Below, piece after piece: positions 1 to 64,000 of a DNA stretch of 64,000 nucleotides; position 1 is the stretch's first letter, and every line of letters begins with the position of its first letter. Both the position numbers and the translations under genes were made by a program. This stretch comes from Waddliaceae bacterium (GTDB lineage Bacteria; Chlamydiota; Chlamydiia; Chlamydiales; JABHNK01): contig JABHNK010000021.1 in assembly GCA_018694295.1 (NCBI GenBank), positions 19,292 to 83,291 on the forward strand. The letters run 5' to 3'. Under the pieces are notes generated by a model. It worked only from the letters and a program-made list of their open reading frames with translations. It made no database searches and was not told where the DNA came from.

Positions 1-315
1 TTCTTTAAGAGAGCGTATAAGTTTTTTGTCTTTCTGCGAAGACGAAGGCTTCTCCTTAGACGTTTTTGTCGGGGAAGATTTTTTTTGTGGTGGTGAGGCC
101 TTTGTCGCAGTAGGTTTTTTTAGGGTGATGGTTGTGACGAGAAGCTTCTCGGGCATAGGAGGGCGCGTAGGGGTGAAAACGCCAGACAATGCCATGGCGA
201 TGATGACGATAACATGTCCGACGATAACACCGACGAAGACTTTCTTTTTTATAGAAGGCCTGGGGGAGTCTTCGAGATTGCCTAGGGGCTTTAGGTTGTA
301 GAGGTTGTCGTTCAC
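1..315 (-). CDS. TolA/TonB-like protein, N-terminal part (gene continues beyond window edge)
   Basis: Not in the ORF track because it is open at the window edge. The minus-strand read from GTG at 313-315 has a GAGG-type SD a few nt upstream and starts 10 nt after the tolR stop. It gives VNDNLYNLKPLGNLEDSPRPSIKKKVFVGVIVGHVIVIIAMALSGVF (one TM helix), then a Pro/Lys/Ser-rich tract PTATKASPPQKKSSPTKTSKEKPSS. The position after tolQ-tolR fits TolA. Confidence 0.45.
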   Translation of the reverse strand, partial: MNDNLYNLKPLGNLEDSPRPSIKKKVFVGVIVGHVIVIIAMALSGVFTPTRPPMPEKLLVTTITLKKPTATKASPPQKKSSPTKTSKEKPSSSQKDKKLIRSLKE

Positions 316-325
316 GGCAGTACCT

Positions 326-754
326 CTACGTTGGTTTTAGGATGACGTCCATCTCTTCGAAGCCGACGGCTTCTGCGACGTTTTTCACCGACTGATACGT
401 CCCGAACATTGCACGCTTGTCGTGCATAAGCTGTAGGCGGCCTCCGGGATTTAAAGCTCGAGCCTCTTTGAGGCAAAGTGTCAGCTGTGGGATGTCGACG
501 AGGCGCTCGTTGAACCATATGGTGTCGTCGTTATGGACGTGTATAGTAAGAGAACTTTTTTCTTGTAGAGTGAGAGGGTGGGTGGTAGGGCCTTTATTGC
601 CGGTAGCAAGGAGCACCCTGTCGAGCTCGAGGATAGGAGCTACGACGATGAACATAATAAGTACGACGAAGACGACGTCGATAAGAGGCGTTAGATTAAC
701 ACCAACTTCATCGAGTTCACGGTACCTAGAAAAAAGAGCTTTGTTACGTGCCAT
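326..754 (-). CDS. tolR: biopolymer transport protein ExbD/TolR
   Basis: 142 aa with an N-terminal TM containing the ExbD/TolR signature (VNLTPLIDVVFVVLIMFIV) and a periplasmic domain. Sits immediately downstream of tolQ. Confidence 0.85.
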   Translation of the reverse strand: MARNKALFSRYRELDEVGVNLTPLIDVVFVVLIMFIVVAPILELDRVLLATGNKGPTTHPLTLQEKSSLTIHVHNDDTIWFNERLVDIPQLTLCLKEARALNPGGRLQLMHDKRAMFGTYQSVKNVAEAVGFEEMDVILKPT

Positions 755-762
755 ACATATTC

Positions 763-1542
763 CTAAGTGTCTATCTTACGATATTGTAGCTCTACAGCAG
801 TAAGCATTACGGTAGAGAAATGTTCCATGTCTTTCTCAAAGTCCCTGATGGCACTTTTGAAATAATTGTATCCCACAAGGGCAGGGATGGCGACAAGAAG
901 ACCCAACACCGTCGTCGCTAGCGCCATTGACAGCCCGCCGAGGACGGCTTCGTTGCTCTGCGAGAATCCATAAGCCTGTAACTCCGAGAATGTTATGAGG
1001 ATGCCCCACACCGTGCCGAGAAGGCCTAAAAACGGCGCTAAGCTTATCGTCGTAGCGAGGATATATAGATGTTTCTCGAGTTTCTTCGCTTGGTTTGATA
1101 TTGTCGACATTATATGCGATGACACAAGGTCGACGTCAGAAGCCGATAGATATGTATGTTCGTCATCATTGTGTCCATTTTTATTTTTCGCCAAGATGTC
1201 GAGGGTATGTTTCTTGATGATGAGATATATCTCGTGGAAAGCATTACAGACGTCGGAAGAAAGAGAACCCTGTTGGTATGCCACCGATAGTGGCGACTTT
1301 TGTTGCTTCTCGAAGTTGTCTTTGAAGTCTTGCGAGATCATTCTTGTCTTGCGAAGAACTTTGCCTTTATAGATCAGCAGCGCCCAGCTTACTATCGATA
1401 AAGCAAACAGCATCAAGAAGATGCTCTTCCCGAAGAAGTCAGAACGTAGATACGACTGAAAAAAGGGGTTGCTACCCAACAGCATAAAAGAACCGCCCAT
1501 ATATGAATCCTTATATTTATTAACACTTGAACAATACAGCAT
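763..1542 (-). CDS. tolQ: MotA/TolQ/ExbB proton-channel protein
   Basis: Three TM segments and the conserved C-terminal motif APFLGLLGTVWGILITF...LATTVLGLLVAIPALVGYNYF. The true start may be an internal Met (MGGSFMLLG). Confidence 0.85.
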   Translation of the reverse strand: MLYCSSVNKYKDSYMGGSFMLLGSNPFFQSYLRSDFFGKSIFLMLFALSIVSWALLIYKGKVLRKTRMISQDFKDNFEKQQKSPLSVAYQQGSLSSDVCNAFHEIYLIIKKHTLDILAKNKNGHNDDEHTYLSASDVDLVSSHIMSTISNQAKKLEKHLYILATTISLAPFLGLLGTVWGILITFSELQAYGFSQSNEAVLGGLSMALATTVLGLLVAIPALVGYNYFKSAIRDFEKDMEHFSTVMLTAVELQYRKIDT

Positions 1543-1556
1543 TCGTAAAAATAACG

Positions 1557-2324
1557 CTACAAAAACAGTGCGCGTGCGTTGGCAGACGTCTCTTCAGCGA
1601 TGATATTGCGGGGGATATTTTTTATGCGCGCTATAGTGTCAGCAACTTCAATAACATACGCAGGTTCGTTTTTCTGCCCGCGATACTTTTGTGGCGCAAG
1701 ATATGGCGTGTCGGTCTCGATGAGAAGACGCCCCAAAGGAACCATCTCAGCGACTTTACGAAGATCGTCACTTCTCTTGAAGGTTACGATGCCGCTAAGA
1801 GAAATATACCAGCCGCGATCCAACACCTTCTCGGCGTCGGACATCGTTCCTGTGAAACAATGCAATACTGCAGGAAGGCCGCGGTATTCTTCGTCGGCGA
1901 TGGAAAATAGGTCGTCGAAAGCTTCCCTGCAGTGAATGATAACAGGAAGGCCATAAGTTTTTGCAAGGCGAAGATATCGCCGAAAAAAGTCGCGCTGAAT
2001 CTCAGGAGTGGAGTAATTGTAGTGATAGTCAAGCCCAGTCTCTCCGATTGCGACGATGGCACCGTCTCTGGCATGTTTTTCTACTACAGGAAAAAACGCT
2101 TCGCCATCTTTTTCGACGTCGTGGGGTGTCGTTGCCGCAGCGTTATATATCCACGAGTATTTTTTGTGGAGGTCCAGACCTTTTTGTAAAGAATCTTCGT
2201 CGGTGCATATGTTTACGATAGCTTCGACGCCACTATCATGGGCACGGCCGACGATGTCATCGACGGCATCCTGATCGATGAGCTCTTTACATGTAAGATG
2301 TGCATGTGAATCTATAAAACCCAA
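1557..2324 (-). CDS. tatD: TatD-family metal-dependent hydrolase/DNase
   Basis: 255 aa, TTG start. N-terminal FIDSHAHL motif; GETGLDYHY, HCREA and ETDTPYLAP motifs typical of TatD/YcfH. Confidence 0.85.
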   Translation of the reverse strand: MGFIDSHAHLTCKELIDQDAVDDIVGRAHDSGVEAIVNICTDEDSLQKGLDLHKKYSWIYNAAATTPHDVEKDGEAFFPVVEKHARDGAIVAIGETGLDYHYNYSTPEIQRDFFRRYLRLAKTYGLPVIIHCREAFDDLFSIADEEYRGLPAVLHCFTGTMSDAEKVLDRGWYISLSGIVTFKRSDDLRKVAEMVPLGRLLIETDTPYLAPQKYRGQKNEPAYVIEVADTIARIKNIPRNIIAEETSANARALFL

Positions 2325-2340
2325 TGTGTCTCCTATCTTT

Positions 2341-2682
2341 TCTTTAGTGCCATAGTGTTAGGTAAGATGGCTTAGTTCGTGACAAGCGAATATTTTTAAA
2401 TATTCGCGAGGAGCAAAATGAGCCAGATTGCCTGATACTATGGATGATAAAGAAAATAAGACATTATTTATAGTGCTAATTGCGAATTTTAAATTCGCAA
2501 TTGGTATTGTTTCTTAGACACTTTCCACCTGCTTGGCTTCACCATATTTCTTTTTGTAGTAGCGAAGCTCCATTGCTTCCTTCCTCGCAAATGTCAATAA
2601 ACATTTGCCTCGTCTTTCAGCATTGTATCTTCACCACTGCAAAAACCCTATAGTGAAGGATAGGGGACATATTGGGTTTAAC
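2341..2682 (+). repeat. Family-B composite repeat, copy B1 (~340 bp, inverted copy at 49901-50280)
   Basis: By-eye alignment to the reverse complement of 49901-50280. Shared blocks include CCATAG..AAGATGGCT.AGT..G.GACAAGC.AATA..TATTCGCGAGGAGCAAAATGAG.CAG.TTGCCTGATACTATGGATG and TTGGCTTCACCATAT...CTCGTCTTTC...ACTGCAAAAACCCTAT.G.GAAG.ATAGG. Contains several GCGAAT..ATTCGC-type hairpins. The right end overlaps the pseI stop codon. Confidence 0.8.
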
Positions 2683-3709
2683 ATATCGCCTCCCAAGAAA
2701 GGGGAGTGCCCCGAGTTAATTTCTTCGATGCCTTTTTGCCGATGATGTCGTCATAATGCTTCGGCATCAAACCATTGCCCGGCCGTACGGAGCGAATATT
2801 TTTCGATGTGAAAACCTCGCCAGTGGCGACGTCTTCGGCGACGAAGAGCGAACGCGCAAATTCACGGTTACGTTTCTCGTAGGTGGGAACGCCGAGCATC
2901 TTCTCGGCATCGCGTATCATGGCGATCATCGCTTTTGCTTCTTTTGGATCTATAGAGAAAAAAGCATCAGGGCCGCCGAGAGACTTGTCTAAGATGAAAT
3001 GCTTCTCTATAACACTGGCGCCCAACGACACAGCAGCGACGGCGGCGGCAGCGCCTAGGCTATGGTCCGAAAGGCCGACTTCTACGCCGAACTTCTCGCG
3101 CATGTCGATAATAGTAGTAAGGTTCATCTCTTCGAGAGAAGCAGGGGAGGCGCTGTTGTTCGTGCATTTTAACAGGACGACCTGTTTGTTGCCGGCATCA
3201 TGGCACGTACGTACGGCGTCTTCGACTTCTTCGAAAGAAGCTATACCCGTAGAGATAATGACAGGCTTCCCTTTCTCAGCGATATATCGTATCAAAGGAA
3301 GGTCTGTTATCTCGAAAGATGCTACCTTATATATAGGGACATCGAGACCTTCGAGGAAGTCGACGGCAGTAGTATCGAAAGGCGTAGAGAAAAATACAAG
3401 CCCACAATCTTCAGCGACCTTCTGAAGTTTGGGCTGCCAATCCCACGGCATATGAGCCTCTTCGTATAGGTCGTATAACGTCCTGTCATCCCATGGAGAA
3501 TCGCAATTTATCGTGAAATGTTCATTGTCGACGTCGAGAGTTAAAGTGTCAGGAGTATACGTCTGCAACTTTATAGCATCGAAGCCCGCCTCTTTAGCGG
3601 CGCGTATCGTCGCAGCAGCGACATCATAGTCGCCGCCATGATTCGCCGAAAGCTCGGCGACAAGAAAAACAGGTGCTGTGTCATCGAAGATTACCATATG
3701 CAACTCCAT
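2678..3709 (-). CDS. pseI: pseudaminic acid synthase (NeuB family, PseI-like)
   Basis: 343 aa. N-terminal VFLVAELSANHGG motif, TIM-barrel NeuB core, and a C-terminal SAF domain (FVAEDVATGEVFTSKNIRSVRPGNGL). Confidence 0.8.
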   Translation of the reverse strand: MELHMVIFDDTAPVFLVAELSANHGGDYDVAAATIRAAKEAGFDAIKLQTYTPDTLTLDVDNEHFTINCDSPWDDRTLYDLYEEAHMPWDWQPKLQKVAEDCGLVFFSTPFDTTAVDFLEGLDVPIYKVASFEITDLPLIRYIAEKGKPVIISTGIASFEEVEDAVRTCHDAGNKQVVLLKCTNNSASPASLEEMNLTTIIDMREKFGVEVGLSDHSLGAAAAVAAVSLGASVIEKHFILDKSLGGPDAFFSIDPKEAKAMIAMIRDAEKMLGVPTYEKRNREFARSLFVAEDVATGEVFTSKNIRSVRPGNGLMPKHYDDIIGKKASKKLTRGTPLSWEAIC

Positions 3710-3820
3710 TTGTGTTTAGTATTACTATATGAAAGTATAGATGCATCTGGTAATTTTATCATCTACTAACTTTCGGTTTAGCCCATGATTGAACTTGCAA
3801 GAGGTAAGCTTTCTAAAAAG

Positions 3821-4033
3821 TTCGGATTTAGGATTAGGATTTTTCACCACAGAGGACACAGAGAGAAATGGGGCGGTCCAGTTCACCAACATAGGTAACA
3901 CTTTAGTTCACCATTTACAGTTAATCGTTCATAGTTCAAAAATGGGGGTCTGGGGGAGATTCCCCCAGCCAGATTGTTTTCTTTCTCTGTGTCCTCTGTG
4001 ACTCTGTGGTGAAAAATTCCTATTCTGAAATTC
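3821..4033. repeat. Family-A MITE-like element, copy A1
   Basis: Terminal inverted repeats GGATTAGGATTTTTCACCACAGAGGACACAGAGAGAAA / TTTCTCTGTGTCCTCTGTGACTCTGTGGTGAAAAATTCCTATTC. Internal hairpin CTGGGGGAGATTCCCCCAG and a TTCANNG-type low-complexity module. The right end supplies the last codons and stop of the pseG/H gene. Confidence 0.8.
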
Positions 4034-5246
4034 TTTCATAAGTGAGTTTATAGGATATAATATCACCATCTTCATCGGTCTTGACAAACCCGCACCGTTC
4101 GAAAGCCCGTATTGAGGCGATATTTTCTTTCTTGACATCGGCATATATTACAGAGGCATCAGATTTTTCGCACGCCATGCGTATAAGATGCTGAGCATAG
4201 CCCTTACCGCGGAATTCCGGCGCTACAGTCACAGACACCGTCGACTTATCGAGACGTACCGTTCCTATAGCGTCGTCACCTACTATGCCGATGAAGACAT
4301 TCTTAGCATCGCGATACCATTCACAATGATTTTTCCAAGGTATCTCGTCGCTGTTTTTCGACATCATACGCGTATGAGAATCGTTACGCCATCGCCACAG
4401 AATCTCACTGTCGCTATCGATGGCGGCACGAAGCGTCAGCGTTCCAGAAATGATATCGTCTACGACATCGCGGGCACCGCGAGTGTCAGCGATAATATTA
4501 TATCCAGCTTCTGCCATAGAAGCTCTAAGGGTCTTATAATGAAGACGTTCGATGGCTCCTAAGATGTTATCGTCTTCAGATAAAGCAGCACCATTTTTGA
4601 CGAAATAAGAAACCTGCCCTTGCTGGTTGTCGGCGACGATGACAGCAACCATAGCGACACCACAGGCGGCAAGCTCGTACAATGTCTGCCCGCCGGCAGT
4701 GATGGCGACGTCGGATGATACCATTAGAGCTCTGAAATCTTCGACGTTGGGCGACGTCACTACCGTCGTCAAAGCATCGCCGACGATAGCATCGCCATGA
4801 TATCCAGGACCTACGACGACATGTTTTTTCATAAGAGGATACTTCTGGCATACGATGTCGACGACTTTAGAGGTCATACACATAGGGTCGCTGCCACCGA
4901 AGGTTATGAGGATAGATTCCGGGGCGTCTTTTATATCTTTCTTCGGAACGTCCCAGAACGCCTTCCTAAGCAACGTTTCTTTGCCGTCTTCTACGTAAAA
5001 TGTTGTGACGGCGTTTCCCGATATCGTAGCACGCACCGCGTCGGAAGCATGGTAGCTGTCGATGACGGCAATGTCGCTAGCAATAATTCCATCACCATCA
5101 TGCCACGAAGGTGAAACGCCACCTTCGGCGATGACCATTGTTGCCTTCACATCTTTTTCTTCGAAGGCTTCTGACAATGCTGTGCACCGTGATATATGGC
5201 CAAGGCCATACTCTCCGCCGCCTTCTGTGTATATCGTTGCCTTCAT
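4020..5246 (-). CDS. fusion protein: PseG-like UDP-sugar hydrolase (N-terminal) + PseH-like GNAT N-acetyltransferase (C-terminal)
   Basis: 408 aa. N-terminal MKATIYTEGGGEYGLGHISRCTALSEAF and ILITFGGSDP match the PseG glycosyltransferase-28-like fold. The C-terminal ~135 aa (LRAAIDSDSEILWRWRNDSHTRMM...EWYRD...VAPEFRGKGYAQHLI) match the PseH/GNAT pattern. Confidence 0.7.
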   Translation of the reverse strand: MKATIYTEGGGEYGLGHISRCTALSEAFEEKDVKATMVIAEGGVSPSWHDGDGIIASDIAVIDSYHASDAVRATISGNAVTTFYVEDGKETLLRKAFWDVPKKDIKDAPESILITFGGSDPMCMTSKVVDIVCQKYPLMKKHVVVGPGYHGDAIVGDALTTVVTSPNVEDFRALMVSSDVAITAGGQTLYELAACGVAMVAVIVADNQQGQVSYFVKNGAALSEDDNILGAIERLHYKTLRASMAEAGYNIIADTRGARDVVDDIISGTLTLRAAIDSDSEILWRWRNDSHTRMMSKNSDEIPWKNHCEWYRDAKNVFIGIVGDDAIGTVRLDKSTVSVTVAPEFRGKGYAQHLIRMACEKSDASVIYADVKKENIASIRAFERCGFVKTDEDGDIISYKLTYERISE

Positions 5247-5953
5247 AATAACACCTCAGAGTGCTGGAATAATTCTACGACATCCTCTCCGGTAAAATGA
5301 CGTCCTTCTTTATAAAGAGAAGCGTACACTTCACAAAGAACAGTATAGTCGTCGGCAGTATCGAGAGTAATACGTATCTCGGGAGCGCATAACGACTCGG
5401 GAGCTTCGACGTTCTGTAATACGAAAGCCTTAGCGCCAGTATCATAAATATATGGCGTTACATGCTCGCGGTCGTAAGAACTAGTAGCCTCGTTATATGC
5501 GCGCTCTAGTGTTGCGAAAGAAAAAACCTCAACATCAAAACCATGAGGATATGTCCTTACTATAGTGTTAGAAGTATAGTCGACAGAAGAAGAACAGTGC
5601 CTTCGTATTACCTCGTCAACGATAGAAGACGATATACAAGGGCAGTCGCTAGTAATTCGTACTATTATATCAAGACCGTGTTCCTTAGCAGCAAGGTAGT
5701 ACCTCGATAGGACGTCTTCCATAGAACCACGGAAATATGGGACGCTATTGGAAACTGCAGTGTCGACAATGATGTCATCGCTAGGGTCCGACGTCGTAGC
5801 AACAATAACAGTATCTATAAGCTTCGACGCGCTGAGCCTTACAATGACATGTTCTAGTACCGACGTCTCACCACTACGAGGTAACGGCATCATCACCTTA
5901 CCAGGAAGACGTGACGAAGACATGCGTGCCTGTACGATAGCTCCTATCTTCAC
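5243..5953 (-). CDS. SpsF/PseF-type acylneuraminate cytidylyltransferase-family protein
   Basis: 236 aa. N-terminal MKIGAIVQARMSSSRLPGKV nucleotidyltransferase motif and ITSDCP motif. 4-nt overlap with the downstream pseG/H gene (operon). Confidence 0.65.
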   Translation of the reverse strand: MKIGAIVQARMSSSRLPGKVMMPLPRSGETSVLEHVIVRLSASKLIDTVIVATTSDPSDDIIVDTAVSNSVPYFRGSMEDVLSRYYLAAKEHGLDIIVRITSDCPCISSSIVDEVIRRHCSSSVDYTSNTIVRTYPHGFDVEVFSFATLERAYNEATSSYDREHVTPYIYDTGAKAFVLQNVEAPESLCAPEIRITLDTADDYTVLCEVYASLYKEGRHFTGEDVVELFQHSEVLL

Positions 5954-6033
5954 AACAAAAGTCCTTGTTTTTTTTTGGGTTGTTCTTTAATTCTTATGAT
6001 TATAGAATGTTGCTGAATTTTTGGGTATAGCTT

Positions 6034-7008
6034 ATGTATAGAGTAAAAGATCTTTATAAAGAACACGGCACAGCGCTGAGCCTTAAAATCGTTGAAAGCG
6101 AAGAATGCATGAAACGAAGTATCCGCTCACAAGACGTTCAAAGGCCAGGGCTTGCATTGTCGGGATATCTTTATGGGCATACAGGCAGAAGGATCATCGT
6201 CTTCGGGAAAGTCGAGATGGGATACCTCCGTGATATGCCTAAAGAAATGCGTATAGAACGGTTAAGGGCAATATTCTCCATGACAGTGCCAGCAGTAATC
6301 GTCTCTAGAAACTATAGACCCACCAAAGAAATCGTCGATCTGTGCTCGGAATATGGGATACCATTGTTCAGGTCTAAGATGATGACGATGAACCTCATCA
6401 GCAAATTAACACTACTCCTAAACGAAGCATTCGCTCCAAACGTCAGCATGCACGGCACCTTCGTCGAAGTCTTCGGCGTAGGAGCAATAATAACAGGCGA
6501 TTCGTCGGTAGGAAAAAGTGAGACGGCACTAGGACTCCTAGAACGCGGACATCGCCTCGTCTCCGATGACGTCGTCATAATAAAAAAACGTGAATACTCA
6601 TACCTCGAAGGAACAGGAGCAGAACTGACAAGACACCATATGGAGATTCGAGGAATAGGGATAATAAACGTCGCTAACCTATACGGCGCTGTGTGTATAA
6701 GAGAAAGTAAACGCGTAGACCTCGTAATAAAACTAGAAGCATGGAACGACACGAAGTTCTATGACAGGATAGGCCTCTCAGAGAAACATTGCGATATCCT
6801 CGGCGTAAAAGTTCCACACCACACCGTTCCACTTAAGCCAGGACGCGACCTCGTACTACTAGTAGAAACAATAGTACTTAATCACAGACTGAAAAAAGTG
6901 GGATATAACTCCGCAGAAGAGTTCAACACAAAACTCCTAGAAGTAATAGCACGCAAATCGAAGACAGGAAAAGCGCAACATGAAGAACACCTGCAAAGTA
7001 CGCGTTAA
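6034..7008 (+). CDS. hprK: HPr kinase/phosphorylase
   Basis: 324 aa. Walker A GDSSVGKSETALGLLERGHRLVSDD and the downstream EIRGIGIINV signature. Confidence 0.9.
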   Translation: MYRVKDLYKEHGTALSLKIVESEECMKRSIRSQDVQRPGLALSGYLYGHTGRRIIVFGKVEMGYLRDMPKEMRIERLRAIFSMTVPAVIVSRNYRPTKEIVDLCSEYGIPLFRSKMMTMNLISKLTLLLNEAFAPNVSMHGTFVEVFGVGAIITGDSSVGKSETALGLLERGHRLVSDDVVIIKKREYSYLEGTGAELTRHHMEIRGIGIINVANLYGAVCIRESKRVDLVIKLEAWNDTKFYDRIGLSEKHCDILGVKVPHHTVPLKPGRDLVLLVETIVLNHRLKKVGYNSAEEFNTKLLEVIARKSKTGKAQHEEHLQSTR

Positions 7009-7249
7009 GAATGCATTAGGGCTGCATACACGGCCAGCAACGTCGATAGTACAGATGCTGCAAAGCTGTAAAAGTAAGGTGAGAATCACCTATAGAAGGC
7101 AGACGATAGACGCCAAAAGCATACTTAGTATATTGATGCTAGCAGTACATAAAAATGCTAATATAACAATAGACGTCGAAGGTTCCGATTCTGATATCGT
7201 CATGAAGGAACTCGTCGATGCCTTTGAAAATAAGTTCGGAGAGGGATAA
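6980..7249 (+). CDS. ptsH: phosphocarrier protein HPr
   Basis: 89 aa with the NALGLHTRPA active-site His region. Overlaps the hprK 3' end by 29 nt. Confidence 0.85.
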   Translation: MKNTCKVRVKNALGLHTRPATSIVQMLQSCKSKVRITYRRQTIDAKSILSILMLAVHKNANITIDVEGSDSDIVMKELVDAFENKFGEG

Positions 7250-7254
7250 AATAT

Positions 7255-9030
7255 ATGGTTGATAAGAAGATATTCCTGAAAGGATCGCCGCTATGTTCAG
7301 GGGTCGCTATAGGCAAACCCTTCATATTCACATTCGCCGATGAAATAATACCGAATTTCTCAATAGCAGCTAACGAAGTCGAAGACGAGATAAAACGATA
7401 CCGCAAAGCACTACGCCTTAGCAAAAAAGATATCACGAAACTGCAGAAAAAACTCAAGAAAGAAGGCGCCAGTGAAGGTGCCGATATGCTCGCAACACAC
7501 CTGCACATACTACAAGACCCTCTTATCACTACCGCCGTAGAAGATAAAATCCGTGAGACACGGAAAAATACAGAATATATCTTTAGACTCGTCGTCGACG
7601 AATATGAAGAAAGATTTAACAAAATCTCCGACGAGTTTTTCCGCGAACGCTTTCGCGATATACAAGATATCTCACGACGTATCTTGGCACACCTAAGAAA
7701 AAGCGTCACAATGTCTCTAGCAGAAATACCGGAAAACTCCGTCGTCTTCGCACATAGCCTGCTGCCATCAGATGTCGCAGAAGCAAAGATATCATCGGTA
7801 GCAGCTTTCGTCACAGAAGGGTGTGGCGAGACATCACACGCCGTTATTGTCGCCAAAGCCAAAGGAATACCATACGTCTCTACACGAGACTTCGACGTTA
7901 TAGAAGAAAAAATACAGTCAGGAAAAAATGTTATCGTCGACGGCAGAACAGGCGATATCATAATAGACCCTACACCAGAGACTCTAGAGATATACCGCGC
8001 AATAAAAGAAAGACTACACGAAGAATATGTCGTCTTGGAGAAGTCGGGAAGCCTAGAAGCTGAGACTATCGACGGATATAGCATAACACTTTCGGCTAAC
8101 GTTGATAATATCGAAGACATCGGAAACATACGTCGATACCCAAACACCAATATAGGACTCTTCAGGTCCGAATATATACTGCTAAAACAAGAGGCCTTCC
8201 CAACAGAAGACGAACAGTATGTCATCTATAAAAAGCTCGTCACCACTATGGCTGGACTCCCCGTGACAATAAGGACCTTCGATATCGGTGGTGATAAATG
8301 GGGAGATTTCCAGGAGTTCAACAGAGAAGATAACCCATTCCTAGGATGTAGATCGATACGTTTCATGCTAAGAGACCCCGAGCTCTTCAAAACACAACTG
8401 CGAGCAATATTGCGTGCTAGCGCCTTCGGCGCCGTTAATATCATATTCCCCATGGTCTCGGGATACTACGAACTAATGCAAGCAAAAAAACTCCTAGAAG
8501 AGGCGAAACAAGAGCTTCTCGACAAAGGCGAAAGCTTCGGAGAGAAAATACAGGTGGGATGTATGATAGAAGTCCCTTCGGCGGCATTGATATGTGATAT
8601 CCTCGCTAAAGAATGTGACTTCTTCTCAATAGGTACTAACGACCTCGTACAATATTCCCTAGCAGTAGATAGAGGCAACCAAGACGTTGACTACCTATAC
8701 AGACCAGCACACCCTAGCATAATAAGGCTTATAAAAATTATCGTAACAGAAGCGAAAAAAAATGGGATGCCGGTAAGTATCTGCGGGGAGATAGCAGCAG
8801 ACCCACGTTTTACAGCACTGCTTATAGGACTTGGCGTCGAAAACCTGTCAGTGGCAATGCGGCATATCCCCATAATAAAGAACGTGATACGCTCGCTGAA
8901 TATCGTAGACGCATACGCCCTCACAGAGAAAATAATGACGATGTCATCGTCCGAAGAAATCAGAAATGCTCTAGATGAATATTACCACGCCAGAGTTCGG
9001 AGCTTGGACTCCGAACTCATTTATCAATGA
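7255..9030 (+). CDS. ptsI: phosphoenolpyruvate-protein phosphotransferase (PTS enzyme I)
   Basis: 591 aa. Phosphohistidine region GGETSHAVIVAKAKGIP and PEP-utilising C-terminal domain (FFSIGTNDLVQY). Confidence 0.9.
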   Translation: MVDKKIFLKGSPLCSGVAIGKPFIFTFADEIIPNFSIAANEVEDEIKRYRKALRLSKKDITKLQKKLKKEGASEGADMLATHLHILQDPLITTAVEDKIRETRKNTEYIFRLVVDEYEERFNKISDEFFRERFRDIQDISRRILAHLRKSVTMSLAEIPENSVVFAHSLLPSDVAEAKISSVAAFVTEGCGETSHAVIVAKAKGIPYVSTRDFDVIEEKIQSGKNVIVDGRTGDIIIDPTPETLEIYRAIKERLHEEYVVLEKSGSLEAETIDGYSITLSANVDNIEDIGNIRRYPNTNIGLFRSEYILLKQEAFPTEDEQYVIYKKLVTTMAGLPVTIRTFDIGGDKWGDFQEFNREDNPFLGCRSIRFMLRDPELFKTQLRAILRASAFGAVNIIFPMVSGYYELMQAKKLLEEAKQELLDKGESFGEKIQVGCMIEVPSAALICDILAKECDFFSIGTNDLVQYSLAVDRGNQDVDYLYRPAHPSIIRLIKIIVTEAKKNGMPVSICGEIAADPRFTALLIGLGVENLSVAMRHIPIIKNVIRSLNIVDAYALTEKIMTMSSSEEIRNALDEYYHARVRSLDSELIYQ

Positions 9031-9107
9031 TCAATTATCATTTATCAATAAAAGTAAGTATTGATAACTGCCAATGCTCAATGAAAATCCTTGAAGAATT
9101 TCATCTC

Positions 9108-9383
9108 TCAGACATGAAAATCTTCTAGGATTTTTTGTGCCGTCTTACGCGTTGCATCATCAGTAAGGTAGAAGCCATTCTCAATCTTTTCTTTGGCGTC
9201 GGCGACAGTAGCATCATTACCGGCGGTCATATCTTTGAGAACATCGACCCAAGCCTTTACCTTCTCGGCGTCGTCGCGAGAAAGCTTTTCTTGTATCTTC
9301 TCGGCACGCTCTTTCAACTCTTTAAGAAGAGCTTCAGGGGATTTCTTCGTGGCAATGTTTTTTTCTAGCGTTTTGTTACTCAT
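9108..9383 (-). CDS. small hypothetical protein with FlgM-like C-terminus (tentative)
   Basis: 91 aa with a 4-nt ATGA overlap with the upstream 7TM-HD gene. The C-terminal KEKIENGFYLTDDATRKTAQKIL resembles the FlgM anti-sigma-28 motif (I..G.Y.VD...IA.K.L). Function call is weak. Confidence 0.4.
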   Translation of the reverse strand: MSNKTLEKNIATKKSPEALLKELKERAEKIQEKLSRDDAEKVKAWVDVLKDMTAGNDATVADAKEKIENGFYLTDDATRKTAQKILEDFHV

Positions 9384-11542
9384 ACATCATCCTCTTCATC
9401 TTCGTTGCCGGAATATTTTATCCGTGAATGTGTCGACATCAACATCGACGATACTAGAGACTCCTTTACGGTGCCGAGCTCTTCGAAAGTAAGCATGCAT
9501 TCGTCGAACTGTCCCGACTCAAGACGCTCCTTGACAAGATTGTTTATAAGCTTTTTTAAGGACGCCTTGTTTACAGCCTCGAGAGAGCGTGATGCCGCCT
9601 CGAAAGCGTCGGCTATCATAATTATCGCAGACTCTTTGCTGTGGGCTGTAGGACCTGTGTATTTGAAGTCTTTCTCGTTGACGCGTGACGCGTCGCCGTC
9701 CATAAGCTCCTTCTGGTTGTTGTAGAAATATCTTACGTTCATAGTGCCATGGTGCTCTTTTATGACGTCGACGAACTGCTCGGGAAGTCCGAACTTCCGC
9801 GCCAAAGCAACACCTTCGCTGATATGTTCCGTGATGACCTGCGCCGACTCCGTAGGAGTAAGAAGCTGGTGCATGCTAGTCCCGCGCGGCTCGTTCTCGG
9901 TGAAATATTGAGGGTTCCTTAGCTTGCCGACGTCGTGGTACAAAGACACAACCTTGCAAAAAAGACCGTTGGCGCCGATAGACTGTGCAGCACGCTCGGC
10001 GAGGTTGCCGACGACGATAGAATGTTGGTACGTTCCAGGAGCTTCCATAGCAAGACGCGTAAGGATCTCGTTGTTGGGGTCGAGGTATTCCATAAGGATA
10101 GCATCGGTCATGATAGGAAAGGCGAACTCTATAAGAGGTAAGATCCCGATGACGAGGACAGCAGTGAATATCATGAAAAGCATAGTAGTAAAAATGTCGA
10201 CGGATACAGTACGGCTTATAATGTTCCCCCTATAGAAGCCAAGAGCTACGATAAAGACAATACACCCAATCCACGCTTTTGCACATACCGCGAAGATTTT
10301 CTTCCTGCTGCGGAATGATGTACTCCCTAATATAGCAATAACAGCGGCGACAAGGTTTATTATCATGAATTCCTTGTTGAGAGCAAGGGTCATAGATAGC
10401 ACTACTGCAAGGAAAACGCTGACAACTAAGGCTATCTCCATGTTCATCAACGTACACAGAAGCATCGCAGCAAATGGGACGAATAACGGATACCGTATCA
10501 CCTCGAAAAGGTTTATGCTGGAATTTATGATGATATGCTCGGCAAGTTTAGAGAAAATAAACGCTATGGCGATGATGCTACATAGAAGAAGAATCTTTCT
10601 GTTGGACCGTAAGATGTCGGGAAAACGCTTATTAAGGTACATGATACCCAAGATGATGAAAAGCGCCGTCATAACAGCACTTCCGACGATTGTTGTATAG
10701 TGCCAGATATTCTGACCCTCGGCGAGGGTTTTCTTCATAGCATGGATCATGGCGATATGTTGCTCAGTAACTTTATCACCATAACCTATGATCCTGTCGC
10801 CAGCATTAACACGAGTGTATTGCTTAGGAATGCTATCGGTAGCTTTGTTACGAAGGATGCCAAGGGTTTCGCCGTCTTCGACGAGATCCCAACCCTTGCC
10901 CTTAAAATATGTTATAATGAAATCTATAGTGCCAGGCTGGTATATGTTCTTGGTAAGGGCGATCTTCTCAATATGTTCCCATATGCGCTTAGGAACGTTT
11001 ATCGCCTTGGTAACATCAGAAGTGATGTATACCAGATAGTCCCTGTTTGTCATGCCAAACTGCTTGATCTTCTGTATCGTCCGTGGGTCAGTAAGACGTA
11101 TGGAAAGAAGCATCTTCTCAACATCGTCGATGCCAGAGTACATCTCCTCAAAAGTGCTGCGCTCTGACTGCTTACGCCAGCTTTTATTGTATACGAGATA
11201 TCTCTCAAAGTCGACACGACGTTGGTGTACTTCTTTCTTATTAAAACGGTATATCTTGCCGATATCAAGGAGCGCCTCTTCACGACGACTCTCAGTGGCT
11301 TTGGCGTCATGAAAAGAAAAATTTGTCTGTGCGACGATATACCTGTCAGCAGATTTGTTGAGCTCGAGAGTGTCGACGTGTATCTCCCTGAAATGTAATA
11401 CAGCGAAAAGCCCTACGGAGAACAAAAGCAAAACAACGACACGAAGAATGAAGCTTTTATCGAAGAAGCCCTGCTCTCTAGGGAACTTCAGACCACTAGC
11501 ACCTCGAGAGAAACGCTTTTTAAATTCGTTATTATTACCCAT
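9380..11542 (-). CDS. 7TM receptor with intracellular HD/HDIG hydrolase domain (PgpH/YqfF-like, possible cyclic-di-AMP phosphodiesterase)
   Basis: 720 aa: N-terminal TM, extracytoplasmic domain, ~7 TM block, then an HD domain (HSIVVGNLAERAA...LYHDVGKL...EHHG). Confidence 0.8.
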   Translation of the reverse strand: MGNNNEFKKRFSRGASGLKFPREQGFFDKSFILRVVVLLLFSVGLFAVLHFREIHVDTLELNKSADRYIVAQTNFSFHDAKATESRREEALLDIGKIYRFNKKEVHQRRVDFERYLVYNKSWRKQSERSTFEEMYSGIDDVEKMLLSIRLTDPRTIQKIKQFGMTNRDYLVYITSDVTKAINVPKRIWEHIEKIALTKNIYQPGTIDFIITYFKGKGWDLVEDGETLGILRNKATDSIPKQYTRVNAGDRIIGYGDKVTEQHIAMIHAMKKTLAEGQNIWHYTTIVGSAVMTALFIILGIMYLNKRFPDILRSNRKILLLCSIIAIAFIFSKLAEHIIINSSINLFEVIRYPLFVPFAAMLLCTLMNMEIALVVSVFLAVVLSMTLALNKEFMIINLVAAVIAILGSTSFRSRKKIFAVCAKAWIGCIVFIVALGFYRGNIISRTVSVDIFTTMLFMIFTAVLVIGILPLIEFAFPIMTDAILMEYLDPNNEILTRLAMEAPGTYQHSIVVGNLAERAAQSIGANGLFCKVVSLYHDVGKLRNPQYFTENEPRGTSMHQLLTPTESAQVITEHISEGVALARKFGLPEQFVDVIKEHHGTMNVRYFYNNQKELMDGDASRVNEKDFKYTGPTAHSKESAIIMIADAFEAASRSLEAVNKASLKKLINNLVKERLESGQFDECMLTFEELGTVKESLVSSMLMSTHSRIKYSGNEDEEDDV

Positions 11543-11653
11543 AAGAAATATTCGAACTCACATTTGTTAACAATAAATGATAAGTTTACTCTGGTATAAA
11601 ATAATTTCCAAGAGTAATATTATTCCTTAATTAACACAAGGATATACAACAAC

Positions 11654-12925
11654 ATGTCTAGCTACCAAGTCCTTGCAAGAAAATACCGGCCACAACGTTT
11701 TTCCGATGTCGTAGGACAAGACTCTATCGTTACTACGCTGAAAAATGCCGTCGCTTCAGGACGTATCGCACACGCATACCTTTTTAGTGGATCGCGAGGC
11801 ACAGGGAAAACAACGCTGGCGCGTATCCTCGCAAAGACGCTGAACTGCCACGACCGTAGCGACGACAACGAGCCATGCAGCAAATGCCCATCATGTAAAG
11901 AGATAGCAGCAGGCACTTCACTAGAGGTAATAGAAATCGATGGGGCGTCGAACCGCGGTATCGAAGACATAAGAAAAGTCAACGACACCGTAAGATATTC
12001 TGCGCGAGCAGGAAACTATATGATATATATCATCGACGAGGTGCATATGCTGACAAAGGAGGCATTCAACGCTCTCCTTAAAACCCTAGAAGAGCCACCA
12101 GCAAACGTCGCTTTCTTCTTCGCCACGACAGAACCACACAAAGTTCTGCCAACAATAATGAGCCGATGCCAGAGGTATAACCTCAACAGAATCTCCACTA
12201 CAGATATCATGGAGACGCTGAAAAATATCGCCGCCGACCTCGGCGTCGACGTCGAAGACGAAGCTCTAACAACGATAGCTACCCTCGCCGATGGAGGCCT
12301 TCGCGATGCTCTCTCGACGCTAGACCAGCTGATCTCCTACGCCGAAGGTAAGATCACCAGCGATATCGTCGCAGACCTCCTTGGACTTATGCCGCGCGAT
12401 GTATTCTTCGACCTCGATAAATCAGGAGCAGCAGGTGATATTACCGCGGCATTCACCATCGCCAATGACGTATTCTCCCACGGCAAAGATATCCCTTATT
12501 TCTTCGAAGAGCTAATAAAACACTACCGCACGATACTACTAACGATTGTCGCAGGAAACAATGATACAAACGAAACATTAAGCGAAAACGACCGTATGAG
12601 TTACCGCGAGTCCGCAGCAATATACAACAAAGAACAGTGTATTAACATCCTAGAGGACCTCGCCGACTTCTACGGAAATATCAAGACGATGCCTTCGATG
12701 CAGGTGGCACTAGAGATCGCCCTCATGAAGATAATTCGTAGCCATAAAATGATACCAATAGAAGCCCTAGTAGCAAAACTCGCCGATATCGAAAACGACG
12801 TCATCGTAGCAGCAAAAGAAACACCACAACAACGAAATACACAAAGCGTTCGCGATACCATGACGATGTTCTCCGCAGTAGAACTCGACGGAACGGCGAC
12901 GAAGAAAAAAACAACTTCACAATAA
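11654..12925 (+). CDS. dnaX: DNA polymerase III subunit gamma/tau
   Basis: 423 aa. Walker A GSRGTGKTT, zinc module CxxCxxC (CSKCPSCKEI), DEVHML box. Confidence 0.9.
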   Translation: MSSYQVLARKYRPQRFSDVVGQDSIVTTLKNAVASGRIAHAYLFSGSRGTGKTTLARILAKTLNCHDRSDDNEPCSKCPSCKEIAAGTSLEVIEIDGASNRGIEDIRKVNDTVRYSARAGNYMIYIIDEVHMLTKEAFNALLKTLEEPPANVAFFFATTEPHKVLPTIMSRCQRYNLNRISTTDIMETLKNIAADLGVDVEDEALTTIATLADGGLRDALSTLDQLISYAEGKITSDIVADLLGLMPRDVFFDLDKSGAAGDITAAFTIANDVFSHGKDIPYFFEELIKHYRTILLTIVAGNNDTNETLSENDRMSYRESAAIYNKEQCINILEDLADFYGNIKTMPSMQVALEIALMKIIRSHKMIPIEALVAKLADIENDVIVAAKETPQQRNTQSVRDTMTMFSAVELDGTATKKKTTSQ

Positions 12926-12940
12926 AATAGGAAGGGCATT

Positions 12941-13246
12941 ATGGGAACAGGATTCTCTAAGAAGAAAAAACAAGCTAAGATGTTTCAAGATACCATCGCA
13001 AAGATGCAAGAAGATATGAAAAATACCGAAGTGACAGGACAGGCAGGAAACGGCCTCGTCGTCGTTACTGTGAACGGAGAACATCAACTAACCAATATCA
13101 CAATAAAACCTGAATGCGTCGACCCCGAAGATGTAGAAGGCCTCGAAGATCTAATAAAAGCTGCTTTAGATGACGCCTCCTCAAAAATATCAGATAATAT
13201 GCCATCGCTAGATTCACTAGGCGGTATGGGAATGCCTTTTCATTGA
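12941..13246 (+). CDS. ybaB: YbaB/EbfC nucleoid-associated protein
   Basis: 101 aa immediately after dnaX. Typical sequence ...VTGQAGNGLVVVTVNGEHQLTNITIKPECVDPEDVEGLEDLI. Confidence 0.85.
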   Translation: MGTGFSKKKKQAKMFQDTIAKMQEDMKNTEVTGQAGNGLVVVTVNGEHQLTNITIKPECVDPEDVEGLEDLIKAALDDASSKISDNMPSLDSLGGMGMPFH

Positions 13247-13290
13247 TCAATGATCATTGAGCATTTATCAGTTAATAGGACGGGGGAAGA

Positions 13291-13623
13291 ATGGTAATTG
13301 AAAATGAAAACATTACTTATGAAAAAGCATATGCTTTTGCTATCAGAATTATAAATTGTGTTAAATGGATACGAGAAAATAAAAAAGAATTTGTTTTAAC
13401 CAAACAACTTTTGCGTGCTGGTACGTCAATAGGTGCAAATGTATCGGAGGCAAATGGTGGGATTTCTAAAGCTGATTTTTCAGCTAAGATTTCGATAGCA
13501 TATAAAGAGTGTTTAGATACGAAATATTTGGAAACAGAAGACTATAAAAATATTTTTGCAGATGCTGATGAACTTGGAAAAATATTATTTAGCATTATCA
13601 GAACCTCTAGAATACAACGATAA
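13291..13623 (+). CDS. four-helix-bundle protein (23S rRNA intervening-sequence protein / Avd-like family)
   Basis: 110 aa. Family motifs QLLRAGTSIGANVSEANGG.SKADF..K..IAYKEC.DTKY. AT-rich relative to its neighbours and flanked by direct repeats (see findings). Confidence 0.7.
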   Translation: MVIENENITYEKAYAFAIRIINCVKWIRENKKEFVLTKQLLRAGTSIGANVSEANGGISKADFSAKISIAYKECLDTKYLETEDYKNIFADADELGKILFSIIRTSRIQR

Positions 13624-13626
13624 CTA

Positions 13627-13668
13627 CTCAATACTCAATGTTCAATGTTCAATGTTCAATGATAATTG
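13627..13668. repeat. degenerate heptamer tandem array (CTCAATA CTCAATG TTCAATG x3 ATAATTG)
   Basis: Read directly from the sequence. Overlaps the stop codon and last codons of the amn-like gene. Confidence 0.85.
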
Positions 13669-14454
13669 TTTATTGAGCATGTCTTTCATGATGTTTACAA
13701 CTTCGACGCCTTTGTCGACATGGTCGGCAGTGTATTCGTCCAAAACAAACTTTGCGCTCTTCTTCGTCTTGATCCCGCCTTTCTCGAGAGGAAGGTCGGA
13801 GATGATATATAACGCTCCCATGGGGATCTTGTATTTGTAGCTAGCACAAAATAACGTCGCAGACTCCATCTCTATCGACTGCGCTCGCGATGCCTTGAGG
13901 CGCGCAATGAAGTCTTCATCGAACTCCCAAAAACGCTTGTTGGTAGTATGGCATATCCCAATGTGATAGGGGGTGTTGTTCTTCTCCAAAGCGTTGGTTA
14001 CAGCTTTCTGTACCTGGAAATTCGCCATGGCAGGAACCTCCGAAGGGAAATAAAAGTCCGAAGTGCCCTCGCCACGGATGCTGGCGACAGGGACGAAATA
14101 GTCTCCTACAGAATAACTACGACGTAAGCCGCCGCACATGCCAAGATGTAGGATGGCCTTTATTGGTAAGAAAGCACAGCAGTCGACAAGCAACGCCGCC
14201 GTAGGAGATCCTATGCGGAAGTCAATGATGCTGATGTCGTCTTCAGGGGAATGAGCAACATTAAAGCCTGGACCCTGGACGATGGTAAGCCCACGCGCAT
14301 CGGCGAAATATTCTAAATATTTCGGGAAGTTCGTAATAAATAAATATGAACAGAAGTCGTCAGGAGGGGAGTTGGAATAGCGTTCCAAAGTATCGCGAGC
14401 AATCTTTACCTGAAGAGGGTCGTAGTTTTTTAGGTCGCGCTTTTTGTGTATCAT
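13642..14454 (-). CDS. AMP nucleosidase-like protein (nucleoside phosphorylase family 1)
   Basis: 270 aa. PNP_UDP_1-type motifs HLGMCGGL and SIEMESATL. Short Amn-like form. The last ~12 codons lie in the heptamer repeat. Confidence 0.6.
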   Translation of the reverse strand: MIHKKRDLKNYDPLQVKIARDTLERYSNSPPDDFCSYLFITNFPKYLEYFADARGLTIVQGPGFNVAHSPEDDISIIDFRIGSPTAALLVDCCAFLPIKAILHLGMCGGLRRSYSVGDYFVPVASIRGEGTSDFYFPSEVPAMANFQVQKAVTNALEKNNTPYHIGICHTTNKRFWEFDEDFIARLKASRAQSIEMESATLFCASYKYKIPMGALYIISDLPLEKGGIKTKKSAKFVLDEYTADHVDKGVEVVNIMKDMLNKQLSLNIEH

Positions 14455-14533
14455 AATTTCTTTGCCTCGTTGAGTAATAAAAAATATACTCTATATATTA
14501 AACAATATATATCTTTAAACGCAATAATGGGTT

Positions 14534-15472
14534 TTACCACGAGAAAGGAAGAACATCAGCGATCTTGTCGGCACCATGACGTATCATCATAAGCCTGTCG
14601 ATGCCGACAGCGACGCCACAGCAATCAGGGAGTCCAGCATCGAGAGCTTCCAAAAAGCTCTCATCGAGAGGAAGGGAATCTTTTCCCATACGCATACGCT
14701 CTTCATTGGCGTCTTGGAAACGTCGGCTCTGTTCTTCGGCGTCGCCGAGCTCATGGTATCCGTTGGCAAGCTCATAACCACCGAAATATACTTCGAACCT
14801 CTCGGCGACAGCCTCATCGCCAACAGTTTTTTTCTGCGCAAGAGCTGCCTGCGAGGCAGGATAGTATTTCACGACGGTAACGACATCTTTATCAAGATTT
14901 GGCTCAACAATAGCCGCTACTATCATATTTAAAATAGCATCACGACCTTCGTCACCAAGACCTTCGTAGATCTCGATGCCGCGCTTGTTAAGACAGCACA
15001 TAAGCTCTTCGTCAGAAGAAGACACATAGTCGATGCCGGCATGTTTTTTAATGACTTCGCGGTATGTTATGACTTCAACAGGATGGCTGTCAACGAAAAG
15101 AGCGACGAAATCAACGGTCTCTTGTATCATAGCCTCAAAAGAAAAACCAAGACGATACCATTCCGCCAACATAAACTCGGGATTGTGACGCTTGCCAAGC
15201 TCGCCGTCGCGGAATACATGCGACATCTGATAGATGTCTGGCATCCCCATAGCAAGAAGACGCTTCATCCCATATTCCGGCGACGAATGCATATATCGTA
15301 TTGCTCCGTCACAGAACCGCGTAGTAAAAAGATCGATATGAGCATCGATACTAGCAGACGACGATAACACAGGACAGTCGACCTCAACGACGCCACGCTC
15401 AGAAAAAAATCCGCGCGCCTTCGATAACATCGCCGCTCTGTCTCTCAAAATTGTTGGGTCGCATTTTTCCAT
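14534..15472 (-). CDS. epmA: EF-P lysine-34 lysyltransferase (GenX/PoxA, class II LysRS paralogue)
   Basis: 312 aa. Class II aaRS core motifs (FRDGELGKRHNPEF, YFGGYELANGYHEL, GVAVGIDRLMM). Adjacent to efp. Confidence 0.8.
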   Translation of the reverse strand: MEKCDPTILRDRAAMLSKARGFFSERGVVEVDCPVLSSSASIDAHIDLFTTRFCDGAIRYMHSSPEYGMKRLLAMGMPDIYQMSHVFRDGELGKRHNPEFMLAEWYRLGFSFEAMIQETVDFVALFVDSHPVEVITYREVIKKHAGIDYVSSSDEELMCCLNKRGIEIYEGLGDEGRDAILNMIVAAIVEPNLDKDVVTVVKYYPASQAALAQKKTVGDEAVAERFEVYFGGYELANGYHELGDAEEQSRRFQDANEERMRMGKDSLPLDESFLEALDAGLPDCCGVAVGIDRLMMIRHGADKIADVLPFSW

Positions 15473-15517
15473 CTTTTTATTAGAGTATAGTTATAGCGGA
15501 TATTAAATGATCAGTTA

Positions 15518-15550
15518 TCACTGGTCACTGGTCACTGGTCACTGGTCACT
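15518..15550. repeat. heptamer microsatellite (TCACTGG) x4.7
   Basis: Perfect tandem copies read directly, in the epmA-efp intergenic spacer 3 nt from the efp stop. Confidence 0.9.
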
Positions 15551-15553
15551 TAT

Positions 15554-16120
15554 TTACGCTCGAGAGACATATTCTCCCGTGCGCGTGTCGACCTTGATAA
15601 CTTCACCCTCATCGATGAAAATAGGAACTTGCACCTCGGCGCCGGTCTCCAGCGTCGCAGGCTTGAGGACGCGGCCCGATGCCGTGTCACCACGAGCTCC
15701 AGGGTCGGAACGATCGATCTTGAGCTCCATAAAAGTAGGAGGTATAACGTTGATGGCGTCGCCTTTATAAAAGACTATGCCATAGACAATGTCTTCTTTG
15801 AGCCATCGCTCTGTGTCTCCGACGTTCTCTAGAGGTATTGTTGTCTGGTCGTAAGTATTGTCGTCCATAAAAACAACACCTTCACCATCGCGGTATAACA
15901 TCCTCATAGACGTCTCGTTGATGTCGGCAACCTCGGCCTTGTCGTTGGATTTGTATGTCCTCTCGATAACACGGCCACTGATGAGGTTCTTAAGCTTAAC
16001 ACGGCAAAACGACTGCCCCTTGCCAGGTTTGACGAACTCAGTATTGACGATAAGATACGGCTGCCTGTCGATCTCAAGCTTCATGCCACTACGAAAACTG
16101 TTGGTGTCTACCACTGCCAT
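15554..16120 (-). CDS. efp: elongation factor P
   Basis: 188 aa. KPGKGQSF loop carrying the modified Lys, and three OB/KOW-like domains. Confidence 0.9.
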   Translation of the reverse strand: MAVVDTNSFRSGMKLEIDRQPYLIVNTEFVKPGKGQSFCRVKLKNLISGRVIERTYKSNDKAEVADINETSMRMLYRDGEGVVFMDDNTYDQTTIPLENVGDTERWLKEDIVYGIVFYKGDAINVIPPTFMELKIDRSDPGARGDTASGRVLKPATLETGAEVQVPIFIDEGEVIKVDTRTGEYVSRA

Positions 16121-16190
16121 AAATCTATCCCTTTATAAATAAAACGTTTCCAATATTGTACATAGAAATGTCTTCGATGTCTAGAATAAT

Positions 16191-24951: not shown

Positions 24952-26784
24952 ATGACAACGAAAAAACTACAAATACATAGCGAGAACATCCTTCCGATAA
25001 TAAAGCGATGGCTGTATTCCGACAAAGATATCTTTGTCAGGGAACTCGTCTCCAACGCTTGCGATGCCATCCACAAAGTGAAGGTCATCGCCGATAAAGG
25101 AGAAGCCTCCTCGCAAGAACATCGCATCGACATCACCGTCGACAAGGAAAAACGCACGCTAATATTTTCCGATACTGGGATAGGAATGGATGCCGAAGAA
25201 GTCGATACATATATCGCGCAGCTTGCCTTTTCTGGCGCCGAAGAGTTCATAAAAAAATATCAGTCTAACGAAGAAAAAGACCAGATAATAGGACACTTCG
25301 GACTAGGATTCTACTCGGCGTTTATGGTCTCAGAGAAAGTCGAAATCGATACGCTTTCATACAAAAAAGATGCAGAAGCTGTCCTCTGGGAATGTGACGG
25401 CGGAGTAGAATATACAACAGGAAAAGGAAAACGCAAAGAGCAAGGCACAACGATAACGTTGCACGTCGACAAAGACAACGAAGAATACCTCGAGGAGCCG
25501 CGGATTAAAGGCATGCTAGAGAAATATTGCGCCTTCCTTCCATACCCGATATACCTCAACGACACCCATATCAACGCAAAAGAACCACTGTGGATTAAGA
25601 ACGCCGCAGACTGCACCGACGACGAATACCGCGAATTCTATCGGCAGCTGTACCCCTTCGAGCAAGAGCCGCTTTTCTGGGTGCACCTAAACGTCGACTA
25701 TCCCTTCAACCTGCGAGGTATACTGTACTTCCCGAAAGTTAAACGCGACTACGATTTCCGTAAGAATAATATAAAGCTTTTCTGTAACAGAGTATTCGTC
25801 AACGACGACTGTAAAGACCTTATCCCAGAATACCTCACCGTCCTTCGCGGCGCTATCGATAGCCCAGACATCCCCCTAAACGTCTCAAGAAGCTGCCTGC
25901 AGATGGACAGGACAGTACGACAGCTTTCAGGGCATATCGCCAAAAAGGTCTCCGACAAGCTCGCAACGCTATATAAAACCGACAAAGAGAAATTCATAGC
26001 ATCATGGAGCGACGTTGAGATAATAGTTAAACTCGGCGCCATGGAAGACGATAAATTCTATAAAAAAATAAAAGAATTCCTCATCTGGAAGAATACCGAC
26101 GGAGAGTGGGGCACCGTAGAAGAATATATCGAGAAAAATAAAGATAAAAACGATAACAAAGTCTTCTACACCTCCGACGCAAAACACAACGCACACGTCC
26201 TAGATATATATCGTGAGAAAGGAATAGAAGTTCTTAATCTTTCATCCATGATAGACACACACCTTATAAATTTCCTGGAAGGACATATCGCTCCAGCGAA
26301 GTTCCAACGTATCGACGCCGGCATCGTAGATGCTATAATCGATACCTCCAAAGAAAAAACTGTCCTCGACGCCGACGGTAAAACAGAATCTGTACGCCTA
26401 CAGGAATATGTCAGCAGTAAGCTCGACATCGAAAACGTCGAAGTCACAGCAAAAAGCTTGGCGACGGAATCAATACCTGCTATGATAACAATAGACGAAG
26501 ACCAAAGAAGGTTCCGCGACTATATGCGCGTCGCCAACCCAGGAGATATTCCTGCAATGCCAGTGAAGCAGTCTTTCGTCGTTAATACCAACAACGCGCT
26601 GATGAAGGCGATACAGGAGCTGGAAAGCGGCGACGAAGCCCTGACAAAAAATCTTATAGCACACCTATATGAGTCGACACTCCTCGCACAGCATGAGCTC
26701 GACAGCGCACAGCTAACAGAATACGTCGTACGTAGCAACGCTATAATAGAAAAACTTGCAAAGAAATCAACAGGAGCAAAATGA
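24952..26784 (+). CDS. htpG: molecular chaperone HtpG (Hsp90)
   Basis: 610 aa. GHKL ATPase N-terminus ([32 protein letters not shown]). Confidence 0.9.
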
Positions 26785-28592
26785 TATTCGAATACGATAG
26801 AAAGAAGATACGCAACTTCTCTATCATAGCACATATCGACCACGGAAAGTCGACGATAGCAGACCGATTCCTAGAGATAACACGTACCGTGTCGTCACGA
26901 GATATGCAAGAGCAAATTCTCGACGATATGGATCTCGAACGCGAGAGGGGCATAACAATAAAAGCCCACCCCGTAACAATGCTATACAAAGCCTCCGATG
27001 GTGACGTCTACGAGTTCAACCTCATCGACACACCAGGACATGTGGATTTCTCCTACGAAGTGTCGCGCTCGCTTTCAGCATGCGAAGGCGCACTGCTCAT
27101 AGTCGATGCCGCACAAGGCGTACAGGCGCAAAGCCTAGCAAATGTACACCTCGCCGTAGAACGCGACCTCGAGATCGTCTCAGTAATAAATAAGATAGAC
27201 CTCCCCGCAGCAAACGTCGCAGAAGCAAAAAGACAGATAGAAGAAGTTATAGGACTCGATGCCTCAGAAGCACTGCCATGTTCTGCTAAGACAGGAGAAG
27301 GCGTAGCGCCGATCCTCGAAGCTATCATAGAGAAATTCCCGCCACCAAAAGACCCCGAAGATGATAAGCTTCGCGCTCTTGTCTTCGACTCGCATTACGA
27401 CCCATACCGCGGTGTGATGGTATACGTCCGTATCATCAGCGGCACGATGAAGAAAGGCCTCGATATCACCATGATGGCTACAGGGAATAGCCACGAAGTC
27501 CTAGACCTCGGAATCTTTACCCCCGAAGAGAAGCCCGTAGAAATCCTGCGCCCCGGAGAAGTAGGGTATATCGTTTCGAACATAAAAAATACCGCAGATG
27601 TCAAGATCGGAGATACGATAACGCTGAAGAGAACTCCTGTCGCTGAACCGTTGCCAGGCTTTAAAATTATCAACCCCGTCGTCTTCGCAGGGATTTATCC
27701 CGTCGATACCACAGACTTCGAAGCACTACGTGAAGCACTCTTCAAACTACAGCTCAACGACTCATCACTACACGTAGAACAGGAGACGAGCATGGTCCTG
27801 GGCTTCGGATTCCGATGCGGATTCCTCGGACTTCTGCATATGGAGATAATATCGGAACGCATCCTCCGAGAATATGATATCGATATAATAACGACAGCGC
27901 CTAGTGTCATATATAAAATAACATCAATCAAGGGTATAACGAAAGAACTCGACAACCCTATACATTACCCCGATCCTTCACAGATAACGATGGTAGAAGA
28001 ACCGTGGGTGACATGCCACGTCATGACACCAAACGAATACCTCGGCGCTATCATGAGCCTGGCACAAAATAAACGCGGCGAATGCGTAAAAACAGACGCC
28101 CTCGATAGCACGCGACTCCTTATGACATACCGCTTCCCCCTCAACGAAATAATAACGGATTTCAACGACAAACTTAAATCCGTGACACGAGGATACGCCT
28201 CTTTCGACTACGAATTCTACGAATATAGAAAAAGCGATATAATAAAACTCGAGATACGTGTCAACGAAGAACCCGTCGATGCCTTCTCGTCGCTAGTACA
28301 TAGAAGCAAAGCAGAATCAAAAGGACGCTCTCTATGTTCTAAACTCAAAGACGCCATACCTCGGCAGCTGTTCAAAGTCCCTATACAGGCAGCGATAGGA
28401 GGGAAGGTCATCGCTAGAGAGACCATCAGTGCCATGTCGAAAAACGTCACAGCAAAATGCTACGGCGGCGACATCACAAGAAAACGTAAGCTCTGGGACA
28501 AACAGAAGAAAGGCAAAAAGAAGATGAAAGAATTCGGTAAAGTCTCAATACCACAGTCAGCCTTCATGGCAGTACTCAAAGCCGACGATTAA
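26781..28592 (+). CDS. lepA: translation elongation factor 4 (LepA)
   Basis: 603 aa. G-domain [21 protein letters not shown], and the LepA-specific C-terminal domain. 4-nt overlap with htpG. Confidence 0.9.
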
Positions 28593-28658
28593 AACGACAG
28601 CGTATAGGAAGAGCGTATAGCGGATAGATAGAAATATTCTAACTTTTCCTACTATACG

Positions 28659-29228
28659 CTATCCACAGCTTTGTGGCAGGATGCCTTTGTCGCGGGCTTC
28701 GGCGATGGTGGTTGTCAGCGATTCTTTTTCTTTGGCGAGGGCGCGTTCGCGGATTTTTAGCTCTTCGAGGGTTAGGGTGGCGAGATCTTCGCGTAGACGC
28801 TGGACTTCGTAGGCATCGAAGAAATCTATCGTCTCTTCGAGCCAGCGACCTATACGTCTTTTGTCGAGATATTCTAGCTCCGACTCCTCAGGGATTTTTT
28901 TTAGAGATATATATTCCCTGTCGAGAGCGCCGAGGACCGATGTTATCTCGTCGAGAGTGTTGAGGGCGATACGTAAAACGGCGTCATGACACTGGACGTC
29001 GAGGTCTCTGCGGATGCGACGGTATTCGTAGGCGGCCTTATATTTCCCTACGCGTAAAAATCTTCCTATCGCAGCGTCGCGATGCATGGCCTTGTCATCA
29101 AGGACAATGCGCGGAACGTCGCGGGCGACAAGACTCTCGAGGTCTTCGTGAGCATCACAGTGGGAGTATTCCTCGTAAAGTTCTTGAGAAAGATCTTTCT
29201 CTTCTTGAAGTTCTTGACATAAGCTCAT
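28659..29228 (-). CDS. hypothetical acidic coiled-coil protein
   Basis: 189 aa with no recognisable domain. Ends ...TIAEARDKGILP, resembling the C-terminus of the divergent neighbour. Confidence 0.5.
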   Translation of the reverse strand: MSLCQELQEEKDLSQELYEEYSHCDAHEDLESLVARDVPRIVLDDKAMHRDAAIGRFLRVGKYKAAYEYRRIRRDLDVQCHDAVLRIALNTLDEITSVLGALDREYISLKKIPEESELEYLDKRRIGRWLEETIDFFDAYEVQRLREDLATLTLEELKIRERALAKEKESLTTTIAEARDKGILPQSCG

Positions 29229-29333
29229 AGCGATAATCCTTATATTGGTATATACTGGTATACATCTTGTGTACTAAAAAAAAGATTTTTGGTAAATAGG
29301 TTAATTGCACAAACAATATTAAGGAGCCTCGCA

Positions 29334-29978
29334 ATGAATACCAAAGCTTTCAAAGAATACCTCGTAAAACAGACGCTTTTCTTCGAAGAACAAAAGATGC
29401 GCTATGATCATTGTTTCGATGATATCACGCTGTCACAGCTTTTTAAACAAGGAGAACACATCCGCGAAGGTGCCTACGAAGCGCGCATAACGTCAAAAGG
29501 CTTCGCTCGTAAGGTCTTCTGGGGGAAGTTGTTGGGACTCTTCGGCACAGAGCGTAGGTATATGGCAGCATGGCATCGGTACCGCAACGCAGAAAAATTG
29601 GCGATACTACGTACGGCAGAAAAAATAGAGACCATCATCATCGCCGAAGCCGATAAGATAATAGCTGCTATGGAAGAAAACAACAAAGAAGAATATGACC
29701 TCGACGCCGTCGATAAAATCTTAAAAATAATGGAACGTAACGAGTTCCTCACAAGCGCTAAGATGGTGAAATCTAACGCAGGGCGTATCTTCCACGATAT
29801 CGAAGGACTCAGCCACGCAAAAAAAGAACGCGACACAATAAATGAACATATGAAAGAAAAAGAAGAAGAACTCCTTGTACAACAAGAAGCCCTAAGACGA
29901 CGCATCTCCATCGCCTACGACGAAGGACTGATACCAATTGCGAATAAAAAAAACTCTCATCGCCAATCACAACGATAA
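29334..29978 (+). CDS. hypothetical coiled-coil protein (possible distant paralogue of 28659-29228)
   Basis: I prefer ATG 29334, preceded by AAGGAG 7 nt upstream, over the track start 29289 (TTG). Ends ...ISIAYDEGLIP. Confidence 0.5.
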   Translation: MNTKAFKEYLVKQTLFFEEQKMRYDHCFDDITLSQLFKQGEHIREGAYEARITSKGFARKVFWGKLLGLFGTERRYMAAWHRYRNAEKLAILRTAEKIETIIIAEADKIIAAMEENNKEEYDLDAVDKILKIMERNEFLTSAKMVKSNAGRIFHDIEGLSHAKKERDTINEHMKEKEEELLVQQEALRRRISIAYDEGLIPIANKKNSHRQSQR

Positions 29979-30025
29979 CGATGAGAGCTAAGATCAATCG
30001 GATTTCACCGACAATACTTTAGATA

Positions 30026-30427
30026 TTAAGTATAATCAGAAATAACGATAACACGGCAATATAGTGTTATTCTTAAATGAGCGAAGATGTTTTTTTCTTC
30101 TTCGTTAAATGAGTTTTCTGTTCGAGCTTTAAATGCTTGGTCAATGTGGTCGATAATAACGTTTTTTATTCGCGTTGCTTTATAAGAGCAAAGAACAGTT
30201 ATGATTTTTGCCGTAATTCCCACAGCAACTGCTGCATAGGCAGCCGCGTTAAGTGGCAACAACATGGCGAATGCCAATGAAGCTACAGCTACAATTTTAC
30301 CCACTTGTGCTATCTTTTTGTATTTGTTGTGTTGTTTGATGGCTATATCACCAGTGTTGAACGCACCATCAGCTACAAAAAAAGTATTTAAATGTTCGCT
30401 GGCTTCTTTTGTAAGAGGTACTGTCAT
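30026..30427 (-). CDS. small Inc-like membrane protein (bilobed hydrophobic domain)
   Basis: I chose internal ATG 30427 (MTVPLTKEAS...) because the upstream part of the track ORF runs through repeat C1. There is a ~40-aa bilobed hydrophobic stretch IVAVASLAFAMLLPLNAAAYAAVAVGITAKIITVLCSY. Confidence 0.5.
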   Translation of the reverse strand: MTVPLTKEASEHLNTFFVADGAFNTGDIAIKQHNKYKKIAQVGKIVAVASLAFAMLLPLNAAAYAAVAVGITAKIITVLCSYKATRIKNVIIDHIDQAFKARTENSFNEEEKNIFAHLRITLYCRVIVISDYT

Positions 30428-30521
30428 AATACATTTCCCTTTGTTTATGTTAAAGATTGTTTTATTTCGTAATATATTATAGCACAGCAGGTTATAAATA
30501 GCCACAAAATATTTATATTTC

Positions 30522-30707
30522 TCCTCACCATCGCAATTGCGATGGTGAGGAACGGCAGCAAAGAAAAGAGCAAATGCGTTGCGCCTTTGCTCTTTTCTTT
30601 GTCGACTAAATGGGGAGTTCAGAGGCGGACACCGCCTTTGGCGCGGGATTGTCAAGGGCGCGCGGAGCGCCCTTGACCGCGGGTGGAGGGGTGCGGAACC
30701 CCTCCAC
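30522..30707 (+). repeat. Family-C modular multi-hairpin repeat, copy C1
   Basis: Five consecutive hairpins: CACCATCG-CAAT-TGCGATGGTG; CAAAGAAAAGAGCAAA..TTTGCTCTTTTCTTTG; AGGCGG-ACAC-CGCCT; GTCAAGGGCGC-GCGGA-GCGCCCTTGAC; GGAGGGGT-GCGGA-ACCCCTCC. Same module order as 46329-46479. Confidence 0.8.
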
Positions 30708-32767
30708 TATTCGATGGAGTGGATTAGTAGTCCTGCTAGTGCGTAGGAGTTTTTTGTGTTGCCGTGTGCTATGGCGTCGAGGATGGCGTTTACGCCTTTG
30801 GTTGTGTGACTTTGTGCTAGTGCTTGGTATGATTCTATTAGGAGCTGTGAAGTCTCGTGTGGTGTTAGTTCGTATAGTAGCGATTGCCGGTGTATTCCCC
30901 ATGGTACGAACGTTTGGAATTGTATTATTTCGTGGTCTTGCTGTCGTGATATCCAGTCTTCGAGGTTTTTTGTATAGGTTTCGCCTTGTCGTAGCCTGAA
31001 GAGGGCGAGGTTGCAGTAGTCGCGGATCAGTGGTGCGCCAGGGTGCTGCTGTTGTTGTTTTAGCAGTGATATTGCTTGTGGTGTGTTGAGGTTTTCGAGG
31101 AGGACGACGAGGGTGGGTACGAGGTCGTTCTGTTTTGCGGAGAAAATTTTCTGTGCTATTGTTAGGAATGTTTTTTCGGGGAGGTGTAAAGCTTCGGCGA
31201 GGATTTTTTTGCGAACTTCTAGCGATGTCGCCGTAACGTATGCGAACTCTTTTTCTTTGTCGGGGGGCATTACTACTTTGTATGCGGTGAGGGCTTTCCC
31301 CGGAGACATGTGTGGCAGGATTGCTATGGTGTCGCGGTCGTTTATCAGCGCTGAGCATATGCTGTCGACGCATTTTGTGCTGCGGAGTTGTAGCAGGGCG
31401 ACGCTGGCGTTGAGGCGCGGCGTTCCTGATGTCGTCGATAGAATTTTTACGAGGGCGTTTTCTACTGCGGGGATGTCTCCTAGCGCTGTTATTGCGAAGA
31501 TGTTCCCATTACTGGCGTGGTGGTATATTATATCGAGGGCGTCGTCGTCGCCAAGGGCGTGTAGTGACGCTGCTGCTGCTATTGCTACGTTATCGATAGG
31601 AGATGCCGACAGGGTTTTTAGCGTGCCGATGCTTTTATCGTCTTTCAGTGCTCCTAGCGCCCATGCACAGGCTTCTTGGTGTAGTGATGACGTGTCGCTG
31701 GCGATGGCGCGGATGTCGGGAAGGAGGTCGTCGCGGTTGTGACGCGCTGCGTTTATTATAGCTTCTATACGTATTGTTTCATCTTCGTCGGTGAGGTGCC
31801 GACGCAGTAGCGCCGTAGCTCGTGAGCTGCCTTCTATGGCGAGAAGTTCCGGGAAGATATACTGTAGCTCTTCGGGAGACTTCGCCATCAGGGCTTCTAT
31901 CTGTCCGAGGGCGGTATAGTATCGTTTCGTTGCTAGGCAGTATGTCGCTTCTAGACGTGTCGCGAGATATGACGACGTTATGCTTCTGTTGATGATATCA
32001 TCGGCGTAGTCGTTGCTGAGGTTTGACAGTGCGTGTATTGCTGCGAGCTGTATCGTGAGGTTTTCGCTCATAGCAGCACGGTATAGTATCGGCAGGACCT
32101 CTGTTGTCGCGACGACACCAGCGCCATATACTGTGAGAAGCTGGTCCTCGACGTCGCGGCTCGAACTTCCGCGCTCAAGAAGTATCATACCCATCTTTTT
32201 CAGGGTGTCGTAGTCGTCAGTGCCGGTGTCGACACATAATCGTCGGTATGATGATATCGCAGAAGCAGTGTCGCCGCTTTGCATAAGGAATAAAGCTTGT
32301 GATGGTGAGTACTCCACAGGAGCTTCTGAAGCGAGGGTTGTGACAACGGGGATATCATTGGCGATAGCATCATCGTTACGCTGAGGAGAACATCCCACAA
32401 GGAACACCGCGAGGAAAACTATTAATAGGAATTTTAGACACGGTTCAAAGCATGCTGTTTTATGGTGGCGGTTGATTTTACCAAAAAGATACAGAAGACT
32501 CTTTCGATTTCCTACTCCGAACTCCGAACTCCGAACTTTTTCACCACAGAGCCACAGAGTACACAGAGAGGACAGCGGACGGGCTAGGGGTTTCACCCCT
32601 AGAACCCCGAGGATTTTCTTTTGGGGTTTTGGGGGTCTGGGGGAGCATCCCCCAGCCAGACTGTTTTCTTTCTCTGTGTTCTCTGTGGCTCTGTGGTGAA
32701 AAATTCTATTCTTATTCCGAATTACGAACTTTTTATCCATACCGAAGTTTATTTTATGCTTTTCCAT
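30707..32767 (-). CDS. HEAT-repeat (PBS-lyase-like) protein, probable lipoprotein; start uncertain
   Basis: Lipobox-like FLAVFLVGCSP encoded near 32390, then repeated HEAT-like units (IRIEAIINAARHNRDDLLPDIRAIASD..., AIAAAASLHALGDDDA...). The only canonical start codons (32767, 32740) lie upstream of the in-frame family-A repeat A2. Confidence 0.6.
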   Translation of the reverse strand: MEKHKINFGMDKKFVIRNKNRIFHHRATENTEKENSLAGGCSPRPPKPQKKILGVLGVKPLARPLSSLCTLWLCGEKVRSSEFGVGNRKSLLYLFGKINRHHKTACFEPCLKFLLIVFLAVFLVGCSPQRNDDAIANDIPVVTTLASEAPVEYSPSQALFLMQSGDTASAISSYRRLCVDTGTDDYDTLKKMGMILLERGSSSRDVEDQLLTVYGAGVVATTEVLPILYRAAMSENLTIQLAAIHALSNLSNDYADDIINRSITSSYLATRLEATYCLATKRYYTALGQIEALMAKSPEELQYIFPELLAIEGSSRATALLRRHLTDEDETIRIEAIINAARHNRDDLLPDIRAIASDTSSLHQEACAWALGALKDDKSIGTLKTLSASPIDNVAIAAAASLHALGDDDALDIIYHHASNGNIFAITALGDIPAVENALVKILSTTSGTPRLNASVALLQLRSTKCVDSICSALINDRDTIAILPHMSPGKALTAYKVVMPPDKEKEFAYVTATSLEVRKKILAEALHLPEKTFLTIAQKIFSAKQNDLVPTLVVLLENLNTPQAISLLKQQQQHPGAPLIRDYCNLALFRLRQGETYTKNLEDWISRQQDHEIIQFQTFVPWGIHRQSLLYELTPHETSQLLIESYQALAQSHTTKGVNAILDAIAHGNTKNSYALAGLLIHSIE
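32505..32729. repeat. Family-A MITE-like element, copy A2 (inside the 5' part of ORF 30707-32767)
   Basis: (CTCCGAA)n flank, then TIR TTTTTCACCACAGAGCCACAGAGTACACAGAGAGG, hairpins CTAGGGGTTTCACCCCTAG and CTGGGGGAGCATCCCCCAG, and right TIR TTTCTCTGTGTTCTCTGTGGCTCTGTGGTGAAAAATTC. Confidence 0.85.
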
Positions 32768-33336
32768 AGATCTATCCCCACTTCTGAGAGTATCGATACC
32801 GTGGCGTTTATCGGCAAACCCATGACGTTATAGAAGCAACCCTCGATTTTATTTACGATGATACTTCCAGACTCTTGGATGGCATAGCCGCCAGCTTTGT
32901 CGCGGAAGTACAGCTGCCGATGATAGTTTTTTATCCTGTCGGCGGAGATGTCGTTGAAGAGAACACGCGTCTCTTCATGGCGGTAACGCTCTTCATCGCC
33001 ACAGCGCACCGCAATGCCGGTGAAGACGCTATGCCAGCGGCCTACTAGCGCCGAAAGCATATCGAAAGCAGCTTTTTCGTCGGAAGGCTTCTCATAGACA
33101 ACACCATCGCAGAATACCACCGTGTCGGCAGTGAAAATTATGTCTTCGGGATATCGATCGACAAGGGCGGCGGCTTTGCCACGAGCAACACGACATACAT
33201 AGTCGGCGGCATCGCCAGCGAAAGGAACATCGTCTTCAGAGAAATCAGCAACGGCAACTTCGAAGGGCATAGAGAAATATCCGAGGATCTCTTTCCTTCG
33301 TGGTGATGCCGAGCCTAATATTAGCTTTTTTTTCAT
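32749..33336 (-). CDS. maf: Maf-like nucleoside triphosphate pyrophosphatase
   Basis: 195 aa. LILGSASPRRKEIL N-terminus and YAIQ motif (GGYAIQE). Confidence 0.85.
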   Translation of the reverse strand: MKKKLILGSASPRRKEILGYFSMPFEVAVADFSEDDVPFAGDAADYVCRVARGKAAALVDRYPEDIIFTADTVVFCDGVVYEKPSDEKAAFDMLSALVGRWHSVFTGIAVRCGDEERYRHEETRVLFNDISADRIKNYHRQLYFRDKAGGYAIQESGSIIVNKIEGCFYNVMGLPINATVSILSEVGIDLWKSIK

Positions 33337-33659
33337 GATATCAGTGTCTGTGGGAAAAGTGTTAATGGTATGTTGTCGATGCGTAGAGTAGGGCAGTATC
33401 CTTGGATGATGTCGCGAAGAGATGTCTCAGCCTCGCGGATCTCAATAATAGTCGGTGACGATGAAGACATTGCCATGCCAATATATTCTTTGTCGTCATG
33501 GTGAGCCGTTATTATCGGAGCGGACCCACTGTCGCTGTCGGCATGCCATAATGCGCTGGCCTTCAGCGCTGTAGATACCGCTATCGTGGCCCTGAATCCG
33601 AGGAATAGACGGTATGTAACGCCGCTGAGAGCCTTTTCTGTTGTTTCTTTTAGAGCCAT
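33333..33659 (-). CDS. hypothetical protein
   Basis: 108 aa with an ATGA 4-nt overlap with maf, suggesting co-translation. No recognisable motif. Confidence 0.4.
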   Translation of the reverse strand: MALKETTEKALSGVTYRLFLGFRATIAVSTALKASALWHADSDSGSAPIITAHHDDKEYIGMAMSSSSPTIIEIREAETSLRDIIQGYCPTLRIDNIPLTLFPQTLIS

Positions 33660-33764
33660 TGTTATCCAGAGGTATTGTTTTCTTCGTAATCATACCACAA
33701 TTCGACCTTTACTCTGAAATAGAACATTTACTATACTTTTGCTGTTTCAAAAAAAGGACTGATA

Positions 33765-34508
33765 GTGACTAAAAAAGATATTGTATACACCGCAGAAGAC
33801 ATGTCACGTATTGATCGAGGAAGCGTTCCTCAGCATATCGCTATCATCATGGACGGAAATAGACGCTGGGCGAGAAGCCATAAGCTCGATATCGCGCGCG
33901 GACATTGGGAAGGCGGTGAGGCGCTACGGCGTACTATAAAAGCCTCTTCTGAACTCGGCGTAAAAGTCCTTACAGTGTATGCCTTCTCGACAGAGAACTG
34001 GGAGCGTCCCAGGGCGGAAGTCTCGGCGTTGATGACTCTTATCGAGAACTTCCTCATCGACGAAAGGGCTGCTATGGTACGTGAAGGAGTGCGTTTCGAT
34101 ACCATCGGCGATCTTTCACGCTTCCCAGAACATATTAATAAGATAATAGAAGTAACAAAAGAAGCCACGATAAAAGGTACGGCGATAACCCTCGTCCTTG
34201 CTTTGAATTATGGCGGACGTGATGAAATATGCCGTGCTGTCAACAAGGCCGTAGAAGGGAATAAGAGCGATGACGCCACTGCTATCACAGAAGAAATAAT
34301 ATCACAGCACCTTGACACCGCCAGATGGGGAGACCCGGATATGATGATACGTACCGGCGGAGAACGACGCCTTAGCAACTTTATGTTGTGGCAGCTGTCG
34401 TATGCTGAGCTTTATATTACTGAAGCTTTATGGCCGGAGTTTGGCTCTGATAAACTCCTCGAAGCAATATACAACTATCAAAAGCGAGAGCAGAGGTTCG
34501 GACGATGA
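33765..34508 (+). CDS. uppS: undecaprenyl diphosphate synthase
   Basis: 247 aa, GTG start. HIAIIMDGNRRWA and RTGGERRLSNFMLWQ motifs. Confidence 0.9.
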   Translation: MTKKDIVYTAEDMSRIDRGSVPQHIAIIMDGNRRWARSHKLDIARGHWEGGEALRRTIKASSELGVKVLTVYAFSTENWERPRAEVSALMTLIENFLIDERAAMVREGVRFDTIGDLSRFPEHINKIIEVTKEATIKGTAITLVLALNYGGRDEICRAVNKAVEGNKSDDATAITEEIISQHLDTARWGDPDMMIRTGGERRLSNFMLWQLSYAELYITEALWPEFGSDKLLEAIYNYQKREQRFGR

Positions 34509-35332
34509 AGGAACTACGACAAAGAATTTTCGTTGGTGGCGGAGTTATAGCATTATTGGTGGCGATGTTTATCATGGTGAGAAACCCAGCGTTCCTCCCC
34601 GTCGTCGCTATCGTCATCGCCGCTGTCGTTGGCGTGGCATTGTGGGAATATGCACAGCTCGCCATAGCAAAAGGATATAAACCATGCGTCAAAGGATACA
34701 TCACCTGTGGCGTAGCATATGTCGCCGCTACTACCGCGATATTTTATATCGACAACAGCTTCATCATGGGAAGTGTCGTCTTCTGGGCAGCAATTTTTTC
34801 ATTCTTCATATACCACGCTATACACCAAGATAAAGCTATAGAACACGTCGCTATCGCCGTGCTAGGGTTTGTGTATATCGCCGTAAGTATGTCTTTTATT
34901 GTGGCAATGGCATATCAGTGGGGGCCTCTCGTATTGATATACCTCATCGCCGTGACGAAAGTCACAGACATCGCAGCGTATTTCATAGGAAGAGGCTTCG
35001 GCAAGAAAAAACTAGCACCGACGATAAGCCCAAAAAAAACAATACTCGGAGCCTTCGCCGGAATAATAGCAGCGGCAGTGACAAGCGTCTCTTTTTTCTA
35101 CGGCACAGCGATCTTCCCTTATGACACAAAAGGAGGCTTCGTCTTGGCAATAGCACTGGGGATGATATTGTCGATATTAGGACAGATAGGCGATATGGCA
35201 GAATCCCTACTAAAACGTGACGCTGGCGTAAAAGATAGTAACGACATCCCTGGACTTGGAGGAGTCCTCGATATGCTCGACTCCCTCCTGTTTACCACTC
35301 CAGCACTATATCTATTTTTGATGATACTTTGA
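34505..35332 (+). CDS. cdsA: phosphatidate cytidylyltransferase
   Basis: 275 aa, multi-TM. C-terminal signature SLLKRDAGVKDSNDIPGLGGVLDMLDS. Confidence 0.85.
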   Translation: MKELRQRIFVGGGVIALLVAMFIMVRNPAFLPVVAIVIAAVVGVALWEYAQLAIAKGYKPCVKGYITCGVAYVAATTAIFYIDNSFIMGSVVFWAAIFSFFIYHAIHQDKAIEHVAIAVLGFVYIAVSMSFIVAMAYQWGPLVLIYLIAVTKVTDIAAYFIGRGFGKKKLAPTISPKKTILGAFAGIIAAAVTSVSFFYGTAIFPYDTKGGFVLAIALGMILSILGQIGDMAESLLKRDAGVKDSNDIPGLGGVLDMLDSLLFTTPALYLFLMIL

Positions 35333-35353
35333 TGATACTATAGGAAAAAAACA

Positions 35354-36019
35354 ATGATAATAACAATAGACGGACCAGCAGGAACAGGAAAAAGTACCGT
35401 AGCAAAAAGCGTTGCGGAAAAACTAGGATACACCTTCTTCGACACCGGAGCGATGTATCGTGCTGTAACCTACGGTCTTATAAAAAACAGCATCCCTTTC
35501 AATGACGTCATCGCCATAGAAAACTACCTTAAAGAGTTTCAATATCATATCGAAACTCGCGACGGTGAGAAACACTACTATATCGGCGATGAAGAAGTCA
35601 CAAAACAAATACGATCTCCAAACGTGACGACACATGTCTCTGAAGTGTCGGCAGCGAAAAGTGTTCGAGACGCCATGATGACACTACAACGACGACTAGG
35701 ACATGATGTCGATGCTGTCTTCGAAGGAAGAGATATGGGCAGCGTCGTCTTCGACGATGCCGATGTTAAAATATACCTAGACGCCACACCAGAGATACGC
35801 GCACAACGCCGATATGATGAGCTCGTAAAAAACGACTACAAAAGCGCGCAGTATTTCGATAAAAAGAAAGTTCTCGAAGACATAATACGACGCGATACCT
35901 ACGACTCCTCACGAGAACACTCTCCATTAAAACAACCAGACGATGCTCACTATATCGATACAACAGAACTTTCTATCGAGGAAATCGTTGCCGAGATAAT
36001 AGCGCTATCACAAGGATAA
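35354..36019 (+). CDS. cmk: cytidylate kinase
   Basis: 221 aa. ITIDGPAGTGKST P-loop and GAMYRA motif. Confidence 0.9.
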   Translation: MIITIDGPAGTGKSTVAKSVAEKLGYTFFDTGAMYRAVTYGLIKNSIPFNDVIAIENYLKEFQYHIETRDGEKHYYIGDEEVTKQIRSPNVTTHVSEVSAAKSVRDAMMTLQRRLGHDVDAVFEGRDMGSVVFDDADVKIYLDATPEIRAQRRYDELVKNDYKSAQYFDKKKVLEDIIRRDTYDSSREHSPLKQPDDAHYIDTTELSIEEIVAEIIALSQG

Positions 36020-36055
36020 AAAAAAGAGCAAGAATAACTAATGTATTCTCGCTCT
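36018..36055 (-). terminator. hairpin + T8 terminator downstream of tRNA-Leu (possibly bidirectional with cmk)
   Basis: Minus-strand read AGAGCGAGAAT-ACATTAGTT-ATTCTTGCTCT followed by TTTTTTTT. The stem has 11 bp with one mismatch. Confidence 0.55.
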
Positions 36056-36061
36056 TCGCTT

Positions 36062-36145
36062 TGCGACCAAGATGACTCGAACATCCACCGAGTTGCCCCG
36101 ACTAGAACCTGAATCTAGCGCGTCTACCAATTCCGCCATGGCCGC
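36062..36145 (-). tRNA. tRNA-Leu (anticodon CAG), class II with long variable arm; CCA not encoded
   Basis: Minus-strand read GCGGCCATGGCGGAATTGGTAGACGCGCTAGATTCAGGTTCTAGTCGGGGCAACTCGGTGGATGTTCGAGTCATCTTGGTCGCA. The 7-bp acceptor stem is GCGGCCA/TGGTCGC. The D-arm and anticodon arm are almost identical to E. coli tRNA-Leu(CAG) as I recall it. Anticodon loop TTCAGGT; T-arm GGATG-TTCGAGT-CATCT. Confidence 0.9.
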
Positions 36146-36204
36146 ATTGTGTGATATATCATATAGCAAAAGGTTATTACCCATCAAGGCTCAAAACTCT
36201 CGCC

Positions 36205-36568
36205 CCGAACACCAAACCCCAATTTTCACCACAGAGAACACAGAGCACACAGAGCGCGCCCACTGCGCAGAGCGCGCGCAGCGGACGCACAGCTGTCGCC
36301 ATTGTCATTGATTGTACTTCCTTTCTTTGTTTTCCCTATAGCAAACGTAAAGATACAATCTTACTCTTACGACAATGGCGAGATGGGGCACTGCCGTGTC
36401 CAGGTGATAGGAATAGCGTATAGCGTAGAGTTATAGTTCACCATTTAACGTTCACAGTTCACCGTTCAAAAAAAGGGGTCTGGGGGATTCCCCCAGCCAT
36501 GTCCTTTTTCCTCTCTGTGTTCTCTGTGACTCTGTGGTGAAAAACCCTATTCCGAGCTTCGATTCGAG
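36205..36568. repeat. Family-A MITE-like element, long copy A3
   Basis: Left TIR AATTTTCACCACAGAGAACACAGAGCACACAGAG (from 36221). Right TIR CTCTCTGTGTTCTCTGTGACTCTGTGGTGAAAAACCCTATTCCGAG. Internal hairpin CTGGGGGATTCCCCCAG, TTCACNG-type module and GCGTATAG repeats, plus ~170 bp of extra internal sequence. Confidence 0.75.
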
Positions 36569-36825
36569 AAGGTGTAAAAAGTGCGTATTGGTTTTTCTGG
36601 AAAAAAATGTTGAAATATGAGAGAATTTGAAGAAACACACTAACAACTGATGTTACGCGCTAATCTTGCTTTAGTGGCGTAGTGAAAGGGATGAGATGCA
36701 AGTATTCCGACGAGCCAAGCTCAGATAGAGCTGGGCGAGGAGGAATTCGTAGCAGATCGCCCTTGCAGCACGCCAATAAAGTGATAGTAGCGCGTAAGGT
36801 CAGTAATAACTGAGGAAATGTTCTT

Positions 36826-37140
36826 ATGGCAAATTTAACTGATGTTAACGAAAGCAACTTTGATGAAACAATAGCGTCGGGGACTACAGCAGTAGACTTT
36901 TCGGCAGAATGGTGCGGACCATGCCGTATGATGGGTCCTATCCTTGAAGAGGTCGCCAAAGATATAGAAGGCAAGGCTAAAATTGTAAAGCTCGACATCG
37001 ATGAATCACAAAACAAAGCCCTAGAATACCAGGTGACATCAGTGCCAACAATCATCATCTTCAAAGACGGCAAAGAAGTCGACCGTACTGTAGGCGTCCA
37101 GGATGCCGAGACTCTTAAAAAGCTAATCTTGTCAGTATAA
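36826..37140 (+). CDS. trxA: thioredoxin
   Basis: 104 aa with the WCGPC active site. Confidence 0.9.
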   Translation: MANLTDVNESNFDETIASGTTAVDFSAEWCGPCRMMGPILEEVAKDIEGKAKIVKLDIDESQNKALEYQVTSVPTIIIFKDGKEVDRTVGVQDAETLKKLILSV

Positions 37141-37955
37141 TGACAAAAGAAAAAGAATATGTCGCTATCATCGCTGGTGAAGGCAAGATGCCCGAATTAG
37201 TAATCCGTAATGTCCACAAAGCGGGGAAGAAAGTTCTTCTCATCGCCCTCAAAGGTATAACGCCTGAAGCGCTAGAAAAACGCGCCGATGATGTCGCAAA
37301 AATATATGTAACGCAGGTTGGAAAGGCCGTCACGGCAGCATCGAAATATTGCTGCAAAGAAGTCATCATGGCAGGAAGAGTCCCTCACGATATAATATAT
37401 AATATGCAGCTATGGCGTATGGACCTCACGATGCTTAGACTCTGGTGGGGACTGAAAGACCGCAAAGCCGACACCATCCTCGGCGCTATAGCGGCGGTGT
37501 TCAAAAAGAAAGGCATCACCCTTGTCGAGACGAAGAAATACATCGGCGAATATATCGCAAAAAAAGGCGTTCTCACCGAAACACAGCCCCCAGAGAATAT
37601 CATGGAAGACATACGCTTCGGCGTAGGCATAGCAAAAGAACTCGGACGTGCCGACGTAGGACAGACCGTCGTCGTCAAAGACAAAGCCGTCGTCGCTGTA
37701 GAAGCTATGGAAGGAACAGATCGTTGTCTCGAACGTGCAGGAGAGATAGGTGGCGCGGGGTGCGTCGTCGTAAAGATGGCGAAACCTCAGCAGGATATGC
37801 GCTTCGACCTTCCGACTATAGGGAAGAACACCATAGAAAAACTTATCAAAATCAAAGCAGCAGCCATAGCAATAGAAGCAAACAAAACTATCGTCATCGA
37901 CGACGACGCTATCACCCTCGCACAAAATAACGATATCGCTGTCGTTGCGCTGTAG
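37140..37955 (+). CDS. lpxI: UDP-2,3-diacylglucosamine pyrophosphatase LpxI (DUF1009)
   Basis: 271 aa. IIAGEGKMPELV N-terminus, DVGQTVVVKDKAVVAVEAMEGTDRCLERA and KPQQDMRFDLPTIG motifs, collinear with Caulobacter LpxI as I recall it. Confidence 0.75.
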   Translation: MTKEKEYVAIIAGEGKMPELVIRNVHKAGKKVLLIALKGITPEALEKRADDVAKIYVTQVGKAVTAASKYCCKEVIMAGRVPHDIIYNMQLWRMDLTMLRLWWGLKDRKADTILGAIAAVFKKKGITLVETKKYIGEYIAKKGVLTETQPPENIMEDIRFGVGIAKELGRADVGQTVVVKDKAVVAVEAMEGTDRCLERAGEIGGAGCVVVKMAKPQQDMRFDLPTIGKNTIEKLIKIKAAAIAIEANKTIVIDDDAITLAQNNDIAVVAL

Positions 37956-38282
37956 TCTATATCTCACTAGATATACAAATTAAAATTTCAAGTTTTTAAT
38001 AAAAAACTACTATTTTTTTTATTCTAACGTATGCTATAATGTTTATTAATAATTATAATATGCAGGATTTTTTATGCTTCATGTAATAAGAAAAATTCGC
38101 AGAGAAACAGAAGGTTCAGATGCAGTAGATGCTGCGCCAGCGCCTCTCGTAGGTCTATGCCATGTTCCCTGCGAGGATGAAAAAACTTCAGAACTAGCAC
38201 AAAGACATTTTCAAGAGAACAAGAACCCAAATCTTTAGGGGCGCGTGCTAGAAGAGTTTTTAAAAAGTTTAAGGAAGCTGCA

Positions 38283-39380
38283 ATGGATATGTATGCAACT
38301 GCAATGGATATGTATGCACAGACTAGAGAAGTAGACCTTGCTTGTCATGAAGATTACGACGCTTCTATAGTCCAGCTTTGTAAAATTATAGAGAGCGCAA
38401 AACAATCGTCTTTAGAGGCGATTCATTTTGATATGAAATACGTTGTTTCAGAAGCAAAAAATACAGAGATTAGAAAAGAGACTATTAAAAATTTAAAATT
38501 ATTAGCAGAAGGACAGAATCCGAAAATAAGAGAAGCTGCTATCACGGTGCTAATAAAAGCTGTTTTTTTAGAGATAGATATTGGCAATGGAGTTTACGAT
38601 TTTGATACTCTTATTGAGTTAGCAAAAAACCAAGGCCCTTTACAAGATCCTTTAAATGATGTTCGTATATTAATTGTCGAGAAATTATCAGAAGAGATTA
38701 ATCGTTTAATCATTAGCAGCGACAATTATGAAAATGTCATTAAATCTATTGACTTTATTAAAACGCTAGTGGCAGACCACGGCGAAATGATAATAACCCA
38801 AGGTTTTATAGAAATAGTCACATTTAGTTCTTTTTACTATAATTCAATAGAGATAAGGCATGAAGATAAATGTCCTGACGTGATGATAGAGCTAGCAAGA
38901 AGCGATAATCTGGAGATAAGCAAATCTACTATCAAAGGGCTAGGACGGAGTGCTTATTTTTCAAAATATCAACACAGCCTTATAAATTCTCTTTCTATTA
39001 TAATAAAACTATCAAAAGAAGACGAACTATCAGAGGATGTTCGCACAGAAATTGTCGATGAATTATTAAATGTTGCTTGTTGTTCAAAATATGAAGACAA
39101 CCGTACGAATGCTCTTGAAGCTCTTAAAGAACTCGCAAACAACCAGGACCCAGCGATAATAACCAAAAAATCTAGAGAGAGATTAATATTGTTTTCTTGG
39201 AATGCAAAGGAATTAAAGCATAGCAGGATATTTCTTGAAGTGCTGATAGAGCTCGCAAAAAACCCGAATCCAGCAATAAGCAAACCTGCTATCGTAGGGC
39301 TAAGAAAGGTTACGCAGCATTTAAAAGATAAAGTCCTCATTAACATAGCTATTAAGGCTCTTCAAGACTTTGATGTTTAG
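38283..39380 (+). CDS. AT-rich HEAT/ARM-like repeat protein, candidate effector
   Basis: 365 aa with recurring units (LAEGQNPKIREAAITVLIK; LAKNQGPLQDPLNDVRILIV; LARSDNLEISKSTIKGL; LANNQDPAIITKKSRERL; LAKNPNPAISKPAIVGL). Composition is visibly lower in GC than the flanking genes. Confidence 0.55.
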   Translation: MDMYATAMDMYAQTREVDLACHEDYDASIVQLCKIIESAKQSSLEAIHFDMKYVVSEAKNTEIRKETIKNLKLLAEGQNPKIREAAITVLIKAVFLEIDIGNGVYDFDTLIELAKNQGPLQDPLNDVRILIVEKLSEEINRLIISSDNYENVIKSIDFIKTLVADHGEMIITQGFIEIVTFSSFYYNSIEIRHEDKCPDVMIELARSDNLEISKSTIKGLGRSAYFSKYQHSLINSLSIIIKLSKEDELSEDVRTEIVDELLNVACCSKYEDNRTNALEALKELANNQDPAIITKKSRERLILFSWNAKELKHSRIFLEVLIELAKNPNPAISKPAIVGLRKVTQHLKDKVLINIAIKALQDFDV

Positions 39381-39404
39381 GCTTCTACTCGATAAATGCT
39401 ATAA

Positions 39405-39863
39405 CTATCCGCTAATAATAGTTTCCGTTAATTGGCGCAAGGCTTCGTATACGGCGACGGCGGCGGCGTTGGAGATGTTTAGGCAGCGTGAGTTGTCGAC
39501 CATAGGTATCGTGACGAACTTCTCGGGCCACTTTTCGTAGAAATGTTGCGGCAGCCCTTGCGTCTCCGAGCCGAATATAAGGATATCATCAGACCCATAA
39601 GTAACGTCGGTATAGAGCTTCGTCGCTTTGCTAGAAAAGAAATAGAAATTATTATTTTGTCCTTCGAGATAGCTTTCAAGGTTGTCGATGGTGTCGACGT
39701 TAACGTCATTCCAGTAGTCGAGGCCTGCACGCTTGAGATAACGATCTGAGATGCTGAAACCTAGTGGCTTCACAAGCGTCAACGAAGAACCCGTTACTGC
39801 GCAGGTGCGCGCAATGTTTCCGGTGTTCTGCGGGATGTCAGGCTGAAACAATACTACCTTCAT
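39405..39863 (-). CDS. trmL: tRNA (cytidine/uridine-34 2'-O)-methyltransferase TrmL (SpoU/YibK)
   Basis: I chose internal ATG 39863 (MKVVLFQPDIPQNTGNIARTCAVTG...). SPOUT C-terminal motif IPM..N.RCLNISNAAAVAVYEALRQ. Confidence 0.85.
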   Translation of the reverse strand: MKVVLFQPDIPQNTGNIARTCAVTGSSLTLVKPLGFSISDRYLKRAGLDYWNDVNVDTIDNLESYLEGQNNNFYFFSSKATKLYTDVTYGSDDILIFGSETQGLPQHFYEKWPEKFVTIPMVDNSRCLNISNAAAVAVYEALRQLTETIISG

Positions 39864-39991
39864 AAAAATCTCCCGTATTTTTGTCTTCGTTGAGGTGTCA
39901 TTGATTAACATTTAAAGGTTTAGCATAACATGAAAAACGCTATAAATCTAGCACTGTTTCGTCAAAAAATTACATTGCGCGTCTTGGATAT

Positions 39992-41263
39992 CTACCACTG
40001 ATACCCTTTGCTATCAACAGCTCCGGGAAGTGGAATAGCACGCCTTGAGCGCGTAGTGCGCGTAGTGCACAGAGTGATTTCTTCGTCACCAGACTTTTCT
40101 GCTTTTTTAAAGTCTTGGTTGAGTTGTTCTAGCTGATTTCTTGTGACGTAGTCGAGGCAGGGAATAATAAGAGCAGCGTTCGTCATAGTTACTAAGCTGC
40201 TTATGAGGGCTGTATTGAGATGTAAATTTTTCACCGTATCGGCTATTTTTAATGATATCTTGGCAAACATAATGAGAATTTCTTCGCCTTCGACATTGTA
40301 AGTAGTCTTTTTTATTATATTTTCGATATTAGTGGTCAATGTTTCAAAGACATTTGTTGATTCAATGTAGCCAATTAAAGTTATCATAGCATCGCAGAGA
40401 TCTTCAGCCGTTTGTAGGCACATGTCTGAAATAGATTCTTTAGCCCGTGCTAATTTTACGACATCGGGAAGTGATTGCGCCTTTTGCTGAACAGGCCTCT
40501 CCACTGCTGCATCCGTCGACAGACATAGACTATAACATTCTTGTATGATCGCCATAATTTTGTTGGCTAAAGGTTTTTGGGAGTCCTGAGAAGTAACGGC
40601 CCCAGCTAGAAGAATAAAGGTGTCAATACGCTCTCGTCGTATGGCATTTTCGAGGGGAACGCAATCGCCTGGTTTGTAGAAAATGCTTTTTGTCGGAATC
40701 GCCTTGACGGCTGACAGCTTGATAGAAACGTCGTAATGCGTAGCGAACAGCCTAAAAATCCTGGCAGCTTCTAGGCGGTGGTTCGTGGCGTTTTCGATGT
40801 TGGTGATGTGACTTCCAAGCTCTTGAGTCAACGCTTGGTATATATCATCACGACCTTCTATGTCAGAACAGGAAGCCATAAACCTCGCCATGTTGAGGTA
40901 ACTTCTCGTAAGTTTTTGAGGGTTTTCCGGAAAGCCACTGCGTATGAAACGTTCGCTACAGCGAAGAGTTTTATAATATGCTAAACATGCCCAGGGGCAA
41001 AGAGTGACGAAGGTAGACTGCACACTTATTTTTAAAAGTCTCTCCGACAGTCTGCGGTCTTTGCAGAACTTCACAGACTCCCAGAAAGCAATATGCGGCA
41101 ATAGACACGTCGCCATAATATTAGTAATGCGTTCTAGCGAAGAAGGCTCTACCTTGATGGTGACAAGCTTAGGTTCTTCCCAAACTTCGACGTCACAGCC
41201 GAGATGTCGAAATGTTTCTATGGCGAAACTTTTTGGCGCACTAGAAAAAAAGTTCGGTTCCAT
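39992..41263 (-). CDS. hypothetical protein (no recognisable domain)
   Basis: 423-aa intact ORF between trmL and mip. The C-terminus is basic (TRTTRSRRAIPLPG). Coding is inferred from length only. Confidence 0.45.
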   Translation of the reverse strand: MEPNFFSSAPKSFAIETFRHLGCDVEVWEEPKLVTIKVEPSSLERITNIMATCLLPHIAFWESVKFCKDRRLSERLLKISVQSTFVTLCPWACLAYYKTLRCSERFIRSGFPENPQKLTRSYLNMARFMASCSDIEGRDDIYQALTQELGSHITNIENATNHRLEAARIFRLFATHYDVSIKLSAVKAIPTKSIFYKPGDCVPLENAIRRERIDTFILLAGAVTSQDSQKPLANKIMAIIQECYSLCLSTDAAVERPVQQKAQSLPDVVKLARAKESISDMCLQTAEDLCDAMITLIGYIESTNVFETLTTNIENIIKKTTYNVEGEEILIMFAKISLKIADTVKNLHLNTALISSLVTMTNAALIIPCLDYVTRNQLEQLNQDFKKAEKSGDEEITLCTTRTTRSRRAIPLPGAVDSKGYQW

Positions 41264-41273
41264 TTGCTATCTT

Positions 41274-42044
41274 CTACTCTTCGGCGTCGATGTCGACGAT
41301 TGTTGCGTTGGCGTCAACGACTTCGATGTCGAAGATAAGGAGACTGTTCGGTGGGAGTTGCCCTGCCGTTCCGTATCCCATGTCAGGGTGTATAAAGATA
41401 CGGCGTTTCTCGCCTTGCTTCATACCGACGAGCCCTCTGCTGAAGCCAGGGACCGTTTGGTCTAGCGATAATGTTATAGGCTCTCCGCTGTCGAGCGAGC
41501 TTCCGAATACCGTACCGTCGAGACATTTCCCGGTATAGTGTATTGTCGCTGTGCCGTTTTCGGCGATTTCGGCGCCAGAACCTTCTTCGAGGATGATATA
41601 TTGTAGCTTGCCGGCCTCGATTTCTACGACGTCGTCATTCTCGATGTTCTCTTCCATAAAAGCAACGGCATCAGAAAGGTTGTTTTCAGAAATTTCAAGG
41701 AAGGCGTTTTCCTGGATGACGGTTACCATCGCTTCGTATTCTTCTTCTGAGAGGGGAGGCTCTTCACCGGCGAGGGCATTGTGCATGCCGCGTATTATGG
41801 CGTCGAGGTCAAAGGTGAAACCAGGAGTCTCGAGGTTCTTGGCGATGAAATGTCCGAAAGTCTCGGACACCTTGGCGATGTCGTCATTAGAAAAAGATTC
41901 TTTCTTGGGAACTTGTTGCTCGGAATTGTCGGCGGTATCTTTTGTGACACTGTTGTCGCTGGAAGATCCTGCATATAGGTATAACGTTCCGGACATTAAT
42001 ATTATTATGCCTATAAGGTATGGTACGATTGTTTTTTTTATCAT
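41274..42044 (-). CDS. mip: Mip-like FKBP-type peptidyl-prolyl cis-trans isomerase
   Basis: 256 aa: signal/TM N-terminus, Mip dimerisation-type helix, and C-terminal FKBP domain (IHYTGKCLDGTVFGSS...VPGFSRGLVGMKQGEKRRIFIHPDMGYG). Confidence 0.85.
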   Translation of the reverse strand: MIKKTIVPYLIGIIILMSGTLYLYAGSSSDNSVTKDTADNSEQQVPKKESFSNDDIAKVSETFGHFIAKNLETPGFTFDLDAIIRGMHNALAGEEPPLSEEEYEAMVTVIQENAFLEISENNLSDAVAFMEENIENDDVVEIEAGKLQYIILEEGSGAEIAENGTATIHYTGKCLDGTVFGSSLDSGEPITLSLDQTVPGFSRGLVGMKQGEKRRIFIHPDMGYGTAGQLPPNSLLIFDIEVVDANATIVDIDAEE

Positions 42045-42070
42045 AGGAGAAGTTCCTTCAAGTAATTGTA

Positions 42071-43843
42071 TTAATCTTTAATGGTTATCTTTAGGTCTTG
42101 GAGCTGTATGTCATCGACAGCACTAGGGGCTTCGGACATAAGGTCTGAGGCTTTCTGCGTCTTTGGGAAGGCAATGACATCGCGGATGTTTTCAGTGCCG
42201 ATCATCACCATAAGGAGCCTATCGAAGCCTATTCCTATGCCGATATGCGGCGGTGTTCCGTAGTTTAGAGCCTCGACGAAGAAGCCGAAACGTCCCTGTA
42301 TCTCTTCTTCGGAGAGCTTAAGAAGCTCGAAGATCTTCTTCTGCGTCATCTCGTCGTGGATGCGTTGCGATCCCGAGGCAAGCTCGTAGCCATTGACGAC
42401 GAGATCGTAGCTCAGAGATCGAACTTTCGTAGCGTCGCTGTCGAGAAGATGGGCGTCTTCGGGATGAGGCGCTGTGAAAGGATGATGCTCGCTGTCGAGA
42501 CGCTCTTCTTCGGCGTTCCACGACATAAGAGGGTAGTCGGTGACCCATAAGAATTCATACTTTCCTGCTTCGATGAGGTCACGGTCTTTGGCAAGACGAC
42601 GACGTAGGTGGTCGAGAGCCTGGTTGGTCCTATTTTTTTCGTCGGCGACGATGAAGATAAGGTCTCCGGGGGCGATGTCGAGAGCGTCGATAAGCTCCTG
42701 CTGAAGACCCTCGTCGAAGAACTTAACTATACTGGAAGTAAGGACGCCTTCATCATTACGCTTCATCCAAGCCAGGCCTTTTACGCCGAACTCCCCGACG
42801 AAGGCAGTATATTCGTCGATCTGTCGGCGTGAGATGTTAGTGCCGCCTTTGACACACAGACCTTTGACGGTATTTCCACCTTTGAGGTTCTCGAGGAATA
42901 TCGAGAAAGTCGACCTCTTGGCGATATCGTCAAGAGTGATGAGCTTCATACCGAAACGTAGGTCAGGCTTGTCGGTGCCGTACGAACCAATACATTCGTC
43001 GTAGGTGAGCCTTTGAAAAGAACCGCCAATAGTGACTCCTAAACTTTTGTCGAAGATCGTAGCAACAAGGCCTTCGATAATATCGAAGAGCTCTTCGGTA
43101 GTAGAGAACGACATCTCCATGTCTATCTGTGTAAATTCTGGCTGCCTGTCAGCACGAAGGTCTTCGTCGCGGAAACATGGAGCTATCTGGAAATATTTGT
43201 CGAGGCCAGAGACCATAAGTAGCTGTTTGAAGATCTGCGGCGACTGTGGAAGCGCATAGAACGAGCCAGGATATATCCTCGAAGGAACAAGATAATCGCG
43301 AGCGCCTTCAGGAGTAGACTTCCCAAGGATAGGAGTCTGTATCTCCATGAAACCCTTAGAGTCGAAGAAATTCCTTGTCGCAAGCATAGCACTATGACGC
43401 AGGGCAAGGTTTTTTATTATTCCACCACGGCGGACGTCAAGGTATCGATAACGTAGGCGTAGCTCTTCGTTGACGTTTATTACCTCGTCACAAACGGAGA
43501 ACGGTGGCGTCTTGGACTTCGACAACACAGCAACGTCACTAACCTCTACTTCGATGTCACCAGTGTCAAGGCTGGAGTTCGCCATGCCGTCGGCACGGGC
43601 GATGACGGTGCCTTTAACGGAAACAACCCACTCGGAACGGAAAGTTTCGGCAATAGCATGACGTTCTTTGTCGACTTCAGGGTCGAAGACCGCCTGCGTG
43701 AAACCATATCGGTCTCTGATATCTATAAAGATAAGACCTCCAAGGTTGCGATGGAGATGTACCCACCCAGAAAGCGTTACCTCTTTGCCGATGTCTTCTT
43801 TGCGAAGCTCTCCACAAGTATGTGTTCTGCGATAGTCAAACAT
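42071..43843 (-). CDS. aspS: aspartyl-tRNA synthetase
   Basis: 590 aa: OB anticodon-binding N-terminus, class IIb motifs (FRDEDLRADRQPEFTQID; GSQRIH; GIGIGFDRL) and bacterial GAD insertion. Confidence 0.9.
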   Translation of the reverse strand: MFDYRRTHTCGELRKEDIGKEVTLSGWVHLHRNLGGLIFIDIRDRYGFTQAVFDPEVDKERHAIAETFRSEWVVSVKGTVIARADGMANSSLDTGDIEVEVSDVAVLSKSKTPPFSVCDEVINVNEELRLRYRYLDVRRGGIIKNLALRHSAMLATRNFFDSKGFMEIQTPILGKSTPEGARDYLVPSRIYPGSFYALPQSPQIFKQLLMVSGLDKYFQIAPCFRDEDLRADRQPEFTQIDMEMSFSTTEELFDIIEGLVATIFDKSLGVTIGGSFQRLTYDECIGSYGTDKPDLRFGMKLITLDDIAKRSTFSIFLENLKGGNTVKGLCVKGGTNISRRQIDEYTAFVGEFGVKGLAWMKRNDEGVLTSSIVKFFDEGLQQELIDALDIAPGDLIFIVADEKNRTNQALDHLRRRLAKDRDLIEAGKYEFLWVTDYPLMSWNAEEERLDSEHHPFTAPHPEDAHLLDSDATKVRSLSYDLVVNGYELASGSQRIHDEMTQKKIFELLKLSEEEIQGRFGFFVEALNYGTPPHIGIGIGFDRLLMVMIGTENIRDVIAFPKTQKASDLMSEAPSAVDDIQLQDLKITIKD

Positions 43844-43864
43844 AGAAATTTCTGTTTCCTTGAG

Positions 43865-45145
43865 TTATGATGTTAAAATGTCAGCAAGAGCATCGAGAGC
43901 GGCGTCGCGGACGTCGCCAGAAGACATCTCTTTGACCTTCACAGTGCCGGAAGCAAGCTCGTCGGCGCCGACGACGACAGAATACTTGGCGCCAATGCTG
44001 TCGGCATATCCCATGACTTTCTTGAGCTTCTTCCCAGAGAAATCCATCTCTGCAGCGATGCCTTTGTCCCTAAGATTCTGTAGCACCAGAAAACAGCGGC
44101 TTCGTGCTTCGTCGCCAAGAGGTATTATATATAGTGTAGGGTGTGGCTTTTCAGGGAATTTGGCCCCCTGGGAAAGCATCGTCATGATGACACGCTCGAT
44201 GCCAATGCCGAAGCCTATAGCAGGGAGATCAGGGCCGCCGAGAGTCTTGATAAGACTGTCATATCTACCGCCACCGCCGATGCTGTTCTGCGCGCCGAGA
44301 TCGTCGGCAGTAGCTTCGAAGACAGTATTACTATAATAGTCAAGACCCCTGACGAGACTAGGCGTGATATCATAAGGAATAGAAAGATCATCAAGTAAAG
44401 AACACACCTGAGAAAAATGGTCGCGGCATTCGTCGTTGAGACTATCGAGAATAGAAGGAACTTCACGAATAAATTGCTGGTCTTCGGGAGCTTTGGAGTC
44501 CAAAATACGTAGAGGGTTCTTCTCGAAGCGCTCTTTGCTATCGGCAGAAAGCTCAGGAAGATGAGGACGTAAGACGTCTTGTAAAACATCACGGAAACGA
44601 TTGCGGCTTTCGGCGTCGCCGACGGAATTAATCTTTATAGAAAATTTCTCGATGCCAAGGCGTTTGTAGAAATTGTACATCATAGCAATGACCTCAGCAT
44701 CATGCTCAGGAGCGCCACCACCAATAGCCTCTACACCAAACTGATGGTGCTGGCGATACCGTCCCGCCTGCTGCCTCTCATAGCGGAACATCGGAGCAAT
44801 ATAGAATAGCTTGTTTAAAGGAGAACTGTGGTGCATGCTCTTCTCCAAAAAAGAACGTAACACAGAAGCAGTACCTTCAGGACGTAACGTCATAGAACGT
44901 CCACCCTTATCATCAAAGGTATACATCTCCTTGGTGACGATGTCCGACGTCTCGCCAACACCCCTTTTGAAAAGTTCCGTGCGCTCGAATAGCGGTGTCC
45001 TGATCTCACGGAAACCATATTCATAAGAAATACGACGTATCACACCCTCAACATAAGCCCATAAGTCCGACGCCTGCCAAGATAACTCTTCTTTGACGGG
45101 ATTAGGAACAATATCAAAGACACCCTTAGGAATAGAAATATTCAT
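43865..45145 (-). CDS. hisS: histidyl-tRNA synthetase
   Basis: 426 aa. Motifs 1-3 (MFRYERQQAGRYRQHHQFGVE; GGGRYD; GFGIGIERV). Confidence 0.9.
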   Translation of the reverse strand: MNISIPKGVFDIVPNPVKEELSWQASDLWAYVEGVIRRISYEYGFREIRTPLFERTELFKRGVGETSDIVTKEMYTFDDKGGRSMTLRPEGTASVLRSFLEKSMHHSSPLNKLFYIAPMFRYERQQAGRYRQHHQFGVEAIGGGAPEHDAEVIAMMYNFYKRLGIEKFSIKINSVGDAESRNRFRDVLQDVLRPHLPELSADSKERFEKNPLRILDSKAPEDQQFIREVPSILDSLNDECRDHFSQVCSLLDDLSIPYDITPSLVRGLDYYSNTVFEATADDLGAQNSIGGGGRYDSLIKTLGGPDLPAIGFGIGIERVIMTMLSQGAKFPEKPHPTLYIIPLGDEARSRCFLVLQNLRDKGIAAEMDFSGKKLKKVMGYADSIGAKYSVVVGADELASGTVKVKEMSSGDVRDAALDALADILTS

Positions 45146-45202
45146 AGCAAAACCTTATACACCTTTATAGATGCCACGATTATACCCACCACAAACAAAA
45201 TC

Positions 45203-45489
45203 GTCAAGTTAAGGGTGCTCCGCGCACCCTTAACAATCCCGCGACAAAGCAAAGCGCTAAGGCGAAACGCCCTCGCGCCGTGCTTTGCCTTCGATGTCAA
45301 CACCATCGTTTCAACCCGCAATTACTACCAAATCCATGGCCAACCATCTACAGCTGAAGGCAACCTTTTATACGTTTCTCCTCGGCCATGTCTCAAGACA
45401 TGCCCTTGTCAAAATGTATAAAATTTTACCTCCATCTGTAGCGGTTGACCACAGATTTGGTAATAATCGCGGGTTCGATGGCGATGAGG
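45203..45489 (-). repeat. Family-C multi-hairpin repeat, copy C2 (inverted relative to C1/C3, lacks the CCAGAGG hairpin module, interrupted by nested element D)
   Basis: GTCAAG-TTAAGGGTGC-TCCGC-GCACCCTTAA-CAATCCCGCG-ACAAAGCAAAGCG... is the reverse complement of the C1/C3 right half. The CACCATCG...CGATGGCG hairpin is split by 163 bp. Confidence 0.7.
45313..45475. repeat. 163-bp inverted-repeat element D nested in the loop of a family-C hairpin
   Basis: ~45-bp imperfect TIRs AACCCGCAATTACTACCAAATCCATGGCCAACCATCTACAG / CTGTAGCGGTTGACCACAGATTTGGTAATAATCGCGGGTT. Internal perfect hairpin CATGTCT-CAA-GACATG. Confidence 0.75.
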
Positions 45490-45558
45490 AATTTATACCT
45501 GTGATTGCCAGTTAAGATTATAACCTGTTGTTGTAGAAGAATCAGGAGATGGATCGAT

Positions 45559-46251
45559 TCACAATTCCTTCATTAACAGCCCTAAGTCGTCAAGGTTTTT
45601 ATACTCAAGTAATAAACTTTCAAATGCCTCTTCGACTAAACTTTCAAATGTCTTTTTGGCCTCACATTTTTTAAATAATTTGTTTTTTGTAAGCGTTTTT
45701 TTTATTGTTTCTGCTCTTTTTGCTACAAAAACTTTGTCAAAACTAAGTTGATAGCTCTCAAGAGTAGGAGAATCTTCTTTAATAAAACACACAAGGCCTT
45801 TATTAGGGTTATAAATAGTTTGTGCTAAGATAGGTAAAGTAGTGATTTCTTGTCCAGAGTCATACAAGATTTTCAGAGCGCTCTTAACAGTTTTTATGCC
45901 TGTTTTAGTCACTTTCGCCGTAGCTTCTATAAAACAATCAGTAGGATATGTATATCTTTCAGAATATTTATATCCTTTATAACATGTACCGTCATAATAA
46001 TGAGAAGTTTTTTCATTATCAGCAGTAAGAAACATTTTTTTTCTATGTTCATAGACAAGGTCAAAAGCCTCTTGACCTAACGAATCTACTTGTGCTTCCT
46101 GTCTGGCACGCGTTCCATCTTCTCGTTGTGGTGGTGGTGCTAATTCTGATTGTTCTTTGCTTGGTGTTTGTGTCCTTACTAATATTTCTGGTCCTACTAT
46201 TTCTAACTCCATATCCCATAAACCTCTTTCGATTTTATATAAATAAAGCAA
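45559..46251 (-). CDS. AT-rich hypothetical protein flanked by inverted family-C repeats
   Basis: 230 aa from TTG 46251 (or 217 aa from ATG 46212, MELEIVGPE...). No recognisable domain. Confidence 0.45.
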   Translation of the reverse strand: MLYLYKIERGLWDMELEIVGPEILVRTQTPSKEQSELAPPPQREDGTRARQEAQVDSLGQEAFDLVYEHRKKMFLTADNEKTSHYYDGTCYKGYKYSERYTYPTDCFIEATAKVTKTGIKTVKSALKILYDSGQEITTLPILAQTIYNPNKGLVCFIKEDSPTLESYQLSFDKVFVAKRAETIKKTLTKNKLFKKCEAKKTFESLVEEAFESLLLEYKNLDDLGLLMKEL

Positions 46252-46328
46252 AAGTTTAGCGCTTAACAGAATATAAAAAAAAGGATTTCTTGTTGGGCTG
46301 GGTTTAAAAAAAGCTGTAAGGTCAAATT

Positions 46329-46479
46329 TTCATCGCCATCGTTTCGATGGTGATGACGGCGGCGACAAAGCAAAATGTAAAGGCGAAACGCCTTTACATT
46401 TTGCTTTGTCGCTTACATGGGGAGTCCAGAGGAGAATTTCTCCTCTGGCGCGGTTTGTCAAGGGTGCGGAACCCTTGAC
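46329..46479 (+). repeat. Family-C modular multi-hairpin repeat, copy C3
   Basis: CATCGCCATCG-TTTC-GATGGTGATG; ACAAAGCAAAATGTAAAGGCG-AAA-CGCCTTTACATTTTGCTTTGT; CCAGAGGAGAA-TT-TCTCCTCTGG; GTCAAGGGT-GCGGA-ACCCTTGAC. The last hairpin encodes the final 7 codons and stop of ORF 46458-48374. Confidence 0.8.
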
Positions 46480-48374
46480 ATTGTAGTAGTGGAGTCTGAG
46501 ATTAGGCTATTGAGATCGTTGTAGAGGCTATTGCTGACGTAGTCGTGTAGGCTCATGGATTCTACGACGGTTTTGAAGACGGGGAAGTTTTCGTATGGGG
46601 ATTTTTTTACGTATGACGCGAAGAATTTCTCTAGTGCTCCTTCGATGATATTGTGGTGTGTCAGTGCTTCTTCTTTGTAGCGTTGTTCTATTAGGGAGTA
46701 TTGCTCGTCGAAGTCTTCGAAGGGTTTTCTGTTGTATGAGGCCAGGAGTGCGACGATATCTTCGGAGATGATGTTTAGTGAAGCGTGGCGTGTTTTAACT
46801 AGTTGTGCTAGGGCTTCGTGCATCATGGTACGATATATTATGGCGTTCTCATCTTCGAGGCCTTCGCCTTCGAAGACGTTGAGGGCGGTGGTTTCGCCAT
46901 CGTAAGAGGGGATGCTAGGCATGGCGATGTCTATGGTGTCGTCGTCGATGAAGAGCATAGCGCCGCTGGAGATAGGGGCTTCTACTAAAGCGCTACGTGT
47001 TATCTTTTTGGAGGTGCTGTCGAAGGTGAGGTGTCCCATGATGAAACCTTTCAGCGCAGGATGGCCTGCGAGCTTTAGGTATGTTTCGTAGCCTTTCTTC
47101 GTCGTTATCGGCATATACAACACGGTATCGTTGCGGGAAGCGAGGTTTTTGCTGATGAAAGACGCTGCTTCGTTGTCATAGACGGTGGAGTCTGAAGGGA
47201 AGATATTACTAGTAACTTCTTTTAGTACGGCGGTGCTGAAGGGGAAGAAACGTGGTGCGTTGTATACGACATTCTTTGCGCCAGGATGCTCTATGGCGAG
47301 AGACTCTGGAGGGGCGAAGCCCATGCCATTGCCGTCGTCGAGAGAAGATAGTGTTATTACGGGTTCTTTTTTTGCGAGAGCGGCGATGTCTGAAGCAAGA
47401 GATGCGTTTATGAAGAGGGTGTTGTTAAAAAGGTCTTCCCAGGCCTTTACGTTAGAAACTTTGTGCAATATCATCGTCGTGCTGTCGAGGAGGTACGAGG
47501 CCTTTGGGAAAATACTCTGCATCGGCGATGGCGATGGCGTAGCAAGAAGGGCATAGTGCGATAGGTTACTGTTGGTGATGATGTTGACTTTGTACTTAGA
47601 CGATCCTAATATTCCACGGCTGCTTATGGGGAACGCAGTCCTGTAGCCGTCGGGAAGGACGGCATCGTAGTGAGCTTTTAATAGCAATGGCGATGTGTAG
47701 TCGTTGGCAGCACCGGGATCATCGCTGCGGGTAAGCTGCGCATGGGCGAGAGCCATGGAGATATCAACGAGGTCGCGTGCGGCGCTATGTTCTGCGGCGG
47801 CGGTGTTGCGCGACATAACATCATACCCGTGCCATAACGCAAAAGCAGCGGACAGTGCCACGACAAAAACTGCGGCATGACGCCACAGCGTAAAAACTTT
47901 TCTGAGAGGTTTCAAAAAATTAAAGCTGCGACGAGGACGCCGAGCAGGAAAGTTTTCTCCGGGCTTCTCGTAGTATGGCTCTTCGTATGTAGGAGAGGGT
48001 TTTGCTGCGGCAACGGTGGCATTATTCGACGGTGACGAAGCGGTGTCGATGCCATAGCGACTGTCGATCTCTGCAAAAAAAGATTCCTCCGAAGGAGAAA
48101 CGAAATCAGAACGACGCTTTTTTGGTTTTAAAGGCGACAAGACGACCTCATCGAGGAGGGTGTCGATGTCGACTCTTTTATCGGAGCGAGGCTTCTCGTA
48201 AGAGAAGTCTTCATCGAAAGAATATTTGGCTGAAGGTGTTATGGTCTCGGAGACCACGTCTTCAAGGATTTCTTCGAACGCCGCATCAGAAGAGGCAGGA
48301 TTAGTAGCGCCTTGCAAAAGGTCGCCGAAAATATCGTCAAAGTCGTCGTTCGATGTGAAGTTGTCGTTGTCCAT
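46458..48374 (-). CDS. hypothetical membrane-anchored protein (acidic N-terminus, one TM, large C-terminal domain)
   Basis: 638 aa: acidic start MDNDNFTSNDDFDDIFGDLL, TM AAVFVVALSAAFALW at ~aa 170, and no recognisable catalytic motif. Confidence 0.5.
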   Translation of the reverse strand: MDNDNFTSNDDFDDIFGDLLQGATNPASSDAAFEEILEDVVSETITPSAKYSFDEDFSYEKPRSDKRVDIDTLLDEVVLSPLKPKKRRSDFVSPSEESFFAEIDSRYGIDTASSPSNNATVAAAKPSPTYEEPYYEKPGENFPARRPRRSFNFLKPLRKVFTLWRHAAVFVVALSAAFALWHGYDVMSRNTAAAEHSAARDLVDISMALAHAQLTRSDDPGAANDYTSPLLLKAHYDAVLPDGYRTAFPISSRGILGSSKYKVNIITNSNLSHYALLATPSPSPMQSIFPKASYLLDSTTMILHKVSNVKAWEDLFNNTLFINASLASDIAALAKKEPVITLSSLDDGNGMGFAPPESLAIEHPGAKNVVYNAPRFFPFSTAVLKEVTSNIFPSDSTVYDNEAASFISKNLASRNDTVLYMPITTKKGYETYLKLAGHPALKGFIMGHLTFDSTSKKITRSALVEAPISSGAMLFIDDDTIDIAMPSIPSYDGETTALNVFEGEGLEDENAIIYRTMMHEALAQLVKTRHASLNIISEDIVALLASYNRKPFEDFDEQYSLIEQRYKEEALTHHNIIEGALEKFFASYVKKSPYENFPVFKTVVESMSLHDYVSNSLYNDLNSLISDSTTTMSRVPHP

Positions 48375-48523
48375 ATTAGCATTTCCCTTCTATATATTAG
48401 ATAAAGGAAGTTTTATCATAAGGAGGATAAGGCGTCAATGATGGTTTGACATTAATCGTAAGATTCGTCATCGTAGGACAAATTGTTTTGTTTTTTGTAG
48501 ATATTAACAAAAGAGGAAAATCC

Positions 48524-49894
48524 ATGAGAAAGTTGATAAATATCTTTAAGCCCGCACCGTTCATCGAGACTATGGCAGACGAAGAGCAGGTGAAGAAAAG
48601 CTATAAATATTGGCGTATACGAACCTTCTACGCGATGTATATAGGGTATGTGTTTTATTACTTCACAAGGAAAAGCTTCATATTCGCCATGCCGGCACTA
48701 ATCGCCGACCTTGGCTTTAGCATCACAGACCTAGGAATACTGGCGAGTATCCTCTCTATAACCTATGGCGTCAGCAAGTTCGCCAGCGGCATCCTCGGTG
48801 ACAGGTCAAACCCTCGATATATTATGAGCTTCGGACTAATAATAACGGGTTTTATAAATATCTTCTTCGGGATGTCTTCGTCGATATATGCTTTCGCAAT
48901 ATTCTGGGGGCTGAACGGATGGTTCCAAGGGTTCGGATGGCCGCCGGCATGTAGACTGCTAACACACTGGTATTCACAAAAAGAAAGAGGGACGTGGTGG
49001 TCGCTGTGGAGTACTTCGCATAATGTCGGGGGAGCGATAATCCCGCTATTAGTAGCATTTTGTGTGCTTCATTACGGATGGCGGTATGCTATGTATGTCC
49101 CAGGAGTCCTTTGTATCGTGGTAGGGCTCTTCATAATGAACAGACTCCGTGACACCCCGCAATCACTAGGGCTTCCTTCGATAGAGAACTTCAAGGACGA
49201 CCATGTCAAAGGCGAAGCGCGCGACAAAAAAGAAAGAGAGTTCACCGTCAAGGAGATCCTCTTCAAATACATCCTAAAAAATAAGATAATATGGATGCTA
49301 GGTATTTCGTATTTCTTCGTATATATAGTACGGCAGGGAGTTAACGACTGGAGTGCTATGTTCCTCATCGACACTAAAGGATACAAAGAGGTCTCTGCTA
49401 ACCTTACTATTACCGCTTTCGAGATAGGAGGATTCTTCGGGATGCTCGTAGCAGGATTTGCGTCGGATTATATCTTCAAAGGACGTAGAGTCCCTGTAAT
49501 GGTGCTATATATGGTGGCGATACTAATACCATTCCTCGGGTTGATTATGATAAAAACAACGGCAGTAACTCTCGATATAATATTGCTGGGAGCTATAGGA
49601 TTCTTCATCTTCGGACCGCAGATGCTTATAGGATGTACAGCGGCAGACTTCTCACACAAAAAAGCCGCAGCGACAGCGACGGGTTTCGTAGGATGCTTCG
49701 CTTATATCGGCGCAGCAGTGGCAGGATACCCTTTGACATATATCATTAAACTGTGGGGATGGGATGGCTTTTTATACGCTATGGCAGGGTGTAGCATAAT
49801 AACAATAGCACTAATGGTACCACTTATAAATATAAGCATCAGAGATGATAGCGATGCCAAAGAAGAAAGAAAAGAAGCTAAAGAATACGCATAG
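48524..49894 (+). CDS. uhpC: hexose-phosphate transporter UhpC (MFS organophosphate:Pi antiporter family)
   Basis: I prefer ATG 48524, preceded by AGAGGA, over the track TTG 48446. 12-TM MFS with the KYWRIRTFYAMYIGYVFYYFTRKSF N-terminus typical of UhpC/GlpT. The hisS...uhpC-dnaE order is as in Chlamydia. Confidence 0.85.
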   Translation: MRKLINIFKPAPFIETMADEEQVKKSYKYWRIRTFYAMYIGYVFYYFTRKSFIFAMPALIADLGFSITDLGILASILSITYGVSKFASGILGDRSNPRYIMSFGLIITGFINIFFGMSSSIYAFAIFWGLNGWFQGFGWPPACRLLTHWYSQKERGTWWSLWSTSHNVGGAIIPLLVAFCVLHYGWRYAMYVPGVLCIVVGLFIMNRLRDTPQSLGLPSIENFKDDHVKGEARDKKEREFTVKEILFKYILKNKIIWMLGISYFFVYIVRQGVNDWSAMFLIDTKGYKEVSANLTITAFEIGGFFGMLVAGFASDYIFKGRRVPVMVLYMVAILIPFLGLIMIKTTAVTLDIILLGAIGFFIFGPQMLIGCTAADFSHKKAAATATGFVGCFAYIGAAVAGYPLTYIIKLWGWDGFLYAMAGCSIITIALMVPLINISIRDDSDAKEERKEAKEYA

Positions 49895-49900
49895 TTAGGA

Positions 49901-50280
49901 GTATAACCCATGATTGCGACCTATACTTCGCCATAGGGTTTTTGCAGTAGTATAGGTGCGAAGATGAAAGACGAGCGAATGTTAAAACATTCGCGAGAAT
50001 AGAATCAAAGCAAATGTGCTGCTGCAAAAAGATATATGGTGAAGCCAAATAATAGCAAATGGGCAAAGAAAAACAATAAGAAATAGTAATGGCTTAAGAT
50101 ATTTATCTTAACACGTTTATATTTTTGTCAGAGCTTTTTAAAAATGAAAAAAAGGTCTTGTTTCCTATAGCATCCATAGTATCAGGCAACCTGACTCATT
50201 TTGCTCCTCGCGAATAGTTACAACTATTTGCTTGTCGCTCACTGAGCCATCTTGCCCAAATTCTATGGTGTTAAAGGAAA
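49901..50280 (-). repeat. Family-B composite repeat, copy B2 (inverted copy of 2341-2682)
   Basis: The reverse complement aligns by eye with B1 over both conserved blocks; the AT-rich centre differs. Fills the uhpC-dnaE spacer. Confidence 0.8.
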
Positions 50281-50304
50281 TATAGGTCGCAATTATGGGT
50301 AAAG

Positions 50305-53300
50305 ATGTCCTGGGTACCACTACACGTTCACTCGCAATATTCTATCCTCGACGCTACAGCATCGGTTAAGAGGATAGCAGAAAAAGCCGCAGCATTAGAG
50401 ATGCCTGCAGTGGCAATAACCGACCATGGAAATATGTTCGGCGCAGTAGATTTCTTCAAAGCATGCTCTTCTAAAGGCGTTAAACCAATAATAGGCTGTG
50501 AAGTTTATGTTGCTACAACATCGCGCCATGAGAAACAGCGCATCGCCGGAAAGAAAAACGCCTATCACCTCGTCCTTCTTGCAAAAAACCAGGAAGGATA
50601 CCATAACATATGCAAACTTTCGTCGATAGGACACCTCGAAGGATTCTACTACGTCCCTCGCGTCGACAAAGAAGCCCTAGAACAGTATAGCGAAGGAGTG
50701 ATATGCCTGTCTGGATGTCTTAGCGGCAGAGTAACAGCCCTTGCTGCCGACGAGGCCGTCACCGACGATGTTCTTTACGAAGAAATACAGTGGTATCAGA
50801 AACTTTATGGCGAAGACTATTACCTAGAACTACACCGACATCGTATGTCCCACGACGCCATCGTCGCCGACGGCGTTGACATGGAAACATGGCTTTACCA
50901 CGACTACAAGAGCTTCATAGAAAAACAAGAAAGAGCCGACGCACGAATTATACAGGCATCGAAAGACCTAGGAATTCGCTGCGTCGCCACAAACGATAGC
51001 CACTACATCGAAAGAGAAGAATGGCGGGCACATGAGATATTCCTTAATATACAGTCAGGAGAGCCTTGCGAGATATGGGAACGCGATGCCGCAGGAAACG
51101 CTACAACAAAAGTTCCTAACCCCAGAAGAAGGGCATACTCCTCACACGAATGTTACTTCAAAAGCGCAGAACAGATGGCAGAACTCTTCGCAGATGTCCC
51201 CGACGCAATAACAGCGACGGCAGACATCGCAGCGATGTGTAACGTCGAGATCGACTTCGAAACAAAACACTACCCCATGTATTATCCGCCAGATTATGGC
51301 GATAAAAAGCTGACAAAGGAAAAACATAACGACGTCGTAGCAGAATACCTTGTAAAACTATGCTCGGAGAGCATAGAAAAACGCTACAACACAGAAAGCC
51401 TAGAAGAAGTACAGAAGAAATATCCCGATAAAGCCCCGCTCGACGTAATAAAAGAACGCCTAAAATATGAGATGAGCGTCATAGCACCAAAAGGGCTGTG
51501 CGACTACCTACTTATAGTATACGACTTCATAAAATGGTCTAAAGATAACAACATCCCTGTAGGACCAGGACGTGGATCAGGGGCCGGCTCGATAATATGC
51601 TACCTCATCGGTATAACAGACATCGAGCCACTAAGATTCAACCTCCTCTTCGAACGTTTTATCAACCCAGAACGTATGTCATACCCCGATATCGATGTAG
51701 ATATCTGTATGGAACGCCGCGGTGAAGTAATCGACTATATGGTAAAGAAATATGGTCAAGGAAATATAGCACAGATAATAACCTTCGGGACGATGAAGGC
51801 GAAGATGGCGATAAAAGACGTAGGAAGAGTCTTGAGTATGCCTCTAGCAAAAGTCAACGCCCTGACGAAACTTATCCCCGATGAGCTAAATATCACCATC
51901 GAAAGATCACTGGAAATCGACCCTGATCTGCTAAGGGAATATAATGAAGACCCAGAAGCACACCAGGTTATCGATATCGGAAGGAAGCTAGAAGGCTCTA
52001 TACGTAACACTGGCGTCCACGCTGCAGGAGTAATAGTTTCGGCAGAACCCATAATCGAAAAGATTCCAATATGCCGCGCCAAAGACTCCGAGATGTCACT
52101 GACACAATACGCTATGAAGCCTGTAGAAGCTGTGGGGATGCTTAAAGTCGACTTCCTAGGGCTTAAAACACTGACGGCAATACAGAAAGCCGTTGCTTCT
52201 ATACGAGAACGTACCGGCGAAGATATCGATAGCGCAAAACTCCCTCTCGACGATGCCGAAACCTTCGAAATGCTTAACAAAGGCGATACCCTAGGAGTCT
52301 TCCAACTGGAATCCGGTGGCATGCGCGACCTCGCACGAAATCTGCACCTCGATAAGTTCGAAGAGATAATCGCTATGGTGTCATTGTACCGCCCAGGGCC
52401 GATGGATATGATACCGTCGTATGTCAACAGAAAACACGGACGCGAAGAGATAGAATACGACCACCCGTGGCTTGAAGATATCCTAAAAGAAACATACGGT
52501 ATCATGGTATACCAGGAACAGGTTATGCAGATAGCAGGCTCCCTGGCAAATTTTTCCCTAGGAGAAGGTGACGTGCTACGGCGCGCTATGGGAAAAAAAG
52601 ATATGAAACAGATGTCAGAGATGCGGAAGAAATTCCAGGAAGGAGCAGCAGAGAACGATATCGATGAGAAAACAGCGGCACTTATCTTCGATAAGATGGA
52701 GAAGTTCGCTGAATATGGCTTCAATAAATCCCACGCAGCAGCATACGCCTATATAGCATACACCACAGCATACCTGAAAGCTCACTACCCAACAGAATGG
52801 ATGGCAGCATTGATGAGCTGCGACAGCGACGACGTAGAAAAAGTCGCTAAGTTCATAAACGAAGCACATAAAATGGGAATACCAACGCTTCCGCCAGATG
52901 TTAACGACGCAGGGAAAGAATTCGCCCCCACCGACAAAGGTATACGCTTCGCAATGACAGCAATACGTGGCATAGGAGAAGGCGCCGTCGAAGCTATAGT
53001 AACAGAAAGAACGAAGAACGGAAAATACACCACACTATACGACTTCGTAAAACGTATCGACACAAAAAAAGTAGGGAAAAAAGCCGCAGAAAACCTCGCC
53101 GACGCAGGATGTTTCGACTTCACAACATGGACGCGTGACGCTATGCGACAAAGCGTAGAAAAAATGTATGCCTCTGCTGCAAAAGAACGCGAAGATGAAA
53201 CTCACGGCGTAATATCACTGTTCACCCTCATAGAAGAAGATCAAGAAGATCTATTCTCCTCGCCGCCAGACGTCGTAGCGCCAAGTACAGAAAATGAGAC

Positions 53301-54081
53301 GTTTATGAGAGAAAAAGATCTGCTGGGATTCTTCCTAACAGGACACCCCATGGACTCCTACGAAGATACCATGGAAAAACTCTCGTGTGTGCCACTGAAG
53401 ACATCGAAAGATATCGATATCGGCGGTACCTTCAGAACAGCGTTTATAATAGAAGATAGTAACGTAAAGATCTCTTCGAAAAGCCTTCGTAAGTTCGCCA
53501 TCCTGACAATAAGCGACGGAGAAGAACGCTACGAACTGCCAATATGGCCAGAAATGTACGAAGAAAAAACACACCTGTTCGATACAAATAAACTGATATA
53601 CGCCGTCGTCAACGTACAAGAACGTGAAGGCAATAGACAACTACAATGTCGCTGGTGTGACGACCTTACAGACGTCAACGAGACGATGATACGCTCATGC
53701 GATAATGCCTACGACAAAGCAAAATTCTCAGAGAAAATAACACGACGTAACGATAACAACAAAAGCAGTAAAGACAGTGGCACAAAACGACAGCAACCGA
53801 AAAAACCGCCGAAAGCCCCGCAACAACAACAGCAACAACAAATAAACACTCCCTCTCTAACAATCAACGTCGATGCCAACAACGCCGACCTCACAACAAT
53901 ACTCGTAATAAAAGATGTCCTACTGAAACATTCCGGCGATATCCCAGTAACCCTCGACATATGTGACGACAACACAACAACACAGATAGCAGTAGGAAAA
54001 AAATATCACGTCAACGACAAAAAACGAGTACACGATATCGTGAAAAATGTTACAGGCGTCATCGACACCGTGAAAGTTTGA
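50305..54081 (+). CDS. dnaE: DNA polymerase III alpha subunit
   Basis: 1258 aa. PHP domain start MSWVPLHVHSQYSILDA, polymerase core (GPGRGSGAGS, LKVDFLGLKTL) and OB fold. The C-terminal tail contains a Q7 tract. Confidence 0.9.
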   Translation: MSWVPLHVHSQYSILDATASVKRIAEKAAALEMPAVAITDHGNMFGAVDFFKACSSKGVKPIIGCEVYVATTSRHEKQRIAGKKNAYHLVLLAKNQEGYHNICKLSSIGHLEGFYYVPRVDKEALEQYSEGVICLSGCLSGRVTALAADEAVTDDVLYEEIQWYQKLYGEDYYLELHRHRMSHDAIVADGVDMETWLYHDYKSFIEKQERADARIIQASKDLGIRCVATNDSHYIEREEWRAHEIFLNIQSGEPCEIWERDAAGNATTKVPNPRRRAYSSHECYFKSAEQMAELFADVPDAITATADIAAMCNVEIDFETKHYPMYYPPDYGDKKLTKEKHNDVVAEYLVKLCSESIEKRYNTESLEEVQKKYPDKAPLDVIKERLKYEMSVIAPKGLCDYLLIVYDFIKWSKDNNIPVGPGRGSGAGSIICYLIGITDIEPLRFNLLFERFINPERMSYPDIDVDICMERRGEVIDYMVKKYGQGNIAQIITFGTMKAKMAIKDVGRVLSMPLAKVNALTKLIPDELNITIERSLEIDPDLLREYNEDPEAHQVIDIGRKLEGSIRNTGVHAAGVIVSAEPIIEKIPICRAKDSEMSLTQYAMKPVEAVGMLKVDFLGLKTLTAIQKAVASIRERTGEDIDSAKLPLDDAETFEMLNKGDTLGVFQLESGGMRDLARNLHLDKFEEIIAMVSLYRPGPMDMIPSYVNRKHGREEIEYDHPWLEDILKETYGIMVYQEQVMQIAGSLANFSLGEGDVLRRAMGKKDMKQMSEMRKKFQEGAAENDIDEKTAALIFDKMEKFAEYGFNKSHAAAYAYIAYTTAYLKAHYPTEWMAALMSCDSDDVEKVAKFINEAHKMGIPTLPPDVNDAGKEFAPTDKGIRFAMTAIRGIGEGAVEAIVTERTKNGKYTTLYDFVKRIDTKKVGKKAAENLADAGCFDFTTWTRDAMRQSVEKMYASAAKEREDETHGVISLFTLIEEDQEDLFSSPPDVVAPSTENETFMREKDLLGFFLTGHPMDSYEDTMEKLSCVPLKTSKDIDIGGTFRTAFIIEDSNVKISSKSLRKFAILTISDGEERYELPIWPEMYEEKTHLFDTNKLIYAVVNVQEREGNRQLQCRWCDDLTDVNETMIRSCDNAYDKAKFSEKITRRNDNNKSSKDSGTKRQQPKKPPKAPQQQQQQQINTPSLTINVDANNADLTTILVIKDVLLKHSGDIPVTLDICDDNTTTQIAVGKKYHVNDKKRVHDIVKNVTGVIDTVKV

Positions 54082-54146
54082 CCTTGAACGTTTCACGCGA
54101 AGATATTACAATCGTTACCGTATATTAATTAAGCAGTGATACCACA

Positions 54147-55151
54147 ATGAAAAAAAATGTAATCTTTGCCCTTATAACAACCAGTATAATGATAGCAGCA
54201 GCAGCCCCCGCCGAGGCAGCATATGTCGTTAGGGAAGGCAGGCTGATAAAAAAACAATACGCCGCAAAATACTCTGCCGAAGACCACTATGACCTAGGCC
54301 TTAAAGCCTTGGAAAAGAAAAAGTGGAAGAAAGCTATAGAGCAGTTCAAGGTATTGAAAGTCAACTACCCAGAAAGCACTCTCATCCCGTCGTCAATATT
54401 CTATCTGGGAGTAGCATACTTCCAGAACAACGATATCGATATGGCAAATAAACACTTCATAGCATATCTCAATATGCCCGACCATACAACTTTCTTCGAG
54501 AAAACATGGGAATTCCGCTACGCCGTAGCAGAAAAATTGCGAAAAGGTGCGCAGAAACACCTCTTCGGGCTGGAGGCTATGCCGAAAATCGTCGTAGATA
54601 GGAGCAGCGCATTAGAGATCTATGATTCTTTGATAACAGCACTTCCAGGGAAAGAAGTCGCTATAAAAGCTATGTTTTCAAAAGGACAGCTACTCGAAGC
54701 TATGGATGACAATGTCGAAGCTGCAGATGTCTATAATACCATAATACATAAACACCCCAAACATGAACTCGCAGCAGAAAGCTTCCTCGCCGTAGCACGA
54801 CTATATAAAAAACAGAGCGCTAAAAGCGCAAATAACTTCGACGTACTTCAGCTCGCCAAAATAAACGCCGCATGCTTTGCAAAGGAATTCCCTAAAAATC
54901 CAAAAACAAAAGAAGTTAACGCATTCGTTGCCGATATGGAAGAAGACTACGCGAAAAACCTTTATAATACAGGGAAATTCTACGAGAAAATAAAAAAACC
55001 AAAAGCGTCAGCACTCTACTATTTCAGAGTATTACAACAATTTCCATCGACAACAAGCGCAAAAGATTGTAATAAAAGACTTGATGCGCTACATAAAGAA
55101 GTAGCAGAATTAGAACTTCATATCGATGCAAGCGAAAACCCTTCAGCATAG
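54147..55151 (+). CDS. TPR-repeat protein, BamD/YfiO-like (tentative)
   Basis: 334 aa with signal peptide MKKNVIFALITTSIMIAAAAPAEA and TPR-like helices with the BamD-type pattern (AEDHYDLGLKALEKKKWKKAIEQFKVLKVNYPES...). There is no lipobox Cys. Confidence 0.45.
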   Translation: MKKNVIFALITTSIMIAAAAPAEAAYVVREGRLIKKQYAAKYSAEDHYDLGLKALEKKKWKKAIEQFKVLKVNYPESTLIPSSIFYLGVAYFQNNDIDMANKHFIAYLNMPDHTTFFEKTWEFRYAVAEKLRKGAQKHLFGLEAMPKIVVDRSSALEIYDSLITALPGKEVAIKAMFSKGQLLEAMDDNVEAADVYNTIIHKHPKHELAAESFLAVARLYKKQSAKSANNFDVLQLAKINAACFAKEFPKNPKTKEVNAFVADMEEDYAKNLYNTGKFYEKIKKPKASALYYFRVLQQFPSTTSAKDCNKRLDALHKEVAELELHIDASENPSA

Positions 55152-55178
55152 TCGTCGTGAAGTGACACAATATAATAT

Positions 55179-55760
55179 GTGATGATGAAATATTTTAAAA
55201 ATATAGCGCTCTTTTGTATCTTGACAATGATGACGCTCTCATGCGGTAATGGATACCAATGGGGTAGCGCCAATACGTTGTCGCATTCGTATAATACTAT
55301 ACACACTCCGTATGTCGACGGCGATAACGACGGGAAACTCACCGCCGCTATAGTTCGCGAACTTGAAACCTCGACAGGAGGACTGTCATACCAACAACAC
55401 TCTGGCGAGCTTATACTACACGTCAAGATCCTCGACTCCTACAGCGAAAATATCGGATATCGTCACAAAAAAGATGACAACGACGATAGCCTGGAAAATA
55501 TTATACAAGTGGAAAGTCGGCTCATAACAAAAGTCGAAGTGTCAATAGAAGAAACAGCTACAGGGAAAATAATCTCTGGACCAACACTAATAGATGACTC
55601 TGTCGATTACGACTATGACTTCGATAGCAACAGAACAAATCTACTCGCTTATTCATTAGGGCAGATGACGACAAATGAAAATGCTCGCGGTATAGTAGAA
55701 GATCCGCTAAATGTCGCGCTAGCACGTAAAATCGTAAGCTATATAAACCACATATGGTGA
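55179..55760 (+). CDS. putative lipoprotein (LptE-like size and position; function uncertain)
   Basis: 193 aa with signal peptide and lipobox LTMMTLSCGNG. Confidence 0.45.
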   Translation: MMMKYFKNIALFCILTMMTLSCGNGYQWGSANTLSHSYNTIHTPYVDGDNDGKLTAAIVRELETSTGGLSYQQHSGELILHVKILDSYSENIGYRHKKDDNDDSLENIIQVESRLITKVEVSIEETATGKIISGPTLIDDSVDYDYDFDSNRTNLLAYSLGQMTTNENARGIVEDPLNVALARKIVSYINHIW

Positions 55761-56188
55761 AATATATGGAAATAGATGAAGAGAAAAAAAACTTTCCTGC
55801 GAAACTAGAAAATCTGCACGACATGATGGTCTTCGTCGCCGAAAGCGCAAAAAAACAAAGCCTCGAGGATAAAAATATCGAAGAAATAATCCTCGCCGTA
55901 GAAGAAGCCGTTGCAAATATTATAAAATACGCATACCCCAACAGCGACGGTGATATAGAGATAAGATGCTCACCAGAAGGTAACTCAGGAATCGGGATAA
56001 CAATAATCATTAAAGATAAAGGAATCCCATTCAACCCACTTGAACATGACGAAGAAATCGATGTCAGCGCACCAATAGAAGAAAGGGAAATAGGAGGACT
56101 AGGAATTTTTATGATGCAAAAAATAATGGATCACGTGTTGTATTCTAGAGAAAATGATTCCAATATCCTCACAATGACGAAAAAATAA
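55754..56188 (+). CDS. rsbW: anti-sigma factor serine kinase RsbW (HATPase_c)
   Basis: 144 aa. N-box AVEEAVANIIKYAY and G-boxes DKGIPFNP, GGLGIFMMQKIMD. Confidence 0.8.
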   Translation: MVKYMEIDEEKKNFPAKLENLHDMMVFVAESAKKQSLEDKNIEEIILAVEEAVANIIKYAYPNSDGDIEIRCSPEGNSGIGITIIIKDKGIPFNPLEHDEEIDVSAPIEEREIGGLGIFMMQKIMDHVLYSRENDSNILTMTKK

Positions 56189-56591
56189 CGTCGTTCTCTT
56201 TGATGTCAAAAAGAAGCTTCTCAAGAATACGCAATATCAAAAATGAAGAATTGTATATCCCCGACGTCGAAAAAACCATCTCTAAAGAGTTAGGGGAGCC
56301 TTCAGTGTTAGAAGCTATCATCACAAACGTTACAGGACAATCCTCAACATATTGCGGAACAAGCCATATGAGAAAACGTTCGTTGAAAAGCGTTATCTTC
56401 TCAGAAGATTCAATGATATGAAACATGGCGTTGAATTCCGAAGGACGACGATTATGGAGAATAAGCTGGTCAACGAGGTCTAGAGAATGTAAAAGCTCTA
56501 AATCAACACTGATAATATCGTCGGGAGCCATATGAGAAAGACTTTCTAAACATTCATGATACGACGCTTTAAGATTTGTTGGTGCTTCCAT
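56169..56591 (-). CDS. hypothetical small acidic protein
   Basis: 140 aa, convergent with rsbW and overlapping it by 20 nt. No motif recognised. Confidence 0.4.
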   Translation of the reverse strand: MEAPTNLKASYHECLESLSHMAPDDIISVDLELLHSLDLVDQLILHNRRPSEFNAMFHIIESSEKITLFNERFLIWLVPQYVEDCPVTFVMIASNTEGSPNSLEMVFSTSGIYNSSFLILRILEKLLFDIKENDVIFSSL

Positions 56592-56737
56592 ATAATCGCT
56601 TCCCTTTTGTTGTGTTTATATCGGTTTTTATCCTATAGTAGGTATCGACATTCTACATAATTTGTTTAGCGAAAAAATTCATTGTATATAAGGTAGCATA
56701 ACCTACTACATATAAAAATATTACGGAGATAGCGCGC

Positions 56738-57940
56738 GTGTTTCGAAGATGTTATAACATTATAATTATTACTATGATAATGGCTCTTATGCCAGCCCTT
56801 TGCTACGCCGAACAGCTACACTTCTCAACGAAAGCACGGTCAGCAATCATTATGAATGCCGACACCGGAGCTATCATATATGAAAAAAAGGCCCATAAAC
56901 CCGAAGACCCTGCCAGTATAACAAAGGTGGCGTCGGCATTATATGCTCTTAAAAATATCGATAACCTCGACGTTGTCCTCGAAGGAACACAAGAAGCTAT
57001 AGGTGCTATATCGCCAGCGGCAAAGAAACATCTGAAATATACAAAACCAGCATACTGGCTGGAATTCGGCTCTTCACATATGGGAATAAAAAAAGGAGAG
57101 AAACTACATCTTCGCGTGCTCTTCCAAGGGATGCTTCTGTCCTCGGCAAACGATGCCTCAAACCTCATAGCACAATACGTTAGCGGTAGCATACCAACCT
57201 TCATGGAAGAGTTAAACATATACCTCCGCGACGAGATAGGATGTAAAAATACTACATTCCATAACCCACATGGACTATATTTTCCGGGACACCATACCAC
57301 CGCATACGATATGGCATTAATAGCCAGAGAGGCTATAAAGATACCATTTTTCCGCGAAGTTATCCTTATGACGAAATATCAGCGGCCTAAGACCAATATG
57401 CAAAAATCTACATGGATGCCCGCATTTAACAGGCTCGTTAAAAAGAAAAGCGAGCACTACTACCCTCATGCTTTCGGAATAAAAACAGGATATACCACCG
57501 ATGCACAAAATACCCTAGTGGCCGCCGCAGAAAAAGATGGAAGAACGTTGATAGCTGTAGTGTTCCATTATGACAAACGTGATAAAATGTTCGAAGATAT
57601 TATCATGATGTTTGAAACAGCCTTCCGTGAAAAGAAAATACAGAAAAGACTTCTAAAAAAAGGAATGCAAAAAGCTTCGCTGAAACTAAAAAAAAGCAAC
57701 AGAACATTAAAAGTCGCTATCGATAGCGATGTCGTCTTCGATAGCTACCCCTCAGAAGAACAAAAATTAACGGCCCTTGTACACTGGAACAAAGACATAA
57801 CACTCCCAGTCAATAAAGGACAACACGTCGGAAATATCCATATCGTCAACGAGCGCAACGAAACAATACAAGAAGTTCCACTGAAAGCAATTCACGACGT
57901 AAATATCGCATGGTATAACAAACTCAAAAGTTGGCTATAA
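56738..57940 (+). CDS. dacC: D-alanyl-D-alanine carboxypeptidase (peptidase S11, PBP5/6-like)
   Basis: 400 aa with a signal peptide. SxxK (ASITK), SxN (SSAND) and KTG (KTGYT) motifs in the right order and spacing. Confidence 0.85.
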   Translation: MFRRCYNIIIITMIMALMPALCYAEQLHFSTKARSAIIMNADTGAIIYEKKAHKPEDPASITKVASALYALKNIDNLDVVLEGTQEAIGAISPAAKKHLKYTKPAYWLEFGSSHMGIKKGEKLHLRVLFQGMLLSSANDASNLIAQYVSGSIPTFMEELNIYLRDEIGCKNTTFHNPHGLYFPGHHTTAYDMALIAREAIKIPFFREVILMTKYQRPKTNMQKSTWMPAFNRLVKKKSEHYYPHAFGIKTGYTTDAQNTLVAAAEKDGRTLIAVVFHYDKRDKMFEDIIMMFETAFREKKIQKRLLKKGMQKASLKLKKSNRTLKVAIDSDVVFDSYPSEEQKLTALVHWNKDITLPVNKGQHVGNIHIVNERNETIQEVPLKAIHDVNIAWYNKLKSWL

Positions 57941-57945
57941 AATAG

Positions 57946-58175
57946 TTCGGAATTAGGAGTAGGATTTTTCACCACAGAGCCACAGAGAACACAGAGAAAG
58001 AATGCAATCTGGCTGGGGGTCTCCCCCAGACCCCGTTAGGAAAGAAAAATAATGAATGCAGATTAATGAATGCTGAATATTATGCCCTCGGGGTTCTAGG
58101 GGTGAAACCCCTAGCCCGCCCTATTTCTCTCTGTGTTCTCTGTGGCTCTGTGGTGAAAAATCCTGTCTTCTGAAG
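57946..58175. repeat. Family-A MITE-like element, copy A4 (internal modules inverted relative to A2)
   Basis: TIRs GGAATTAGGAGTAGGATTTTTCACCACAGAGCCACAGAGAACACAGAGAAAG / TTTCTCTCTGTGTTCTCTGTGGCTCTGTGGTGAAAAATCC. Hairpins CTGGGGGTCTCCCCCAG and CTAGGGGTGAAACCCCTAG. The right ~55 bp are read as the last ~18 codons of ksgA. Confidence 0.85.
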
Positions 58176-59035
58176 CTTTCATGGCTCTGTTTTTCGTTAT
58201 CAATAATCAAAATTTGAAAGATGTTCACGAAATCTTCAAGAGAAAGCTCTTCAGGGCGCGCCGTAGAAGGCTTCCCTATCGATTCCAATGCTGCCATGAT
58301 ACTTTCACTAGAATAATACTCTTTCAGCGACGACCTTAGCATCTTACGTCTTTGTAAAAACGCTTCACGGACATGCCCTAAAAGCTCTTCAGAAAGAAGA
58401 GGTTCGTCACGGAACTCTAACGACAATGCCGCCGACGATACCTTCGGACGGGGATAGAAACACGAATTTTTTATCGTGAAAGAATATTTCACGTGACAGT
58501 AGTTCTTCAAGAAAACTGAAAGAAAGGAATAATTCTTGTCGCCAGGACGCGATACCGCCTTGCTGGCAACATCATCCTGGACGATGAAGACGGCACAAGA
58601 GAAAATATCACGCAAAGCGATACATCTCTGTAACAATGGCGTTGTGATGCTATAAGGTATGCTCGCAACGATCTTCGCCTTGGCACCACCACGAAGAAGA
58701 GGGGATATATGCGCCGTAATGTCGGTGGTAAGAGCGTCGTCGGCGACGATGTGAAGCCTGTTGTCAGCGGTCTGCAGGCGTGTAAGCGCCCTAGCAAAGA
58801 CGTCATCTTTCTCTATGGCAACGACGGTAGCACCACGACACAAAAGCTCTTCAGTGAAAACACCAGGACCAGAACCTATCTCTACAATAACATCATCGGC
58901 AATAACAGCGGCAATGTCGATACTGTTTTTGACGATGTTACCATCGACGAGGAAGTTCTGCGACATGCTTCTTTTTGCTTGAACACCGACATCATCGAGA
59001 AAATCTTTTAGGTCGCTAAGACGATATAAAGGCAT
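58121..59035 (-). CDS. rsmA: 16S rRNA (adenine1518/1519-N6)-dimethyltransferase RsmA/KsgA
   Basis: 304 aa. SQNFLVD and VVEIGSGPG SAM motifs. The C-terminal tail ...RRQDFSPQSHREHREK is encoded by repeat A4. Confidence 0.85.
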   Translation of the reverse strand: MPLYRLSDLKDFLDDVGVQAKRSMSQNFLVDGNIVKNSIDIAAVIADDVIVEIGSGPGVFTEELLCRGATVVAIEKDDVFARALTRLQTADNRLHIVADDALTTDITAHISPLLRGGAKAKIVASIPYSITTPLLQRCIALRDIFSCAVFIVQDDVASKAVSRPGDKNYSFLSVFLKNYCHVKYSFTIKNSCFYPRPKVSSAALSLEFRDEPLLSEELLGHVREAFLQRRKMLRSSLKEYYSSESIMAALESIGKPSTARPEELSLEDFVNIFQILIIDNEKQSHESFRRQDFSPQSHREHREK

Positions 59036-59047
59036 TAAAACTCGGGT

Positions 59048-60085
59048 TTAAAGAATAAAAGGTTCGAAGTTTTTAGGGATCCCAGCGAGGAAGCGATCTT
59101 CGTTGAAACCATAGCGCTTCATTAAAGATGCCATATATAGCTCCGTCTCCTCGGCAATAGCAGCATTGTAAAGATGGTTCTTTAGCCCTTCCTCGATGTC
59201 GGAAAATATTATTGGCTCCGCAACAACATGCTCCTTAAGAAAGAAAATCCTATATACAGGAGAATGGTCTCCACCTTTTTGGTGCTTTATAGGCTCGCTG
59301 TATTCACCAGGAGATAGAGAAATAAGAGCCTCTTTATACGACGACGATAACATATTATCACTATGATGGAATTCGGCGGAGACCTTTACCTCAGTAGAAT
59401 CTTCAATAAGACCGCGGCTAGAAAGCTCCGAAGAAAGCTCTTCAAAAGATACCCCCTCTTCAGTGAGAAGAATATTCGCTATAGTGGCATTGGCAATAGC
59501 CTTGCCATTGTTACTGTCGCGGATAGAAAGAACACGATAAGTCCATTCGTCATTTTGTGGGTTGTCAAGAAGATATCCTTCGAAAGCACGACGAAGGTCT
59601 TGCGGCGACGTCTTGTTCATCGCTTTAGAGTGTACAGCATATAACATCATACGACGTACCATAATGTCTTCATGGATCATCGACCACGCCTCATTATATG
59701 TCATGCCAAGCTGCGAGACGGCCTCTATAGCGTTGGAGCCAAACATGTCTTCAAGCTCCTCGCGGATGTCACCATCGCTTATAACGATCTTCTTGTCAAG
59801 AGCATCGGAGAGAACAAGCTCTTTGTCAACCATATCCCGAAGAATATATTGCCAGTTTGCCATATAAAATTGATAGCGGGATTCAAGAGAGTCAGTATGC
59901 TCAGGGAACTCTCGAGAAAAAATAACGTCCATCTTGTCGGCAATGTCCATGACAGTGATGGTTTTGCCGTTGACTTTCGTTAAAATGCGATTGTTGACGC
60001 CAATGTCCTGAGAAGCAAAAAGTGCTGGCGTAACAAAAAACACCATAACACTAATGATATACAATATAACGATACCCTTTTTCAT
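59048..60085 (-). CDS. SurA-like periplasmic chaperone / PpiC-type peptidyl-prolyl isomerase family protein
   Basis: I prefer ATG 60085, preceded by AAGGAG 8 nt upstream (MKKGIVILYI... signal peptide). SurA-N-like region (ILTKVNGKTITVMDI) and a degenerate parvulin-like C-terminal part. Confidence 0.5.
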   Translation of the reverse strand: MKKGIVILYIISVMVFFVTPALFASQDIGVNNRILTKVNGKTITVMDIADKMDVIFSREFPEHTDSLESRYQFYMANWQYILRDMVDKELVLSDALDKKIVISDGDIREELEDMFGSNAIEAVSQLGMTYNEAWSMIHEDIMVRRMMLYAVHSKAMNKTSPQDLRRAFEGYLLDNPQNDEWTYRVLSIRDSNNGKAIANATIANILLTEEGVSFEELSSELSSRGLIEDSTEVKVSAEFHHSDNMLSSSYKEALISLSPGEYSEPIKHQKGGDHSPVYRIFFLKEHVVAEPIIFSDIEEGLKNHLYNAAIAEETELYMASLMKRYGFNEDRFLAGIPKNFEPFIL

Positions 60086-60209
60086 AAAAGCCACTCTCCT
60101 TGTCATAGATAAATGATGCTATAGTATAAAATACCGTCACGATAATAGCAAGACAAACGAAATTATATCGCAACAGTTTAGAAGACATCTAAGGCTCTGG
60201 TGGCGAGTG

Positions 60210-60962
60210 TCAGTCATAGTAATTTTCGTATAAAACTTTCCCCAATCCAAGGGTAGAAGCAGTGAGAGTAAAAGCAGAAGAAAGTAATGAGGGATAAAGA
60301 CCTCCTGCCGAGACAATTTCCGCTAAAATAACGGGGAAAACTTTTATTGTAGATAAAAATAAGCAAGAGACTTCTATTTTATAGTCTGGATTGCGCTGCA
60401 TAGCCTGAAGAAACACTATAGGATTGCGCGCCTCAGAGACTGCAACTCTTGTGCGCTCATTGAGCTTTTCGAGGTTTTTAATAAAATGAACGCTTTCGGA
60501 CGTTGTGTCGAAGAAAGAAAAACCTTGCCCTATAGATTTTTTGGTACGAGCACTTATTTTTATTATCTCAGCAGAAGATAGCCAAAAAACAAGGCTAAGT
60601 GTTGGTGCTAAAAAATCAACACAGTCTAATACGATTGTTCTTATGAAAGTTGAGGAAAAATAAGAGGGCTTATCGAAAGGTTTTAAAACATTAGGGTATG
60701 AAAAAAAACGTATAGTGGTATGCGCTGCACCGAAAAAGTTGCGGTTTCTGGAAAAAGAAGAGCAAGAGCTAAAACGAGGAACCGCTGCTAATAAACCGAA
60801 AAAATCCTTCGCGAACTTTGCTGTCTTCATAGTGTTCTTAGAAGTAGAACAAGCGACTCCACAGGCATTGATGGAATTCTTAAGGGCAGTAGTAAATTTA
60901 CAGCATAAAGTTGCAGGGAAACTTGAGGAAACACGATCTGCTGAAGCATCTCTAAATGCCAC
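60210..60962 (-). CDS. hypothetical membrane protein, possibly Inc-like
   Basis: 250 aa, GTG start, Ser/Phe-rich. The C-terminal hydrophobic pair VFPVILAEIVSAGGLYPSLLSSAFTLTASTLGLG is bilobed-like. Coding status is less certain. Confidence 0.35.
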   Translation of the reverse strand: MAFRDASADRVSSSFPATLCCKFTTALKNSINACGVACSTSKNTMKTAKFAKDFFGLLAAVPRFSSCSSFSRNRNFFGAAHTTIRFFSYPNVLKPFDKPSYFSSTFIRTIVLDCVDFLAPTLSLVFWLSSAEIIKISARTKKSIGQGFSFFDTTSESVHFIKNLEKLNERTRVAVSEARNPIVFLQAMQRNPDYKIEVSCLFLSTIKVFPVILAEIVSAGGLYPSLLSSAFTLTASTLGLGKVLYENYYD

Positions 60963-61030
60963 TGATAATATACCTTATAAAAACGAATTGTAAAAACATA
61001 TGATAGAAGATTGGCAGGGAAATGTACAGC

Positions 61031-61073
61031 AAAAAAATAAAAAAAATGCCGGCGAAGATTTCTTCACCGGCAT
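61031..61073 (-). terminator. Rho-independent terminator after ORF 61097-61987
   Basis: Minus-strand read ATGCCGGTGAAG-AAAT-CTTCGCCGGCAT followed by a T-run. Confidence 0.7.
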
Positions 61074-61096
61074 ATATAAAAAATGCTTAAAAACGA

Positions 61097-61987
61097 TTAT
61101 GCTGTTGCCGCTTCTTCTTCAGCATTTTTTCTTTTATTATAGTCTTGGGAGAGTATCGAGACGCAACCCATGATACCGGAAGCGGCATAAAGACCATTTG
61201 CTGTATTGAAAGAAGTGAGTACATTAAGGAAATTGCTCTTTTTCGCTGTGAAGACAAGAGCGGCAGTGTCGACAGTGTTTTTTATGAAAGAGATAAGTTC
61301 ATTTCCGATGTTTCGTACTTTATAGATAGTACTGTGCTTTTCCGTGTCGTGTAGAATGTTGGAAACTGCTTTCACGTTGAGCAATAACGCCGATGTTAAC
61401 GATGCGAGGGCACTGCAAGATAGAGTAAGGCCTACAGCACTGGCCTTCTTCCCCAAATCTATTATTTTTATAGATTCGAGCCAACGCAGTGAAGCGCAGT
61501 TTGTCGCTATTGCAGCACATGTTCCGCGGAAAGTGCTGACAATTCCTTCTTTAGAGCTACCGTCTTCTGTGAAAAGTTTCGAAAAGGTGAAACGTTCTTT
61601 GTCAAACCATTTGCCGTCCTTTTTAAAGAACATCGTTTCCTTGAAGGAGTCGGCAAATTTTATTGCGGAGCGTCCGCTTTTCATCAAAGCAGCCGATTCA
61701 GAAGAAGGATTAGATATAAGAAGAAAAGGAAAGATACTCTTAAACAAGCGTTCTCGACCTGAAGCAGTTCCAGCAATAAGCCCCAAAGCAGAAAAAATCT
61801 TGTCAGCAACAAAGCCTACAGCTTTAAAAGGTGTAGTAACGACAGTGATACTATGACCAAAAAACGTTTCAGGAGAACGAGGAGCTTCATCAGTCGCTAG
61901 TGCTACTGTTATATATGCTGCAGGATTATCAGTTCTTGTTGTGTTTCCTTCTGTAGGGTTGGGTTGTATGCCAGCTTTGGTGACCAT
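61097..61987 (-). CDS. Inc-like membrane protein paralogue 1
   Basis: ATG 61987 preceded by AAAGGAGAAATCATT (MVTKAGIQPN...). Shares the IIDLGKKASAVG / ...EEEAATA pattern with 62144-62896 and 63049-63720. Confidence 0.55.
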   Translation of the reverse strand: MVTKAGIQPNPTEGNTTRTDNPAAYITVALATDEAPRSPETFFGHSITVVTTPFKAVGFVADKIFSALGLIAGTASGRERLFKSIFPFLLISNPSSESAALMKSGRSAIKFADSFKETMFFKKDGKWFDKERFTFSKLFTEDGSSKEGIVSTFRGTCAAIATNCASLRWLESIKIIDLGKKASAVGLTLSCSALASLTSALLLNVKAVSNILHDTEKHSTIYKVRNIGNELISFIKNTVDTAALVFTAKKSNFLNVLTSFNTANGLYAASGIMGCVSILSQDYNKRKNAEEEAATA

Positions 61988-62084
61988 AATGATTTCTCCT
62001 TTAAAAGTTGTTAGCAAGACGTTTAAAAACGATACTAGATTATAAAAACACATGAAAAATGTAAACGTAAATGTATCTCATAAT
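61988..62084 (-). promoter_or_regulatory. conserved ~95-nt upstream region of Inc-like paralogue 1 with putative sigma-70/66-type promoter
   Basis: Aligns by eye with 62897-62984. The minus strand reads TTTACA-N15-TATAAT (-10 at 62039-62044), then a ~45-nt leader ending in AAAGGAG. The spacer is short, so this is tentative. Confidence 0.4.
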
Positions 62085-62115
62085 AAAAAAAAAGCTCTCT
62101 TAACTAAAAGAGAGC
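62085..62115 (-). terminator. Rho-independent terminator after ORF 62144-62896
   Basis: Minus-strand read GCTCTCTT-TTAGTT-AAGAGAGC followed by T9. Confidence 0.7.
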
Positions 62116-62143
62116 CATAAAGATCAAAAAATAGTTATAGAGA

Positions 62144-62896
62144 CTATGCCGCTTCTGTTGCCATTTCTTCTTGTCCTTCTCTTAGATTTTCTAAATCTTT
62201 ATTAAGAAAAACAGAGATACATCCAATGGATCCTGAGAACAAGCCAAAAGCACAAGCAGCAGGAAGAGCAACGGCAGGTGCCGTCTCTGCAAAGATGAAG
62301 TAGAACATATTTGCAATCTCTGATACTATAGCAACAGATTGTACTGAAGCAGTGAACTTTCTCTCTTCACCCCGTTTGTCTCGAATCGTTTTGTATAAAT
62401 CGCTCGCGTTTATTATCGCTTTTAAGCCATGCGCAACAGAGGCAGTACCAATTACAGCGCCTCCTATCTTAGAAGAAGCTTTGCCAAGGGAGATGATAGC
62501 AAGCTTTTCGATGACGAGCATAAAACAAAAAATATCGGCAACGGTTACAGCAATACGAGCACATACGTTGACAAGGCCTTCTCTTGGAATCTCTTGCTCT
62601 TCAGCTTCTTTAGTGAATAGATTTTTTGGAATGCCGATGCTCTTAGTAGACCACCATTTATAGTCTTCAAAAACATCACCACAACAAATTACATCGTGGG
62701 TGTGAGAAGCATACTCCACTGCTGTTTTAAGCTTTAAATCATGAAAAAAACCAGTGAAAAATATTAAAAGGCTTTTCATGCCATCACGTTCGCCAGAGAT
62801 AGTGCATGAAGGAGATACAAGAGTATTAAAGAAGGAGAATGCTTCCCATTTTAACGGAAAACTTGTTTCCCATTTTAATTGTTCGCTTTGACTCAT
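62144..62896 (-). CDS. Inc-like membrane protein paralogue 2
   Basis: 250 aa with ATG preceded by AAGGTGAAATCGTT. ISLGKASSKIGG, KFTASVQ and the bilobed hydrophobic MFYFIFAETAPAVALPAACAFGLFSGSIGCISVFL. Confidence 0.6.
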   Translation of the reverse strand: MSQSEQLKWETSFPLKWEAFSFFNTLVSPSCTISGERDGMKSLLIFFTGFFHDLKLKTAVEYASHTHDVICCGDVFEDYKWWSTKSIGIPKNLFTKEAEEQEIPREGLVNVCARIAVTVADIFCFMLVIEKLAIISLGKASSKIGGAVIGTASVAHGLKAIINASDLYKTIRDKRGEERKFTASVQSVAIVSEIANMFYFIFAETAPAVALPAACAFGLFSGSIGCISVFLNKDLENLREGQEEMATEAA

Positions 62897-62984
62897 AACG
62901 ATTTCACCTTAAAAGTTGTTGGCTAGATATTTAGAAACAAAACTAGAGTATAAAAACGCATGAAAAAGGTAAATGAAAATATAC
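62897..62984 (-). promoter_or_regulatory. conserved upstream region of Inc-like paralogue 2 (TTTACC-N15-TATACT + leader)
   Basis: Homologous to 61988-62084, as seen by eye. Confidence 0.35.
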
Positions 62985-63019
62985 AAAAAATGCCCTTCTA
63001 AATAAATATTAGGAGGGCA
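62985..63019 (-). terminator. Rho-independent terminator after ORF 63049-63720
   Basis: Minus-strand read TGCCCTCCT-AATATTTATTT-AGAAGGGCA (one G-U pair) followed by T6. Confidence 0.6.
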
Positions 63020-63048
63020 CCATAAACAAAAAAATGATAAATATTTTT

Positions 63049-63720
63049 TTATACTTGTTTTGTTTTTTCTTCTACTACTACTACGACCTTTTGGTTTTTC
63101 AACACATCGACGTAGTGAGCATCAGCGTGAGCTAGTGCTCCAGAGACTATTCCGAAAAAAGCAGCTCCAGGAATTCCTCCGCCGAAACATGCGAAGAGGA
63201 AATATGTTACTTGAGTAGCTTTCGTTGCCACCGACAGAAATTGAACACGAGCAGTGAACTTCCAGCCTACTTTCTTTTCGCTGATAGTATTGCATAGCTC
63301 TTTAGCTTTCATAGCACCTATTATGCCATAGGCAACGGATCCCGTGACGCCTATAGTGTGTACCATCTTTTTAGCAGTGCTTTTGCCTAGAGATATAAGC
63401 TTGGTACTGCTGACGAAAAGGACGGTATTAACAACGTCGGCAATGCTGCCGTTAATGCCAATACTTAGATTGGTAACGTTTTTTTCTTTTTCTTTTAAAA
63501 ACTTGTAGTCGTCACGAAGGTCTGCTAGACAAACTAGCTCTCGGATAAAATTAAAGAATGTTGCTACTACTTTATTGTTGGTAGCCTCAGCACACCAGCG
63601 AACAACTTGTAAATCACCTTTAATGATAGTACGGTTTTTTTCAGAAGAAGCTTCATGAAAGAAACTTTTTATCTGTGCCGTTTGTATGCCAATTTGTTGT
63701 ATTGTTGCTGATGCGTTCAT
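63049..63720 (-). CDS. Inc-like membrane protein paralogue 3
   Basis: I chose ATG 63720, preceded by AAAGAGGAATTTATT (MNASATIQQ...). ISLGKSTAKKM, KFTARVQ and the bilobed VTYFLFACFGGGIPGAAFFGIVSGALAHA. Confidence 0.6.
   Translation of the reverse strand: MNASATIQQIGIQTAQIKSFFHEASSEKNRTIIKGDLQVVRWCAEATNNKVVATFFNFIRELVCLADLRDDYKFLKEKEKNVTNLSIGINGSIADVVNTVLFVSSTKLISLGKSTAKKMVHTIGVTGSVAYGIIGAMKAKELCNTISEKKVGWKFTARVQFLSVATKATQVTYFLFACFGGGIPGAAFFGIVSGALAHADAHYVDVLKNQKVVVVVEEKTKQV

Positions 63721-64000: not shown

Follow-up and report, generated by a model that had tools for sequence, protein, structure and literature searches.

In Streptococcus pneumoniae, the intergenic BOX elements (boxA-boxB-boxC) are repeats of 100-200 nt with a modular build and strong secondary structure that encode no transposase; they vary in the number of boxB copies, and individual modules may be missing or added. 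Integron attC sites, another kind of structured element, lie in direct orientation with an integrase nearby and carry R''(RYYYAAC)...R'(GTTRRRY) core sites. Small structured repeats of this general kind are, to our knowledge, poorly described in the Chlamydiae. In other bacteria, REP/BIME sequences are extragenic palindromes found at the 3' ends of genes that lack terminal inverted repeats, generate no target duplication, are recognised as folded single strands, and are known insertion targets for other mobile elements (PMC3733652, PMC2817692, PMC3333891). One end of a REP palindrome is marked by a conserved tetranucleotide, GTAG or CGTC, and the Rickettsia palindromic elements (RPE), which insert in frame inside genes, likewise carry a CGTC tag (PMC3733652). 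Finally, many insertions into REP palindromes have been documented for autonomous insertion sequences, including IS1397, ISKpn1 and members of the IS110 family (PMC1525189, PMC12288879).

The locus described here lies in a 64-kb stretch of DNA (the window) from the metagenome-assembled genome of a Waddliaceae bacterium, an uncultured marine chlamydia. Several structured repeat families, at least five in number and with family C among them, fill the intergenic spacers of this Waddliaceae-like genome; five are common to the window and to the contig locus L039, and two of the families, E and F, resemble MITEs in having long terminal inverted repeats. At the locus itself, two inverted copies of family C (C2 and C3) flank an AT-rich gene, ORF217, and one of them hosts a further small element, D (Table 1). 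Weighing the readings set out below, we somewhat favour the view that a lineage-specific gene is surrounded here by small non-coding repeats of the REP/BOX/MITE kind, stacked with one inside another, and that the locus is not a single mobile unit.

Table 1. Repeats, genes and signals of the locus, with window positions. R1, covariance model for family C, used to score candidate copies.
Feature	Positions	Strand	Description
C1	30522-30707	+	Solo copy, five hairpins; R1 144.8 bits
C1 hairpins	h1 30522-30551; h2 30559-30601; h3 30620-30641; h4 30651-30677; fifth 30683-30707		
hisS	43865-45145	-	Downstream of the unit
hisS promoter-like site	45179-45207	-	TTGACG-17 nt-TATAAT, 11/12 consensus positions; abuts outer end of C2 h4
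C2	45203-45489	-	Forward h1-to-h4 sense on minus strand; R1 78.4 bits; between ORF217 stop codon and hisS promoter
C2 parts	h4 45208-45234; linker 45235-45243; h2 45245-45287; h1 arms 45297-45308 and 45476-45487		h2 imperfect; h3 absent
Element D	45313-45475	-	163 nt, non-coding, one near-perfect long hairpin; ends AACCCGCRATTAYTACC
ORF217	45559-46212	-	Orphan gene; 230 aa if start is TTG at 46251
C3	46329-46479	+	Forward sense on plus strand; R1 129.2 bits
C3 hairpins	h1 46330-46356; h2 46362-46412; h3 46426-46448; h4 46457-46479		h2 with 22 perfect base pairs
ORF638	46458-48374	-	638 aa, chlamydia-specific; homology to a Protochlamydia 823-aa ORF
uhpC-like MFS transporter gene	48446-49894	+	Divergent from ORF638
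Family E copy	49905-50301	+	Fills entire uhpC-dnaE spacer

Family C is a non-coding series of four to five hairpins, 150-190 nt long, in the fixed order h1-h2-h3-h4(-h5). Exactly four copies are present in the ~96 kb of Waddliaceae bacterium sequence across which they were counted (the window plus other contig sequence), three of them in the window, and a genome-wide copy number would be an extrapolation from these four. An earlier, sequence-only reading of the window had placed its three copies correctly and had rightly described C2 as a reverse-oriented element without the third hairpin (the CCAGAGG module). Its further claim, that the modules of family C keep a set order and that the family is truly an interspersed repeat, is supported by C4, a solo copy at the unrelated locus L039 that was the only new one retrieved by a metagenome scan with the h2 pattern, and by the genes around the different copies, which bear no relation to one another. 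Contrary to that reading, some of the hairpins are imperfect; h2 of C2 has two mismatches and two G.U pairs, and G.T pairs occur in several stems, while the linkers it called conserved are so in part but not throughout. The modules were never found on their own in the sampled sequence. A scan of viral contigs for family C was empty, the syntenic loci of relatives hold no copies, and Rfam returned only a tRNA-Leu at the gathering threshold for the whole window; an E-value search of positions 45100-46600 added only generic long-hairpin models (e.g., miRNA-precursor), far below threshold. Unrelated bacteria recovered by a genome-contig scan with the h4-plus-linker pattern share a 17-nt motif plus a hairpin, and were not assigned to family C, as they reached at most 29 bits with R1 and matched h4 only. 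A joint duplication of C1 and C3 with paralogous flanking genes was also considered and rejected, since the proteins encoded on their flanks show no relation to one another.

Each of the four copies is flanked by co-directional genes. Three of them reach, with their h4/h5 end, up to or into the stop codon of the gene upstream; the stop codons concerned, those of ORF686, ORF638 and pntB, adjoin or fall within the elements. For example, C1 begins at the stop (30707-30709) of ORF686, a gene for a HEAT-repeat protein, and lies upstream of the low-GC ORF133 (30026-30427; GC content at third codon positions, GC3, 0.29), whereas h4 of C3 encodes the last seven codons (MSRVPHP) and the TGA stop of ORF638. 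Copies are present in only about four of roughly 80 sampled intergenic spacers.

Like the REP/BIME sequences of Enterobacteria and Pseudomonas, which are high in copy number and served by RAYT (Y1/HUH) transposases, family C is extragenic, sits at the 3' ends of genes, and lacks both target duplication and terminal inverted repeats; its 5' end (TCATCGCCATCG) and 3' end (CACCCTTGAC) are not mutually complementary. It differs in being a fixed series of four to five different hairpins, whereas REPs are units of 20-40 bp in alternating orientation, and in forming no mosaic alternating clusters separated by variable linkers, with modules that never stand alone. Its four copies in ~96 kb come with no RAYT gene and no other transposase domain among the genes sampled there. 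No tag is common to all copies; CGTC stands beside h1 only in C3 and C4 (reverse strand), and GTAG only downstream of C3. The likeness to BOX elements extends to modular build, intergenic position, strong structure, loss and gain of modules, and the lack of an encoded transposase, but there is no sequence similarity, the host phylum is different, and family C varies by the loss of h3 or the gain of h5. With the RPE it has in common small palindromic repeats in an obligate intracellular bacterium that can join coding sequence, as C3 does at the end of ORF638, although C copies lie at gene ends and only one overlaps a coding sequence.

Although the stem sequences of family C have diverged, compensatory and wobble changes have kept the stems paired. 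Folding z-scores are -14.5 for C3, -16.5 for C2 with D in place and -11.8 for C1, with none of 200 shuffles folding as well. In the four-copy alignment, 97.4% of stem cells hold a standard pair, relative to 39-55% when the partner is slid by one to three columns as a control, and eight stem pairs show two-sided changes (3.4 +/- 1.3 in shuffles). One h4 position traces a full compensatory path, with C-G in C1 and C3, U.G in C4, and U-A in C2. The stem mismatches, read on the forward strand and with h3 corrected by hand, comprise 11 G.T and no A.C, a strand polarity of wobble pairs for which the independent events are few (~8 for C, 9 for D). The forward strand folds better in all four C copies and in D, and either strand yields hairpins of great stability. 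This asymmetry in folding energy was downgraded as proof of a polarity after a control in which random 165-nt windows differed between strands with a standard deviation of 10 kcal/mol, a noise level that takes in the values for C1 and C3; nor is family E uniform in its strand polarity. For three of the four copies, the strand that folds better runs antisense to the genes beside it, which a pure role as 3'-UTR hairpins would not predict.

Element D lies exactly between the 5' arm and the loop of h1 in C2, that is, at the stem-loop junction. The first hairpin of C2 had already been noticed to be split by a 163-nt element, and the interruption indeed looks like a clean insertion; removing D in silico restores CCATCG-GAAA-CGATGG, the C3 counterpart of which is CCATCG-TTT-CGATGG. 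The junction itself is clean (CCATCG/AACCC...GGGTT/GAAACGATGG), with a duplicated target of at most one nucleotide (G), i.e., 0-1 nt, and the transposition event that would have produced it is our interpretation. Terminal inverted repeats of ~45 bp had been proposed for D, yet the whole element is one stem of ~70 bp (61 Watson-Crick and nine G.U pairs on the minus strand; -103 kcal/mol), which at the DNA level appears as a 33-nt arm pair of 85% complementarity followed by a 46-nt pair of 74%. At its termini (AACCCGCGATTATTACC), 12-13 of 17 positions are identical to those of family E, a likeness limited to the 17-nt ends. D thus resembles MITEs and REPINs in being short and non-coding, in forming a near-perfect hairpin with terminal inverted repeats, and in having termini common to a larger family; it differs in lacking a clear target duplication and a known partner transposase and in being single in the sampled sequence. 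No second copy is present in the window, in L039, L045 or L047, or in viral contigs, and D's mobility, being that of a single-copy element, is deduced only from its shape and termini. In the sequence sampled, neither several copies nor an autonomous partner accompany the terminal inverted repeats, small size and lack of coding capacity that D has in common with MITEs. A mobile element inside another repeat's hairpin recalls IS1397, ISKpn1 and the IS110 family, but those are autonomous and repeatedly caught in REPs, whereas D is one insertion of a non-autonomous element, and the preference for another element's hairpin loop that had been suggested cannot be shown from a single occurrence.

ORF217 is a real but orphan gene of atypical composition. 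A low-GC ORF at 45559-46251 had been placed between the inverted copies, and a real low-GC ORF is there, but its start is probably the ATG at 46212 (217 aa), with an AGAGG motif 10 nt upstream and an NCBI annotation also of 217 aa. Its GC content is 33.6% and its GC3 of 0.22 is the lowest among the 52 ORFs of the window (0.45 +/- 0.09); codon-position composition looks coding, and the open frame of 255 codons far exceeds those of the shuffled low-GC island (69 +/- 16, maximum 160). That island, 45490-46328, has exact borders at the inner (h1) ends of C2 and C3. ORF217 has no match in Pfam, NCBIfam, PHROGs or PDB and no homologue in a search of 5.8 billion proteins; an exhaustive search gave only two spurious matches, both to repeat proteins. 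The structure prediction that had been proposed as a check gave a single-sequence AlphaFold model with a pLDDT of 34. An origin as the split-off C-terminus of an ancestral ORF638/823 gene was rejected, there being no similarity.

The gene order around the locus, mip-aspS-hisS and uhpC-dnaE, is one that we take to match CT541-CT545 of Chlamydia trachomatis. The unit does lie in the hisS-uhpC interval, as had been proposed, but ORF638, which had been overlooked, lies there too. ORF638 is native: a homologue (E-value 5e-29 over 414 aa) occupies the corresponding position in Protochlamydia, as an 823-aa ORF between hisS and the counterpart of uhpC, an MFS transporter gene. Gene content in the slot upstream of hisS differs among chlamydial relatives, and the nearest HisS among them is only 66% identical, so the data compared offer no orthologous empty site. 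As population variants, five contigs that match the window at 99.94-100% identity carry no information.

The sequence-only reading had seen in the inverted C2 and C3 the ends of a composite, possibly mobile, cassette that moves, or once moved, the AT-rich ORF217 as a unit. Some observations do point that way: the low-GC island stops exactly at the h1 ends of the two copies, C2 and C3 resemble each other in h1 and at the base of h2 more closely than either resembles C1, relatives lack ORF217 from a slot that is variable, and C1 and C4 also lie directly upstream of lower-GC genes. The near-identical flanks, target duplication and transposase of a composite transposon or MITE-flanked cassette are nevertheless all missing. 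Identity between C2 and C3 is only ~71-77%, and their modules are not the same (C2 has no h3, and the two differ in the type of h4); no direct repeat is common to the outer flanks (...ATCGTCAAG and ATTGTAGTAG...); and among the genes in ~96 kb there is no transposase or recombinase, including Y1_Tnp, integrase and invertase. Neither ORF217 nor the whole unit recurs in protein sets of 5.8 billion and 1.8 billion, in phages or in plasmids, and the C2-ORF217-C3 arrangement stands in a single orientation in all 22 contigs that carry it. C1 and C4 stand solo at other gene ends, and the interval also contains a native, syntenic gene, ORF638. A cassette is accordingly an unlikely description of the locus. 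Far less probable still, and the least credible of the readings weighed here, is that the inverted copies are recombination sites, either attC-like capture sites or the ends of an invertible ORF217 segment. Conservation of structure over sequence and strand-biased folding are both attC properties, and the copies do fall at junctions between core and low-GC genes, but the 96 kb hold no integrase or invertase, the copies are inverted where attC sites are direct, either strand of the hairpins gives GTYAAGGG...CCCTTRAC, which departs from the R''...R' order of attC, and only one orientation is seen. Another reading, in which the C arrays act as strand-specific, single-stranded landing or recombination sites marking the entry points of low-GC orphan genes, strikes us as quite improbable too, if less so. 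Two of the three lowest-GC3 genes of the window have a C copy directly upstream with its h1 end facing the gene (ORF217 has one on each side), and two genes of lower GC follow C4; the pattern in the window is a hint that family C and accessory genes are linked, which independent insertions do not explain. Were it true, genes would be captured without an integron integrase in an obligate intracellular lineage.

Two further readings assign family C a function in the host. In the first, the copies would be genes for a multi-copy structured small RNA, transcribed on the forward strand from the AT-rich spacer on the h1 side, divergently from the adjacent gene, such that the RNA of C1, C3 and C4 would end antisense to the 3' end of the upstream gene. 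Structure kept through compensatory changes and G.U intermediates would fit, as would the better folding of the forward strand in all four copies and D, and each copy has, ahead of h1, an AT-rich stretch containing -10-like hexamers. On the other hand, no forward-strand promoter upstream of h1 passed the scan, no U-tract terminator follows h4, Rfam gave no match, the strand asymmetry of C1 and C3 is within random-window noise, and the relatives' syntenic loci have no copies; moreover, a functional RNA would poorly tolerate a hairpin missing in one copy and a 163-nt insertion in another. We consider such a small RNA about as doubtful as the cassette. Only marginally less doubtful is the idea that the copies are hairpin arrays selected by the host at 3' ends as terminators, insulators or mRNA stabilisers that separate adjacent transcription units. 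Their placement between co-directional genes, with three of four starting at the upstream stop codon, the great stability of the hairpins on either strand, and the coincidence of the C2 end with the start of the hisS promoter speak for it. Against it, no hairpin is followed by a T-run, there are no terminator-like sites on either strand in 45000-46700, wobble pairs favour the non-mRNA strand in three of four copies, C2 is oppositely oriented relative to transcription, and few of the sampled spacers bear a copy.

For the favoured reading, a stack of small repeats around a lineage-specific gene, the conserved pairing suggests that family C is an interspersed, non-autonomous repeat that has been spread or kept through a form requiring folded hairpins. 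The intermediate would most likely be single-stranded DNA or RNA whose structure is recognised by an enzyme supplied in trans, and since family C has neither terminal inverted repeats nor a target duplication, spread of the REP/RAYT or IS200/IS605 type would fit better than DDE cut-and-paste; weighing against this, the 96 kb sampled hold no enzyme able to move C or D. D would then be a MITE-like element, its ends common to family E, that inserted precisely at the stem-loop junction of h1 in C2, and ORF217 would occupy a slot upstream of hisS that differs in content from one chlamydia to another, with C2 and C3 as diverged relatives beside it and not as transposon ends. Within transcripts, the hairpins may well serve as 3'-end barriers.

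The effects on neighbouring genes are visible in the sequence, and are probably side effects: C3 appears to have rewritten the C-terminus of a native gene, ORF638, while C2 abuts the -35 hexamer of the hisS promoter and plays host to a nested insertion. Family C also provides a test case in which paralogous copies have diverged with their stem pairing intact and wobble pairs favour one strand, and it could bear on whether selection acts on a single-stranded transposition intermediate or on an RNA. For annotation, ORF217 becomes an orphan gene in a variable slot instead of transposon cargo.

Family C, a series of four to five hairpins (h1-h5), is an interspersed repeat. Its three copies in the window and the element within C2 lie where the sequence-only reading had placed them, and a fourth copy, C4, was recovered by a metagenome scan with the hairpin 2 pattern. 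The three window copies fold far more strongly than shuffles (z-scores -11.8 to -16.5). C4 is located directly after the pntB stop codon, with an acetyltransferase gene beyond, on a separate contig that has five repeat families and no genes in common with the window, and that belongs to the same organism or a very close one. C1 lies between the HEAT-repeat gene ORF686 and the small ORF133, which are unrelated to the neighbours of C3. As that reading had proposed, family C was searched for more widely, by BLAST, by patterns of its modules, and by a covariance model trained on all four copies; within the ~96 kb sampled after extending the window, these searches returned exactly four copies and no C modules on their own. 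Likewise, no C copies were found at the hisS loci of relatives, and no Rfam family matched.

In the family C alignment, which covers hairpins 2-4, standard pairs make up 97.4% of cells, relative to only 39-55% when the 3' partner is shifted by 1-3 columns, and eight pairs have changed on both sides, versus 3.4 +/- 1.3 in shuffles. For example, one hairpin 4 position reads C-G in C1 and C3, U.G in C4, and U-A in C2, while the interior of hairpin 2 keeps its pairing with nearly no sequence agreement between copies. On the forward (h1-to-h4) strand, the non-Watson-Crick stem positions comprise 11 G.T and 0 A.C (h3 hand-corrected), and the nested element D has nine G.U pairs on this strand versus one on the opposite strand. 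Relative to the adjacent genes, the forward strand is the antisense one at C1, C3, and C4 and the sense one at C2/D; deamination linked only to transcription, or only to replication, does not account for all loci. The overall skew is weak, and the polarity of C and D is suggestive only, because the between-strand difference of random 165-nt windows has an SD of 10 kcal/mol and strand polarity is not consistent in family E.

With respect to genes, the last base of C1 is overlapped by the ORF686 stop codon, the pntB stop codon falls within a partial duplicate of C4's final arm, and ORF638 enters hairpin 4 of C3 for seven codons, then stops there. C2, in the opposite orientation, starts 70 nt past the ORF217 stop codon, and its far end meets a TTGACG-17 nt-TATAAT site ahead of hisS. 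By sequence match, this site is a near-consensus sigma-70-type candidate promoter, with its -35 hexamer immediately after C2's final base; in the other C copies, arm CCCTTGAC contains TTGAC. No T-run follows any of the hairpins.

Element D (163 nt) folds as one long hairpin (-103 kcal/mol). Once D is removed, the first hairpin of C2 is restored as TCATCGCCATCG-GAAA-CGATGGTGTTGA, and its C3 counterpart is TCATCGCCATCG-TTT-CGATGGTGATGA; D is therefore an insertion, as had been proposed, and it lies cleanly at the point where stem meets loop. A search for D elsewhere gave no second copy; it occurs once in all sequence examined. Termini similar to those of D are found in family E, a strongly folded, MITE-like family of 340-400 nt with terminal inverted repeats AACCCRTGATTGCGACC. 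One E copy occupies the whole uhpC-dnaE spacer, ending 3 nt short of the dnaE start codon. In a further MITE-like family, F (~200 nt), the terminal inverted repeats are perfect and reach 37 nt (TTTTTCACCACAGAGCCACAGAG...), and the interior holds hairpins CTGGGGGA and CTAGGGGT. REP hairpins are documented insertion targets of IS1397 and IS110-family elements (PMC1525189, PMC12288879). Family C and its nested insertion behave like REP/BOX/MITE elements, although several features of REP and MITE membership are absent here.

Taken as a whole, this is a real, well-structured repeat family around an orphan gene, with one nested MITE-like insertion. In favour of the proposal that C2, ORF217, and C3 form one composite, possibly mobile cassette are the edges of the low-GC island, which are exactly the h1 ends of both copies, the likeness of C2 and C3, greatest in h1 and the base of h2, and the lower-GC genes that also follow C1 and C4. 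The proposal is not supported: the two flanks have diverged and differ in module content, there is no target duplication, Pfam domains of the genes in 96 kb include no transposase, the unit has no second copy, and solo C copies are present elsewhere. The association of C copies with lower-GC genes is post hoc (p roughly 0.01), and it is the basis of an improbable reading in which C arrays would be entry sites for low-GC orphan genes.

The unit does lie between hisS and uhpC, but it is not alone there, as ORF638 shares the interval; this is the main correction to the earlier account. The arrangement is the C. trachomatis order, mip-aspS-hisS / uhpC-dnaE (CT541-545), plus two additional ORFs. 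Exact-sequence matches to ORF217 (230 codons with an alternative start), ORF638, and HisS occur in "Waddliaceae bacterium" MAGs and among contigs from ENA, JGI, and Logan that reach 191 kb, and five locus-covering contigs are 99.94-100% identical to the window. Three relatives all keep the hisS-aspS-FKBP-SpoU block, each with a different gene upstream of hisS: in the nearest (HisS 66% identical), a HepT/MNT-type toxin-antitoxin pair in the position of ORF217; in the second, a 1936-aa ORF; and in Protochlamydia, an 823-aa ORF whose other neighbour is the counterpart of uhpC, a gene for an MFS transporter. ORF638 is homologous to the 823-aa ORF (E-value 5e-29) and is therefore native; ORF217 is unrelated to it, which leaves ORF217 as the sole lineage-specific insert.

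No family match, structure match, or homologue of ORF217 was found; the structure prediction suggested earlier was obtained, but the single-sequence model was uninformative. ORF217 is a genuine gene despite having no relatives, because its open frame spans 255 codons versus 69 +/- 16 in island shuffles, and its first, second, and third codon positions have GC of 0.45, 0.34, and 0.22, the last being the lowest GC3 among the window's 52 ORFs.

Positions of repeats, genes, and motif carriers
Feature	Sequence	Position	Strand	Remark
FKBP gene (mip-like)	window		-	first in minus-strand order
aspS	window	42071-43843	-	
hisS	window	43865-45145	-	then C2 with D
Candidate promoter	window	45207-45179	-	before hisS
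ORF217	window	45559-46212	-	between C2 (with D) and C3
ORF638	window	46458-48374	-	after C3
uhpC	window	48446-49894	+	dnaE next, also +
Family C, C1	window	30522-30707		
Family C, C2	window	45203-45489		reverse
Element D	window	45313-45475		in h1 of C2
Family C, C3	window	46329-46479		
Family C, C4	L039			
Family E	window	49905-50301; 2332-2664		
Family E	L039	1609-2002		
Family F	window	32537-32707; 57961-58164; 3847-4020; 36435-36562		
Family F	L039	2759-2905		
HepT/MNT-type pair	L040	373-1159		nearest relative
HepT/MNT-type pair	L041	636-1362		nearest relative
ORF133	window	30026-30427	-	immediately downstream of C1
Five tandem ORFs	window	16191-23334	-	
Four tandem genes	window	60210-63804	-	
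C-motif	L014, L017, L027, L032, L037			Candidatus Pantoea haifensis
C-motif	L016, L031, L033, L034			Aeromonadaceae
C-motif	L006, L021, L028, L030, L035, L036			Limnobaculum
C-motif	L015, L018, L022, L024, L029, L038			Erwinia

Unrelated bacteria also carry a motif from C's final hairpin, CGCGG(G)ATTGTYAAGGG-loop-CCCTTRAC; its occurrences in Pantoea and Aeromonadaceae are inside non-coding units, 420-690 nt long and arranged in tandem, for which Rfam TwoAYGGAY (RF01731) is a further match. What these bacteria share with family C is limited to the hairpin and the 17-nt motif. ORF133 has a low GC3 (0.29), no Pfam match, and a hydrophobic stretch of ~40 residues in two lobes that recalls chlamydial inclusion-membrane proteins. 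Four of the five tandem ORFs have Pfam matches, all to protein-kinase domains, and these four have diverged DNA repeats in common (64-78% identity). The four tandem genes (about 250-318 aa; GC3 low, 0.31-0.35), which had no Pfam match, are possibly a lineage-specific paralogous family.
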